Part shown: positions 1-64,000 of the stretch, piece by piece
How the letters are laid out: every line of letters starts with the position of its first letter
How positions within the stretch are numbered: the stretch's first letter is position 1
NCBI RefSeq assembly: GCF_009834535.1
Contig: NC_045696.1
Location: 9,364,001-9,428,000 of the forward strand
Source: Camelus ferus
Taxonomy: Eukaryota
Length of the DNA stretch: 64,000 nucleotides
Reading direction: 5' to 3'
Translations under genes and position numbers: made by a program
Notes under the pieces: model-generated
Databases searched by the model: none
What the model saw: only the letters and a program-made list of their open reading frames with translations
Told to the model about the DNA's origin: nothing

Positions 1-19
1 CAGACAATCCATTCTTTTG

Positions 20-420
20 AGGCGTGTGTTGTGTTCTATTTCTCAAGTTTCCATGTCCTCCGACAGCCATCCAGCTGCCCCGAATTGCACTTTGAGTTGG
101 CGTGAGGCGTACTGAGCAAGGGACTCGAAAGAGTGGCTCTGCGCAGTCGTGCCCACTGATCTATCACAGACGACCCTCAGGAGCCACTGGCATGAAACTG
201 CCCTGAACGCCGGCAGATTTCTCTTTGGGTTTCCGGTGGTCTTCCCTCCTGTGTTCTGCTGCCGTGCTATCTGGTGCCTAAACATTCATGACGGATCTTC
301 GGTTTCAACTGTGCCAGGATCACTGCGAAGTGCCTTCTCCTTTTCCTTTTTGCTGAGCCTCACCTCCTGGAATCCCAAATATCTGCGGATGTTATTCCTG
401 CAGATTTCCACCATTGTGTC
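20..420 (-). mobile_element. Highly diverged L1 ORF2 C-terminal remnant
   Basis: Reverse complement has colinear patches resembling L1 ORF2 (ctcagcaaaaaggaaaaggagaaggcac ~ CTGAGCAAAAAGAACAAAGCTGGAGGCATC; tacgcctcacgccaactcaaag; gaaacttgagaaatagaacacaac). Aligned by eye. Confidence 0.45.
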
Positions 421-611
421 CCGGAGAGGATCATTTTATTGTGGGTCTACCGTGTGTGTGCAGAGGACAGATTCAGGGAAAACAAAAAATATCCTTATCC
501 TCATGGAAACAGTGGACAGGGCAGCTGAGAGTGAACACCATGAAAACACAACGTTGTGAGATGATCCCTTGGGGAATCTGTCACAAAGGAGGGCGTATAC
601 TGTTGGAGATG

Positions 612-1035
612 GTGTCAGTTTCCTGGGGTTGCCTTGACAAAGTACTGCAATCTTGGGTGCCTTAGAACAACAGAAATTTATTCTCTCACAGTCCCAGAGG
701 CCAAAAGTCCAAGATGAAGGTGTCAGCAGGGCAGTGCTCCCTCAGAGGGCTCTGGGGAAGCAGCTGTTCTGGTCTCTCCTGGCTTCTGGCTTGTGGGAGC
801 ACAACTCCAGTCCTCACCTGGCATCTTCCCTGGGTTGGTGTCTCTGTGTCCAAAAATTTCCCTTTTATAAGGACACCAGTCATGCTACGCTAGGGGACCC
901 AGCCTACTCCAACATGACCTCATCTTAGCTAATTACATCTGCAAAGACCCTATTTCCAAACAAGATCACGTTCTGAGATGCCAACGGTCAGGACTTCAAT
1001 ATACGAATTTGGGGGGACATGATTCGTCCCACATC
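612..1035 (-). mobile_element. MaLR solo LTR (MLT1B/C-like)
   Basis: Typical MLT1 motifs: aacaacagaaatttattctctcacagt, gtccaagatgaaggtgtcagcagggc, taattacatctgcaaagaccctatttccaaa. Confidence 0.85.
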
Positions 1036-1293
1036 TGGGACCCAGGGCTACAAAGGCCAGTTCTGCTTTGTTACCTCCCATCACATCAGTTCCTGGGGTT
1101 CTGAATGATATGAACATGGGATTTATCACCAAACAGAAGATCTTTGTGACTGATTTCTCTGATTTTTGGAGGCCAGAAGCCATTGATGTAGCCAAACAGG
1201 ACCATAAACCTTCCAGAAAGCTTCCTAAATTGTTTAACATCTTTTGCTTGAATTCAATCTTACTAATATTAATGTTAAGAAGTCTGCTTTTCT

Positions 1294-1674
1294 ACAAATA
1301 TTGTCTATCACTTCTATGTGGAATCTAAAAAATAATATAAATGAATCTATGTACAAAACAGAAACAGACTCACAGGCATAGAAAACAAACTTATGGTTAC
1401 CAGAGGGGAAAAAGAGGAAGGGATAAATTAGGAGTATGGGATTAACTGATACAGACTACTATACATAAAATAGATAAACAACAAGGATTTACTATGTAGC
1501 ACAGGGAACTATATTCAGTATCTTGTAATAACCTATAACGAAAAATAATCTAAATAAAAATAGCACATATATAACTGGATCACTTTACTGGACACCTAAA
1601 ACTAGCACAACATTGAAAATCAACTATGCTTCAATTTAAACAGGGGAAAAAAAATAAAATGAAACAATAAAGTA
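1294..1674 (+). mobile_element. 5'-truncated L1 3' end with A-rich tail
   Basis: L1 3'UTR motifs (tatgtggaatctaaaaa, gcacagggaactatattca). TSD aagaa(g/t)tctgcttt at 1277-1290 and 1675-1688. Confidence 0.9.
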
Positions 1675-1933
1675 AAGAATTCTGCTTTCCTCTTGTTTGC
1701 ATTTGCCTGGTTTAACTTTGCCCATCTTTTAATTTTAACATTTCTGAGTAAATTTGTTACATATATGCCTCTCAAAGATGTAAATTTGTTTTTGTGTCAC
1801 ATTTTATGAATGTAGTACTTTGCTTTCCAACTTTCTGTGAATTATTTTTGAATTTGTGTGTGTTTCCCTTTCTGGTAGTTTAGAAGGTTCATGGTCCTTT
1901 TTAACTCTTCCCACGGTTTCCTATGTAACTTTT

Positions 1934-2077
1934 AAATTTTTTCTTCCTTTTTTTTTTTTTGGAGGGGGGTGGGTAATTAGGTTTATTTATTTATTTAAAT
2001 GGAGGTACTGGGGATTGAACCCAGGACCTTGTGCATACTAAGTATGTGCTCTACCACTGAGCTATACCCTTCTCCCT
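1934..2077 (-). mobile_element. tRNA-derived SINE, camelid vic-1-like
   Basis: A/B boxes (tagctcagtggtagag; ggttcaatcccc), AT-rich tail, TSD tgtaactttt at 1924-1933 and 2078-2087. Confidence 0.88.
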
Positions 2078-2089
2078 TGTAACTTTTTT

Positions 2090-3330
2090 AAGTAGTAAAA
2101 AGTCTTATTTCCTGATTTATCAACTTTCGATGATCTCTACTCACCTCTGAAACCCTGACAAATAAAGAAATTAGTACACCTACACTTTCTTCCATTTCTG
2201 CTCCCGGATCCCCCTTCCAATGGCATAAAACATCCGAGTTTACTGTATTCTGATTTGGTCTTGTAGCTATAATTCCCAAGGCTGTTTAGTCTTATTTTTG
2301 GTTGTAGATTTAAATGGGTTCTCTGTTTACCACCAATCCTTTTATACGACACACCTTCTCTGGTCCTGGATTCTTCTTTTATTAGCATGTTTTATGATTT
2401 CATCATATAGCAATTTTATTTTTAAAAAATGGCTCAGGAGTGTTTATTTCATTGAGACCAGAAGCCTAGGTAGAAAACAACAGTTTCCTTGGACGTAAAA
2501 TTCTTCCATCACCCATCCTTTCCTGTAATTCTCTGTAACTATTAAACCACTGTTTTCTGGTTTTTAATGCGGTCAGAGACGTATGAAACCAGTCTGAATC
2601 TTCCTTGTGTAGGTGGTTCACCTTTTATTATTATTACTAATCATCATCATCATCATCTGGTCACCCAAAGGTTCTTTTTTTTTTTTTTTTTTTAAATCCT
2701 CAAAGTTCAGTAATTTACCAATGATGTCATTGATTGTTCTGGGCAATATTCTTCCAATCATGGTATGTAAGTTCACCCTTTAGCTCAAAATAATTTCCCT
2801 CTGAGCCTTCTTTTTTTCTCTTTTTTCTTTCCTGTTCTCTTGTTCCTGATTATGTACATATGGGACCCCTCTACTCACCTTTGCCTCTAGCTTCTTCTCC
2901 ATTTGATTTGGGATGATTTTCTCAGGCCCGTCCTCCAAACTCCTGATGAATTTCTGCAATGTCTTTTTCCACTTCTTGTTACTTCTAATGTAACTGTTCT
3001 TTCCGAAATTATTTTGTCTGTAAGTTTTTTTTAGTTCTGCCATCTTAATTTTCATCTTCCTTGTGACATTATATTTTCTGACATCTTGTGACTTGTCTTT
3101 GAGCTTTTTCTCCAAAGATTCATGTTCTCTTTCATTTCTTTGAGGCCATAGAGAAGTGTCTGTCTGGAACGTTCTTTCATTTACTGGAGCAGTATTTATC
3201 AGATACTGCCTTTTCCTCTTTTGTTCCTTCTCTTTAAGCTTTCTCCCCTCTCCTTTTTGATCATTTCTATCCACATAGAGGCCCCACCTAGATTCTTTCC
3301 GGTTATTAATGATCATTTAATGGGTGGATC
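2090..3330 (-). mobile_element. Ancient L1M/HAL1-like ORF1 remnant
   Basis: T-rich plus strand. The minus-strand translation is Lys/Glu-rich with IRSLEDGPEKIIPNQMEK, similar to the ORF1p coiled coil (ISELEDRxEEIxQNE). Confidence 0.55.
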
Positions 3331-4834
3331 TATGGGACCTACCATTCACTTAAAAACAGTACAGAGGCCCAAGGGAGTGAGACAGAACAGCTGGTTGACC
3401 AATTTGGATATTTACTCTCAAACACCTGCTCAATACCCTGCCCAGAGACACACTAGTTAGTGCCGGGGCCAGGGTGAGAGTCAGGGTGAGGGTATCCTCC
3501 ACTATGAGGCTCACAGATTGGGCAGGAGGTCACCATGGCTAGAAACAAAGCTCAGGTAGTTTACAGTCTCTCTTTTGACTGGTTCAAGGCTTGTTCCTTT
3601 TCTCTGCTCAGCAGTCATGAAGCAGAACGCCACTCATTTCTCCTCTACTCCACCTGCCCCCCCTCTTCCTCTGAGTCAGGAGATGATGGCAGAGCATAAA
3701 GGTGGTACTTCTGAATGGTCCCTCCTTCAGCTCTGTCTCCACAGAGATCTACCTCTCCCATGGCCCAAACGAACAAGTTGGACATTTCAGGACTCTTGTT
3801 ATTTACTTCTAGAGACGTCTGAACCTTGCTAAAGATACAGAGAAACACACGTAGGCTGTGTCCTCACAGAAGACATCCTCACACTGGATGTTCCTTTGTC
3901 TTTGAGTTGATGATCCATCCTTTCATAGTTTTATAAAATGTAAAGTTAATGCTCTATTTTTCATATTTTTTTCTGGGTTTCTGGAAGGGAAATAAATCAT
4001 AAATTCTTCTATTCTCTCATCTTTTTACCATAAATTCCTTTAATTCTCATTTCCTTTCAGAAGTATTCCATTTCTGGAAATTATTAAGCTGTTTAGTATT
4101 TTGAGTGCTAAATGGCTTTGAAGATTTTGCTGTTAGGTCTTATATTGGAACCATGGACTGCTTTATTTTACTCTGAAGTTCTACTGAAATTTTAAATAGT
4201 CTTTTTTATAGGGGCTAAACAAGTAGCATTTAATGCTGTATGTATATATGTATGTATTTTTCTTGCCTTCCCTAACCTCCATGTGCTTCTGTGATACTAC
4301 ACTAGTCCTAGCAATGTTTAGAATACATTCAGTAAAGGGACTAAACAAAACACAACTTCATAAATGTTTGTTGGAAAGCAACTCCCTAATGTCCAATTTT
4401 GGTAATCACCAAGGTAGAAGGCTCGAGAAGGTGAGATGCTTTCGTTAAATTTTAGATGTCTGGGCAGAATTATTGAAAAGAATGTTCATTTGCAGGATCA
4501 GCAACATGTTGAAGGCTTGAATTGTAAGTTGGTACCCGTTGAGTACAACAGAGAAGAGAGAAGATAAATGGGGCAAGGATTGCGATGGAGTGGGGAAGGA
4601 AGGGAAAAGCAAGGGAAAGACTCAGAGTAACCAGGGGGCTAGCAACCCCCAGGACATCAGTGTCACAGATTGTACAAACCTAACTAGTAAATTTCTAAAC
4701 ACCAATTAAATGTCTTATTAGAACACAGGGTCCTTGACTTGTATTTCCCTGTGTCTTCTCTCTCATCTCCCTTATCCTTAAATCCAGGACCTAGCTCTGG
4801 ACCTGGTAGGATCTGAAAAATAAAGATGCCCCCA

Positions 4835-4985
4835 GGGGGTGGGTATAGTTCAGTTGGTAGAGTGTGTGGTTAGCATGCATGAGGTCCTGGGTTCAATCCC
4901 CAGTGCCTCCATTAAATAAATGAAAGCACCTAATTACCTCCTAGCCTCTCAAAAAAATTTTTAAATTTTTTTTAGAATTAAAAAT
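4835..4985 (+). mobile_element. tRNA-derived SINE, vic-1-like
   Basis: ggtatagttcagttggtagag...gaggtcctgggttcaatccccag, followed by a tail. TSD aaagat(g/a)cccc(c)ag on both sides. Confidence 0.88.
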
Positions 4986-5149
4986 AAAAGATACCCCAGA
5001 ACAAGAGTTGGGCTTCTTCCTGGGGCTACTGAGGGCAAAGGACATGACAATAGTCCTTGTGATCATGATAATGACAATTAGCACCTGTAAGTAAGAGAGG
5101 GGCTGGGGCACAACTGGGAGCAGCTGAAACTAAGGAGTCCACGTGTGGG

Positions 5150-5283
5150 GCCACGTGCCTCGGAATCTCAAGATCACCTCCAGAAGTTCTGATTTAGTAG
5201 GTCAGGGGCTGGATCGAGGGATTCACACGTCTAAAAATCTCCCCAAGCAATTCTTACAGCTACTAATGTTAGAGAACCACTGG
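5150..5283. mobile_element. MER5-like hAT-Charlie DNA transposon fragment
   Basis: ttctgatttagtaggtcagggg...ttagagaaccactg terminal motif. Confidence 0.65.
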
Positions 5284-5874
5284 CTAGGGAGTCTCATCAG
5301 CCCTAACCCTGGGGACTCTTAGTTCACGTTCAACCATCTGGGAAGACAGGATGCCATGTCTGGCAGAAGGCCAGCCAAGGAGCTGTCAGCTGCTCCCCAA
5401 CTGTAGGGGGTCGATGCTAAGAGCCAAGAAGACACACCTCTCGCCCCTAGACAGTGCTACCCCTACCCTGCCATCACCAACAACTGGCTGGGTTCACATA
5501 CTCTCAGATTCCACGCACCATCTCCAAGCCTGAGTGGGAACTGCCAAGTATAACCCACGGACCCCCTCAAGCTGCTTTCATACCGTTTTTCTTCAGGCTG
5601 CGGGGGAAGACTTGAAAAGAGAAGGAGGGAGGATGGAGGGATGGGAGCCAAGTTCGCAGACACTTCTTGAGAACCTCTGAAGAACACCCGAGAATATCAT
5701 GCCTGGATCTGACACTTGGGACTCAGCTGCTTCCAACAGAAACCAGCTAGACAGTTTTCATTCGAGAGTCCGCATTTTAGATTGTTAAGCTGTCTGGCCA
5801 AAACACAAGTCAAAACAAAATGAAACAAAGCCCCATTCACGTATTCAGCACCCGAGGTAGGAGGAATGACAGAC

Positions 5875-6056
5875 CTTAATAATGTGGAGCTTGGGTAAGA
5901 GGTTACAGTCAGCCAGCGTGAGTTCGTCCCCGTCCAGGAACTTCCTGCCAGAAACAGCGAATTCCTCGGTGCTGTAAGCATCAATTTCGTCGGGCAGAGG
6001 GCTATTTAAGTAATTATCCAGCTTCTTCAGGGCCTTTAACAGGTTCCTTTCATAAA
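5875..6056 (-). CDS. CLIC6: CLIC6 coding exon 5 (182 nt; [61 protein letters not shown]). The final exon lies beyond the left edge of the window.
   Basis: Acceptor tctttctgttttcag|TT and donor AAG|GTCTGT. Contains the conserved CLIC C-domain motif [18 protein letters not shown], and phases are consistent with exon 4. Confidence 0.97.
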
Positions 6057-6585
6057 CTGAAACAGAAAGACAAAGAAATGGCTAAGATAAGCATTATGAA
6101 GGAGTTTGCCCTTCTTTCCTGAGACGGGGCCAGGGAGCACCGGAGAGTTGGGAAGGAGAGGCGAGATTTACAAGATCTGAATAAAGGACTCACTTCTCCC
6201 TGGAAAATAATTCTGTCTACACAACACTGCTGCTTCTAGAACTCATTCAATTTTATTCAAAAATCTTTATGGAAAGCATGTAATCAAGTAAGCACTGGCA
6301 GAAGCTTCATTCAAACAGTCCCCTGGTACAACTAGGAACTCCTGGTGGTGATTATTTTCCCCAAAAAGTGTCGCTTTCTGAGCCCCCAACCTCCAAAAGA
6401 AGCACTCAATCTCTTATAACCCACATGCAGACTCCATGTTGGAGGTGCTTTTTGCTTATTTCTAGATACAGGTCCCTCCCCGCTGTGAATGGGTCAGAAT
6501 TCCTGGGATCTTATAAGAAGCCACACCGGAGGCAGAGTGGAGATCTGTGTAGAAAACAGAAGACAGGAAGATGGGAGGGACTCAC

Positions 6586-6692
6586 TCTCGTTTGTATCCT
6601 TCTTGGTGTTTTTTATAAACGCCGAGAATTTGGCAAATACATCATTTCCTGCAGAGTTGGATTCAGGGTATTGGGTCCCCAGCTTAGGGTAC
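6586..6692 (-). CDS. CLIC6: CLIC6 coding exon 4 (107 nt; [35 protein letters not shown])
   Basis: Acceptor atttttcaag|G and donor A|GTGAGT. Typical CLIC sequence, lying within ORF 6494..6883. Confidence 0.98.
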
Positions 6693-7283
6693 CTTGAAAA
6701 ATTCAAAATGAGAGTATCACAGATGAGCACTGTTTGAGTTAGGAGAATACAGTGGGGGTTGGGGGTGCCTTTCTCTGAGAGGACATAAAAATGGAAACTT
6801 CCCCTTGAGTGTTCTCCTAACCTTTCCATCTTCAAAGTTTGGAGCAGCACAGTCAGGGGAAAGCACAGGTGGACTATTCTCATCCCGGGATGCAGGGCCT
6901 CACCTGACTCTTAGTTCCCTCCCTCCTGAAATGAAGGTGATGGCCTAGAAGGTTCCCTTCCAGGCCCAGCACCCCGTGATGCTGCTGCCTGCCATCACGC
7001 TCCTGACCTTCCTTCAGAAACGGCACCCCACGTGACATCCGCCCACTTCCTCTTCATTTCCGGCCATCAGACCCTGATCACCAAACTGCAGGTGCAGAGC
7101 ACAGAAATCCAAGCCACCTAAATGCAGTTTCTAATCGCACTGTGTTTTCTGCGGCACACCACAGGTGCAGCCAGGGAAGAGGTACCACTGCCACAGAAAA
7201 CCCAACCCCCGGAGCCAAGAGCTTTAGAATGGTCCATGAGCAGGGATGACCCAGCTGTGAACACGGGTTCCAATGAGGCCCAC

Positions 7284-7409
7284 CTTGGGGGAGCGAGCTT
7301 CTCCTCCAAAAACTCCTCGATCTTATTCACATCCGTCTTGACTTCACCATCAAAAGTCATGAAAGGCGGGTTGGTGCCGGGAGCCAGGTTCTGCAGGTCT
7401 GCGGGTTTC
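7284..7409 (-). CDS. CLIC6: CLIC6 coding exon 3 (126 nt; [42 protein letters not shown])
   Basis: Acceptor cttccctcccacccag|G and donor AG|GTGGGC. Phase 2 joins exon 2. Overlaps ORF 7118..7360. Confidence 0.98.
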
Positions 7410-7816
7410 CTGGGTGGGAGGGAAGGGCGGCGTTGGTGGGCAGGCGGCCACAGTGTCTGGATGGTCTCTAAGGCTTAACCGTGTCCTCCCCAGCTGAGGA
7501 GAAATCACCCTTGAGAATTTCACAGGTGATTGTGGGTCTACAGAATGCCCTACTGGCAGTGAGAGTGTAGCCCTTTTCTGGATAGAAAGGTGAAGAAGTT
7601 AACTCTCCCCAGTGTTATCAGCCAGGCGTGGCACTCAGACGGGCTTCTGAGAGGCTCACAGCTGACCAGGAACTGGGAGAGCAGGCTCCTCATGGTGCCC
7701 CCAACTCCTACTCCTTCTGGATACATCTGACTCCATCCTGGGATCAGTGTGGCCCACGCTTCTCCAGCTTCAACTGACGGTCCTGACCGAGGGCAGACAT
7801 GCCATGGGTCCTAGGA

Positions 7817-7893
7817 GTGTGTGTGTGCATCTGTGTATCTGTGTCTGTGTGTGTCTGGCTGTGTGTGTGCGTTTGTGTGTATGTGTGTCTGTA
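7817..7893. repeat. Degenerate (TG)n microsatellite in intron 2 (CA-rich on the CLIC6 sense strand)
   Basis: Visible gtgtgtgt/ctgtgt runs ~50 nt from the exon 2 donor. Confidence 0.85.
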
Positions 7894-7943
7894 CATAGGG
7901 AATGAGGTATGACTATTTCAATAATGCAGAAACCTTGTCTTAC

Positions 7944-8053
7944 CTTTTCAGGTCCACTGTTGTCACATTAAATATGACACCCTTCAGCCAGAGAATCATA
8001 AAGAGACGCTGAGAAAATGGGCAATTTCCAATACTCTCCCCATCACAACCAGC
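7944..8053 (-). CDS. CLIC6: CLIC6 coding exon 2 (110 nt; [37 protein letters not shown]), containing the CPFS motif and putative transmembrane segment
   Basis: Acceptor tttctttttccatttgtag|GCT and donor AG|GTAAGA. The translation is the hallmark CLIC/GST-fold N-domain. Missing from the ORF track because it has no start codon. Confidence 0.98.
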
Positions 8054-8124
8054 CTACAAATGGAAAAAGAAATCTTCATCGGAGCCAGTCTCACAATTAT
8101 AAATGCCGGCCTTTGCATGCACGC

Positions 8125-8281
8125 ACACAAAATCATCATGAGTCTGTGTTAGTGGTGAGGATACAGAAGGCGGCCTTCTGAGGCCCCTTCACCAGCCTCT
8201 CCGCCAAGTGGGAGGTGGCAGGGGAGGGGGTGGAGGACCGGGTGGAGGACACACACACACTCATTGAGCGTCTTCTATCTT
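8125..8281 (+). repeat. 157-bp direct repeat, copy 1 (probable source)
   Basis: Identical to 9060-9216 except 8264 T vs 9199 C. Confidence 0.97.
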
Positions 8282-9059
8282 CCTTCCCACCACCTCACCA
8301 CTTCCTGCCACGCTGGGCCTCTGAATAGCTGTTCACAGAGGGACAGAACTGCCAGAGGGAATTCCCTTTGTGACTAAAAGCAGAAAAAGAAAGACAGGCT
8401 CTCTCCCTCCCTCCATCTCTTGATCCACTTCAGAAGAAACACACCTCTAGGACGATCATGCATAAAAACAGACCAGCAGATTCTCCCATCAAGACACCAT
8501 CCATCCCCAATATTCTCCACTATTCCCGTCTACAGAATGAGGGTTGGATTATATGAGTTCTAAGACCCCTGGACACTGTGAACCTTTGAGGTCCCCTCAT
8601 CATATGGGGAGCACTTGTACTTAGAAGTAGATTGTTGCACAGGTGACATCAAGGATGGAAGGATAGGAAACAATGCCTCCCTGATGACCCGAGAGGCTGA
8701 CATCCACATGCACGTTCCCCAGACACAGGCATAGAAACACGCAGAACAGACACCCTCCTTCCTGTGGGCTCTGGGGAGAGACAGGCAGGCGTTGGAGAAG
8801 AGAGGGGAGGGGTGGCTTTGCCCTCCTGGGGAGTTCTGGAACTCTTCCTTCTCTTCCCATCCTTCTCTACCCCGACACATCTCTGTCAAGGTTACAATGC
8901 TAATAAAATGCTGCAGGAAAGACCAGGAGACTCAGGCAGACTCCAATGACAGAAACACAGCCTAAATATTTAATCCAGGAAGTCCATTTCTGCCACTTGT
9001 TGTTCTTAGTATCTGCAAATCTTGAACTCACAATTTTTCTTTCTGTTTCTGACTTACTT

Positions 9060-9216
9060 ACACAAAATCATCATGAGTCTGTGTTAGTGGTGAGGATACA
9101 GAAGGCGGCCTTCTGAGGCCCCTTCACCAGCCTCTCCGCCAAGTGGGAGGTGGCAGGGGAGGGGGTGGAGGACCGGGTGGAGGACACACACACACTCACT
9201 GAGCGTCTTCTATCTT
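9060..9216 (+). repeat. 157-bp direct repeat, copy 2 (probable insertion into a MIR-like remnant)
   Basis: Offset of 935 bp from copy 1. The flanks (ttctgccacttgt... and ...gtgaaagtggagaggaaagtactgtatctac) resemble contiguous MIR core sequence. Confidence 0.95.
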
Positions 9217-9464
9217 GTGAAAGTGGAGAGGAAAGTACTGTATCTACAACCTGAGTAACAGGAGGACACAAGGCAGGAAGTGAGCTGCTGGTTTGGGAAT
9301 TGAAGAAAGGAAAAAAAATGCCTCCAGAAAATTGGACAATTTAAGGAGAACTTCAGAGGTGATTCTCTGGTGCTAGTGTTCTTAAGTCACCTGGAGAGGT
9401 GGTTAATAACAAAATGAAGAGGATAAGAGTAAGAGACCCGAAACCCAACATTAAAATGACTTGA

Positions 9465-10056
9465 CATGCACCCCAGTGTTCACAGCAGCACTAGTCACAA
9501 TAGCCAATACATGGAAGCAACCTAAGTGTCCACTGACAGATGACTGGATAAAGAAGTTGTGGTATATTTATACAATAGAATCCTACTCAGCTATGAAAAA
9601 GAATAAAATAATGTCATTTGCAGTAACGTGGATGTACCTGAAGGTCATCATTCTAAGTGAAGTAAGTCAGAAACAGAAAGAAAAATACCATATATCACTC
9701 ATATATGGGATCTAAAAAAAAAAAGATACAAATGAACATATTTCATTTCAAACAGAAACAGACCCATAGACAGAAAACAAAATTTGGTTACCAGGGGATA
9801 AAAGGGGGTGGGAAAGGATAAATTGTGAGTTCAAGATTTGCAGATACTAAGTACTATATATAAAATAGATAAACAACAAGTCTGCACTGCACAGCACAGG
9901 GAACGATATTCAATATCTCATAGAAACCTATAATGGAAAAGAAGATGAAAAGGAATATATGTATGTATATGCATGACTGAAACATTATGCTGCACACCAG
10001 AAATTGACACAACATTGTAAACTGACTATACTTCAATAAAAATTAAAAAAGAAAAA
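9465..10056 (+). mobile_element. Young lineage-specific L1 3' end (ORF2 C-terminus plus 3'UTR)
   Basis: ORF 9461..9715 encodes TCTPVFTAALVTIANTWKQPKCP...W, the L1 ORF2 C-terminus. A-rich tail. TSD aaa(t/a)gacttga at ~9454-9464 and ~10053-10063. Confidence 0.93.
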
Positions 10057-10063
10057 GACTTGA

Positions 10064-10848
10064 TCAGCCTCTTCACAAAATTTGAAATCCAAATGACCAA
10101 AATGCACATGAAAAAGTTCTCAGGTCATTAGCCAGCAGGGCATCGCAAGTTACAGACCAAAAATAGATTCCACTGCACATCTACCAGAATGGCTAAAACG
10201 AAAAGATCTGACAATATCAAGTGTGGACAGGAACATTGAGCAACTGAATTCCCATCCATTGCTGGTGGGAGTGCAAACTGCTACAACTGCTCTGGAAAAC
10301 TGTTTGGCAGTTATCTACCCAAGCTAAAGACGCATGGACACTATGACACAGCAATTCCTCTCCCAACAGAAATGAGTGCTTATAGGCATAAAAGCCACTT
10401 ATATGGATGTTCTTAGCAGCTTTAGTGTAATGGCCAAAACCTGGAAACAACTCAGACACCAAGAGTAGAAATGAATAAATTGTAGTTTATTCACATGGTC
10501 AGACACCACACCCCAATGGAAAAAAATTAGCTACTACCACGAGCCAAAATGTGGATGAATCTCACATGCATAAGGTTGAGAGAAAGAAACCAGACTCAAA
10601 AGAGTCCTGCATAATTCAATGTAGGTGAAGTTCAAAGACAGGGAGTCAGAAGAGCAGTTACCGCTGGAAGACAGGCATTGTCGGGAAGGAGGGGAGGGAG
10701 ACTTCTGGGTGGTGGAAATGTTCCATAGTTTGATCTGGGTGGTGGCTGCATGGTGGGTATACTCGACTGACAAAGTCTTAATAAAGGCTCTTTCTTGGGT
10801 GTTTTACTTCAATACTCCAAAAAAAACAAAAAAAAAATATATTAATTA
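10064..10848 (+). mobile_element. Older L1 (L1MC/L1ME-like) 3' region
   Basis: ccagaatggctaaaa, ttgctggtgggagtgcaaact, gcaattcctctcc, tggatgaatctcaca motifs. Confidence 0.8.
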
Positions 10849-10849
10849 A

Positions 10850-10965
10850 AAAAATACAGTCTGATTCAGTGGGTCTTACAGGGGGCTCAGGGATCTGAAT
10901 TGTTAACAAGCTCCCCCAGGGTGATGTGATGCTGGTGGGCTGGACCTCACTGGGGGAAGCACCAG
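10850..10965. mobile_element. MER5-like fragment (other half probably at ~9375-9405)
   Basis: tctgattcagtgggtct...ttaacaagctccccagggtgat motif. Confidence 0.6.
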
Positions 10966-11969
10966 CTTAGCCCTACCTGGAACAAGAGTGAAGGCTGGCA
11001 CTGGTGTTATTATTAATACGTCAGACAGAACTGTCTAACCCCACAGTTGGATGATCTGCTGATAAGAAGACTTGCAAGGTCTAGTCAATAAATTCAACCA
11101 CGTAAGTGTAAAGATAACGGGTGACTTAATACACAGAAAGAGGCACCAAGACTCAGGAAACTGACTTGAGTCCCCTTAGCGATGGGCACCTGCTTCACCC
11201 GCTCCAGCCCCTCCAGCTCTCCCTTTCCGCCTCCAGGATTTACATGCAGGTCCACCTCATAGAGGGAGGGGCTGAGAACCCCCCTAGCTGGAGTCTGTGG
11301 AGTTGCTGGAGCCTGAGGGGTGGGGAGGTGGGCAGTTAGGACCCAAGCATCCAAGTAGACATACAGCTCCCCTGTAGATGGCGTCTTGGCCACCTGAGAC
11401 CACCCAGGGGTCCCCTTGCCTCGTGGCCACTTTGAAGGCTCCCCTGTCTCCTCCTGGCTCCGTTCTGGAGCAAGAAGCAGGGCAGAGCTGAGCTTCATAA
11501 AACCCCCAGCGGCTGGCGGCTGGGGCTTCCTCCTAAATCATGGTGCTTTCCTAACCACAGCAGGTTTGGGCAGAGTCACGCCAGATTGGCCGGGGGAGTG
11601 GTGGGGGGGTGGATGAAAGCACAGGGACACCAGGGCACATATTTTGGCCAGTCCTGACTTGTTCCACAGCTTTTGAGCCTCTTATTTTTATAGTAGTTAT
11701 ACTAAGCTCAGTGAAGTCTGAGGAAAGTTCCACAGAGTAGGGCAATTGTTTCTTTCTCTTTCTCCCTTCTGTCTCCATCCCTGGGAATCCTCTTGTAACT
11801 CATTCCGAAGCCGGTGAGATCCCCAGGAAGCCTGGGCATTCTCCGTCATCTCTGGGTGTCTTGATGAAGCTCACCTAGAGCCCTACGCTGGGACCCGCCG
11901 CCTTCTGCCCTGGCATCTGGAGAAGTTACTCTGCAGTCTCCCTGCTTTGCTCTGTCTCTGTCTCTCTCT

Positions 11970-12320
11970 CTTTTTTCTTTTTTTTTTTTTTTTAGCATTT
12001 TTTTTTAACTGAAGTATAATCAGTTTACAGTGTTGTGTCAATTTCTGGTGTACAACATAATGTTTCAGTCATACATATACATACAGATGTTCATTTTCAT
12101 ATTCTTTTTCATCATAAGTTACTACAAGATACTGAATACAATTCCCTGTGCTATACAGTGCGAACTTGTTGTTTATCTGTTTTATATACAGTAGTTAGTA
12201 CCTGCAAATCTCAAACTCTCAATTTATCCCTTCCCATCCCCTTTCCCCCCTGGGAATCATAAGTTGGTTTTCTATGTCTGTGAGTCTGTTTCTGCCGTGT
12301 AAGTAAGTTCATCTGTGTCA
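11970..12320 (-). mobile_element. Young L1 3' end, same family as 9465-10056
   Basis: Poly-T followed by tgaagtataatcagtttacagtgttgtgtcaatttctggtgtaca, the reverse complement of the L1 3'UTR. Confidence 0.9.
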
Positions 12321-15221
12321 TAGCGCTGTCTCTTTAATGGTCTCAGACTCAAGCTGGTGTTTTCCCTTAAAATTGTTCTCACCATTTCCTGAGTCCTGGC
12401 AGCTACTTCTTTAGGGGAAATAAAAAGAGGGGAGTGGGTAAGAGCAAAGCATACTTTAAAATGTAAAAATGGCCTTTGTCATCCAACTCTGTAAAATCTT
12501 AACTTTCTTAATAGACTCCTCGTCAGCACTGCAACTGGGACTTCGCGTGGGACTGGGACTTCACGAGGGGACAATGGTCTGCACGGCCACGGCACCCACA
12601 GCTCAGAAGACAGTGACGCAAGCTGAGCCTGGACATCTCCTCCGACCATGTGGCCTTAAAACAGAATTGTTCCAACCCAGCGCGGCTGCTGGACTGAAGG
12701 CTGTGAGGCATTTTAGAAGAATTAGCCAGCTGCTATGACCGCCAATAAAACAGGATTTACATATCCAGTGTTGCCTCATCTTAAATTGCTCTAAAAGAAA
12801 ATAGTTTTTTTTCTGTCTCGGTCTGTTGTAAATGAAGGGGTGTCGGGAACATGGTGGGAGTGACTGGGACGCCTTGCTGCCTAATTTTATGACTTTAATG
12901 TGCTTCGGTGCTCGGATGTGCCAGCAAGAATGAAGGCAAGGGTCCAGCCATCTCCACGGCCCATGATTGGGCCGCCCCAGGAGAGTCTGGTCCTGGGCGC
13001 GTTCAGCAACCAGACGAGATGATGGGATAAACACTCACGTTAGCGGTGAATAACTGACACCGTGGCCATAATTGGGACGTTTTATCATACGCAGTTTTAT
13101 TTTCCGATGTTGATAATTCTCTCCAGCTAATTACACTCTGGCTAAAACGTCTCAGCAGAGCTCTCAGCCTACGGGGGAAATTTTTTGTATGTTCACATTT
13201 CTGATAAAATCAAATCAGGCAGTTTGAGAGTGTCTTCTGTTTCCAGCGAAGACCCGGGCACTTGGATAACCCAGATGTGTACATTTGCCTTTCAAATTCA
13301 ACTTTTTTGAGCACCTATGACGGTAATTCTCAAAAGAAAAACACTGATGTCTCTGACAAGTTCTGAGAAATTCCATTCGCCCCTGAGACCGGCTGTGGCA
13401 TCTGTGACCGTGGCGGTTCTGCCGGGTCCTGGCCTGGGCCTGCCTCCCCCTCACAGAGGCCCCGGGGCCGAGCTGTAAAGGTCCACACGTCACTGAAAGG
13501 CCAGCAGGTCCGCTGCCCCACAGCCCTCCTCAAACCAGAACCTCTCCCACCCATTCCTCCCACACTTACTCCATTTAGAATTTGTGGGGAACTTTTTTTT
13601 TAATTTCCTTTGGGTGCTTTTTGCTTCTGGGGAGCGACCTTTCCGATGCTGGGCTGGAGTTCCATGTCAGGGGTACCACCCACCCCACCTTCCACTAAAG
13701 TGACTCCTGCTCATTACTGCCTTTGAGGGACACCCCCACCCTGCCAGACCTGACAGTGGGGTGATGACCCCCTGGAGATATTCATGGTGGCTCCTTAGCA
13801 CCCCACCCTCTCCTTCCCACCAGAACAGGGCATGCCCCCACCACCTTGATTCTTCAACTTCTTGCCTCTTCCTTCTTTCTAGAAAATTCTATGAGGGCCT
13901 AAATGGTAAATACATCCTGCGAAGTAAGCATTTTCCCCTACTCTGCCCAAATGTCGTGAAAAACAATTTGAAGTGCAGAGGGAAGACGAAGGAAGAGGCA
14001 ATAAATGGGTCACATTCTCCTTGTCCCTTTTCTGACAACTGGAGGTTGGAGGTTGACCTCATGTGCAGGGAAGTCCTTGTAGAAAATCAGGAGGGACCTG
14101 GGGGCAAACAGCTAATTTGGCTCCATCACAGGGATCAGGAGAAAATCAGTTGAGGAATGAAAGGCCATTGTGTTTCCAATGTTCTGGAGGGACTTTAGGC
14201 CGAATGAAAACAGTAGCTAACCAGAGGTGAGAGTCAGAAGACAGACTTTGATGTGGGAGGCAATGGCAGCCACTAGGATCAGGTCTCCTCCAAGAAGAAC
14301 AACGTGGTCCAAAGGCCAGCCAGGACCTCCCTCTGCAGGCAGGTGGCCCAGTGAAAGGCTGGACACAGCACAGCCAGACAGAAACCATTGCAGCCAGACA
14401 GATGGGGGCCGACTCCCAGCCACAAGTCCATGTACAAATTTCCTGCAATTCCTCCCGCGACCTTTGCAGACGGCAGGATGGCACCGTGTGCTTTGGGGCC
14501 CTGCAAGCGATCGTCAAGCACAAAGATCCAGCCTTCAGGCCGAGCAGTCAGCCCTCCCGGTCCGGCTGTCATCCCTGGACTGGTCCACGGAGGCCTGGCT
14601 CCCCTGCCACACACACACCACTTAATAGCTAATGCTAAGGTGTGGTGAGCACCTCTCGTGGAACGGGAGCTATAAACCTGGCCCCAGGAGGACAGAGGGT
14701 TATCGCTGTGCACACGGGGCACTGGAATGGCTGGTGCTTGTAAAGAGAAATGTGGGTGCAGTGACGGTGCACCGCACCTCCCAGCCTGAACCCACCATGT
14801 CCGGCCTATTTAATCAGCGCCGGGGACACTGCCCCAACCCAGGGAGAAGGCCTGTGGGACGGGGTGGGGGGCACTCCTCCCGGGTCTTCTCTTGCTCCTG
14901 CGTGGAAGCAGGCAGGAGAGCCAGGATCTCCCTAACCCTGGACACGCCCGTGTCGGGAGTCAGGGACCCCTCTTCCTCCGTCCAGGCGGCTCCGGCAGGC
15001 CCTGGCAGACCTCCTGGCACACAGTAAACACTCAGAAAATGACTAAGGGCCTGAATCCAATTGCTGCCAGGTGCCTGGGGGCCTGGTCCACTTCAGAACA
15101 TGCCTCACGGCCCCTCCCTGCTCTTTCTTTTCTGGGGCAATGCCCATGAACTTTTCCCTTTTAGAAGCTCAGAAATCGTCACTACTGAGAGATCACCCAA
15201 GGAGAGTGACCACCTCTAACT

Positions 15222-15421
15222 GGTGGGAAGAGGAGAGAAGGTGGACTAGAGGGAGAGGGGGGAGGGAGAAGGAGGAGAGGTGGGGAGGGAGAAAGAGGGG
15301 GGAGGGAGAGGGAGGGGGAGGGAGAGGAGGGAGAGGAGGGGGACAAGGAAGGGGAGGGGGAGTTGGAGGGGAGGGGGAGATGGAGGGAGAGGGGGATGGG
15401 GAGGGAGGCGGGAGGAGAGAG
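15222..15421 (+). repeat. G-rich polypurine low-complexity tract
   Basis: About 200 bp of almost only G/A, with many G3-G7 runs. Confidence 0.95.
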
Positions 15422-15654
15422 CACATAGGGCCCAGGACCTGGGCAGCTAAGTCTCCCCCAGCCTCTGGGACCAGCAGTTTGACTTAAAATGCAATATTCA
15501 AATCAATTTAAGACTTCCTGATTTTGAATAATCTATAAGTAAAAAAAAAAGTGTACAATTCTTTCCATTTGCCGGACACGCTGACGTTTCCATTTTGAAT
15601 GCCACGAGGTCTCTCAGAGTCAACAGGGTCGGGGGAAGGCGTGAGGAGCCAGGG

Positions 15655-15810
15655 AGAACCCGGGTAAACTCGGGCCCCACCACTTACTTAATCAAGTGGC
15701 CTTGGGCAGTTCATTTGTTCTCCCCGAGTCTCGGTTTCTCCATTAAAAACCGGAGATAAAAATCCCTACGCCTCGCAGCATAGCCATGAGAGAGGCCCGA
15801 GTCCCGCGGG
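15655..15810 (+). mobile_element. MIR SINE remnant, CpG-rich
   Basis: ccaccacttact...ccttgggcagttcattt..tctccccgagtctcggtttctccattaaaa, similar to the MIR core. Confidence 0.65.
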
Positions 15811-16190
15811 CACCCCATAAAGGCGGCTATTACTGGCATTACGGTCATCAGCGTCATCATCATTACCCCTGCGGACCCGGGCACCTCAGAACAATTAGGG
15901 AACTTAGGGGACTTCTTAACAAGGCTCAATTAGCATCATTTTCATACCAAACTGTACAGCCTTAAAGAAGCGATGATTTTTTTTTTTTTTTTTTTACTTC
16001 TCCACAACCTAACGCCTCTTCCATCTATTCCAAGTGAAAATTAGTAACTGAAGTCGTTTGCTTAATTGCAAAAGCAAACAGATCCCCAGCCAGGAGGCAG
16101 AAACGGCAGGGCCCAGGCCTGGCATCGTGTCTGGGAGTTACATCAACCTTGCGGGGAACCGTCCAGAGGAAACACCTTCTAGGGGGCTGG

Positions 16191-16232
16191 GCACCCCTGA
16201 CCACACCTGACCACCCCTGACCACCCCTGACC
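16191..16232. repeat. Minisatellite, 4 x 10 bp (CCACCCCTGA)
   Basis: gcacccctga ccacacctga ccacccctga ccacccctga cc. Confidence 0.9.
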
Positions 16233-16674
16233 GATGGCAGGGCTGATGAGCCCAGGGGAGCTGCTTACTTTTTAAGAAAATGACACCAAAGCCCTCTGCC
16301 TGTAAAAGCTGAGAGGCTGATCTCCTTTCTGACTTTTGGAGTCTGCACCAAGGGGGCCCGAGCAGGTGGCCACTGCTGTGTCCACCATCACCTGGGGGAG
16401 AGTGAGCTCCGAGCAATGAGAGAAGAAGGTAACCCCCTCCTCCCATCAGAACTTGACATTCAACACTCTGGAAGTGCTCGGATCCACACTATGACAGCCA
16501 GGTGGGGGGGGGGAAACAAGCTAGCCCACCTCTTCCTTATCAAACAGGAATGTTTTGTGGAGAAAATGTCCTCCCAGACCAGCAATTTTGAATGTGATTT
16601 TTAAAAACAAACACTCCTTGAAGACCTACTCTGATTTCAAGTATAGTTGTGAACTATTTATGGACATGATTGGA

Positions 16675-16785
16675 TTCAATCCTTTCAAATGCCTGTAAGA
16701 TGTCCTATTACTATTCCCATTTTACAGATGCGGAAACTGAGGCTCAGAGAGACCACGTAAGCTGCCCAAAGACCCAAACAGAATT
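16675..16785 (-). mobile_element. MIR SINE
   Basis: attcccattttacagatgcggaaactgaggctcagaga, the MIR core. Confidence 0.85.
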
Positions 16786-18015
16786 AGGCAAAGAAAGATC
16801 TCTCCTATCCTTGGAAACTGGATTCAATCTACAGTCCCAGCTTCCTTCCAGGTCCTTGAGATGGAAACTAGACTCTCCTACCCTTCTTCTGACCTCCAGC
16901 ACAGATTTCTGCCTTTGTAATCCCCTCTCACCTGGGTCGCAGAGCCTCCCACCTGGATTCCTGCCGCAGCCTCCTGCTGATCTCTCTGCCTGGGATTTCT
17001 AGCCCCTCTGATCTTCCCCATATCCTAGACAAGCTTAACCCAGATAAAATGCCCGTGTCCTTAGCTCATGCTGCTGGAACGTTACTCAAGTGCAAATTCT
17101 AATTGCATTGCTCACAAGCAGTGTGACCAGGGCAAAGTACCTAAACTTCCAGTGTAGCTCTTGCTCATTCACAACTTAAGGTCAGCAGTGCTGGGTGAGC
17201 ACTAATTAGCTGTTCTGCAGAAAACACACAGAACCATGCCAGACACACAGAAACATTCAATACTCTGTTGCAACCCCTCTTCTTTCGTCCCCCCTCCTGG
17301 ACCCTCCCCTTTCCCTTCCTCTCTCACTTCTGTCTTCTCTCCTCTGTCCTCTCTCCCCTCCTCCCTCCCTTCCTCTCCACTTTCTAATATATGCCAGCCA
17401 GTCAAGCCACGTACTCCCCTTAAATGCTGTCCTTTCTCAGGCCAACTGCTGGGTCCTTAATTATCCCACATCACCTTCCTGAAGTCCCTCTTGTCCACTC
17501 TGCTACCATCTCGCTCCTCCTCAGGTCTGGTCAGCAAGTTCCTCCAACTCTACATCCTTTTCTATGACCGTCTGGGCAGCATTGTTTTTCACCTTTTCTG
17601 AAGTCCTCTGACAATGGAGTTGGCTCTGCCTGGTTTAACGCCAGATCGTTTACTAATTATTTCCTGTTGGCACATTCCTTCAGGGCGGACCCTGTCAGCT
17701 TTCTGTAAGCTGGTGATTAACAGTCCCCTCACTGTGCCGGGGACGGGTTCATTTTCTTCCCTCTCCCTGGCATCATCCACTGCCCACGGCCAGGCCCACA
17801 GAAGTCACTCCAGGAAAACTCACATATGGAGCAAATGGCCACTGTCCTCTAAGGTTCTAGGAAACCCCTCAACACAGGGAGTTCCTTTAAAGACAGGGAA
17901 ACCCTGCCTCGTCCCTACGGAGAACATCGGGGACCTCGCCTAACCTGCCCCCGTCCTCTCCCCAGCCTGCTTGTTCTGGGACTCATGTCTCCACCCACAC
18001 AAAAGGACAATCACT

Positions 18016-18112
18016 GGGTGACCTTGTTTGCCTGGGTCTGTGCTGATTTTAAAGATGGAAACCCCTCATCAGGCCACTAAGTCTCAGGCAAGGTGGGACG
18101 GCTGGTCACCTT
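18016..18112. mobile_element. MER81/MER94-like hAT-Blackjack MITE
   Basis: Terminal inverted repeats gggtgacc...ggtcacct and internal tttgcctggg / ctcaggcaa. Confidence 0.6.
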
Positions 18113-18505
18113 ATTGTCTGCCCCACTGAGAGCTTTATTTTTTGAGAGGATCAAAAACATTATTAACATCCTCATAGGTAACCTAGAAGTGAGACTTTGC
18201 TCCTCCTTAACCAGAACATCAGTGAATTAACCTACCTGAAGGACTGGGTTAGGTAGCCAATCTCTTGAATGCTAAGGAGATGGAAATATCAGCTCCCCAG
18301 GAGGCAGAACAGATGAACAAAGAGTGAGGCGGGAATTTAAGACAAGCCTAGAAAACTCCCCAGATTACTCAGAGCCAGCTTATGCGGGAACAGCCTTTCC
18401 CCTCCTGACTCTCAGGCCACCTTCAGAAAAGAGAAGTTAAAATCGATGGTGCAGTTCAGGTAGCAAATGTCCCCAGAATTGCCCATCTCTGGGTGTGACA
18501 GACAC

Positions 18506-19140
18506 AAAAACACCACCTTGAAAAGATATATACACCCCCACGTTCATTGCAGCATTATTTTTAATAGCCAAGATATGGAAACAACCAAGTGTCCAATGAT
18601 GGATGAGTGGATAAAGAAAATGTGTATAGATACATAATAGACTATTATTCACTTATTTAAAAAGACTGAAATCGTGCCATCAGTGATAAAATGGGTGGGC
18701 TTTCAGGGCCTTTGAGGGCAGAAAAAGACTAATATATGATCTCACTTATATGTGGAATCAACAAAAATAAACCAAAAAACTAAGCTCATAGATACAGAGG
18801 ACAGATTATTGGTGGTTGCCCAGAGGTGGGGAAGCAAAATGGGTGAAGGGGGACAGAGGGTACAAACTTTCAGTTACAAAATAAATAAGTCATTGGAAAG
18901 TAACATACAGCATGGCAACTATACTTAATAATGCTATATCGTATATTTAAAAGTTGCTAAGATCTTAAAAGTTCTCACCACAAGAAAGAAAAAATGTAAC
19001 TGTGTGCAGTGATGGATGTTAACGACACTTACTGGTGTGATCATTTCAAAATACGTACCAATATCGAATCAGTATGTTGCACACCGGAAGCTAACATAAT
19101 GTAGGTTAATTATGCCTCAATAAAAAATGCTTAAAATAAA
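18506..19140 (+). mobile_element. L1 3' end (L1MA9-like), followed by a putative 3' transduction to 19769
   Basis: cgttcattgcagcattatt, aagctcatagatacagag, gatcttaaaagttctcaccacaag motifs, ending in caataaaaaa. Confidence 0.9.
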
Positions 19141-20284
19141 TAAAAATGAAAACTAAAAACATTTAAATGTAATTAATAGGTAAACTGTCCTTCATCACGG
19201 ACACCATGGAGGTTGGCTACCAGCCCATGTTAAACCGTAGCCACTGGAAAGTCATTTAGCATTTCAGTCAAGAGCTTTTGCACTCTCAGGGTCAGCCTCT
19301 GAAACTCCAGGCAATTGAGAAAATAAGTAAATTGAAATGAAATCAAAACATACCCACATAGGGAAGCTGAGACTCATCTGCCCACACTTTGATGTGTTTC
19401 AACTTCCTATGTCCCATTAGTGGTGCTTGGTTCAGAAAACTAAGGGGGGCCCAAGAGCTGAACACCAGCAAAAGGGGAGGTCGACGAAGCGCCTTCATCT
19501 TCCTCTTAAGGTGGAGGATGAAAACCTTAAATTCTTTTTGCTATTCTTGCTTGATTTGGAGATTGTTTCTGTTTCGTTTTGTTTTTCTTATAAGATTATC
19601 TACCTTACTCGAGTACCGTCAATAAAGAACTGATTTTTTTTAATTGTAATGCACAAAGACATATATTTGCATAATGATTTAGTAAGATTAACAGTCATAA
19701 CCATCAGTTGAGGGGGTAGAATCTCACTGAGATCTCAGAAATAAAATAATGAAAATTAAAAAAAAAAAATTGGTACAGTTCAGGAGAAAAAACCCATCCC
19801 AGAAGAGCTCATCTCTGGGTGTGACGGACACTCCAGACCAAAGGGCACCACACGAATGGGCTGGAAACCACGAACTGCTCATCCTAAAATCTTAACTCGA
19901 TCTCAACAAAGGCCACTATTTATCTTTGAGCCTCCATGTTACCCCTTGGATTAAAAAGAAAAGCAAGAATTTCTGTCCTAGTGAAATGCGAGTATCTTCC
20001 AGGTGTCCTCAAGTCAGCAGCTGGGAGAAATCCTGGCGCGCTTGAGTGTCTGCCTCCTCTGAGGAATTTAAAAGGTGGAAAGAGCAGGATGATTAGGAAG
20101 TGTCACCTTAGAACTCAGCTCCTACCTCTTATTCTAAAAAGAAGACACGTAAGCAGATGCATCTTTTCCAAAGAGTTCACCCAAGACCTCAGCAAGGTCA
20201 CAGATTCCAGATCTGTCTTTTACAAACATCCTTATGAACCAAACGGCTATGTTGTGAAATAATGATGATGATGTCGATGGTAGC

Positions 20285-20490
20285 AATTAACACACAGCAT
20301 TTACCCTTTACCAGTCAAAGCACTAAACACTCTACTTATATTAAATCAATACATCTTGACAGCAACCTTATCAGCTGTAGATACTATTACTATCTCCATT
20401 TACAGGTGAGAAAACTAAGACAGAGAGGTCAAGTAACCTGCCCAAGGTCACACAGCAGGCTTTGAACCGAGGAGTCAGCTACAGTCCATC
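20285..20490 (-). mobile_element. MIR SINE
   Basis: tatctccattttacaggtgagaaaactaagacagagaggtcaagtaacctgcccaaggtcacacag. Confidence 0.88.
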
Positions 20491-21440
20491 GTCTTCATCC
20501 CACTCTGGACACTGGCCCATGTGCAAATGGAGAGGCTCCAGCTCCAGCAGAGCCTTTCCTCAGAGTAAAGGGCATTAGCGGGGTTGTCTGCTTGTTTGTT
20601 TTACCCCCACCTCCTTTCAGCAAGGACTGGAGGCGGCTTGCAAGAATCCAGAATAATAAGAGAACATGTATCAGAGGCAAGTGGAAGTACAAAGTGCCCT
20701 GTATAGTGGTTGGGACATTTTACAGCCCTGGGGGACAACGGTGGTGGCCAAGTGGGCTGGGTGGAAGGGGCCTCTGGCCGTGTGCTCCATATTCTGTTCC
20801 CTCTCTAGGAAACTTTTGCCAGAAGTCAGGGTGACGATGAGCTTGACATCGCATCTCCCATCCCCACACTTGGAGTACAAATGGTCCTTCTACCTGATTG
20901 ACAGCGCAGCGCCCCCTCCCCAGACACACACAGCCATGCAGGGCTGGCATCACCTGCAAAATCTGGTGAGTCCTGCAAAGCTGTGAGGACAGCCCACCCC
21001 TTTCCAGCAGGAGACGCGGGGCCAAAGTGCTCCTTGAAAGATCCTGTCGAATCTGCTCTCATCCCGTTCCTCACAGCCCGGGTACCATGTTCTCTGTCAC
21101 AGGGCCAAAAGAGTTTGGGTCAGGGATTTTTTTCAAGGCAGGTAGAACCAAATGCCTGACCTTGGCCCTAAATAGCTTTTAATAGAGCATCCAAAGGATG
21201 TTGAGAGGAAGCAAGACCATTGCCTGCTGTAGAAAAAAGATGTTTTGGACTTGCCCTTCTCATTTCAGAGCCTGAGAAGGCACTGGTTAAGGACCATGGG
21301 GACAATCTCAGAAGCAGCCAGGGAAATAACCACCAATTAACTTTCCAAGTAGGTTGACACTTGAGCACAACTCACTCTAGCCACGGCCTGGGGTGACAGT
21401 GACAGAATGTGAAAGAACAAGATCTTTGTGAAGACTATTT

Positions 21441-21919
21441 GCTGGTAAGTAGGCAGAACCTCAGTGCCTCAAAGATGTCCACATCCTAATAACTCAGCGC
21501 CTGTGAGTATGTTACCTTCCATGGCTAAAGAGGACTTTGCAGATGGGATCAAGGTGATGGCTTTGAGATGGGGAGACGACCCCGGATTGCCAGGTGGGCC
21601 CAGTCTGATCACATGCGGATATCCTGAGGAGTAAGGACCTTTTCCCCTCTGTGGTCAGGGAAGGCTTGACTTTGAAGATGGAGGGAGGGGGCGATGAACC
21701 AAGGAATGCAGGTGCCCTGTAGAAGCTGGAAAAGGCCACAGCGTGGATCATCCCCCAGAGCCTCCAGAAAGAAATGGAGGCCCGCTGCTGCCTTAATTTT
21801 AGCCCAGTGAGACCTGTGTCCAACTTCTGACTGATGGAACTGTAAAATACTAAATGTGAGTTGTTTTAAACCACCAAGTGTGGGGTCATTTGTTACAGCA
21901 GCAACAGGAAGCTAATACA
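21441..21919 (+). mobile_element. MaLR solo LTR (MLT1D-like)
   Basis: aaagatgtccacatcctaat...tatgttaccttccatggc...gactttgcagatg...tttgttacagcagcaacaggaagctaataca. Confidence 0.9.
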
Positions 21920-22503
21920 GTTGATGATTCCAATAAACGAGTCCCAAACCTTTTCTTAAGATGGTTTGCATCAGTCACACAGAGGGACAAACGCTGGAGC
22001 AGGCAGCCCTTAGCTTATTCCCAGAAACTTCCCACATGAGCCTCTCCTCATTTGTCAGGGATTGGTCATGGACACCAAGCATGGTTGTCATCTGAGGAAG
22101 CTCTGTACTGAGCCCACCAGAGCCAAGTCAAGACCACTGCTCCTCTATGCAGACTTGGGAACCACAATAACCTTTTAGGCTCGAATTATGGGGAGGCCCA
22201 CTTGCTCCTCCACATCACCTCTGGGGCCACAGCCTCTGGCAGACAAGCCTGGGACATAGCTTTCTACTTGACTCGTGGGCTATATTTTTTCCCTCAGTGT
22301 TTTAATTTGGTAAGACTGATGTGAGGAGCCATCTGGCCAGAAGTCGAACAGGGAACAATCACAGACCATCCTCTCAAGAGGATGAGGGGTCCACCCATGA
22401 CATTTTGCTCTTTCTAATCTTGGTTCCTTACTGGGTTTTCAGAATCTCTCTTCTCAAAAGGGCTTAATAGCGTCAAGCCGCTTAACGGCTTCAAGAGGTT
22501 GTT

Positions 22504-22521
22504 GGCTCCCCCTAGTGGTCT
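22504..22521 (-). promoter_or_regulatory. CTCF motif (GACCACTAGGGGGAGCC on minus strand)
   Basis: Close match to the CTCF core CCASYAGRKGGCRS. Confidence 0.6.
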
Positions 22522-23852
22522 TGAGATGCATTTTCCGACTTACCACCTTCCCTTTTCACACCCATCCCTCATTAGGGTCTGGTGGAAAACGTTACATTTA
22601 GTTTTCAGGCCCTATAGAAGGCGAAACCTTCCCAATTTGCCTGGGACTCAGGTTCCCTGTTACCTAGGATTCTGAGTTTTAAAATGAGGAAAGTCCTGGA
22701 AAGACCAGAACGCCGTGGTCTCCATACCTATGGCTCCCTTTAGACCCCATGGAAAAACTACCCAAAGAGAGCCTGGTCTTTCTGGGTCCTGGGCCCTGCA
22801 ACAACCGGGTCCCAAACATAATTGGGACCTGGACAGTAGTGCCTTTACTAACGCATCTCGGTTTGAGATCAGCAGCTGACTTGTGCATGTTTTGCTCATG
22901 ATAGGAAAATAACAATTGAAAATGTATAAATTATTTCTGGGACTCTCATTGAAGAACCAGGAGAGGAGAGAGGACACATGGTGGATGGGACAGGAGGGGC
23001 AGGAGTACATAAAATCACATTGTGTGTAACATCGGAAAAGTTGGCCTTAAGCTTCAAAAGCAAGAAAATCAGAGAATTAAAAAAAAATAAGTATGGAGTT
23101 TAGGAAAAGGAATAACTTTTGTACAAATATTCGATCAACCACAAAATTAGCGGAGCAGTGTTCCATGAGCATATATGAACCCTTTAAGTGGGTGACAGAG
23201 AGAACATGAGGAAAAACCAGTAGAAATGTGACAAGAGTCCCAGTCCCTCATGTGCTCAATTCTTAACTAATTTCACAATTTCTGAAATGCAAGGAAGTTT
23301 CTTCCTTTGGGGAGATTCTGACATGGTCGCCATCAGAAATTGGTATCTCAGCTCAAATTCTTGAATTCTACTTGTGAGTCTCCCGTAGAGACTGAAGGGA
23401 ATCACAGTCATGAGATGCCACTTACTGGGGTCCAATGATCTTTCTCCGGGCACCCTCCACCCAAGCTCTTCTCAGCCAACAGTGTCTTCTCCCTTCTTCC
23501 TCTACGGTCTGTGCCAGCAAAGTTGGAATCCACACTGGTCTTATCCCCACCTCTTGGTTAGGGCAGGATGGAGCCATGTAGGGTGCAGGGGAGCGGTTGG
23601 GAGGGAAAAGTCCATGGGCAGGTGAACAGAAAGCTGGACTCCCGTACTCCCACCCACTATGGTCCCAGGGTGACTGCCAAGGGTTAGGCTGTACCAGTCT
23701 GCTTGCAGGTAAAAAGGCCAGTGGCTCCAGCCGTACCATCGCGTGACTACAGTGTAAATCTTCCTGGTTTCTTTAACTTTTCTGCAAGGACAGGGAATGC
23801 TAACTGGACAGGAAACCACCCAGCTGGGCCTGCGTTCCCTTCTCTCCCCTCT

Positions 23853-23869
23853 TCCGCCCTCTAGTGGAG
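23853..23869 (-). promoter_or_regulatory. CTCF motif (CTCCACTAGAGGGCGG on minus strand)
   Basis: Matches the CTCF core CCASYAGRKGGCRS. Confidence 0.6.
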
Positions 23870-25117
23870 CAAACGAGCCAACGAGGTCGCCACAATCAAC
23901 AAAACCTGGTGCCAGAAGTAAGGCTCCTTGAGGAATAAGAACTGAACCCCCCCGTGGGCCTCGTTTTCATATCTTTGTTGGTTTTGTTTATTGTCGTTAC
24001 ACTAGCGCATCCTATGGCACAAACATCACACATCGCACTTCCTGGAAGTCTGTAAAGGAAAAAGGTATCCTAAGGGCAGCAAGGCCTATTTTTAAAAAAG
24101 AAAAATTGAGTATTTTTTTCTTAAAGAAGTAAATGCCCACACAGTTGATAGAATTTTCTAGATGGACTTCGTCTCCACACCCAACCAGTGGTTCAGGCCA
24201 TTTTCCTCCCAGTGGAGCGGAAAGCTATGCTCGCTGTCTGCACTTTATCGGTAAAATGTGTTCATTAGGGTCCTGGGTCCAGGCCACAGAGGGGATTATG
24301 CTCTATCTTGAAATATGCTTCTCCCTCCTCCATAACCTTAGAGCTTAGGGACAATTTCATCCATCACTACACTTAGATCCTGAGAAAATACATTTTAGAT
24401 CTTGCAACTTTGAAACATAGATCTGAACTTTTCAAAAAGCCTACGAATCCAAAATACATTCCCAAGTATGTACAGTATTCATTCTTTTTAACTGTTGTGT
24501 AACAATCAGTGTATTATTAGCTGGATTAGGTGGCTGACCGCCCGTGACCCACGTAGCTTCATCACTGAACCCAACTGCTCTTAGCTTTAAATTCTGGCCC
24601 ACGGCTTAGTTATGCTGATGTTCGTTGTCTCAGTGGGTGGAATCAAGTCAGAAGAAGTACGTGGATGAACAAAATGGAAACTCGCTATTTAGCCTCCTAT
24701 AGGAATTATGCTTTAAAAACTCCAGGGCTATTTTTAATCCGTATTTAATAATATGGCCTGATACCAACTGAACCTTTTCCATAGAAACGAAAAGCTTATT
24801 TCCTTGTAAAATTCTCACAAGGAATTATTACAACAAAGGAACATCTTGTTCTGGAAAGCCAGCTTAATAACGCAGCCTGTTTTTCTATACCCTGGTGGTT
24901 TACGTTCTTGAATGACTGAGAGTATTCCATTTCTTATAGGGACTCCAAAGGGAAAAATAGGTCCACCAAACAGAAGAAGGGGTCGCATGCCCTCTTTTCA
25001 TCTGCACTGCACCCCTCCACTCCCCCTTGGAACCGCCTTAACCCACTCTGCACCTCTCCCCTTGACCATCTTCTCGCCCACCCAGATTTCACCAGCTTAG
25101 AAGAGCCATAAACCACA

Positions 25118-25608
25118 TGTCCCGGTTACCTATCGCCCAAGAACAAGTCACTCCAAATTTAGCAGCCTAAATGGTCTGTTTTATTCTATCTCATGACTTT
25201 GTAAATCAGGAGTTTGGAAAAGGCTTAACTAGATGATCCTTCTGCTCCATGTGACACTGACAAGCTCACTCAGTGGTGTTCAGCTGGTGAATTGGCTGGG
25301 CCCAGGGGTCCGAGACAGCTTCACACACTTGTCTAGTGTCTCGGCAGGGTGGCTGCGGGGCTGAGCTCAGCTGGGATTGTCAAACGGAGCACCTACAGGT
25401 CGTCCTTCCAGCCTGGTGTCCTCAGGGTGGTCAGTCAACAAGGCAGAAGTTACACAGCCTTTTATACTGAAAACCACACAGCATCGCCCCCGCCATATTC
25501 TACTAGTTACCAAGTATCACAAAGGTCAGTCCAGGTTCAGAGGGAGGAGTCAGACCCCACTTCCCAGTGGGAGGAGGGTCAAAGAGTTTGCAGCCATAAC
25601 TCACCACA
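25118..25608 (-). mobile_element. Old MaLR solo LTR (MLT1 H-K-like); about three quarters of it forms the left arm of the inverted duplication
   Basis: TGT...ACA termini; cactccaaatttagcagcctaaa...tctcatgactttgtaaatcaggagtttgg MLT1 motif. Confidence 0.7.
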
Positions 25609-26176
25609 CTCTCTGCTTTCAGGGGGTGCCAAAATGCTCAAATCATTTATTTGTGTCTTTATTTTTATTAACTTTTATTTTTAAACTTTTTTCAATTGAA
25701 GTATGGTTGATTTACAATGTTGTGTTAATTTCTGGTATACAGCATAGTGATTCAGTTATACATATATATTTTCCTTCTCAAATTCTTTTTCATTATAGGT
25801 TATTACAAGGTATTGAATATAGTTCCCTGTGCTCTACAGTAGGACCTTGTTGTTTATCTATTTTACATCTAGTAGTTAGTATCTACAAATCCAGAACTTG
25901 CAATTTATCTCTGCCCACCTTTCCCCCCAACCCGGTAACCATAAGTTTGTTTTCTTTGTCTGTGAGCCTATCTCTGTTCTGTAAATAATTTCATTTATGT
26001 TTTTTTTTTTCCTTTTTTTTAGATTCCACATATAAATGAATCTGTGTCTTTACTAACTTGAGCTGGTTTAAGAAAATTTTAGCAGTGCCTAAAGCAATAG
26101 TTTTTTTTTTTTTTTTAATGTTATCCAGTGGTGAGCAGAGCTGTGTATCCACATGTACTTATTACAGCAAACCTCA
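25251..26176 (+). repeat. Left arm of long inverted repeat (interrupted by L1 25662-26039)
   Basis: Reverse complement of 27224-27754. ORFs 25349+ and 27661- translate nearly identically. Confidence 0.97.
25662..26039 (-). mobile_element. L1 3' end inserted in the left arm of the inverted repeat
   Basis: T-rich tail then ttgaagtatggttgatttacaatgttgtg. TSD at(t/c)tgtgtcttta at 25649-25661 and 26040-26052. The empty site is present in the right arm. Confidence 0.93.
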
Positions 26177-27223
26177 CTCTCTGGAGAGTGACAGAGCAAT
26201 GTCACTTTAATTGCTGCTTTTCATGATGCAAATAATCATAATATAAACGTTAAAATGGCAGTTAACAAAAAAAGTCCCCCTCCCTCTCTCATGTGTCAAT
26301 ACCTCTGAGTGTTCTGAAGCATGGAATTCTCCATTCAGAGAGCTAAATGACACAAAAAAGCCATTGAGTGCAACCCCAAACTTCATCTTGTGTGACCACT
26401 TACGGGAACAGAGTTGAAGGCATCCAGCCTGGATGGAGTTCAAACAAAAGGAACAGCCTTGGAGAAAGATAAAGTCTTTCCAAGATTCTTCAAACTCACC
26501 GTGTCCAAGGCCCTGACACCAAAGGCAACAAAAAAGTGTGAATCTTCCTCATTTACAGGGAAAGCCTGGTGTCTCTGGATCTCCAACAACACCCTTATTC
26601 TGGGCGACCTTTAAAGAACAGGACAGCTGAGATGTAGCTGGCTGTCTTGGACATGCCTGTGGCCATTGTCCTGAGGGCCCCTCAGAACCCCTCGTGTGCC
26701 CCCATGCAGGGAAGAGAACAGTGGCCTCCCTGCCCTGACTCCTCATCCTCAGCTCACTGTGGCTGGAGGTGGGCCGGGGGTCTCGTGGGGGATGGCTGGG
26801 TGCCTGAGCATCTTCCCACCAGACAGCTGCATCCTAGCCCCCAGGAAGGTTAGAAAAATGCGAACATAAAGCCTGGGCAGAATGTGTGCGGGTGTCCGCT
26901 GCCAGCAGCTGGCCACTCTCACCAGGGGTCAGTCTCACTGGCCGGAAGGCAGAATCCCCCAGATTTAAAAAAGGGAACCCAACTCTTGCTTCTCCAGGGC
27001 GACTCTAAACTCGCACATTCCAAAACGAAAAGGGGGCAATGAGTCTGGTATCTACTTAATCAGCACATATTGCTTCTCTTTTGTAAGAATAAATGGCTTC
27101 CTCTTAGAGATCACAAAGAGGTGACTGCAAAAAGGGCATATGAAGCAGCCCAGATCAGGGCTGGAGAGACCCTCTTTGCTGCTGTACTAGAGTTAGGAGA
27201 ATTCTACGGGAATCATATGAAAT

Positions 27224-27754
27224 TGAGGTTTGCTGTATAAGTACTGCTGACACATTGATCTACTTATCACGGAATATAAAAAAAAAAATAACTCCATTGC
27301 TTTAGGCACTGCTAAAATTTTCTTAAACCGGTTCAAGTTAGTAAAGACACAGATCTATATATGAATGATTTGAGCATTTCAGCGCACCCTGAAAGCAGAG
27401 AGTATGGTGGGTTATGGCTGCAAACTCTTTGACCCTCCTCCCACTGGGAAGTGGGTCTGACTCCTCCCTCTGAACCTGGACTGACCTTTGTGATACTCGG
27501 TAACTAGTAGAATATGGCGGGGGCGATGCTGTGTGGTCTTCAGTATAAAAGGCTGTGTAACTTCTGCCTTGTTGACTGACCACCCTGAGGACACCAGGCT
27601 GGAAGGACGACCTGTAGGTGCTCCGTTTGACAATCCCAGCTGAGCTCAGCCCCGCAGCCATCCTGCCGAGACACTAGACAAGTGTGTGAAGCTGTCTTTG
27701 ACCCCCGGGCCCATCCCATTCACCAGCTGAACACCACTGAGTGGCCTGTGTCAC
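27224..27754 (-). repeat. Right arm of long inverted repeat (~530 bp)
   Basis: Reverse complement aligns to 25251-25661 plus 26053-26176. Confidence 0.97.
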
Positions 27755-29289
27755 TCCCCCATTTTGGTCTTCAACTATTTTCCTTACCATAGTCTCCCAC
27801 CATAGAAATAAAAGGTTAAAAAATGATTTTTAACATGCCTTGTACTTTAATAGTTTTTCAATTTTGTGGCTCAGACAAAAGCCAATGTCTGTAAATGCAA
27901 GTCTGACAGCTGAGGCAGTGCTGGCTTAGTTGGAAATAATTTATGGGATTATAAAATTTACATTCTTCCAAATACACCATTAAAACTAACCACCCAGTTC
28001 TTTCCACCCGATATGGTAGCCGTGCTTGTATATTGTCCCCTTCATTCATCCACCCACTGTGCACAGCACAGACTTCCACGCAGAGGGGAGCACAGGAGAA
28101 GGGCGGGGCCCTCGCTGTCGGAGACCTAGAGGCCAAGTCTCTCCTTCTGGCTGTCCACTGTCCAGCCTGCCATCCTGCTCTTCCCACGTGTCCCAGCCAC
28201 CCCCTGAGCTCCCCTTCCTCATGCAGCATTGTAAGTGTTTCCTTCTGGATCATCCTCTAAGGCTGAAGGTTCCGGAAAGGCAGGGGCTGTGTTCCTCACT
28301 GCTTGTCACTGCTGCTCCCCCAGCCCCACACACAGTGCCTGTTGTGTGGTGGGTTCTCAGAAGCATTCACAGTGAGTAGTCTAAGTGGGTCCAAAACACC
28401 ACCTGGTGGATTGAAAGGCTGAAAAGCAGCTTTTACTTCTCCCCATATCAAGAAGCAGCGTTCAGGTGGATGACCAAGTACAGAAGGAAGGAGAAAGAGT
28501 GAGTTGGGGTAGAGTTCAAAAAACTGGTAAAAATGGAGAATTTTTTTTAATCTGATGATTTCTGGCACTCACATGTAAGACTAGACTTTCCCTCCCAGAC
28601 TGAGTAAGTGTATATCAGCACGGTCTCTGTTTCTCTATAGAGCTACCCTCTCCGAAGCTTCAAAATTATCTTTCCAAACTATCTTTGGATATTTGCGTAT
28701 TTCCATCCTCCCTCCCATTAAACATGAGCTACAGGTAGGCTTCCGCAATTCACTGGGCTCAATAGGATTTCTCATCAACCTCTGTATATTTTAGTCAATT
28801 CTTTCAGCAGATGGGATCCCAAAAAGAACCAGGAGACACAGCCTCCGAAACAACACTTTGATGAAGTGATCTTCATCACAGATAATTTCTTTCCACAACG
28901 GTTTTTATTTGTGGGAATAAATGCATTTCGGTCGATGGCAAGCCACGATCAGAGTGATCCATCTTACATTTTCAGGTCGAGCAGTGTGGGTGTGAAATAA
29001 TGCTGCTGTCTATACACTTTAAACTTAGTTTTGAACAGGAATTCTAACAATGTAAGAAAGAGTTTGATCCTGAGAGGATGTGTGCCTGATAAAATGTAAA
29101 CCTGCTAATTAAAAAGAAAGGGCGGAAGGCAAGACTTGAAATACCTAATCCCTCAGGACTTAAGAAGTTAAGAGAATAAAAAGTAAAACAGAGCATTTAA
29201 AGGTTCCAGGAAATGAAGCTGAAGTTTCTAAGAGTGCTAGCACGGCCTGTGCTCTGCTTTCCCAAGTATCCATGACCAGAAATCACCAA

Positions 29290-29665
29290 GACTAAAAGGG
29301 TAAATGACTCCAAGTAGTCAAAAGAGTCCCATAAAAATTTATACAACTCCTGTGACAGACAGATGTCTAATTTCCTTAATATAAAAATCAGGAAGAACAA
29401 GACCAAAGGGCAACTTGAAAAATGAGCAACGGACATAATCAGCCAGGTCACGGAAAAATTGATACCAACGGTTTTTAAATACATAAAAGTAAATTCAGCC
29501 TCATGTGTACTAAAAGAGATGTGAGTTTACTGACAGTGGACATCCTTTTTCACCTCCCAGATTCAAGAAGCTGGGGGATGCACTGAGCGGGCAAAGTTGG
29601 GAAAGCAGAGACCACTCATCTAGTGTCGGGGAGCATTATTTGGTATAAAAAATGTCACTGGGGGT
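29290..29665 (+). mobile_element. Old L1 (L1ME-like) fragment
   Basis: gaaaaatgagcaacggacataatcagccaggtcac...ttaaatacataaaag..ttcagcctca motifs. Confidence 0.65.
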
Positions 29666-30182
29666 AAAAACTCAAAGTTGCATAAGTGCCTTTTTGCTCA
29701 CTTTTTCTTCTGAACCCATAGCCCACACTGAGTTACGCAAATAACATCTCCCCTTCAAGCTCTTGGGAGACCAGACCCCACAGAAGCGGTCTCAGCCTGC
29801 TGGCTCCTGACGGAAGATACATGGAGCGCTTCAGCCTGCTGATCCCCCAGGAGCCCATCCGACCCTGGGCCCGACAGATCCCCGCCCCACGTCCACCCCA
29901 TGGTGACCCACGGGGTGTGACAAAGCTCTGGCGGCTGGATTTGCTGGCTTACTTATGTGGGGGACGTATCTCTGGGTGACAATGCTTACTCAAAGGCCGT
30001 GTGTTTCTCAAGTCCTGCTCCAGCCTCAGTTTTACCTCCATGGAGAATCTAAATGTTATGGCAGATGTAAGTTTTCGAGCTCAGCGGTAGCTGTGTATCA
30101 GTGGTTAAATGTGTGGAGTCCAAAACATAATTTAAGAAATTCTTAAGCCCTGGCCAAAGATAATTCACTGGTCACCTTAAGG

Positions 30183-30299
30183 TTTTTTTTTTTTTTTAAT
30201 TTTACCCCACCCCACCCTTAATGGAGGCACTGGGGATTGAACCCAGGACCTCGTGCATACCAAGCATTCGCTCTACCACTAAGCTATATCCTCCACCTA
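30183..30299 (-). mobile_element. tRNA-derived SINE, vic-1-like
   Basis: tggggattgaacccaggacctcgtgcat...ctctaccactaagctata. TSD taaggtttttt on both sides. Confidence 0.88.
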
Positions 30300-31080
30300 C
30301 CTAAGGTTTTTTAAAGTCGTGTGAAATTTGCCAGGAAATCCTATCTCAGACTGTCCCGCCTGTTAGGCCCTCCCTCCGAGTGCCAGAACCGAACCTGTAA
30401 GCCAGACTTCCTTAGCGACTAAATCCCCGCAGTCGCTAACACCGTTATTTACAGTATTAGCATCTCTTCTGCCATTTGTTGGCACTATGATGGTGTGTTA
30501 TTATGTTGTTATCCTCCATTTTCATGAGTAGAGAAGAAGAGTCTTTCTTACTAAATACATTGCAGGGTTACCCTATAATTTGATGGCAAATAATTAACAC
30601 TTTGAGAAAACAAAACTAAAAATTAGCAATGAGAGGCAGTTAATTTCCCATACAAGAATTCTGGGAGGCCTTCCTGTGGCCTGTCCTATATGTTCCTGGA
30701 TCTTTCACATCCAAGCATACATTCTTACATAGGTACAGAATGAAACAAAATGACAAATTAATAAAATGACAATTCGCACAAAGGTGGGGAATATAAACCA
30801 CCAGGTGGCTTAAATTAGAAGCATATTTTATTATTACATTTTACTGGATTCTATGTCATTATTTTCTGGTATATTTTTAACCTAGATATTTATTTTTTAA
30901 AATAGGAAGAAATGTAAAAGTTAAAAGTTCCCAAATAAAGTGTGAGCTAATTAGTGTAAAACAGTTTTTACCAGGCTATCCTGAAGGCTAGGGGAATGTC
31001 TAGAGCAGCATCGCAGCACTCTCTGTAAAGAACAGTTCTGTGAGTTCTACACTCCAGCCATGGCATCGAAAACCCACTAT

Positions 31081-31601
31081 ATATATAATGGAATACTACT
31101 CATCCATAAAAAATGAAATAATGCCCTTTGCAGCAACATAGATGGACCTGGAGATTATCATTCTAAGTGAAGTAAGCCAGAAAGAGAAAGAAAAATGCCA
31201 TATGATATCACTTATATGTGGACTCTAAAAAAAAAAAAAATACAAAAATGAACTTCTTTACAAAACAGAAACAGTCTCACAGGCATAGAAAACAAACTTA
31301 TAGTTACCAGGGGGAAAGGGGGTGGAAAGGGATAAATTGGAAGTTCCAGATTTGCAGATACTAACTACTACATGTAAAATAGATAAACAACAGGCTTCTT
31401 CACTATAGCACAGGGAACTATATTCAATAACTTGTAGTAACCTACAATGAAAAAGAATATGAAAAGGAATATATATATGCACATGCATGACCGAAGCATT
31501 ATGCTGCACACCAGAAACTGACACAACATTGTAAACTGACTATGCTTCAATAAAAAAAAGGTTTAAAACAAAAGAAAGAAAACATTTTTTAAAAAAGAAA
31601 A
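31081..31601 (+). mobile_element. Young L1 3' end
   Basis: Same 3'UTR family as 9465-10056. TSD gaaaacccac at 31068-31077 and 31602-31611. Confidence 0.93.
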
Positions 31602-32249
31602 GAAAACCCACCATGACACACCTGACATGTTTACAAAACCAGGAGGTCAGATGCTCACTGTGGAACACTGAGGCCAGACAAAATAGAGCCCAAAGAAGGC
31701 AACTCGAAAAGGTTAAATCCAGCAAAGAAATCCTACTCTGAACTAATTTAAGGATTCTTAAATCAAATATTACAAACTCAAAAGATAAAACAGTCTAAAG
31801 GACTTTTGCTTGGTTTTTGCTTTGGGATCTTTTGATTAGAAAAGCTAAGAAGAAAGTGGGATGCTTGAGCAATTCTAAGTGCCCCTCAGGAGCTGTATAA
31901 AGTAGTTGTTTGAAAACCAATCTCACTGTTTGGAGATCCATTTGTTTCCTTAAGGAAAGGAAGAGAACAACTGAGCACCAAACCAATCGTCACAGACAGA
32001 GTCTGGACAAGCCATCCACGGTGTGGCCCTTGCCTCTGCCTCCACAAACTCCTCAGAGCAGAATCTGAGAAAATAACATGCTTCTACTTTTCATGACATC
32101 CTTTTCCCCGGAGTATGGAGGCAATTGGGTACCTAGAGAATCTGCCCTAAAAAAAATTAAACTAAAATGGCAGGGATGGAATGAGAAAGGGATTATTCCT
32201 GTGCAAAATTAATGAAAGTTCATCAAAGCTGAGCAGGAGTAATAGTAAT

Positions 32250-32490
32250 TTACACTTACACCAGGCTTGCTTCAAGTCACTTACTGTTCTAAGTGCTTTA
32301 TACAGTCTCCATCCCGAATCTCCTCAACCACCTCGTGGAGTTGGTGCTATTATTGTTCCCGTTTTATACGTAAGCAGCAAAGGCAAAGAAAGGTTAAGTA
32401 ACTTGCCCCATGTCACACAGCAAGAAAGCAGCAGAGCCAGGATTTGATCCCAGACCCACTGGCTCTAAAATCTGTGCTATTGACCACTAC
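32250..32490 (-). mobile_element. MIR SINE
   Basis: ctgttctaagtgcttta...aggttaagtaacttgccccatgtcacacagc...gagccaggatttgatcccag. Confidence 0.88.
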
Positions 32491-34229
32491 GATATGCTGC
32501 CTCCTAGAGGCAGCCACCCATTCAAACCATCGTGTCCCCGACCTGTGCTCCGCACCAGAGGTAGCACGCAGAGGACAGTGCCATGTGTGAGTGGAGCTTC
32601 AACAGAGGGGAACCCAACCCAAATTAAGGCTAGAAAAATCTCCCCAGAGGAGACGATAGCCATGCTGGATCTTGGACACATAGCAGATAACCAGACAGGG
32701 GACAGGGAGAGGGACGAAGGGGAAGAAACTCGATTCAAGTACAGAATATGCAAAATTTCAGGGCAGAAAAGAATGTGGTTCTCTCAAAGACCGGTATGTA
32801 GTTTAACACCACTGGCAAAGTGGCACCACGGGTGACAAAGGCGGGGGGCACCCAGGCAATTCCAAGGAGACAAGAATCACATCATGCAGAGTCTTGTGAC
32901 CTGGCTAAGAAGTGTGGGTTTATCTGAAATTCTTCAATAAACAACTGAAGATCAAATGATCTTTTATTTCCTAGCTCACTGGCTATTACGAAGGGACTCG
33001 ATCGGAGAGAACAGAGGATAGGTGCAGAGAGACTAGTTAGGTAGCTGTGTTTCCAAGCTGTAACAAGAGGCTAGAACCCTGTAGCCAGGCCACTGGAGAA
33101 AGGGGAAATTTCTTAAACCAGGGAGCAGATGTGGGGCACACACAGCAGCACAGTGTTCAGATTTCCCCCTCCTCCAAATTCCTGAAGACTTCCGGCTCCC
33201 AGTGAGCCTCCTGGGGGTTGTGCCCTCAGGTTATGTCCCAATACATCATCTTAAATTGTCTCAGCATCTTCAAAAGTGCTCAGAAGGGCATCTTCTCACT
33301 AGTGAGGGAACACATACCCTTTCTTCCCAAACTTTCTTGCCACCCAAAGAATTCCTGAAATTCTAATGTTAATCACTTTGGGTTTTTAGGGGGTTTTTTG
33401 TTTTGTTTTGTTTCTTATTAAAATTTGCTTACATTTCTGTCAAGGAGGTTTAGGCCATAACTGGCCTCCATAAGCCTGAAAGTATTTTGGATGGATTATG
33501 ATTCAACTTACAATGCACATTCTTGACCTTATTACCTGCTGCTCTCCCAATCTGGCCAAAGGTCTCTGGGAAGGGCTTTTTCAACAAAGATTCTCCTGTG
33601 AGCTGCCCCTGGACCTTGTTCCTTACTTGTGATGCCTCCTAGGAATGCCTGTTTCAACTCAGAACTTCCTCACTTGTGTCTCTACAGAAACTTTAACAGA
33701 ACCTTTGTTCTCTGAATCTTTGAAGGCTGAACATATGACATAAAAGCAGGTGATGTTTGTCATCAGCTTCTTGTAGTCTTCCAAAATAAATGTTCAAATG
33801 TTCACTAAATATTATAGCAGTGAAATGAACTTCCATTTTCCTCTCAAACCTGCCTTATCGATTCTTCCAAAATGGAAAACCTCTTTGGAGCTGAAAATGT
33901 TGGCCAGCTCTGGGCCTCTGAGATTTGAGTCCAGGATACTGTCTCACATTACAACCTACCTGTTTGCATTTTTTCACTTCAAGTATTAGCATTTCCTTTG
34001 GCAGAAATTGCTTTGAACATCAATAGAGTTTGTTGCTTTTTTTTTTTTTTTTTTTAAGTTCTTTAACAACCTCCTGACTAGAAGAGCCAGTTAGGATTTT
34101 CAGGACAAAGGACAGTGGGATGCCGGACCCCACTTCCCACCAGTCCCACCTCAACCTTTTTGCTTCCAAACCCTCAATTCTTCCTCGTAGCATTCCTTTT
34201 GAAACCCAGGCTGCCCCACCTCCCTCCCG

Positions 34230-35750
34230 CGGACAGACGCGCTTGGTGACAATCAGGACGCCTAGAGTGTGATCCCCGCGTGTCCGTCTAGGATAGGATC
34301 TGAGAAGACCAAGACTAGGCACGGGAGTTGGGGGAAGCGAGACTTACCTTCACGAAGAGGGTGATGTCGTGCTCCTGCCCCGGGGCCCCCTCGTCAGACG
34401 CCTCGCCGTCCTCCCGGCGGCCGTTCACCCGCGCCGGCTCCTCGCCGCGCTCGGCGCTGCCCTCCTCCGCCAGGTGGTTGCTCAGCTCGGCCTCGGGCTC
34501 CGCCGCCCCCGTCGGCGGGGCCACCTCCGCATCCGCGCTGCGGTCGGAGGGCTCCTCCTCGCCCCCGGCAGTGGACTCCTCGCCTGGCCCCTCTGGACCC
34601 GGCTCCCGCCTCTCTCCCTCGGCCTTCTCCGTCTCCTCCCGGGCCCCACCCTGGTCCGCGGCCTCACCGGCGTTTGCCCTCGCGTCCGCGGGGGCCGTTT
34701 CCTCCGACTCTGCTCCCTCCTGGGCCCCCGCCTGCTCCGGGGCGGCCGTCGCTGCACCCCGAGGCTCCCCCGCAAGCTCCCCAGGGCTGCACTCCGCGCT
34801 TTCCGCCGCCGTGGCCTCGGACGCCTCGGCCTGGGGTTGGGGGCTGCCGTCCCCTCCGTCCGGGGGCTCACCCTCGGCCCCGTGTGCCCCTTCTGCCCGC
34901 CCCCCAACCTCCATGCTGTCCCCCACCGCCCCGGGCTCCTCGGGCCCGCGCTCCGCCTCTCCCTTCGCCTCGGGGGCCGCAGTGTCCCCCGGCTCCCCCT
35001 GAGCCTCCCCGGGGGCCTCGCCCTGCGCGCCGCGCCCTGAGCTCGCCTCTTCCACCTGCTCCGCGCCGCTCGCCTGCTCCTCTCCCTCCCGGGCGACCCC
35101 CTCCGCCTCGGCCTCGCCTTGCGCTCCCCTCGCGCCCGGCGGCTCGGCCCCCGGGTCACCGCCCGCGCCCGGCGCCACCTCGCCCGCGCGCCCTCCGTCC
35201 GGCCCCGGGCCTTCTCCTTCCGTCACCGCGGCGGTCCCGGCTGCATCCGCCCCCTCTCCCCTCGGCGCCTCCGCCGCGCCGTCGCTCGCCTCCTCCCCCT
35301 GCACCTCCGGGCCGGCAGCCCCCGGCTCGCCCCGTCTCTCCTCCTGCAGCGCCGGCTCCTGGGCCGGGCTCTGGGGACCCGGGGCGCCCCTCTCCGGCTC
35401 CCCGGCCTCGGCCATGGCCGCAGAGCCCTGTCTTTGACCAGAGATCCTTCCTTGACGCTGCTGAGGAGGCAGGTGGCGCTGGGCGAAGGGCGCGGTGCCG
35501 GGGACCACTGCGCCCCCTCCGAGAGGACCGCTGCTCCGGGCTCTGGCGGCGCCGGGGCGGTGCGCTGGTCGCGCGGGGCGAAATCCTCTCGCCCCAAGAC
35601 ACGGCGGCCCTTACCCTGAGTTTAAGCTCTCTGAGGTCTTCTTCCACTTCTCGTGCTTCTCCCTGGTTCCGCGTCTGCTTACCACCTGGACCCTAATTCT
35701 GACCTTGGTTCCCTGGAAATGCACCCGCGGAGGTGAGCGTGTGGCTGGGG
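34230..35750. promoter_or_regulatory. CpG island covering the CLIC6 promoter, 5' UTR and exon 1
   Basis: Very high GC content and dense CG dinucleotides over ~1.5 kb, in sharp contrast to the flanks. Confidence 0.93.
34348..35415 (-). CDS. CLIC6: CLIC6 coding exon 1 (356 aa acidic, Glu/Gly/Ala/Pro-rich N-terminal extension ending ...QEHDITLFVK)
   Basis: ATG at 35415 in strong Kozak context (GCGGCCATGG). Translation MAEAGEPE...ELSNHLAEEG...RVNGRREDGEAS...GQEHDITLFVK resembles the CLIC6 N-terminus. Ends at the consensus phase-0 donor AAG|GTAAGT (34348/34347). Confidence 0.96.
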
Positions 35751-35910
35751 AGGGCCACTTAGCTCCTACACTCCTTGAAGTGCCTGCTCCACGATCCACG
35801 AGCTGACCAGAAGTCCCAGGTGCCAACTCCATCCCCTGGGGGCTTGGGCGGGGTTTGCATCCCCCGCCTTTCCCCTTATTTGGGTGGCCTGAAATCCTAG
35901 CCAATGACGG
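35610..35910 (-). promoter_or_regulatory. Candidate CLIC6 proximal promoter: TATA-like TTAAA (35621-35625, minus), GC box GGGCGGGG (35846-35853), CCAAT box AGCCAATGA (35899-35907)
   Basis: Motif matches 200-500 bp upstream of the ATG at the island edge. The TSS cannot be determined from sequence. Confidence 0.5.
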
Positions 35911-37714
35911 CCGTTCCTGTGGCCCTTGTGGATTTTAGGGAAAAGATCCTGATTCTACTGGCCGCTTGGGTGTTTTATGGAACAACTTCAAGTTTCAGAG
36001 CCATTAAAATCACCCCCAAACACATACCTGGACACCCAAACACCTATTTCCTCACTTTCCCAGAAGTCAAGCGTTAAGCTCAACAGGTGCCCAACTGCAA
36101 GATGCCCCTGTACTGCCTAAATATGCAAGAGCAGGGATGGTAAATCCTGGAAGAAAGAATGGGAGGCCACACCCCTCCTTCGAATTTCTGCAGGGCCCTT
36201 CTGAGAAGTTGCAGAAGCCCCAACATAGAAGCAAGAGGAGCCAGGTGATCTGCTTGGACCAGAGATGGGCTTTGTTATGCATGAGGGGCTGGCTCTCCTC
36301 TCTCCATGACAAATTCTAGGAGTTCTGCACTCAGAGGTTAAATCCATCATCTCCCTGGTCCCTGAAGATGCTGAGAATCTGTTTCTCTTTCTGGTTCTCC
36401 TAGATTTTCTAAACTCATGCTCAAAGCTTTTTTTTTTTGTAAGTTGTGTTTCAGAGGCTTGGGGAGCTGAAGGTGGGGAGATGAAAGTGAAAAATTTGAA
36501 GGAGGGGAGCTCTGGAATTCATTGGATTAGGAATCTCTCCGGATCACAGACCAGACACATTTCTCTCAAAAAAAAAAAAAAAAGAAAAAGAAAAAGAAAG
36601 AAAGAAAGAATTTATGGTGAAACTTATGTAGTAAGTGTGTTGTGGAATCAAGCTGGATCATGTGGGTGACAGTGAGGAACTGGTTGCCCAGGGTGGCATA
36701 GTCTAAATGCAAGCAGGGATCCCAAACCAAGACTGATTTAACTTGTCAGGCTCTTAAAGGCTTGAATACTGCCCTGAGACTCATGAGTCTATCATGTCGA
36801 CAGAGGATTTTCCTGTTATCACTAAAAGATCAGCAGGCGTGGAGTCACACATTTGGCCAACCACCAGGATGTCTCCTTCTAATTCCCATTGCCCATTACT
36901 GATGAGTGAAGGACAGGAGCCCAGAGTCACTCAGCTTCATACCACCTTTCTCCAAGGTGGTGCCCTATTTGGAAAGGAACGAACCAGAAGCTTCGTCACC
37001 ACATAACAGCATCTACTCAAAATATGGCACTCACACACGTGAGCTAGACAAACGTGTCAGACACAGATCCTGCTCTGCAGAATCTCCAGGGACTTAGAAG
37101 AGGAATTCTGATGTGTTCCCACAGCAAGAAAACAGCCATCAGCCTTATTTCTTGAGGAAAGGGGAAGCCAGCACGTTCATCTCCGAACAGCAAGCACAGT
37201 ACGGGATTAGAGACCCTTATGCAAACCCAGTGAGGCCAGATGTTTCAGAAAACAGAATTCTCATAAAGATGACTGAGTGTTTATAGTGTCGATTACAGAG
37301 CAATGCACACCACCCTGTGACTGAACACATTAATATTTCGGCGGTGACACAGATGAACATTCATCTTAGGTGGAATATATAAAAAACATACATAGTTTCA
37401 GAATCCCAGTTCAAGGTCACCGCCAGATGAGTTCTGTTCAGTCTGGTTTTGCTTTCAGATAAGTTCCCCAAAACACTTGCAGTTCAGAGATTTTTGGCTT
37501 TCAGAATATACATATGGGATTGTGGTCCTGTGACTCATCGAAGGGCTACAGGTTTATTTGCGCTGCTAGGAAACATCTGAGATCAGTTACATCTATATGT
37601 TTGTTCTTAATAAAAAACCAACTGTCTCCAACACTCTGCTTTTGCGAAGAACCAAATTAAGACACAGACTTATGCAAGTAGGAATATTCCATAAATTTTA
37701 ACTCAAGCAATATT

Positions 37715-38165
37715 ATTAATTTATTTTTAATTTAATCCTCTTAGCGATAAGCAGTGTTGTTAATCATAGTCATGTTATATGTTAGATCTCCAGAACTTAT
37801 TCATCTTGCATAACTGAAACTTGGTACCCTTGACCAATACCTCACCATTTCCCCCGCCCCCCACCCCAGCCCCTGATAACTACCGTTCTGCTCTGTGTTT
37901 CTGAGTTTGACTATTTTAGATTACACGTTATTCGTGAGATCATGCAGTCTTTGTCTTTCTTTGTCTGGCTTATCTCACTTAAAATAATGCCCTCCAGGTT
38001 CATCCATGTTGTCACAAATGGCAGGATTTCCTTCTTTTTTTAAGACTGAATAATATTCTGTTGTATGTATCTACCATATTTTCTTTATCCACTCATCCAT
38101 CAAAGAACATTCAGGTTGTTACCAAATCTTGACCGTTGTGAGTAAGACTGCAATGAACATGGATA
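37715..38165 (-). mobile_element. L1 3' end (L1MA9-like)
   Basis: ttagatctccagaacttattcatcttgcataactgaaact...ggttcatccatgttgtcacaaatggcaggattt. Confidence 0.88.
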
Positions 38166-38174
38166 ACCGCTCTA

Positions 38175-39070
38175 TTTTTTTTTTTTCATTTTATTGGAGT
38201 ATAGTCAGTTTACAATGTTGTGTCAATTTCCAGTGTACAGCATAATGCTTCAGTCATACATGCATATATTCCTTTTCATATTCTTTTTCATTATGAGTTA
38301 CTACAAGATATTGGATAAAGTTCCCTGTGCTGTACAGTAGAAACTTGTTATTTATCTGTTTTATATATAGTAGTTAGTATCTGCAAATCTCAAAGTCCTA
38401 ATTTATCCCTTTCCACCTCCATCCCCTTCCCGGTTACCATAACTTTGTTTCCTGCGACTGTGAGCTTGTTTCTGTTTTGTAAATAAGTTCATTTGAGTCA
38501 TTTTTTCAGATTCCACATATGAGTGATATCATATGGTATTTTTCTTTCTCTTTCTGGCTTACTTCACTTAGTATGACAATCTCCAGGACCATCCATGTTG
38601 TTGCAAAGGGCTTTATTTTATTCTTTTTTATGGCTGAGTAATATTTATATATATATATATTTATTTTTATTTATATATTATATATTTATATATTATATAT
38701 TTATATATTATATATAATTATGTGTATATTTATATATAATATATTATATATTTATATATAATATATTTTTATATATAATATATATTTATATATTATATAT
38801 TTATGTATTTTATATATATACACACACACACACACACACCAGAACTTCTTTATCCAGTCATCTGCTGATGAACATTTAGATTTTTAATGTCTTGGCTATT
38901 GTAAATAGTGCTGCTATGAACATTGGTTGCATGAATCCTTTTGAATTAGAGTTTCCTCCGGATATATGCCCAGGATGGGATTGCTGGATCATATGGTAAG
39001 TCCTTTTTTAGTTTTTTAAGGAAACTCCATAGTGTTTTCCATAATGGCAGCACCAAACTACATTCCCACC
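38175..39070 (-). mobile_element. Young L1 3' end with internal AT/CA microsatellite expansion
   Basis: Poly-T, L1 3'UTR, then ORF2 C-terminus (gggattgctggatcatatggta...cattcccacc). Confidence 0.92.
38641..38838. repeat. About 180 bp of degenerate (TA)n followed by (CA)n
   Basis: Directly visible. Confidence 0.95.
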
Positions 39071-39099
39071 GAGGCACTCTGCTGTAAAACATAGCTTCT

Positions 39100-39290
39100 A
39101 CTCTCAGTTATCCTTTTCTGCTTTATTTTTCTCCATATCAGTTATCTCCATCTGACGTATAACAAATATTACTTACTTATTATCCACTAGGATGGTGGTT
39201 CCGTGAAGCAAGGATTTTTTGCTTGTCGCTGCCTAGAACTGAACCAGGCACATAGTAGGCACTCAGTAAATACAGGCTGACGGAGGAATA
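39100..39290 (+). mobile_element. L2 3' end
   Basis: ctgctttatttttctccat...gcctagaac...ggcacatagtaggcactcagtaaata. Confidence 0.75.
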
Positions 39291-41174
39291 CATGCATGCT
39301 TTCACATACGTATGTATCAATCTGAACCAGTTTCCAAAAATACTTTTCTCAGTTGGTTTTATACTTTGAAGGACAAGCTAATGTCACAAGACACTCTGTT
39401 CACAGAAATTCTTATCTACTGACTTTGGTGAATACTTTTATTTATTAGCAAAGGTTGGTCAGTTCGTATAAAGGAACACAAAGGAAATACCAAATAAATA
39501 GAGATCTGAAGGTCGCTGTGAAGTCACTTTGAGATTTGCACAGTGTTGACTTGTCAGCCAGCACCAGATTAGCTGTTTAAATACCAAGGAGGGTTAATCA
39601 GAGGTTACAAATTCAGGGATAAGAGGCAAAAGAGGTGACAAACTCAGGGATGGGAGGCAAGAGGCAAAAATTATGTAGTTTTTAGTAATTTTAGGGTTTT
39701 CCTACCATATATTATGAGGACGCATGAAGCAGGGCAATTGGGGGGTTACAAAGAAGACCTCAAGGGCTTAAAAATAAATGATTGAAAGGTTGGTTGTCTT
39801 TGCTGTTTTCCCAGAACAAACAGATTCATTTGCACAGAGACTCTTTCCTTCTCTAGCAGGTCTCTGCTGCTTTCAGAAGACCCCTTGGGATGATGATATA
39901 TCTAGAACATTCAGATCACAGGCTACACTTAGGGCCAAACAGAAGTCCTCCTGCCACCAGTTTCTCTTCAAGCAGCTCTTCCTCCTCACCTAAGACTGGC
40001 CCCAAACCTGGCTTTGCTTAGTTACCTGTAAAGGTCTATTTCAGTTTGAAGAAGAATATCTCTGCAGAATAGCTTCAGCGAGGAGGCCAGATTGCAGCAT
40101 GGACAGAGCATCTTGAATCCAATGAAAACATTACACAAACCGACACGAATAATGCCATGTCAAATGGGTGGTTCCTCTGGTCACTCTCCCTGATTTAAAT
40201 CCCACTTTAATCACATGTTAACTGTATCATTTTAAGTTTTCCATCTAGAGCAGTGGGCGTTATCACAGACTCATTGTCATTGTGGGTTTTAAATCAGAGA
40301 ATGTGTATATCACACTCAGCACAGTGCTGGCTATTGTTAACATGACGACCTCGTTGTTTGCATTGTCCCAGAGGACAGAACTGTCACATCTTGACAGAAA
40401 GGAGATCCACAGAGAGCCAGGGTGACACTTCGTCCCACGTGGCCCATGGCAGTCGTAATCATAAGTGCATCCTGTCACTCTTGAAAGTGTCCTAGTTTAG
40501 ACGGTGAATTATATGATCACCCTACCATGAACTCATCGAGCTGGGGAGAGTCTCTTCTGTTTTCTTTCCACATGATTTTGCCCTGTCCTCAAAACAAACT
40601 AGATTTTGAACAAATACTTGTTGGATGATAGAAGAGATTTTAAAAATAGAGAAGAGGAGGAGGGAGAGACTAAGGAGGATGGGAGGGGAGAGGGAGGGGC
40701 GAAAGTCTCCAAATGTTTATTACAAACCACTTGCTGAAGGCTTTCTGGAGAGCCCGTAATCTGGGAGGCGTTGTGACCACCTCAGCCAGAAAATGGTCAG
40801 CCCAGGGCGAAGGGCAGGGGAGGAAGGATATGGAGCCCTCATGCCAAGCTGGCTTCTGGGTCCTGAAGACTGTATTTCAAGGCTTTTATTCTCACATCAC
40901 CCTCAATTCTGACACCAGGAGCAGGGTAACAACCCACCAGAACTAAAGACTGGAAGCCAGTTCAGAACCTTCCAACTCTACCTGCAAAGTTCTTCTTTGC
41001 ATTTTTGTATTTTTCTAAAACTATACAATCTCCTGTTTTTGCTCTCTTACATGTTTTAGAAACTTGACCTTCTTTTGCTGTTTGAAACTTCAAGTTTCTG
41101 ATCTCCTCCAGAACCCTGAAATCTAAGGTGATGCATGCTGACTTGACGGAACAGATCTGTGGTCTTGTGTTTGA

Positions 41175-41380
41175 AAGGTGGTTTTCAACTGAAGACAGGT
41201 CTGTCCCTCGTGGGATGTTTGGCAACATCTGGAGACGTTTTTTGGTTGTCGTGATTGGAGCAGCTGCTGGCTTCCAGTGGGCAGAGGCCAGGGATGCGTC
41301 TAAACCTCCTCTAAAGCCCAGGACAGTCCCCACAACAAAGAGTGAACCAGCCCACAATGTCAAGCGTTGTGTTAGAGGAA
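41175..41380. mobile_element. MER20 hAT-Charlie element
   Basis: tttggcaacatctggagacgtttttggttgtc...gtgggcagaggccagggatgc...caggacagtccccacaacaaag. Confidence 0.85.
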
Positions 41381-42266
41381 GCCCAGCCTCCCTCCAGCTC
41401 ACTAACTACAGGCTTCTCCATAGAAAATGCCTTAATCCCATATGTTGACTCCACCAGAAGCTTGGAACAGTAGATGGGGCGGGGGGCGGTATGCTGTGTT
41501 AGGGAGAACTGTCACCCCTTAAATCATCTCCTGCATTTTACTAAGGAGTCCAGATGAGAAGCTTTTTAGGATAATGCAGAAATTATGAGATTTGTATCTA
41601 GAAATCCAGGCTCAAATCCTAATTCTGCTGCTTCCTGGCCATGGGTGATACACCAGTTGCACTGGACCCTTCTGAACATTGAAAGTGATAATATGTAAAG
41701 TGTTTTGTAAGCTATGAAACTGCTGCACAATGACCAAGCAATGTTATTAATTTCCTTCAGGTAACGGCTTGTCCTATTTTGTACTGCTCAGATACTGCAA
41801 TTGACCTCACCCTGCTATAACACAGGACATTTGTCTAAAATATTAATCCCTCAACACTTGACAGAAAGCCAGCATTCATGGCCCTAGGCATCCATTGATA
41901 CATAAGGGTTTAGAAAATGCAATTTCCTAAATATCTGTTTCTCACAGGAAACACTGGTGCCTTTCTCAAGCCCTATACTGCAGCCCTAAAAACAATCAAA
42001 AGGGGTTCTGGAAAGATCCCAATGCCAGAGGTGTTCTTAGCAGGGGAATTTTAAAAACCCCAAGGGATGTGGAGGTTTCCATGGTGACGCGCACTCTTAA
42101 CGTATCAGGAGCAACAGGTGAAGGTCTGGGGAGCACTCACATCTGTATGTAATGTGACTTCCTTCTTGTTAGCTGTACAACTTGGGGCAAGTCACTTGCC
42201 CCGCTCTGTGCCCTGAATTCCTCTTCTGCCCTAGCAGGGATGTTGTAAGTCCGTGGGTATAAGGTA

Positions 42267-42925
42267 TAGTCAATTCTCATTATTTGAGGATTCAAATATT
42301 TGATAAAAATCTTTTCATTTGTATACATTCGCAACCCCATTTACACTGTAAGTATTTGTAACCCCCAAATCAATACTCCAATGGGGCTTTTGTGGTCATT
42401 CACAGACATGCACAGAGCAGTAAAAAAAAAACAATTTGGGTCGCCCAATGCACAGGTTCTCACCTGAGGTTTAATGAGGCTGTGCTCTGCCTTCTTCCTT
42501 CAGCTCTTCTGCTGCAAACAAGTTTCCTTTTCACAGTCTGTCCCGTGCCAAGTGTTTTGCACTTTTTGTTGATTTCATTGTTTAAAATGGCCTCCGAGTG
42601 CAGTGCTGAAATGCTGTTTGGTGTTCCTACATGCAAGAAGGCTACAGATGAGCTGGAGAAAACACATGTGTGAAACAAGATTCCTCCAGGCAGGAGCTGT
42701 TCCAGTGCTGTTGGCCATGAGACCAATGTAAGTGGATCAACAATATATATTAAATAATGTGTCTTTAGACAGAAACACACATAAAACAAAGTTATACGTT
42801 GACCAGTTGATGAAAAAGTTGTGATCAGAGACCCTGTATTTCTCCTAGGGCCAACGGTTCAGTATTTGCTAACTCAGTGTTCACAGCAACTTAATAGCAC
42901 CAACATGAGTAACAAGAATCAACTG
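42267..42925 (-). mobile_element. MER82-like TcMar-Tigger DNA transposon, inserted in a MIR (~42145-42265 and ~42926-42990)
   Basis: Terminal inverted repeats tagtcaattctcattatt / agtaacaagaatcaactg after TA. Internal tttgtaacccccaaatcaatact and cagaaacacacataaaacaa. MIR core (cttggggcaagtcactt) on the left. Confidence 0.82.
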
Positions 42926-43089
42926 TGCTTAGAAGGATGCCTGGCACAGAGTGATGACCCTTGAACATTACCACTGAACTATTATTATTTGGAAAGTTCT
43001 CACAGTCAGTGTTTTTGGGTTAACAAAGATTGTTAGTTTTATGAACCCCATGGAAATGTATTGTCTATAAGTCAGCTAAAGAATGAATT

Positions 43090-43720
43090 GGATTCACCTT
43101 TATCACATGGTGGTCCAGGCTGCCTCCATCTCCCACCTGGACCACTGCAGTAGCATCCTAACCCTTCTCCATGACTCCACACTTGTCCCTCAAGTGGGTT
43201 CTCAATCGTGGCAACTTGGGTCATCCTTTAAAAACGTTAGCTGGATAACCCCACTCCCCTCAAATCCCTCCAATGACTTCACCATATACTGAGAGCTATA
43301 TCCAAGATCTTCTAGCAGCCCTGAAGGTCTATAGGAGGGATCGCCTCCCACTCCCTCTCTGATATCTATGTCCTGTCTCACTGTCCCCCATCACTGTCCC
43401 ACATCAAATCTAAACCCGGCCCCCAGCCTGAAACTCTCTACCCCTGTCTCCACATGGGCCACATTCTGATTTCTTTTAGGTCCTTGCTGAAGTCACCTCC
43501 TCAAGGCCACCTCCCCTGATTGTTCTGCGCAAAACATCCACTCTGCCCTCTCCATCCTCTTACTCAGCTCTATTCTGTGTGTTGGTTTTCTGCCTCCCCC
43601 AAGACAGGGAGCTCCAGGAGGGCAGGGAGCCTGCCCCTTGTTCACTGGTGTCTCGTCAGCACCTAGAACAGCGCCAGCGTACTGGAGTCTCTCGATAGTC
43701 GTGCGAATGGTTGCTGTTCT
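43090..43720 (+). mobile_element. L2 fragment reaching the 3' end
   Basis: tggtccaggctgcctccatctcccacctggaccactgcagtagcatcctaac...ttgttcactggtgtctcgtcagcacctagaacag. Confidence 0.75.
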
Positions 43721-45500
43721 GACTGAATGGACCTGACTGGCCATCCAAGCTGACTGGACGTGTTAGGATTGTTTGCACAGCCAGTGCTTTTTCTTAGAGA
43801 GCAAATGTCCTGCTCAGTCAGCCAGCCATCAAATATGTTTTAACTTGCAAAGTTCCTCTGTCATTCCGGCCCAGGTGGAGGTGAGCTAGGAACCTCACTT
43901 GTGAGCTGTCTCTAAAGTCAAGATTGAAATGCAGCCACCTCATTTTTCTTTCCACAGACTCTTTTGCCTCATTAAAAGGAAGTCAGATAGCTTCCTCCTG
44001 GGCCTCTCCCCCTCATATGATCTGCCCAAGGACCACAGAAGTTTCCTCATGCCAAAGGGGTGAGAAACTATTCTGGCTTTTCCCACCTCCATTCAGTCCT
44101 GATGCTCAAGCCAGGGGCCCTTCTCCCTTCTGCAGGGAGGCCTGATCTCGGTCCCCACAGAGCCCCAGGGGCTAAAGCTTGGAAGGGAGACACCCTTGGT
44201 CTTAAACTCCAAATTCCTCAGGGGGAGTTCCCACATCTCAGCTCTCAGCAAGTCCCCATGTGGCTGGTTTCACTCCCAGCCCCGTCCTGGGACCCAAGCC
44301 AGCCCCCGGAGAGCCTGAGCTTGGGGCACAGTTCAGCACCACCGCACCACCCTGCCTCCCCTAGGGTGGGCTAGCTTCTTCTTTAATCCTCAGAACAAAA
44401 GCAAACCAATTCTACCCTTCCCCAGTAACCCAGGGCAGCCCTGCCTGCACCTGTCTTTTCAGTGAATCCAAGATAATTGACCAGCCCTTCCTCTGCTGAT
44501 TCATAGACAGCATCTTTCACCAAGAAAAATAAAAGAAACACACCCTTAACATCCAGCGTGGCCCCCATCTGGAAGGCTCCCGACGACATTAGTAAATGAA
44601 AGCCAGCTTTTTAAGCTTTCATATTTAAGTCCTTGATTTCACAGATGACACTCATGACATTTATTATTATATAGGATGGCCTTTAAACAAAATTTCAAAA
44701 CAAGCCAAGGGCAGACCCAATCCTTCTTTCCCCCTTTTCCTTGCACTTGGTGTCTGGATGCCTTTGGACGTGTCTCCTAACACCTTCAGTCCTTGGTTTC
44801 CCTACCTGTTCTATTGGGAAGTGATTCCTGCCCAGCTCTTGCAAGGTTATTCAGGACTAAGCAAGACATCTCTGTGAACAGAACCCATGAACCGTGGACA
44901 CACAAAGTTAAGGCACATTCATCAGCCCTTCAGTCCTCTAGGCAGCGGTGTCCAACCCCAGCTGTGCATCAGAATGACGGAGACATAGGTCAGGAAGAAA
45001 GACCCCCAGGCCCCGTCTCCAGAAAGGATTTTCCCAGTGGGTCAGACTCAGGGCCCTGGAGTCTGTTCCACAGATTGTGCAGGAATGTCTCATGCTTTCC
45101 CAGGTTTGAAAAGACTGCTCTTCCAAACATGTATACATGTATGTGAACTTGGGTCAGTGAGTTACCGTCCCAAAGGAGTATTTGCCCAGTAAGTCCTATC
45201 TCTATCTGAGCAATAAAGGCTTTGCACCGATTAAAATATTGAAGGTATTCAAGATCAAATGAGAAAGCTATGTTTCAGGTAAAGAATCTTTGACAGTTCT
45301 CTGACGTTAACCTAGGTGGGACCTTTGCCCAGACAATGTAATAAGGTATATTTGAACTATATGGGTTTTTGTAGTGAAGGAGTGAATGAGGAACTTGGTA
45401 GATCAAAGAGAAGTTTAGGCACATGGGAGCAAGGGGGGGGAACCTAGATTCTTTGCAGTGAGAAAAAGATAGACTTCAAAGCAAACTTATCTGGAGATCT

Positions 45501-45592
45501 TTTTTTCCTCCCTCAACGGAGGCACTGCGGATTGAACCCAGGACCTCATGCAAACCAAGCACATGCTCTGCAACTGAGCTATACCCCCGACC
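45501..45592 (-). mobile_element. tRNA-derived SINE, vic-1-like (short)
   Basis: ggattgaacccaggacctcatgc...actgagctatacccc. TSD ctggagat(c/t)t at 45491 and 45593. Confidence 0.87.
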
Positions 45593-46289
45593 CTGGAGAT
45601 TTTTTATATATATATTTATTTCTCCTTATAAACCTAATTGGTTTTTAAAGCGTTACTGGTCTGTATGTCTCTGGTGCACTTATATTCATTACATCTGAAA
45701 AAGAAATCCTATTAGGGCAGGGCAGAAGCATTTGATATATGTAAAACTTGAAAGCTGTTTTATAAGCCTGTCTTCAAACCAGGAAGTTGAATTTTCCCAG
45801 AGTCAGACTGGCTCATGTTTCAATAGAAACTCGGAGCCCACAAAATACAGGTTGTGTTTTTCTACCCCTGGCTAAATTTCTTGCCTTTTTTCCCCCTGCT
45901 TTTACTCTAAGTATATGCACACGGCTATAAATTCAGGTGGCAGGTCTCCCAGATTGAGATAAAGTTCGATGTTTCACCTCCCCGAGGACTTCGGGGGCTT
46001 TGTTCATGTTTCTGTCATGGGATTTGAAGGCATCATTGTTAGACTGCGGTAAGTAAGCTGAGCAGTTTCTGAAGTCACAGAAAGGACCAGGGATCACATA
46101 GCTGCTTGAAATAGGCAGGTTACGCACTAATCAACAGCTGTGAGTCAGCAGAGAAAAAGCCGGGGCTCTATTTTCTGTGTGGACATAGGAGTCGGCAAAA
46201 AGGCGTTACTCACCCCTCTTTTAAATGTAATAGCAACAAAATGAGCCGGATGATCTAATTATAACCAGGCGCCAAAATCAAAGTCCTCA

Positions 46290-46810
46290 AAGGATACATG
46301 CATAGAATTCAGCAGGTTCCTTGGGAAAATTCCTATTTTTGTATTCACGAAACTCAAATTGAAATTTACCAGTTCTTTCAATTATGAATTTCACGAAACT
46401 CAAATTGAAATTTGTAATTTCTTTCAATTATGAATTAGGGGGAAATAGTAATAATTATGTCTGTGACTATGTCCCCAGTTAAAATCACGAATATTTTTAT
46501 ATCTTATTCCAGACGTGACTTACCTCAAAGTGTCACATGTGCTCCTTACTACGCCAAAATTTCAGTAGTTATTAGGTCTGCCTCTGGGTCTTATTTGACG
46601 TGTTCATAAAGAAATACATATATTACTTCATTGCCTCTTACAGTTCTTGTTAATCACACATTTCTTCTTAATATTTGATAACTGTATCTCAGTGTAATTG
46701 GCTTTCTTTTCTAATCCTCTGCATTTTATTTTACACATTAGAAACATTCAGAGAAGAGTTCACCGGACTAGCAAAGATATCCATAGTTCAGAAACGATTA
46801 AGAACACTTG
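46290..46810. mobile_element. Non-autonomous hAT-Charlie element with an internal 46-bp tandem duplication (46344-46436)
   Basis: atagaattcag...ttctttcaattatgaat...aatatttgataactgtat...ttaagaacacttg terminal motif. Confidence 0.7.
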
Positions 46811-46879
46811 AACTAGAATTTGTTTCGCAGTGGTATTTTAAATGAAACCTGTACGTCTGTCTTAAAATATTCCTATTGT

Positions 46880-47290
46880 TGGCTTCTCAGCAAGAGGGGT
46901 GTGAGTTACACAGGTGTACTGATTTGTCAAAATTATACAGATAATGAAAACAATCTAAATGTCCTTGAACCGGGGAATAGATGAAGAGTAATGTAACACT
47001 TTCAGTAATAAAAAGGCATAAGCTATTGAAATGTACAACAACATGGGTGAATCTCAAATGCATAATGAAAATTGGAAGAAGCCAGACTAAAAAGGCTACA
47101 TGATTTCATATATACGACACTATTTCCAAGCCAAAAACAGACAGAAAATAGATTAGTAGTTGGCTAGAGGCAGGGAGTGGGGTCAGGAATTGCCAACAAA
47201 GGGCACAGGAGATTTTCCAGGGCTGACAGAATTTTTGTATTTCAGTATATGTTAATTTACCTAGAAGTGCTGTAAATACAACTTGTATGC
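46880..47290 (+). mobile_element. Old L1 3' fragment (L1MC/ME-like)
   Basis: acaacatgggtgaatctcaaatgcataatg...gaagccagac...agattagtagttgg. Confidence 0.7.
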
Positions 47291-49034
47291 TAGTTTTATG
47301 AGTACCCCCTGTCTTCCAACTCTCCCCAAGGAGATTGGGGTCCAGAAGCCCCATCCTGAGCACAAGGGCAGCCCAGCACCCCCCACCACCTCCACCCCGT
47401 CTCACGCGGTTCCCTTTGGCTCTGAGCGCCTGTGCCTGCCCCACCCCCACCCCATCTCTACCTGCTGCTCCCCCCTCTCCTCCTCATCTCCCAGGAGAGC
47501 CCAGCGTCTTTTGCTTGGTTTTTCCAACATACCACTTCACAGAGGAAGTTGGCCTAATTAGGACATAATTTATAGCCCAAACTTGGACATTTTTGAAAGT
47601 GAAAGAATTATGCTGGGGCTCCCGCACTCTCTCTCCACCTCATCCCGAATTCTCCCTCTTCGCTTACTCCCGCTCAACCCCCAAATCCCTGTTAATCTCT
47701 TATACAAAGCAATTTAGCCATCTTTGTTTCACTCCCCACACAATCTGCCTATACCCTGAGAGAGCTATTGTTCCAAAATCAAACACGGTCCTTAGGGGGC
47801 TTTTGCTAATCAATCCTCTCCCCTGATACATGCTTCCATCTGCTCAGGAACAAAACAGAGGCAGCAACTTTAATCGCTGATACCTTAAGGTGCTAAACTG
47901 CACATGGGCATTCTCAGTCCACCCTTACAGAGCTCTATGGGGCAGCTGAAATTACAAAGCCCATTTTAAAGATGAACAGACTGAGATTCAGGGTATCAAA
48001 TAACTCCGGAGAGCCAGTGGTCCAATCCGAGTCTCTCAGACAGCACAGGTGACCCTACAAAAGGCCACCATCACCCTCGCCTTGTCCCAGGTACCTAGTA
48101 CAGGTGTCAGGCAAATATTTGCTGTCTGCCTGCCCACCGGCCTGCGTGATGTCATTGTTTCAACAACCAAATTAACACAACAGCTTCCAAACAGTCTGGC
48201 TGTTTCCACTGTATTCCCAACTGCATGAGCTCAAATAATCAGTAAAGGTCAGTGTGAGCTGTTGCACACAGGATCCAGAATCAAGAAAATGTTCCTATTC
48301 TGGGCTTCTCCTTTAGTTATGATAACCTTGTTCAAAAGTTTGAAGTCATTTCCCCTCTCAACACTAAAACTCAGACTTGACACCACACCATGTTATCTCT
48401 CTATGGCTCCAGACCTGTGAATGCAAAACTGAAAACGCAGATGAAGAATTCAGGTTTTGTAATATTGTACATTAAACTCTATTTCAATTTTTTTAGAAAG
48501 AGTTCAGGCAAATATGGAGAGTTAGAAATTCCCCCTGAGACAGATTTAAATTTTCCACTTCAACCAAATGCTTGGTTAGAAGAAACCGCTGTGGTTTTGT
48601 ATAACTGGCAGCCCCCTCTTTTCTAATGACTGTGTTGACAAGCCAGAAGGGAGGAACCTGAGATGTGCGTTTTGTGATAAATGGTGATTAGGGGTCCAGA
48701 GAATCTTCCACATGTGAGTCCGGGGGAGGAGAGAAGGGAGAAGCAGTTTCATTCTTCTTTCCTGGACCCAAAATTAATGGACCATAAATTCTTATAAAGT
48801 AAGTGAGTTTCTGGAATCCTCCCAGCCCTTCTGAACCTCTCTGAGATCCTAATGTTATTCCTGAGAATTCCAGGCTCCTGGTTTCCTCTTTTACTGATGC
48901 GAGGACTCCGGAACCCACCTTGCCTCTCTCTCCATCGTCATCCCAGTCACCTACCGTCTCCCTCAAATCAAAACGCTTATCCCCTCCATGTGGGTGAGTC
49001 CTACTAAGTGTTCAGAAACTAACAGCAAACTCTC

Positions 49035-49260
49035 ACTTAGTGCTGACTGTCTGCCAGGCACTGTTTTAAGCATATAGCATATACGAACTCATACATGGAG
49101 CTTATAATTTTAAGGTAAATACTGTTATTACCATCCTACGCAAAAGACAAAGAGACTGGACTAGGGAGGGGAAGCAATTCACCCAAGGGCACCCAGCTGG
49201 AAAGCAGCACGGCCCAGCGATGCACCTAGACAGCCTGGCTCCGGAATCTGTGAACTTAAC
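49035..49260 (-). mobile_element. MIR SINE
   Basis: tgccaggcactgttttaagca...actgttattaccatcc...acccaagggcacccagct. Confidence 0.7.
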
Positions 49261-50112
49261 CCTTCCTAATATTTGGGAAGCGTGCACTTGGTGCCAGGCA
49301 CTGTACAGTGTGTGCGTGTATTGAACAGATATGCCCTAGGACCTGTGGTATGCCAATCACTGAGCTGGAGCTGGGGACACATTGGTGACAAGGCCACATA
49401 ATCTTTGCCCTAATGGAACCACACTCCTGGGAGGTCTCAGACAATCAGCCAAGCAATGACAACACAGGGGCAGCGAGTGTTCCCTTAGGAGAGGGCCGCC
49501 TGCTAGGGACACATAGGAGAGATGCTCGACCCTGACTTGGGGCTGGATAAGTATAGAGTGAGGTGTGGTCATGTCTAAGGTCCACCTGAAAAAAGAATAA
49601 AAGTTTAGCTGGTAATAGTAATAATAATAAATAAACAACAAAAAACGTGAAAGATTGTGTTCAGGCAGAGGAAAAGCATGAGAAAATCCCAGAGCAAGAA
49701 ATCTGCCAGGAAAAAAAGTCATCTCAGAGAGGTTGGACCAAAGTGTGGATGGGCACAGGGAGGCGGGCTGGGGAGTCCCGGGGGGCTGCAAAGCCTGAGT
49801 GTAGAAGGACCCCATGAGCCCATCAGAAAGTCCGGGCTTTATCCAAAGAGCACTGAGGCTCCGCCGAGGGGTGATGTGAACTGATGTGCATCTGAAGAGA
49901 GCACTGGCAGGAGGCGGGTTAGGAGGATGTGGCAGCAGTCCAGGGTAGGGCCCTGGCCATCACTCTGCAGATTTAATACAACTGCTTCCTGGGAAGTGGT
50001 GGCTCCAGCCTTGAAGGGCAGGACTCTGACAGCTGCACCGGGCTTCCCATCAAAGAGTAATGGGGTAGGGGTGTCCGAAAGGGAGCCACCCGACCGTGGG
50101 CTCTGACTTTCC

Positions 50113-50320
50113 ACCAGTACTTCTCCACTGAGGGCAGTTCCCACCCCCACCCCCCAAGGGTACATTTGGCCAAATCCAGAGGCATCTTTGGTTGTCACAG
50201 CTCGGGGGAGGACCACTGGGATCTGATGAGCTGAGACCAGGGAGGCTGCCTAACATCCCCCAAGGCTCAAGACAGCCCACCACTCCGAAGGAAGAACGAA
50301 GGACCCGGGCTGAACAGATG
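50113..50320. mobile_element. MER20 hAT-Charlie element
   Basis: acatttggccaaatccagaggcatctttggttgtcacagct...gaccagggaggctgcctaacatcc. Confidence 0.75.
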
Positions 50321-52809
50321 ACCCAAACAAAGCAATTTGTGAACAATGCACAATAAATTCCCTGGGGACAAAGAAGGAGGAACACTGCTCTCCAACTGGC
50401 TACATTCAAAAAGCAAAAGAAGTAAAACAGGGCTTTCAAGAAATTCCAAGCAGAAAAATAAACAAAAGGAGATAAATTAGCATACCCTTGAGCTGGACTC
50501 CAAGCCCTGGCCTCAGCTTCCTGACTCCCTGGAGGAGGTCTGCATCAGGGTCACACCCTGCCCCAGGCTGTGGTGGCTTCAAGGCAGGGCACCCACGTGG
50601 GAGCCTCAGATGCCCAGACTGGTGAGACGCTAATCTCTGGGTCTAGGTTAAAACGAGTTGATAGCGCGCTGACCCATTATAGACCGTCAATCGATGTCAC
50701 TCCCGTCCCCCCACTCCCTGTACATCTGGAACACAAGATGAAGGCACATCTGAGCAGGTGAGCCGTCAGCCTGGGAGCCTGCACCTCCACCTCCCGCGTC
50801 ACGGGTCCCCATGGGAGTAGGATGTCTATACTCCAGGGATGAAGGAGGTAACTACAAGCACATACGGACACATTTTTCAGTATGAACATTCTTAATACCT
50901 GCCTCATACGTATATTTTGTAGTGTAACGTTCTGTAACTAATAAAATTATGCATAAAACAAATAGGTAAATGTGTGATTAACATAGTTAATGAATGTATT
51001 TACATAAATTAAAATATTGAGAGTCCAGGCTTAAAAATTTTTTTATGTGCTAATTGGGGGGCTCAGTCAAAAACTGTTGGCTTTGACTATCAACTATTTG
51101 TCTGGAATGGGGTGACTTGGGGACGGTTGGATTTGGGGCATTGCTCTATTTGTTCAGATGGTTTAAATTTTTTTTTAGACCAAAGGTTTCTAACCTCCTT
51201 AAATTGAACTTCTTCCCTTAGGACCTTGTTCAGCAAGTGTGGACCTGAAGCAGCTGGGCAGAAGATGCAGCTTTTTATCTATATCTGCCACGGTGTGTCT
51301 CCAGCAAGTCCTAGGGCCTCCCTCTGCTTTGCCTGGAGGCTCCGCCCTGCACTGCAGTTGGGGGGACCCCGCTTGCCCTCTCAGGTGGAAAGGAGTCTAG
51401 ATTAAAGGTGCCGCCTCCTGGGCAGAGCTGGGAAGGTGTGTCTGTTCACCAAGCCCTTCTCTTCTTTCCTTTCCCACATTCCCAGAAAGGCGGTGGGTAC
51501 TGCCCACCAGGGCCGGCTGGCATCTCAACGCAGGAAAAAGAACAATATATAGTTACTAGGGGAGGGAGTGAAGGTGGGAGTGAGCCATTTCTCTGAATAC
51601 TTTTTATTCTTTGACTATTGATTCCTATACATTAGATTTATTATATTTTAAATGTTCAATATTAAAATTTATTTTACCAATTCAAAAATAATATGTAATT
51701 TGTTTAAGATGTTAGAAATTCAGGTTTCTATCCCGTCTGAACTTTATTTGTAAATGCTGGAGTTTTCTGATGCCCTTTCTTCTTAATACATCGGTGGTGG
51801 CATCTTTATTCAAATGCCATGCTGGCTGCTATCCCCTTCCTGTGAAATTTACACAGCTGATGTGCATCCTATTTCTTTAAAAGGGCTCGACCTTCTCTTC
51901 AATCTTTCCTGAAGCCAACAGTGGTCTGGTTTCAGTGCCTCTTGTTTTGTTCCAGAACTGACCTGTGAAATGCATTTATTCTACAGGGAAGCTTTTGAAT
52001 GAAGTGGTCACCTGACCCCTCCCCTGTATCCATAAGCTCTGAGAGGTCAAGGTTCTTGTTTTCTTCCACTGCTGCCCCGTCCCTTTACAGAGGCTGCTGG
52101 CTCATTAGGAAGGCAGATCAGGTATCTGAGGTATGTAAGCCCTCCTTTCAGGGCATGTTCACCTGTAAAGGGGTTTTTGGCAGGTGATCAACTGCCAGAG
52201 GAATTTGAAGCCTTGACTTGCTACCAAAAGCCCCAGATCATGGGACCCGAACTCCCCCAAATGGGGGGTCAACCCAAGGAATTTATGACTCACTTACCTG
52301 TATCAGACAGGCTGGCATCCGTCCACCACGCCCAGGTAAATGGAATCGAAGCCCTTCCCGCGTTTCCAGGGGCTGCCTGTGGCCCGCTTTCTTTGGAGGT
52401 GATATGAGGCAAAGAGGATCCAGAGTCCTGGCTGGACCAGTGGGAGTGATGAAAGAGGGGACTGGATGCAGAAGGAAATTCAATGTCCAAGCAAGATGGA
52501 GTTTCCCTGTCCTGTGGGCCCTGAGGGACGTGTGATGCCATCTGGGGACACGGTAGCACCGGCATCCTTACTCCTGTGGACAGCACAAACTTTCTTCATG
52601 TAAATAATTTCAAAGTGTGATAGTTTTAATGATGCTGAAACAGCCAGCCAGTAATACTGGAAATACGGCATGAGGGCACCTTTGTCAGTGCCTAATTGGC
52701 TTGTTGTCATGCCTGATAAAGACTCTGTTTCACAGACACATTGAATAAAACCTGTAATGGGAACTAAAAGCTTAGTCTGTCAATGTAATTTTTTTCTTAA
52801 GTGGACGTA

Positions 52810-53600
52810 AGATAATAGAAAAAAATATATATATACACATACACATACTGGTCTCTGCCTCTGGTCCCTGGCTCAGAGCTCCTGAAACCTTGTAATTTCT
52901 GGGGTGACAGGAGTGTCTTTTGTTCTGATGAGGCAGCTCTGGGTGGGCCCCTGGATGGAGGCTGGTCACCACACAGAACAAGCCATGGTTAGAAGCTCGG
53001 GATTTTCAGCCCCCCCGCCCCATTCTCTTCAGAAGGGAGAAAAGCTGAAAACAGAGTTAATGGTTAATCATGCCCACAGGATGAAGCCTCCATAAAATCC
53101 TCGAAGTACGGGGCTCAGAGAGCTTCGGGGTCGGCGAGCGCGTGGAGGAGCCGGGAGAGGACACGGAGTCTCTGCGCCCCTTCCTAACTTCCTTGCCTGA
53201 CGCATCTCTTCCATCTGGATGCTCATCTGTGTCCTTTATAATAAGCCAGTGCATAAGTCAACTGGTCTGAGTTCTGTGAGCTGCTCTAACAAGCTAATTG
53301 AACCTGAGAAAGGGGTCATGGGAACCTCTGATTCACAGCCTGTAGGTCAGAAGCACAGGTGACAGCCCAGACTGGCTGTCAGCATCTGAAGCTGCGGGGG
53401 CGGGCGGCGGGGAGGGCAGTCTTGTGGGACCGAACCCTTAACTTGTGGGATCCGACACTCTCCCATAGATAGTGTCAGGACTGAGTAAAATCGTAGGACC
53501 CTCAGACGGTGTCGTGGAAGTGCTTGGTGTGGGTCTGGTCACCCATAAATTTGGTGACGGGAAACGTCAGAAGTGAAATGTTCTGTGTGAAAGTCAGGGA
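52810..53600 (+). mobile_element. MER21-like LTR
   Basis: ggtctctgcctctggtccctggctcagagctcct...gatgaagcctccataaaa...gagttctgtgagctgctcta...ggtcagaagcacaggtgaca...gatagtgtcag. Confidence 0.8.
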
Positions 53601-53759
53601 GACACAGGGTGGGTGGGTGTAGGGGGAAGAGGGAAGACGAGCTGTTTTGTTTTTCTACCTCGGCGGGGGGTGGAGGGGACACTTTTACAATAAGTTACAC
53701 ATAGAGCTCCTGGCCTAACAGCGTAAGAAAGATAAACACAAAAACGTGGGATTCAGATG

Positions 53760-54100
53760 GTCTAATTCTGCAGAGGAGGATTTGACACCATCAAACAAAT
53801 TTATATGTGCATTTGCCCTTTCATCTGGCAATCTCACTTCTTTCTTTCCCAAAGACACACTGACAAAATGCAAAGGAGATGTATGTACAAGGCCGTTCCC
53901 AGAAGCATCATTTTTAAGAGCAAAAGGCTGGAAACAACCCAAATGCCCATGAATAGGGAACTGGTTGAATAAGTTAGAAACTGGTTGAATAAACTGGGGC
54001 ACAGGCATACAACGTAGAAGTGAATGAGGACTCCTACACTGCTGTGGAATGGCTTCCAGGAGATCATATTAAACGAAAAAAACAAGCTAAGGAAAACAGT
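53760..54100 (+). mobile_element. Old L1 (L1ME-like) fragment
   Basis: gatgtatgtacaagg...gcaaaaggctggaaacaacccaaatgcccatgaataggg. Confidence 0.7.
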
Positions 54101-55542
54101 AAGACACACCGAGTTAGATAACCCCTGTTCCTCACACTGCGGGGTCACCTGTACCTACGGCTCCTCTCCGCCTGCAGAGTAAAACCCAAAGCCCTCAGCC
54201 TCGGGCTTCCTGTGTCCACCCCACCTGCCTTTCCAGGCCTTCATCTTCCATTGCTGCTGTTTTTCTGAAACTCCTCCACTCACGATGGCCTTCAGCCCTC
54301 ACGCTGCAGATCCCGGCCCAGAATGAGTCTGAGGAGCCCACGCTGTCTGAAGTACAGTAGGGATAGCATTGCACCTTTTTGTTTCCAAAGGCAGCCAACC
54401 ATGTCCTTCTCCCACATCACAGGTGATGGGCAGCCCCGGCCCCCGCCCCCAGGCAGGCCCCATCCCATGGGCTCCCTCCCAGCTGAGGACCAGCCTCGGG
54501 CGCAGCGGGTTTGAGGAGCCCTCTGAGTTGCCGAGGAAGCTGCGCTCATGGGCAAGGCGAGCAGGCTGGGGAAGAGGACGCTGAGGGGGTGAAGGCAGGC
54601 AAAGACCCAAGGCCAGTGGCTCTAGCGACAACCTGGGACTCCCAGGACTTGCAGCTGAGACAGATCGTTGATTCTGTGGCTTTAATACCAAGCTCAGCTC
54701 TTTGGATTCAACTCTGGTTCAGATCAAGGCTTGGAAACCCTTGGATATTGTGAGGAATCAGGACCAAATGCAGTCTGTGCACCAAGAGCATTATCACCAT
54801 GAGGGCGACACTGTGCCCAAGCAGACAGGTGGCTGATGCCTTTGGGTTCACATCAGCGAGCTTTGTCCATGGTGAGCGGGATCACATCTGCTCTCCAGCC
54901 CTCGGAGTACCGTTTTATATCTAATAACCATCTCAGCCATGGACTTTCCCAGCAGCATCCTGGCACACTCTGGGCTAGCATCCAAGGCACCGTTCTTCTG
55001 CCATCCAGGTGCTTGGCGGGAGGTGGGGGGGCAACTAGGGATCAGCAGGTTGCTTGGTGAACACGGACCAGCGCACAGAGAGGCATTTATCACGGGACGA
55101 CAGCGCTGACTGCACAGCCCGGGGTGCCGAGACGCTTGTCCCTGCCGCTTCCTGACAGCTTCCCCTTTTTTCCCCCTAGATTCCATACAGGTCATGGTCT
55201 TCTTTTTTCAGCTGTTTTAAATATTACAGAGTAAACCACTGCTTTCTCTTAAATTCCGAAGCCCCAAAGCTACACAGATCTCAAGAGGGAAGTGATCCTG
55301 TCCTGCAGAGGGCTTACAAACAGCCCCTCTCCTCTGTCACAGGGTGAGTGCACGCCAGCCCCCAAGAGCGCATTGTCCTCCAGCATCTGGATCACCTGTT
55401 GTGACCTTGTACAGAGTTAAGGAATAAATGCCCTGGATGGGAGAGAATCTGACAAAGGGAGGATTGGCAGGTCGGAGCAATGGATTGGAGGAGAAGGCTG
55501 AGAAAGAAGGTGGAATCAAAAGTGATGGAGAATTTGAGTCCC

Positions 55543-55770
55543 TGTGATGGTTAATCTTATATGTGGGTTGACTCGCCATAGGGCGCCCAGATTAATGTTA
55601 TTTCTGGATATGTCTGTGAGTGATTTTCAAGTAAGATTAGCATTTGAATCCGTGGACTCAGTAGAGCAGATGGCCCTTCCCAATGTGGCTGGACATCACC
55701 CAATCCACTGAGGGCCTGAATAGAAGGGAAGGCAGAGGAAGAGGGGATCCTACCTGATTGCTTCATCTGG
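55543..55770 (+). mobile_element. MLT2 (ERVL) LTR 5' part
   Basis: tgtgatggttaatcttat...attagcatttgaatccgtggactcagtagagcagatggccct...caatccactgagggcctgaataga. Confidence 0.85.
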
Positions 55771-55779
55771 AAATATTGT

Positions 55780-56047
55780 AGGATTCCACTTATATGAGGT
55801 ACCTTGAATAGTCAAATTAACAGGACAGAAAGGAGAATAGAGGTTATCAGGAGCTGGGGGAAGAACCAGAGAGAGATATACATTTAATGGATATAGAGTG
55901 TATGTTGGGGATGTTGAAAGTTTTAGGTCCAGATCATGGTGATGGTTACACAACATTGTCACACTTAATGTCAATGGAGGGTATACTTACCCATGGTTAA
56001 AATTATAAATATTATGTTATGTGTATTTGACTGCAGTTAAAAAAAAT
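55780..56047 (+). mobile_element. L1 3' end fragment (L1MB-like)
   Basis: gattccacttatatgaggtacct...gtgatggttacacaacattgt...atggttaaaat. Confidence 0.8.
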
Positions 56048-57964
56048 AGAAATGTATTCTCTCAGAATTCTGGAGGCTAGAACTCCAAAATGAAGGTATT
56101 GAGGGGAAAAAAGAAAGAAAGAAAAGTAGATTAGAGTTTTTATTTTTAAGTGAAGTTTATTTAATCTACTGCTATAAACCAAACATCTTCAATCCCATTG
56201 GAATAAGGTGGGGTATAAATACAAGCGTACGTACTTCCTTTAAGATCTGTGATGGCGTAGGATGTGCTAGTGCTCTCTTTCAAGCTGTGGACGGGTGTGT
56301 GTAGGAACGGGTGTGCTTCCTGTCCAGACAGCTGACCCAGCAGAGGCCCTGGAGGAAACAGTCTGTCATGACTGCCCAGGCTTACTCCACCATTCCTCAG
56401 GTCTCTTGGAAAACATCTTGAGACAGGTATGAAAAGATCCGTAATTATATTATTCTGATGAACGCCTAAGACCAGTGACTTCCAGACTTGAGTGTGAATC
56501 AGGATCATCTGAGACGCCTATAAATGCGCATCCCCAGCGATTCCAACTCAGTAAGTCTGGGTTAAGCCCAGGAATCAGAATGTTTAGCATGGATCCCTAG
56601 TAAATCAGGTGTATTCGGTCACTGCATCTAATTCAATAAGTCCTGCCTTAGGTACCAGTTTTCTGATGGGGAGAAAGTGAGCTTTGTCAAAAGCTATAAC
56701 TTCATTTTTTTTTTCAAACTTGCACCATAGCATGTTTCATCAACATTAACACTATGGAAATCTCACGGTGGCCCCAACAACTCAATAGAGTGTTACCTTC
56801 ACCAGTCATTGATATACTCTAACTGGAGGCATCTTCCCTCTCACACCTAGGGTTATTTGAGTTCTGCTGCAAACACAACTGAGGTGTCTGGTCTGGGGCC
56901 ATCAGAAGGTGACAAAACTCCTGGGCTTTCCCATCAGAGGAACAGTCAAGTCCACCTGCCCTCGGGTGTTCTGACCTGTTACCTCAGCTCCTGGTTGGTG
57001 TGGGTGGGTTTGAATATTTTCCTTCGGAATTCTCTCTCTGCGTCCTTGAGCCCGCAGGTAGAGCCCTGCGAATTCCTCCAGGGTCTGGGGAGGGCGTGGT
57101 GCTCTTCAGCCCACGATTGCAGGCTTCTGGGAATTTCCAAGCTGTGTGTCTCTGAAAGAGGGCTGCGAGCCCCCAACTCCACTATGGTCACTCCACCACC
57201 ACCTGCCAGCTCCTGGGGAAACTGGGAAAGACAAAAACAACTTTGCATCAATATTCCATACGAAACCCAGAGCAGATGTCACCAGGCCTCTCATCAAAAC
57301 CCAAGTCGGCCTAGTCCAGAAGGATGCTTTGTCCCGGTGCCCATGACACTGCCTGGCCTCACATTACAATCCTACTAAGTCAGCTTGCTAACCTGCACGC
57401 CCGTGGTCACTCATCCACTTAAGGTTTCTCGACCCCACTCTCTTGCCTTCCCTCCATGACTCATCCTCCTACTCTCACCACCGGTCCACTGTGTCTTCAG
57501 GAACCAAACCACTTTGTAAACATGCTCCCTGTCACCATCCTGCCTCTCTGCGGCATACCTGGGTTCAGACACCAGGGGGAGCCCTTACAACCTCCACGGC
57601 CCAGGGTGGCTGTTCATCATCCCATGTCCAACTGTGGGTGTGAGAGTTCCTGCCTGTTTCAGGCAGGATCCCCTTACAGATGTAGGACCCAGTCTCGTTA
57701 TTTAAAGCAGAAATAGATGTAATATCAGATTTATGTGCTTACAAAACCTTCAGAAGCGCTAGAGAAGCAGGTGGTAGACGGGGCCCCGAAGAACAACTCA
57801 GAGAATTAACCCACCAGGAGAGCTGCCTCTTTCAAGTCCAGCAGCAGGCTCTGGAATCGGGAAGTTGCACAGCCCTGGAACCTCTGCCTCCAGTGACAGA
57901 ACACCTGGAGTGGCCCTTCCACACCTATGAGTTATGAATAAGCAGCACAATAGTTAAATGGGGA

Positions 57965-58030
57965 AGGGGGAGGGTCGAGCTCAGTGGTAGAGCACATGCT
58001 TAGCATGCACGATGTCCTGGGTTCACTCCT
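57965..58030 (+). mobile_element. 3'-truncated vic-1-like SINE
   Basis: agctcagtggtagagcacatgcttagcatgcacgatgtcctgggttca. Confidence 0.8.
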
Positions 58031-58042
58031 GAGGGATGGGGC

Positions 58043-58833
58043 TGTGGTAGATGGAATACTGGTCCCCCAAAGATGCTCATACCCACTTCCAGGAACTAAG
58101 GTTGCAGAGGAAATGAAAGTTGCTGATCAGCTGACTTTTAAATAAGGAGACTATATTGTGTTATCCAGAGAGGGCCGAGGTAGTAACAGGTGTGCCAAGA
58201 CGGTCAAAGAGGGAAGCAGCAGTGTCACTTGGAAAGAGAAAGACAAAATGATGGAGGCAAAAGTCAGAGCAGAAAAAAAAAGTCAGAGCGATGCAATTTC
58301 TGGCTTTGAAGATGGAAAAGGGCCACAAGCCAAGAGCTGCAGGCAGCCCCTCGAAGCTGGAAAAGACAAGAACACAGATTCTTACTGGGGGGAAGGGGGC
58401 GGGAAGGAGCTTGAGAGTTGCGATTATTCACTACTATATATAAAATAGATAAAAAACAAATTTCTTCTGTAGAGCACAGGGAACTATATCAATATCTTGT
58501 AGTAACCCATAATGAAAAAGAATATGAAAAGGAATGTATGTATGCATATGCATGACTGAGACACTGTGCTGTGCGCCAGAAATCGACACATTGTAACTGA
58601 CTGTACTTCAATTAAACAGAAAGAAGAAGAAGATGAACACAGATTCTGCCTCCAAAAAGGGATGCAACCTGGCTAACACGTGGATTTCAGTGAGACCCAG
58701 TAAGACCTGTTTTGGACTTGGACCCTAGAACTATCAGATAATATATCTTAAATTTTCAAAATACTGTTTTAGGTCCTGATTAAGTGCTGTTTTCAGGCAC
58801 TGTGATTTGTTACAGCAACCATAGGAAGAGATG
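58043..58833 (+). mobile_element. MaLR solo LTR (MLT1D/E-like) interrupted by L1
   Basis: Starts tgtggtagatggaatactggtcccccaaagatg and ends gatttgttacagcaaccataggaa. Confidence 0.82.
58383..58634 (+). mobile_element. Young L1 3' end inserted in the MLT1 LTR
   Basis: Perfect TSD gaacacagattct at 58370-58382 and 58635-58647. Confidence 0.92.
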
Positions 58834-59446
58834 CAGGGGCATAGGCAGAAAAGTCATTGTAAATCTTCACAACATGATAAATAAACAAGCTACTACAGAA
58901 CATGGTGATAAGCGTTACGGAGATAAACAAAGCAGCAGAATGAGACACGCTGGTGGGCCTGGCCTGCTTTTAGTTAGAAATCCTCTTTTGTGTTTGCTTA
59001 CAGATCCAGGGACCATGAAAATTCCTCCATGTGGGAGCCCCAGAAGTGGTAGGACCACTGTCAACTTGTTCCAAGGCAGAGTACCTGCTTGTACTCTGGG
59101 GCGGAGAATGTGCTGTTCAAACTTGTCACCTGCAGTGGAGGAGTGGCTTTGGGTGGAATCTCAGCCTCCGTTCCCTGAATGCATCCAGCATTTGTGAGCA
59201 GAATGGCATCACCCACCATTACTGTTCTGTAAGAATCCATCCTGCTATCAACAGTGTATCGGGGAAGCTATAGACAAGCCGACTTCCAACAGCTGGCCCT
59301 TTATTGGGGCAGAAATAGCCGAGCAGAGATTCCCCCTAACTCAAAGGAACCCAAGGTCATAGACACACCAGACCAAACGCAGCTCTGGTTCCCAGGGAAG
59401 GGATGCAACTGCCGGTGAGTTATTCTATATGGTACCTCAGGCAGGC

Positions 59447-59896
59447 TGTTGTGGGTGGTAAGTTGACCCCCTCCCCAAAAGAATGTTGAAGTCCTAACTC
59501 TCAGCACCTGTGAGCGTGACCTTATTTAGAAACAGGGTCTTTGCAGATGTAATCAAGTTAAGATAAGGTCATACGAGATTCGGGAGCCTTCATTCAATGA
59601 CTGGTGTCCTTACAGGAGAGAGAGATTTAGAGACAGAGACACACAGAGGAGAAGACCACGTGAAGATTGAGGCAGAGATTGGAGTGATGCAGCCACAAGC
59701 CAAGGAGCACCTGGAGGCACTGGAAGCCACAAGAGGCAAGGAAGATGCTCTCCTCGAGCTCCAGACGGGGCGTGGCCCTGCTGACCCCTGGATCTCAGAC
59801 TTCTGGCCCCCAGAACTGTGAGAAAGTCCATTCCTGCTGTTGTAAGCCTCCCAGGGTGTGGGACTTCATTTCAGCATCTGTGGGAACTGACATACA
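59447..59896 (+). mobile_element. MaLR solo LTR (MLT1B/C-like)
   Basis: tgttgaagtcctaactctcagcacctgtgagcgtgaccttatttagaaacagggtctttgcagatgtaatcaagttaag...ggaactgacataca. Confidence 0.9.
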
Positions 59897-60773
59897 GGAT
59901 AATCAGGGAAGGAGCAACAGAGGCTGAAACTCTGCCTGGAGTCCCTTCATAATAGGAATTTTCCTCCGTGGGAAGTAAAGTGGCCTAGAATTGGCCACCC
60001 ATTCGCCAGCTCACATGTTTCACCAGGGGCTGCTAATTCTGCTGTCATCGCAGACCTAAAGCAAAGTCAGGGAGTGGCTAACTCTTATTTTCACTCCCCA
60101 CCCAGCTTCTTGCCCTGTAGGTCTCCCCTGCACCTGGTAATTGGCATCCTTCTAAGCATTCTCAGGGCCAGGAGCCCTGGGCTCCCCCTCCACCTCCAGA
60201 GCCTCCCATCAAAGAATCCATTCCTGCTTCCGTTTCCTAGTCAATGGGATACATCTCTTTGCACCCAGGAAGAGGGGCTAGAAGGCTGCCTGTTTCCAGA
60301 TGCCATGGGAAGTCTCCGGGTATAACATTTCCCACAAGCGCCCATGGGAGTGCCTGGCCCAGGACAGGTGCTCACTGGAGACCCGCGGAGTGAGGGGCGG
60401 CCCTGCCATTTGGGTGCTCGCATCCTGCGGGATTCACCGTCAGGCAGGGCGTCCGAGCTGTCCTACGTGGCAGAGATTTTTTTTTAGCAAACAGATCCTG
60501 CAGTGCCTTTTCAATCACTCTTATCTGTGTCAGAACCTTCTGGGTTCTCCAGATCTGATCCTCCTGCCTAGGTCGGTCTGTTTGATAGAAAAGGTACCTG
60601 ACCACGTGGGCAGCCCAGCCCTCCTTCTCCTTCTCATTTACTTTCCCCTTCCCCCCATGTCTTCTCTTTCCCAACTTTTATAAAGGGATGTGGGCCCTTC
60701 CCAGGTGTTAGTGAGAACATCACAGAATGTGACCCGTGCAAAGCATTAAGCCACGCTTTGGACCGTCTGTCTT

Positions 60774-60792
60774 TGACCACTAGGTGGCAGTG
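60774..60792 (+). promoter_or_regulatory. CTCF motif (TGACCACTAGGTGGCAGTG)
   Basis: Essentially perfect match to the CTCF consensus including flanks. Confidence 0.7.
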
Positions 60793-61330
60793 TTTCCACA
60801 GCTTGCTGTCCCTTACCCTGCAACTTGCTAGGAGCCTCCCCAACAGAGGCACCAATTTGTTCTAAGAATGTTTAAGAAGGGAGAGCTACTCTAAAGCTAA
60901 ATCATTCTTTTAACACATGTTCTCCAACATTATTCTGGAGAGGTACAATTTGCCACTAGTGTGTTCCAGCAAGTTTCCTTGGCTTTCTTGCTTTAAATCA
61001 GGTATATTGTGGCCATATTATTAGGCAATTTTTAAAAGAATTAGTAGACTGTTTTTTTAGGTCAGTTCTAGGTTTCCAGAGAAGTTGAGCAGAAAGTTCT
61101 GAGAGTCCCCTTTTATCACGTCATAACCCCCACACAGCACACTTTTCCCCTATTGTTACCCTCCTGTGTTGGTGAGGTCCATTTGTTACTAACGATGAGT
61201 CAATATGATACATTATTATTAACTAAATTTCACACTTAGCATTGGGATTTACTCTGTATGGTACATTCTATGAGTTGTGAAAAATGTTTAATAACATGTA
61301 TGCACCATTACAGCATCATACAGAATAATT

Positions 61331-61481
61331 GGTTGGTTGGTTGGTTTTTGGTGGAGGAAGTAATTAGGTTTATTTTGTTTATTTGTTTTTTTTTTTTTTT
61401 TAACAAAGGTACTGAGGACTGAACCCAAGACCTCGTACACGCTAAGGTATGCACTCTACCACTGAGCTATACCGTTCCGCC
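61331..61481 (-). mobile_element. vic-1-like SINE nested in L1
   Basis: Perfect TSD cagaataatt at 61321-61330 and 61482-61491. Confidence 0.88.
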
Positions 61482-61680
61482 CAGAATAATTTAATTGCCC
61501 TGAACATCCCCTGTACTCTGCCTGTTCATCTCCAGCCCCTCCCCCACTAACCCCTGGCAACCACTGATCCTTTTACTGTCTCCATAGTTTTGCCTTTTCT
61601 GGTATGTTGTATAGTTGGAGTGATACAATATGTAGTCTTTTCAGATTGATTTCCTTCACTTAGCAATATGCGTTTAAGTT

Positions 61681-61682
<2 letters not shown>

Positions 61683-61726
<44 letters not shown>
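61683..61726. repeat. (GT)22 microsatellite
   Basis: Perfect dinucleotide run. Confidence 0.98.
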
Positions 61727-61728
<2 letters not shown>

Positions 61729-62457
61729 CTAGATAGTTCATTTCTTCTTACTACTGAATAATATTCCATTGTTTGGATGTTTCTTTATTCACTCAACTAT
61801 TGAAGAGCATTTTGGTGACTTCCAAGTTTTGGAAATTATGAATAACACTGCTATCAGCACTTGTGTGCAGGTTTTTATGTGAACGTAAGTTTCCTGGCAT
61901 TATGCAGGGGCCAAGGATACCCACCCCCACACTGTTCCTGTCCTCAGGGGGCTGTCAGTGTAGTGGAGAGGAAAGACAGTTAAGTGCTATAATGCAGTAT
62001 GACCCTTGTATTTGATAAAAGTGATAAATAGGGCATCACAGTAGGGGTTGCAAGGACAGGGGAGCACAGACCTTGACGGGGAGGGGTGAGGGAGGGGAAT
62101 TTGATGATCCTTACTTGGACTCCTTCCCCTTGGAAGTTTTTGATGATTAATTCAACCATGAATGGAAAAGGAGGAGCTGAGCCAAGTCCTCAGCTCTGCT
62201 CCTGGGAACTTCCTGGAAGACACTGGAGGGCACCCATCTTGTCATCTAAGAAGAGAGGGGACCGGAGTGGGGGACTTGGAGCAGGACTCAGTTACGAAGC
62301 AGCTTGGGTGAGCCACACAAGAAATGCTGGGGTCCTGAACGAAGAGCCTGGAGGTGGAAGAGAGGTAAGTGGGTAAACTTAGCCGGGGTGGCAGGACGAT
62401 TCAGCAGGAAGATTGGCTTGGGGACTGGGGTGGGGATGGGTCAGGTCGGGGAGCAGT

Positions 62458-62612
62458 GGGGAGGGTGCAGCTCAGCAGGAGAGCACATGCTTAGCATGCG
62501 CAAGGTACTCCATTAAAATAAATAAATAAATAAACCAACCTAATTAACCCTCCTCCCTAAAAACAAAGAAAGCAACAACAGGAAAGTAATAAATTTAAAA
62601 AATAAAAAAAAT
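62458..62612 (+). mobile_element. vic-1-like SINE with internal deletion of the B box
   Basis: gcagctcagcaggagagcacatgcttagcatgcgcaaggt joined directly to actccattaaaataaataaa...cctaatta. Flanking repeat gggagcagt. Confidence 0.8.
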
Positions 62613-62861
62613 TGAAGGAGGTAGAGGGAGCAGTCTATGGGATTCCTGGCTTCCTCCCTGGTGACCAGGCAGATTGAACAGGACAGAGTGGGGTGAGCAG
62701 ATTGGGTGAGAAAAGTGAAAACTCGCATTCTGGCCCTTTGAATGTGAAATGTTCTTTGGAGACTAGCCTATGTTTCTGACCCCACTGATAGGCTGGGAAG
62801 GTGGAGAGGGCAGAACTCACATAAAGCCCAGGAAGCCCCACAGCCGGAAGCTCAGCCCTGG

Positions 62862-62864
<3 letters not shown>

Positions 62865-62901
<37 letters not shown>
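62865..62901. repeat. (AG)n microsatellite
   Basis: Perfect dinucleotide run. Confidence 0.97.
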
Positions 62902-62905
<4 letters not shown>

Positions 62906-63020
62906 CTAAGTGTAAGGAGCTGTCCTTGGTGGAGTCTTGCCCGTTCTGTGTAGTTGCCCTGCTGGTTCAAGGTCACTCACCGGAGTGAGTGAAAATGTTA
63001 GGATTTCTGTTTTATTGGTT

Positions 63021-63067
63021 GAGAGAGAGGAAAGAAAGAAAAAGAAAGAGAGAAAGAGAGAAAGAAA

Positions 63068-63130
<63 letters not shown>

Positions 63131-63257
63131 GGAGGGAGGGAGGGAGGGAGGAAGGAAGGAAGAAAGGAAGAGAGAGAGAAAGAGAGAGAGAAAGAGAGAA
63201 AGGAAGAAAGGAAGGAAGAGAGAAAGGAAGGAAGGAGGAGAGAAAGAAAAGAAAGAA
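63021..63257 (+). repeat. 237-bp uninterrupted polypurine compound microsatellite (GAAA/GA/GGGA/GGAA)
   Basis: No pyrimidine on the plus strand across the interval. Confidence 0.97.
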
Positions 63258-64000
63258 TCATTTCCTGCCACTCTACTATGTGGGGTGACCCAGGTGCCCA
63301 CCCTCCCTGCTGGAGCCAGACTGGTGGGGTTGCACCAGGCACCCTGATGGGACATCTGGAGCTCCAGGTGATGTGGGTTGATGCCACTCCTCACATTTTC
63401 CTTGATTCCAGAATTTCGCTGTTATTGCAGGTCCCAAATACCCATTAGGAAAATTTACAGGTTATATTGTCTAGTTTTAAGCTAAATAAATCCTCAAGAA
63501 AATGGACAAGTGCCTTACGAAGCTGCCCACTAAACCATGGCATGAAGACACTTCTCAGGAAGCAAACAGAGGTGGACGGCAGGTAGGGGGAGGGCTGGCA
63601 CGTTTCCACTCCAGGTATGACCAACCACCAGCCCACTTATGAAGTCTGAGCCTTGGTGGAAGTTTTAAGTAAATAAATAAACAAACCTAACCCACCCCTT
63701 CAGGGTCAAGGGGACATTTCACAGCGAGTGAGCAAGTGACCGCTTTCTGCCAGAAACGTGTGGTAGGGTGAAAACACGGTGAAAACAGAAGTTTGGAAAG
63801 GTTTCTGTCATTAAGTGATTTTACTGCCAACAAATGATGTGTGAATCTATAAAAGCTCTCATATCTCACACTTTATAACTGGAGACACCATTCTCTAACC
63901 TGTTAAAAAGCTTCCAAGTGATCCCCTGGATTTTAAAACCCATTTGTGAAGCACATAAAAACAAGTAACTTGCAATTAATTTGCAAGAACCATTTACCAA

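What the first reader, a model, noticed from the sequence alone, without database searches (positions are those of the whole stretch)
25251..27754. Old intronic inverted duplication with a homogenised core: apparent ongoing gene conversion between arms
Seen: 25251-26176 (minus an L1 insert) is the reverse complement of 27224-27754, leaving a ~1.05-kb unique spacer (26177-27223). Identity is strongly graded. By eye there are only 4 differences over ~285 bp of the core (25315-25600, including ~120 bp identical), clustered mismatches at the outer edge and just inside the core, and roughly 75% identity at the innermost ~60 bp. The arms include part of an old MLT1 LTR plus non-LTR flank, and the right arm stops mid-LTR, so these are not two independent LTR insertions. 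The core is also unusually CpG-rich for an ancient LTR. Inference: an ancient duplication kept homogeneous by arm-to-arm, possibly GC-biased, gene conversion. It could allow recurrent inversion of the spacer and would fold into a ~400-bp dsRNA stem in CLIC6 pre-mRNA (ADAR substrate).
Basis: partly seen in the sequence, partly recalled or inferred. Interest (0 to 1): 0.72.

Follow-up and report, generated by a model that had tools for sequence, protein, structure and literature searches.

The report
Old inverted duplicate re-homogenised, CLIC6 intron
A camel-family genome carries a backwards copy of about 530 bases inside the first intron of the CLIC6 gene; the copy looks old but its middle was made nearly identical again by copying between the two arms, a real but familiar kind of DNA upkeep with no function shown.

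Summary
The inverted repeat is real. It lies in intron 1 of camelid CLIC6: left arm 25251-26176, interrupted by an L1 3' end, and right arm 27224-27754, with a 1,047-bp spacer. The 288-column core has 4 differences; the innermost 75 columns have 18 (24%). Two clocks inside the window suggest the duplication is old: the inner divergence, and the L1, which sits in one arm only and is about as decayed as six other copies (end branch 0.13). Arms that old should differ by roughly 14-24%, so the outer part was most likely re-copied after the L1 landed, by non-allelic gene conversion or a template switch. Not shown: that this is ongoing or recurrent, GC-biased, or that the spacer inverts. The CpG claim fails: core o/e 0.29 against a window background of 0.30. 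Identity is patchy rather than smoothly graded. No orthologous, population or RNA data could be obtained, so the decisive cross-species test is open. This is a small new member of a known kind, homogenised inverted repeats, probably neutral.

The parts
8054..34347 (-). CLIC6 intron 1 (host intron; the repeat lies 6.6-9.1 kb from the exon-1 donor)
   Evidence: tblastn of alpaca CLIC6 P0001 maps exon 1 to 35415-34348 (94.5%); exon 2 starts at 8053
25119..25608 (-). Old LTR-like element (MLT1-type by recalled resemblance only; ends approximate); 25251-25608 is duplicated, 25119-25250 is not
   Evidence: sequence; family name recalled, untested; no homology of 25115-25250 to the right flank
25251..25648 (+). 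Left arm, outer part (pairs with 27363-27754)
25313..25600 (+). Homogenised core, 4 differences in 288 columns; 122-bp identical run at 25350-25471; partner 27411-27697
25649..25661 (+). First copy of a 13-bp target-site duplication (1 mismatch to the second copy)
25662..26039 (-). 5'-truncated L1 3' end with a degenerate poly-A tail, left arm only (the name L1 is recalled; the dispersed-repeat nature is shown)
   Evidence: six other copies in the window at 18.9-27.2% distance; end branch 0.13
26040..26176 (+). Left arm, inner part (begins with the second TSD copy 26040-26052); 2 differences in the first 59 columns, 18 in the last 75; pairs with 27224-27354
26177..27223 (.). Unique spacer, 1,047 bp
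   Evidence: no strong match elsewhere in the window
26183..26196 (+). 12/14 inverted match to the right arm's outer junction 27746-27759; a possible template-switch microhomology (weak lead)
   Evidence: 36 of 4,247 tiles score as high (0.85%), before correcting for 6 junction pairs
27224..27754 (-). Right arm, uninterrupted; single copy of the TSD (empty L1 site, 27342-27354) plus 8 unmatched bases 27355-27362; by eye no poly-A tail or flanking direct repeat

Best explanation
An old DNA-level templated duplication copied about 530 bp (part of an old LTR plus its flank) and placed it, inverted, 1 kb away (the duplication is shown; templated origin is inferred from the absence of a poly-A tail or TSD at its ends). 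An L1 then inserted into the left arm (one-arm presence and empty site are shown; the order is inferred). Later, at least one and probably two or more non-reciprocal copying events between the close inverted arms (non-allelic gene conversion, or a replication template switch) reset the outer part to 96-99% identity. The innermost 75 bp escaped and kept drifting (inferred). The core's 1.0% substitution difference (95% CI 0.2-3.0%) puts its last reset near 1 My ago (0.2-3 My) at 5e-9 per year, a rate taken from a passage of PMC8605555, or 2-3 times older at slower recalled rates. The process is probably neutral, and no function is shown.
For: Heterogeneity of the differences (Fisher core vs non-core 4/288 vs 32/228, p=2e-8, boundaries chosen after seeing the data). 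L1 age: 23 of 330 columns strictly private (7.0%, CI 4.5-10.3; the other six copies 4.2-10.2%), 37 of 303 against the majority letter (12%), nearest copy 18.9% away, end branch 0.13, placed outside a five-copy group (85/92 support, midpoint root). Arms older than this L1 should differ by about 14-24%, which fits the inner 24% (CI 15-35%) but not the core (binomial P 6e-17 at 16%, 1e-3 even at 5%). Inside the L1, 2 differences in 59 columns against 18 in 75 (permutation within the inner arm p=0.009) suggest a separate tract. Core length matches the reported mean tract of 250 bp (10.1101/135152, passages), and conversion is reported as elevated between copies under 10 kb apart (PMC6598467, passage).
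Against: No orthologue, population or read data were obtained, so concerted evolution is inferred from one sequence. BIC prefers a plain two-segment model. Within the outer 441 columns, patchiness is only moderate (p 0.002-0.23 by window and statistic; spacing statistic p=0.06), and the 59-column block is not significant against all non-core columns (p=0.067). L1 dating rests on 7 copies and an unrooted tree: a young copy of an unsampled subfamily would also look private. There is no CpG or GC signature. The longest perfect run, 122 bp, is short of the 400-bp local homology threshold modelled in 10.1101/135152.
Confidence: 0.7

Rival explanations
1. Young duplication or one-off extension. Most of the repeat (the outer 441 columns, 4% diverged) arose in a single fairly recent template-switch event primed from an older short inverted match (the inner 75 bp). 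The L1 either came later from a young subfamily or was skipped by a jump between its 13-bp TSD copies. No repeated homogenisation is needed.
For: BIC-best model is two segments. Heterogeneity in the outer 441 columns is modest. A very recent multi-jump templated insertion at 9005-9216 in the same intron suggests such events happen here. There is a possible junction microhomology.
Against: It needs either a young L1 (the insert has a degenerate tail, a mismatched TSD, an end branch of 0.13 and no copy nearer than 18.9% in the window) or an exact skip of it. Mismatch clusters on both sides of the core (5/20 and 6/31 against 4/288; permutation p=0.002 for the 288 window, chosen after the fact) need a further cause.
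Confidence: 0.19
2. Assembly or polishing artefact: two moderately similar arms were made more alike in the core by mis-mapped reads during consensus polishing.
For: No reads could be checked (one search listed no runs). One of the four core differences is a homopolymer indel.
Against: Reads from arms 15-25% apart would map uniquely, so polishing could only flatten arms that were already alike. Three arm-specific substitutions survive in the core. An L1 with a TSD in one arm and diverged inner ends cannot come from a fold-back chimera.
Confidence: 0.07
3. Selection keeps the arms complementary because the fold-back stem in CLIC6 pre-mRNA (or a DNA-level element in the LTR core) has a function.
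For: It is the most perfect inverted pair over 100 bp in intron 1 (93% over 420 columns; the other four such pairs involving different elements are 75-83%). The predicted fold pairs 286 of 288 core positions, duplex -799 kcal/mol against -411 and -380 for two L1 pairs.
Against: Point-by-point compensation cannot plausibly hold 99% identity. No Rfam match at E 0.1 in 24000-29000. The pair is 6.6 kb from the nearest mapped exon. No extra exon maps here: 2 of 72 homologues with the junction have extra residues, and neither has a match in the repeat.
Confidence: 0.04

Closest known systems
Non-allelic gene conversion between nearby duplicates and transposon copies (10.1101/135152, PMC3924837, PMC6598467; passages read)
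   Same: Mosaic identity, a block near the 250-bp mean tract length, copies under 10 kb apart, escape of parts beyond a TE insertion or accumulated differences
   Different: Here the pair is a non-coding inverted LTR-plus-flank duplicate; the GC bias reported for human conversions is not seen; evidence is from one genome only
Inverted repeats flanking FLNA-EMD, and human polymorphic inversions mediated by inverted repeats (PMC8327919 and PMC3961182, passages; Caceres 2007 seen only as cited there)
   Same: Inverted arms around a unique spacer, which could in principle flip by recombination between arms
   Different: Those have both orientations documented and (recalled) much longer, more identical arms; here arms are 0.5 kb, 93% overall, longest perfect run 122 bp, and no inversion was observed
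Primate X and Y palindromes with GC-biased arm-to-arm conversion (PMC3723533, PMC8981503; search-listing abstracts only)
   Same: Arm-to-arm homogenisation of an inverted duplicate
   Different: Those exceed 99% identity, are large, sex-linked and gene-bearing; this is small, intronic, gene-free and (recalled) autosomal
Template-switch homogenisation of short inverted repeats in yeast (PMC8604942, passages)
   Same: Makes arms alike and can invert the spacer without meiotic conversion; it cannot be told from conversion here
   Different: Described for arms of 7 bp or more (examples up to 16 bp) and spacers up to 70 bp; this repeat is far larger in both

Membership tests
Inverted duplicates under concerted evolution by non-allelic gene conversion | Two paralogous copies in cis, from one duplication rather than two insertions | tested here: met
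   Shared sequence runs on past the putative LTR end into flank, and the right copy ends inside the element
Inverted duplicates under concerted evolution by non-allelic gene conversion | Identity higher than the age of the duplication allows, by an independent clock | tested here: met
   L1 in one arm (7-13% own divergence) and inner 24% against core 1.4%; the L1 age rests on 7 window copies
Inverted duplicates under concerted evolution by non-allelic gene conversion | Tract-like patchiness implying repeated events | tested here: inconclusive
   Strong over the whole arm, modest within the outer 441 columns; BIC prefers two segments
Inverted duplicates under concerted evolution by non-allelic gene conversion | Arms group by species, not by position, across orthologous loci | not testable with these tools
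   No genome held, no runs listed, no orthologue in metagenome contigs
GC-biased conversion tracts | Raised GC or CpG, or excess weak-to-strong fixation | tested here: not met
   Core CpG o/e 0.29 vs background 0.30; core GC 0.54 vs 0.50-0.51 in three other LTR-like repeats and 0.49 in the spacer; polarised substitutions not testable
Recurrent inversions mediated by inverted repeats | Both spacer orientations within or between species | not testable with these tools
   No reads or orthologues obtained
Large sex-chromosome-type palindromes | Large arms at over 99% identity | tested here: not met
   Arms about 0.5 kb, 36 differences in 516 columns
ADAR-edited intronic fold-back pairs | Long near-perfect duplex possible in one pre-mRNA | tested here: met
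   Predicted only: 507 arm-to-arm pairs in a 2,601-nt fold
ADAR-edited intronic fold-back pairs | Clustered A-to-G changes in RNA reads | not tested
   No RNA runs were sought or laid

The most novel reading that the evidence does not exclude
A gene-free, autosomal inverted repeat with arms of only 0.5 kb has been kept alike by recurrent arm-to-arm exchange for tens of millions of years across camelids or wider, on both sides of a 390-bp L1 block and with perfect homology never much above 120 bp, while its 1-kb spacer toggles in orientation. That would make it a minimal natural system for measuring the lower length limit of concerted evolution and inversion recurrence in mammals, and a long-lived dsRNA stem in CLIC6 pre-mRNA.
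Probability: 0.15. Interest if true: 0.58.

Novelty: new member of a known kind. Interest (0 to 1): 0.3.

Why it matters
If orthologues confirm it, this is a compact, internally dated example of homogenisation between very short inverted arms, below the homology lengths usually modelled for non-allelic conversion, and easy to genotype for spacer inversion with long reads in camels and alpacas. It does not point to a new mechanism, and nothing links it to CLIC6 function.

Tried and rejected
Own genome: none held. Sequencing runs: one search (26180-30100, DNA, library word PACBIO) listed none; that means 'none was listed', not 'none exists', so no reads were laid. Metagenome contigs: an exact 25-mer shared by both arms gave 0 matches; a CLIC6 exon-1 alignment gave 600 pattern matches, 0 confirmed. 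Rfam: 0 matches at E 0.1 in 24000-29000. Two independent LTR insertions: rejected, because shared flank continues past the LTR-like end and no homology exists beyond 27754; the apparent nhmmer extension to 27825 did not survive tile tests. CpG enrichment: rejected. Hidden alternative exon in the repeat: none found. Literature: 9 library searches listed no paper describing this locus. Supplement searches: PMC13629690, 3 files, 0 hits for CLIC6 or chr21 (possibly other notation, so uninformative); PMC6044046, 1 file, 0 for CLIC6 and 3 for chr21, of which 2 were shown. The goat CLIC6 variant in PMC11490145 is a 77-bp deletion listed as '6/6', unrelated. Supplements of bioRxiv 10.1101/2021.12.20.472354 (human inversion list) were not seen and may bear on a human orthologue. 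Earlier scan notes: nothing by place or sequence.

Full report
Setting. The window encodes CLIC6 on the minus strand. The exon-1 translation is 94% identical to alpaca CLIC6 and at most 70% to any other of the 89 hits, so the source is a camelid, probably not alpaca itself (inference). The exon-3 peptide's best PDB match is CLIC6. Exon 1 ends at 34348 and exon 2 starts at 8053, so the repeat lies in the 26.3-kb intron 1.

Observation. The inverted repeat is as described. Over 516 aligned columns there are 32 substitutions and 4 indels. The core 25313-25600 has 3 transitions and one 1-bp indel, with 122 identical bases in a row. Mismatches cluster at 25293-25312 (5) and 25601-25631 (6), and the innermost 75 columns carry 18 events. 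Uniform divergence is rejected (200,000 permutations: p=2.5e-5 for the quiet stretch, 0 for the dense one). The pattern is patchy rather than a smooth gradient: the outer 26 and inner 22 columns are near-perfect, and BIC favours two segments, 441 columns at 4.1% and 75 at 24%. Tile tests found no homology beyond 27754 or into the spacer. Because the shared sequence runs from inside the LTR-like element into its flank, this is one duplication, not two insertions. The MLT1 and L1 names are recalled and were not tested against a repeat library.

Dating. The insert 25662-26039 has six other copies in the window, 18.9-27.2% away. It is flanked by a 13-bp direct repeat with one mismatch, and the right arm holds that sequence once, next to 8 unmatched bases. 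Its strictly private divergence is 23 of 330 columns (7.0%), within the 4.2-10.2% of the other copies. On a 7-row tree its end branch is 0.13 and it falls outside a five-copy group (85/92, not starred, midpoint root). If the duplication predates it, the arms should differ by about 14-24%. The inner end fits (24%, CI 15-35%); the core does not (P 6e-17 at 16%). The weak point is that a young copy from an unsampled subfamily would also look private, and seven copies cannot exclude that.

Mechanism. The simplest reading is an old templated inverted duplication, then an L1 insertion in the left arm, then re-copying between arms. The 288-bp core is close to the mean conversion tract of 250 bp estimated for human duplicates (10.1101/135152, passages). 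Conversion is said to be raised between copies under 10 kb apart (PMC6598467, passage) and to stop where TEs or substitutions break pairing (PMC3924837, passage). The block just inside the L1 (2 differences in 59 columns) hints at a second tract (p=0.009 within the inner arm, p=0.067 against all non-core columns). One genome cannot separate ongoing conversion from one or two past events, nor conversion from a template switch. Within the outer 441 columns the evidence for patchiness is moderate (p from 0.002 to 0.23 over nine statistics), which keeps a one-off extension alive as a rival. A 12/14 inverted match between the spacer's start and the right arm's outer junction (36 of 4,247 tiles as good, six junction pairs tried) is a weak lead for a two-switch origin that would have inverted the spacer.

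Claims that fail or stay open. The core is not CpG-rich: 6-7 CpG, o/e 0.29-0.33, against 6.0 and 0.30 in 330 GC-matched windows. Its GC (0.54) is above the unduplicated part of the element (0.415) but close to three other LTR-like repeats (0.50-0.51), so GC bias has no support. The predicted fold pairs 286 of 288 core bases, and this is the best-matched long inverted pair in the intron, but that follows from the identity; editing was not examined. No cross-species, population or read evidence was obtained, so spacer inversion and species-wise grouping of arms are untested.

Comparison. It works like the homogenised inverted repeats known from mammalian palindromes and repeat-flanked inversions (PMC8327919 and PMC3961182, passages; PMC3723533 and PMC8981503, listing abstracts; PMC1803023, abstract), but it is far smaller and less identical and is not a member of the large-palindrome class. 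Nine library searches and two supplement searches found no description of this locus. Earlier scan notes list several similar cases in other genomes, including an alpaca-like one; these are unchecked and are not support.

Verdict. Real, probably old and re-homogenised (0.7), probably neutral, a new member of a known kind. Interest 0.3.

Noticed in passing
window 9005-9216: A chain of three templated pieces in CLIC6 intron 1: 9005-9036 is the reverse complement of 9820-9851, 9033-9059 of 9660-9686 (both inside the L1-type copy next door; 4-base overlap between the two pieces), and 9060-9216 is a direct copy of 8125-8281 (156 of 157 identical). It looks like a very recent multi-jump template-switch insertion about 1 kb from exon 2, or an assembly artefact.
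   Followed up: partly
window 26183-26206 and 27746-27759: The spacer starts with a small hairpin (7-bp stem at 26187-26206) whose arms resemble the repeat's outer junction; possible microhomology from the duplication event.
   Followed up: partly
window 34000-36000: CpG island over CLIC6 exon 1 (o/e 0.63-0.93 in four 500-bp bins); ordinary.
   Followed up: no
window 9565-10056, 11969-12321, 25672-26039, 31078-31584: Several 300-380-bp inverted pairs of L1-type 3' ends (75-83%) lie in the same intron and could also form RNA duplexes.
   Followed up: partly
window 46344-46436 and 39600-39660: Two-copy tandem duplications of 46 bp (91%) and 31 bp (86%) upstream of CLIC6.
   Followed up: no
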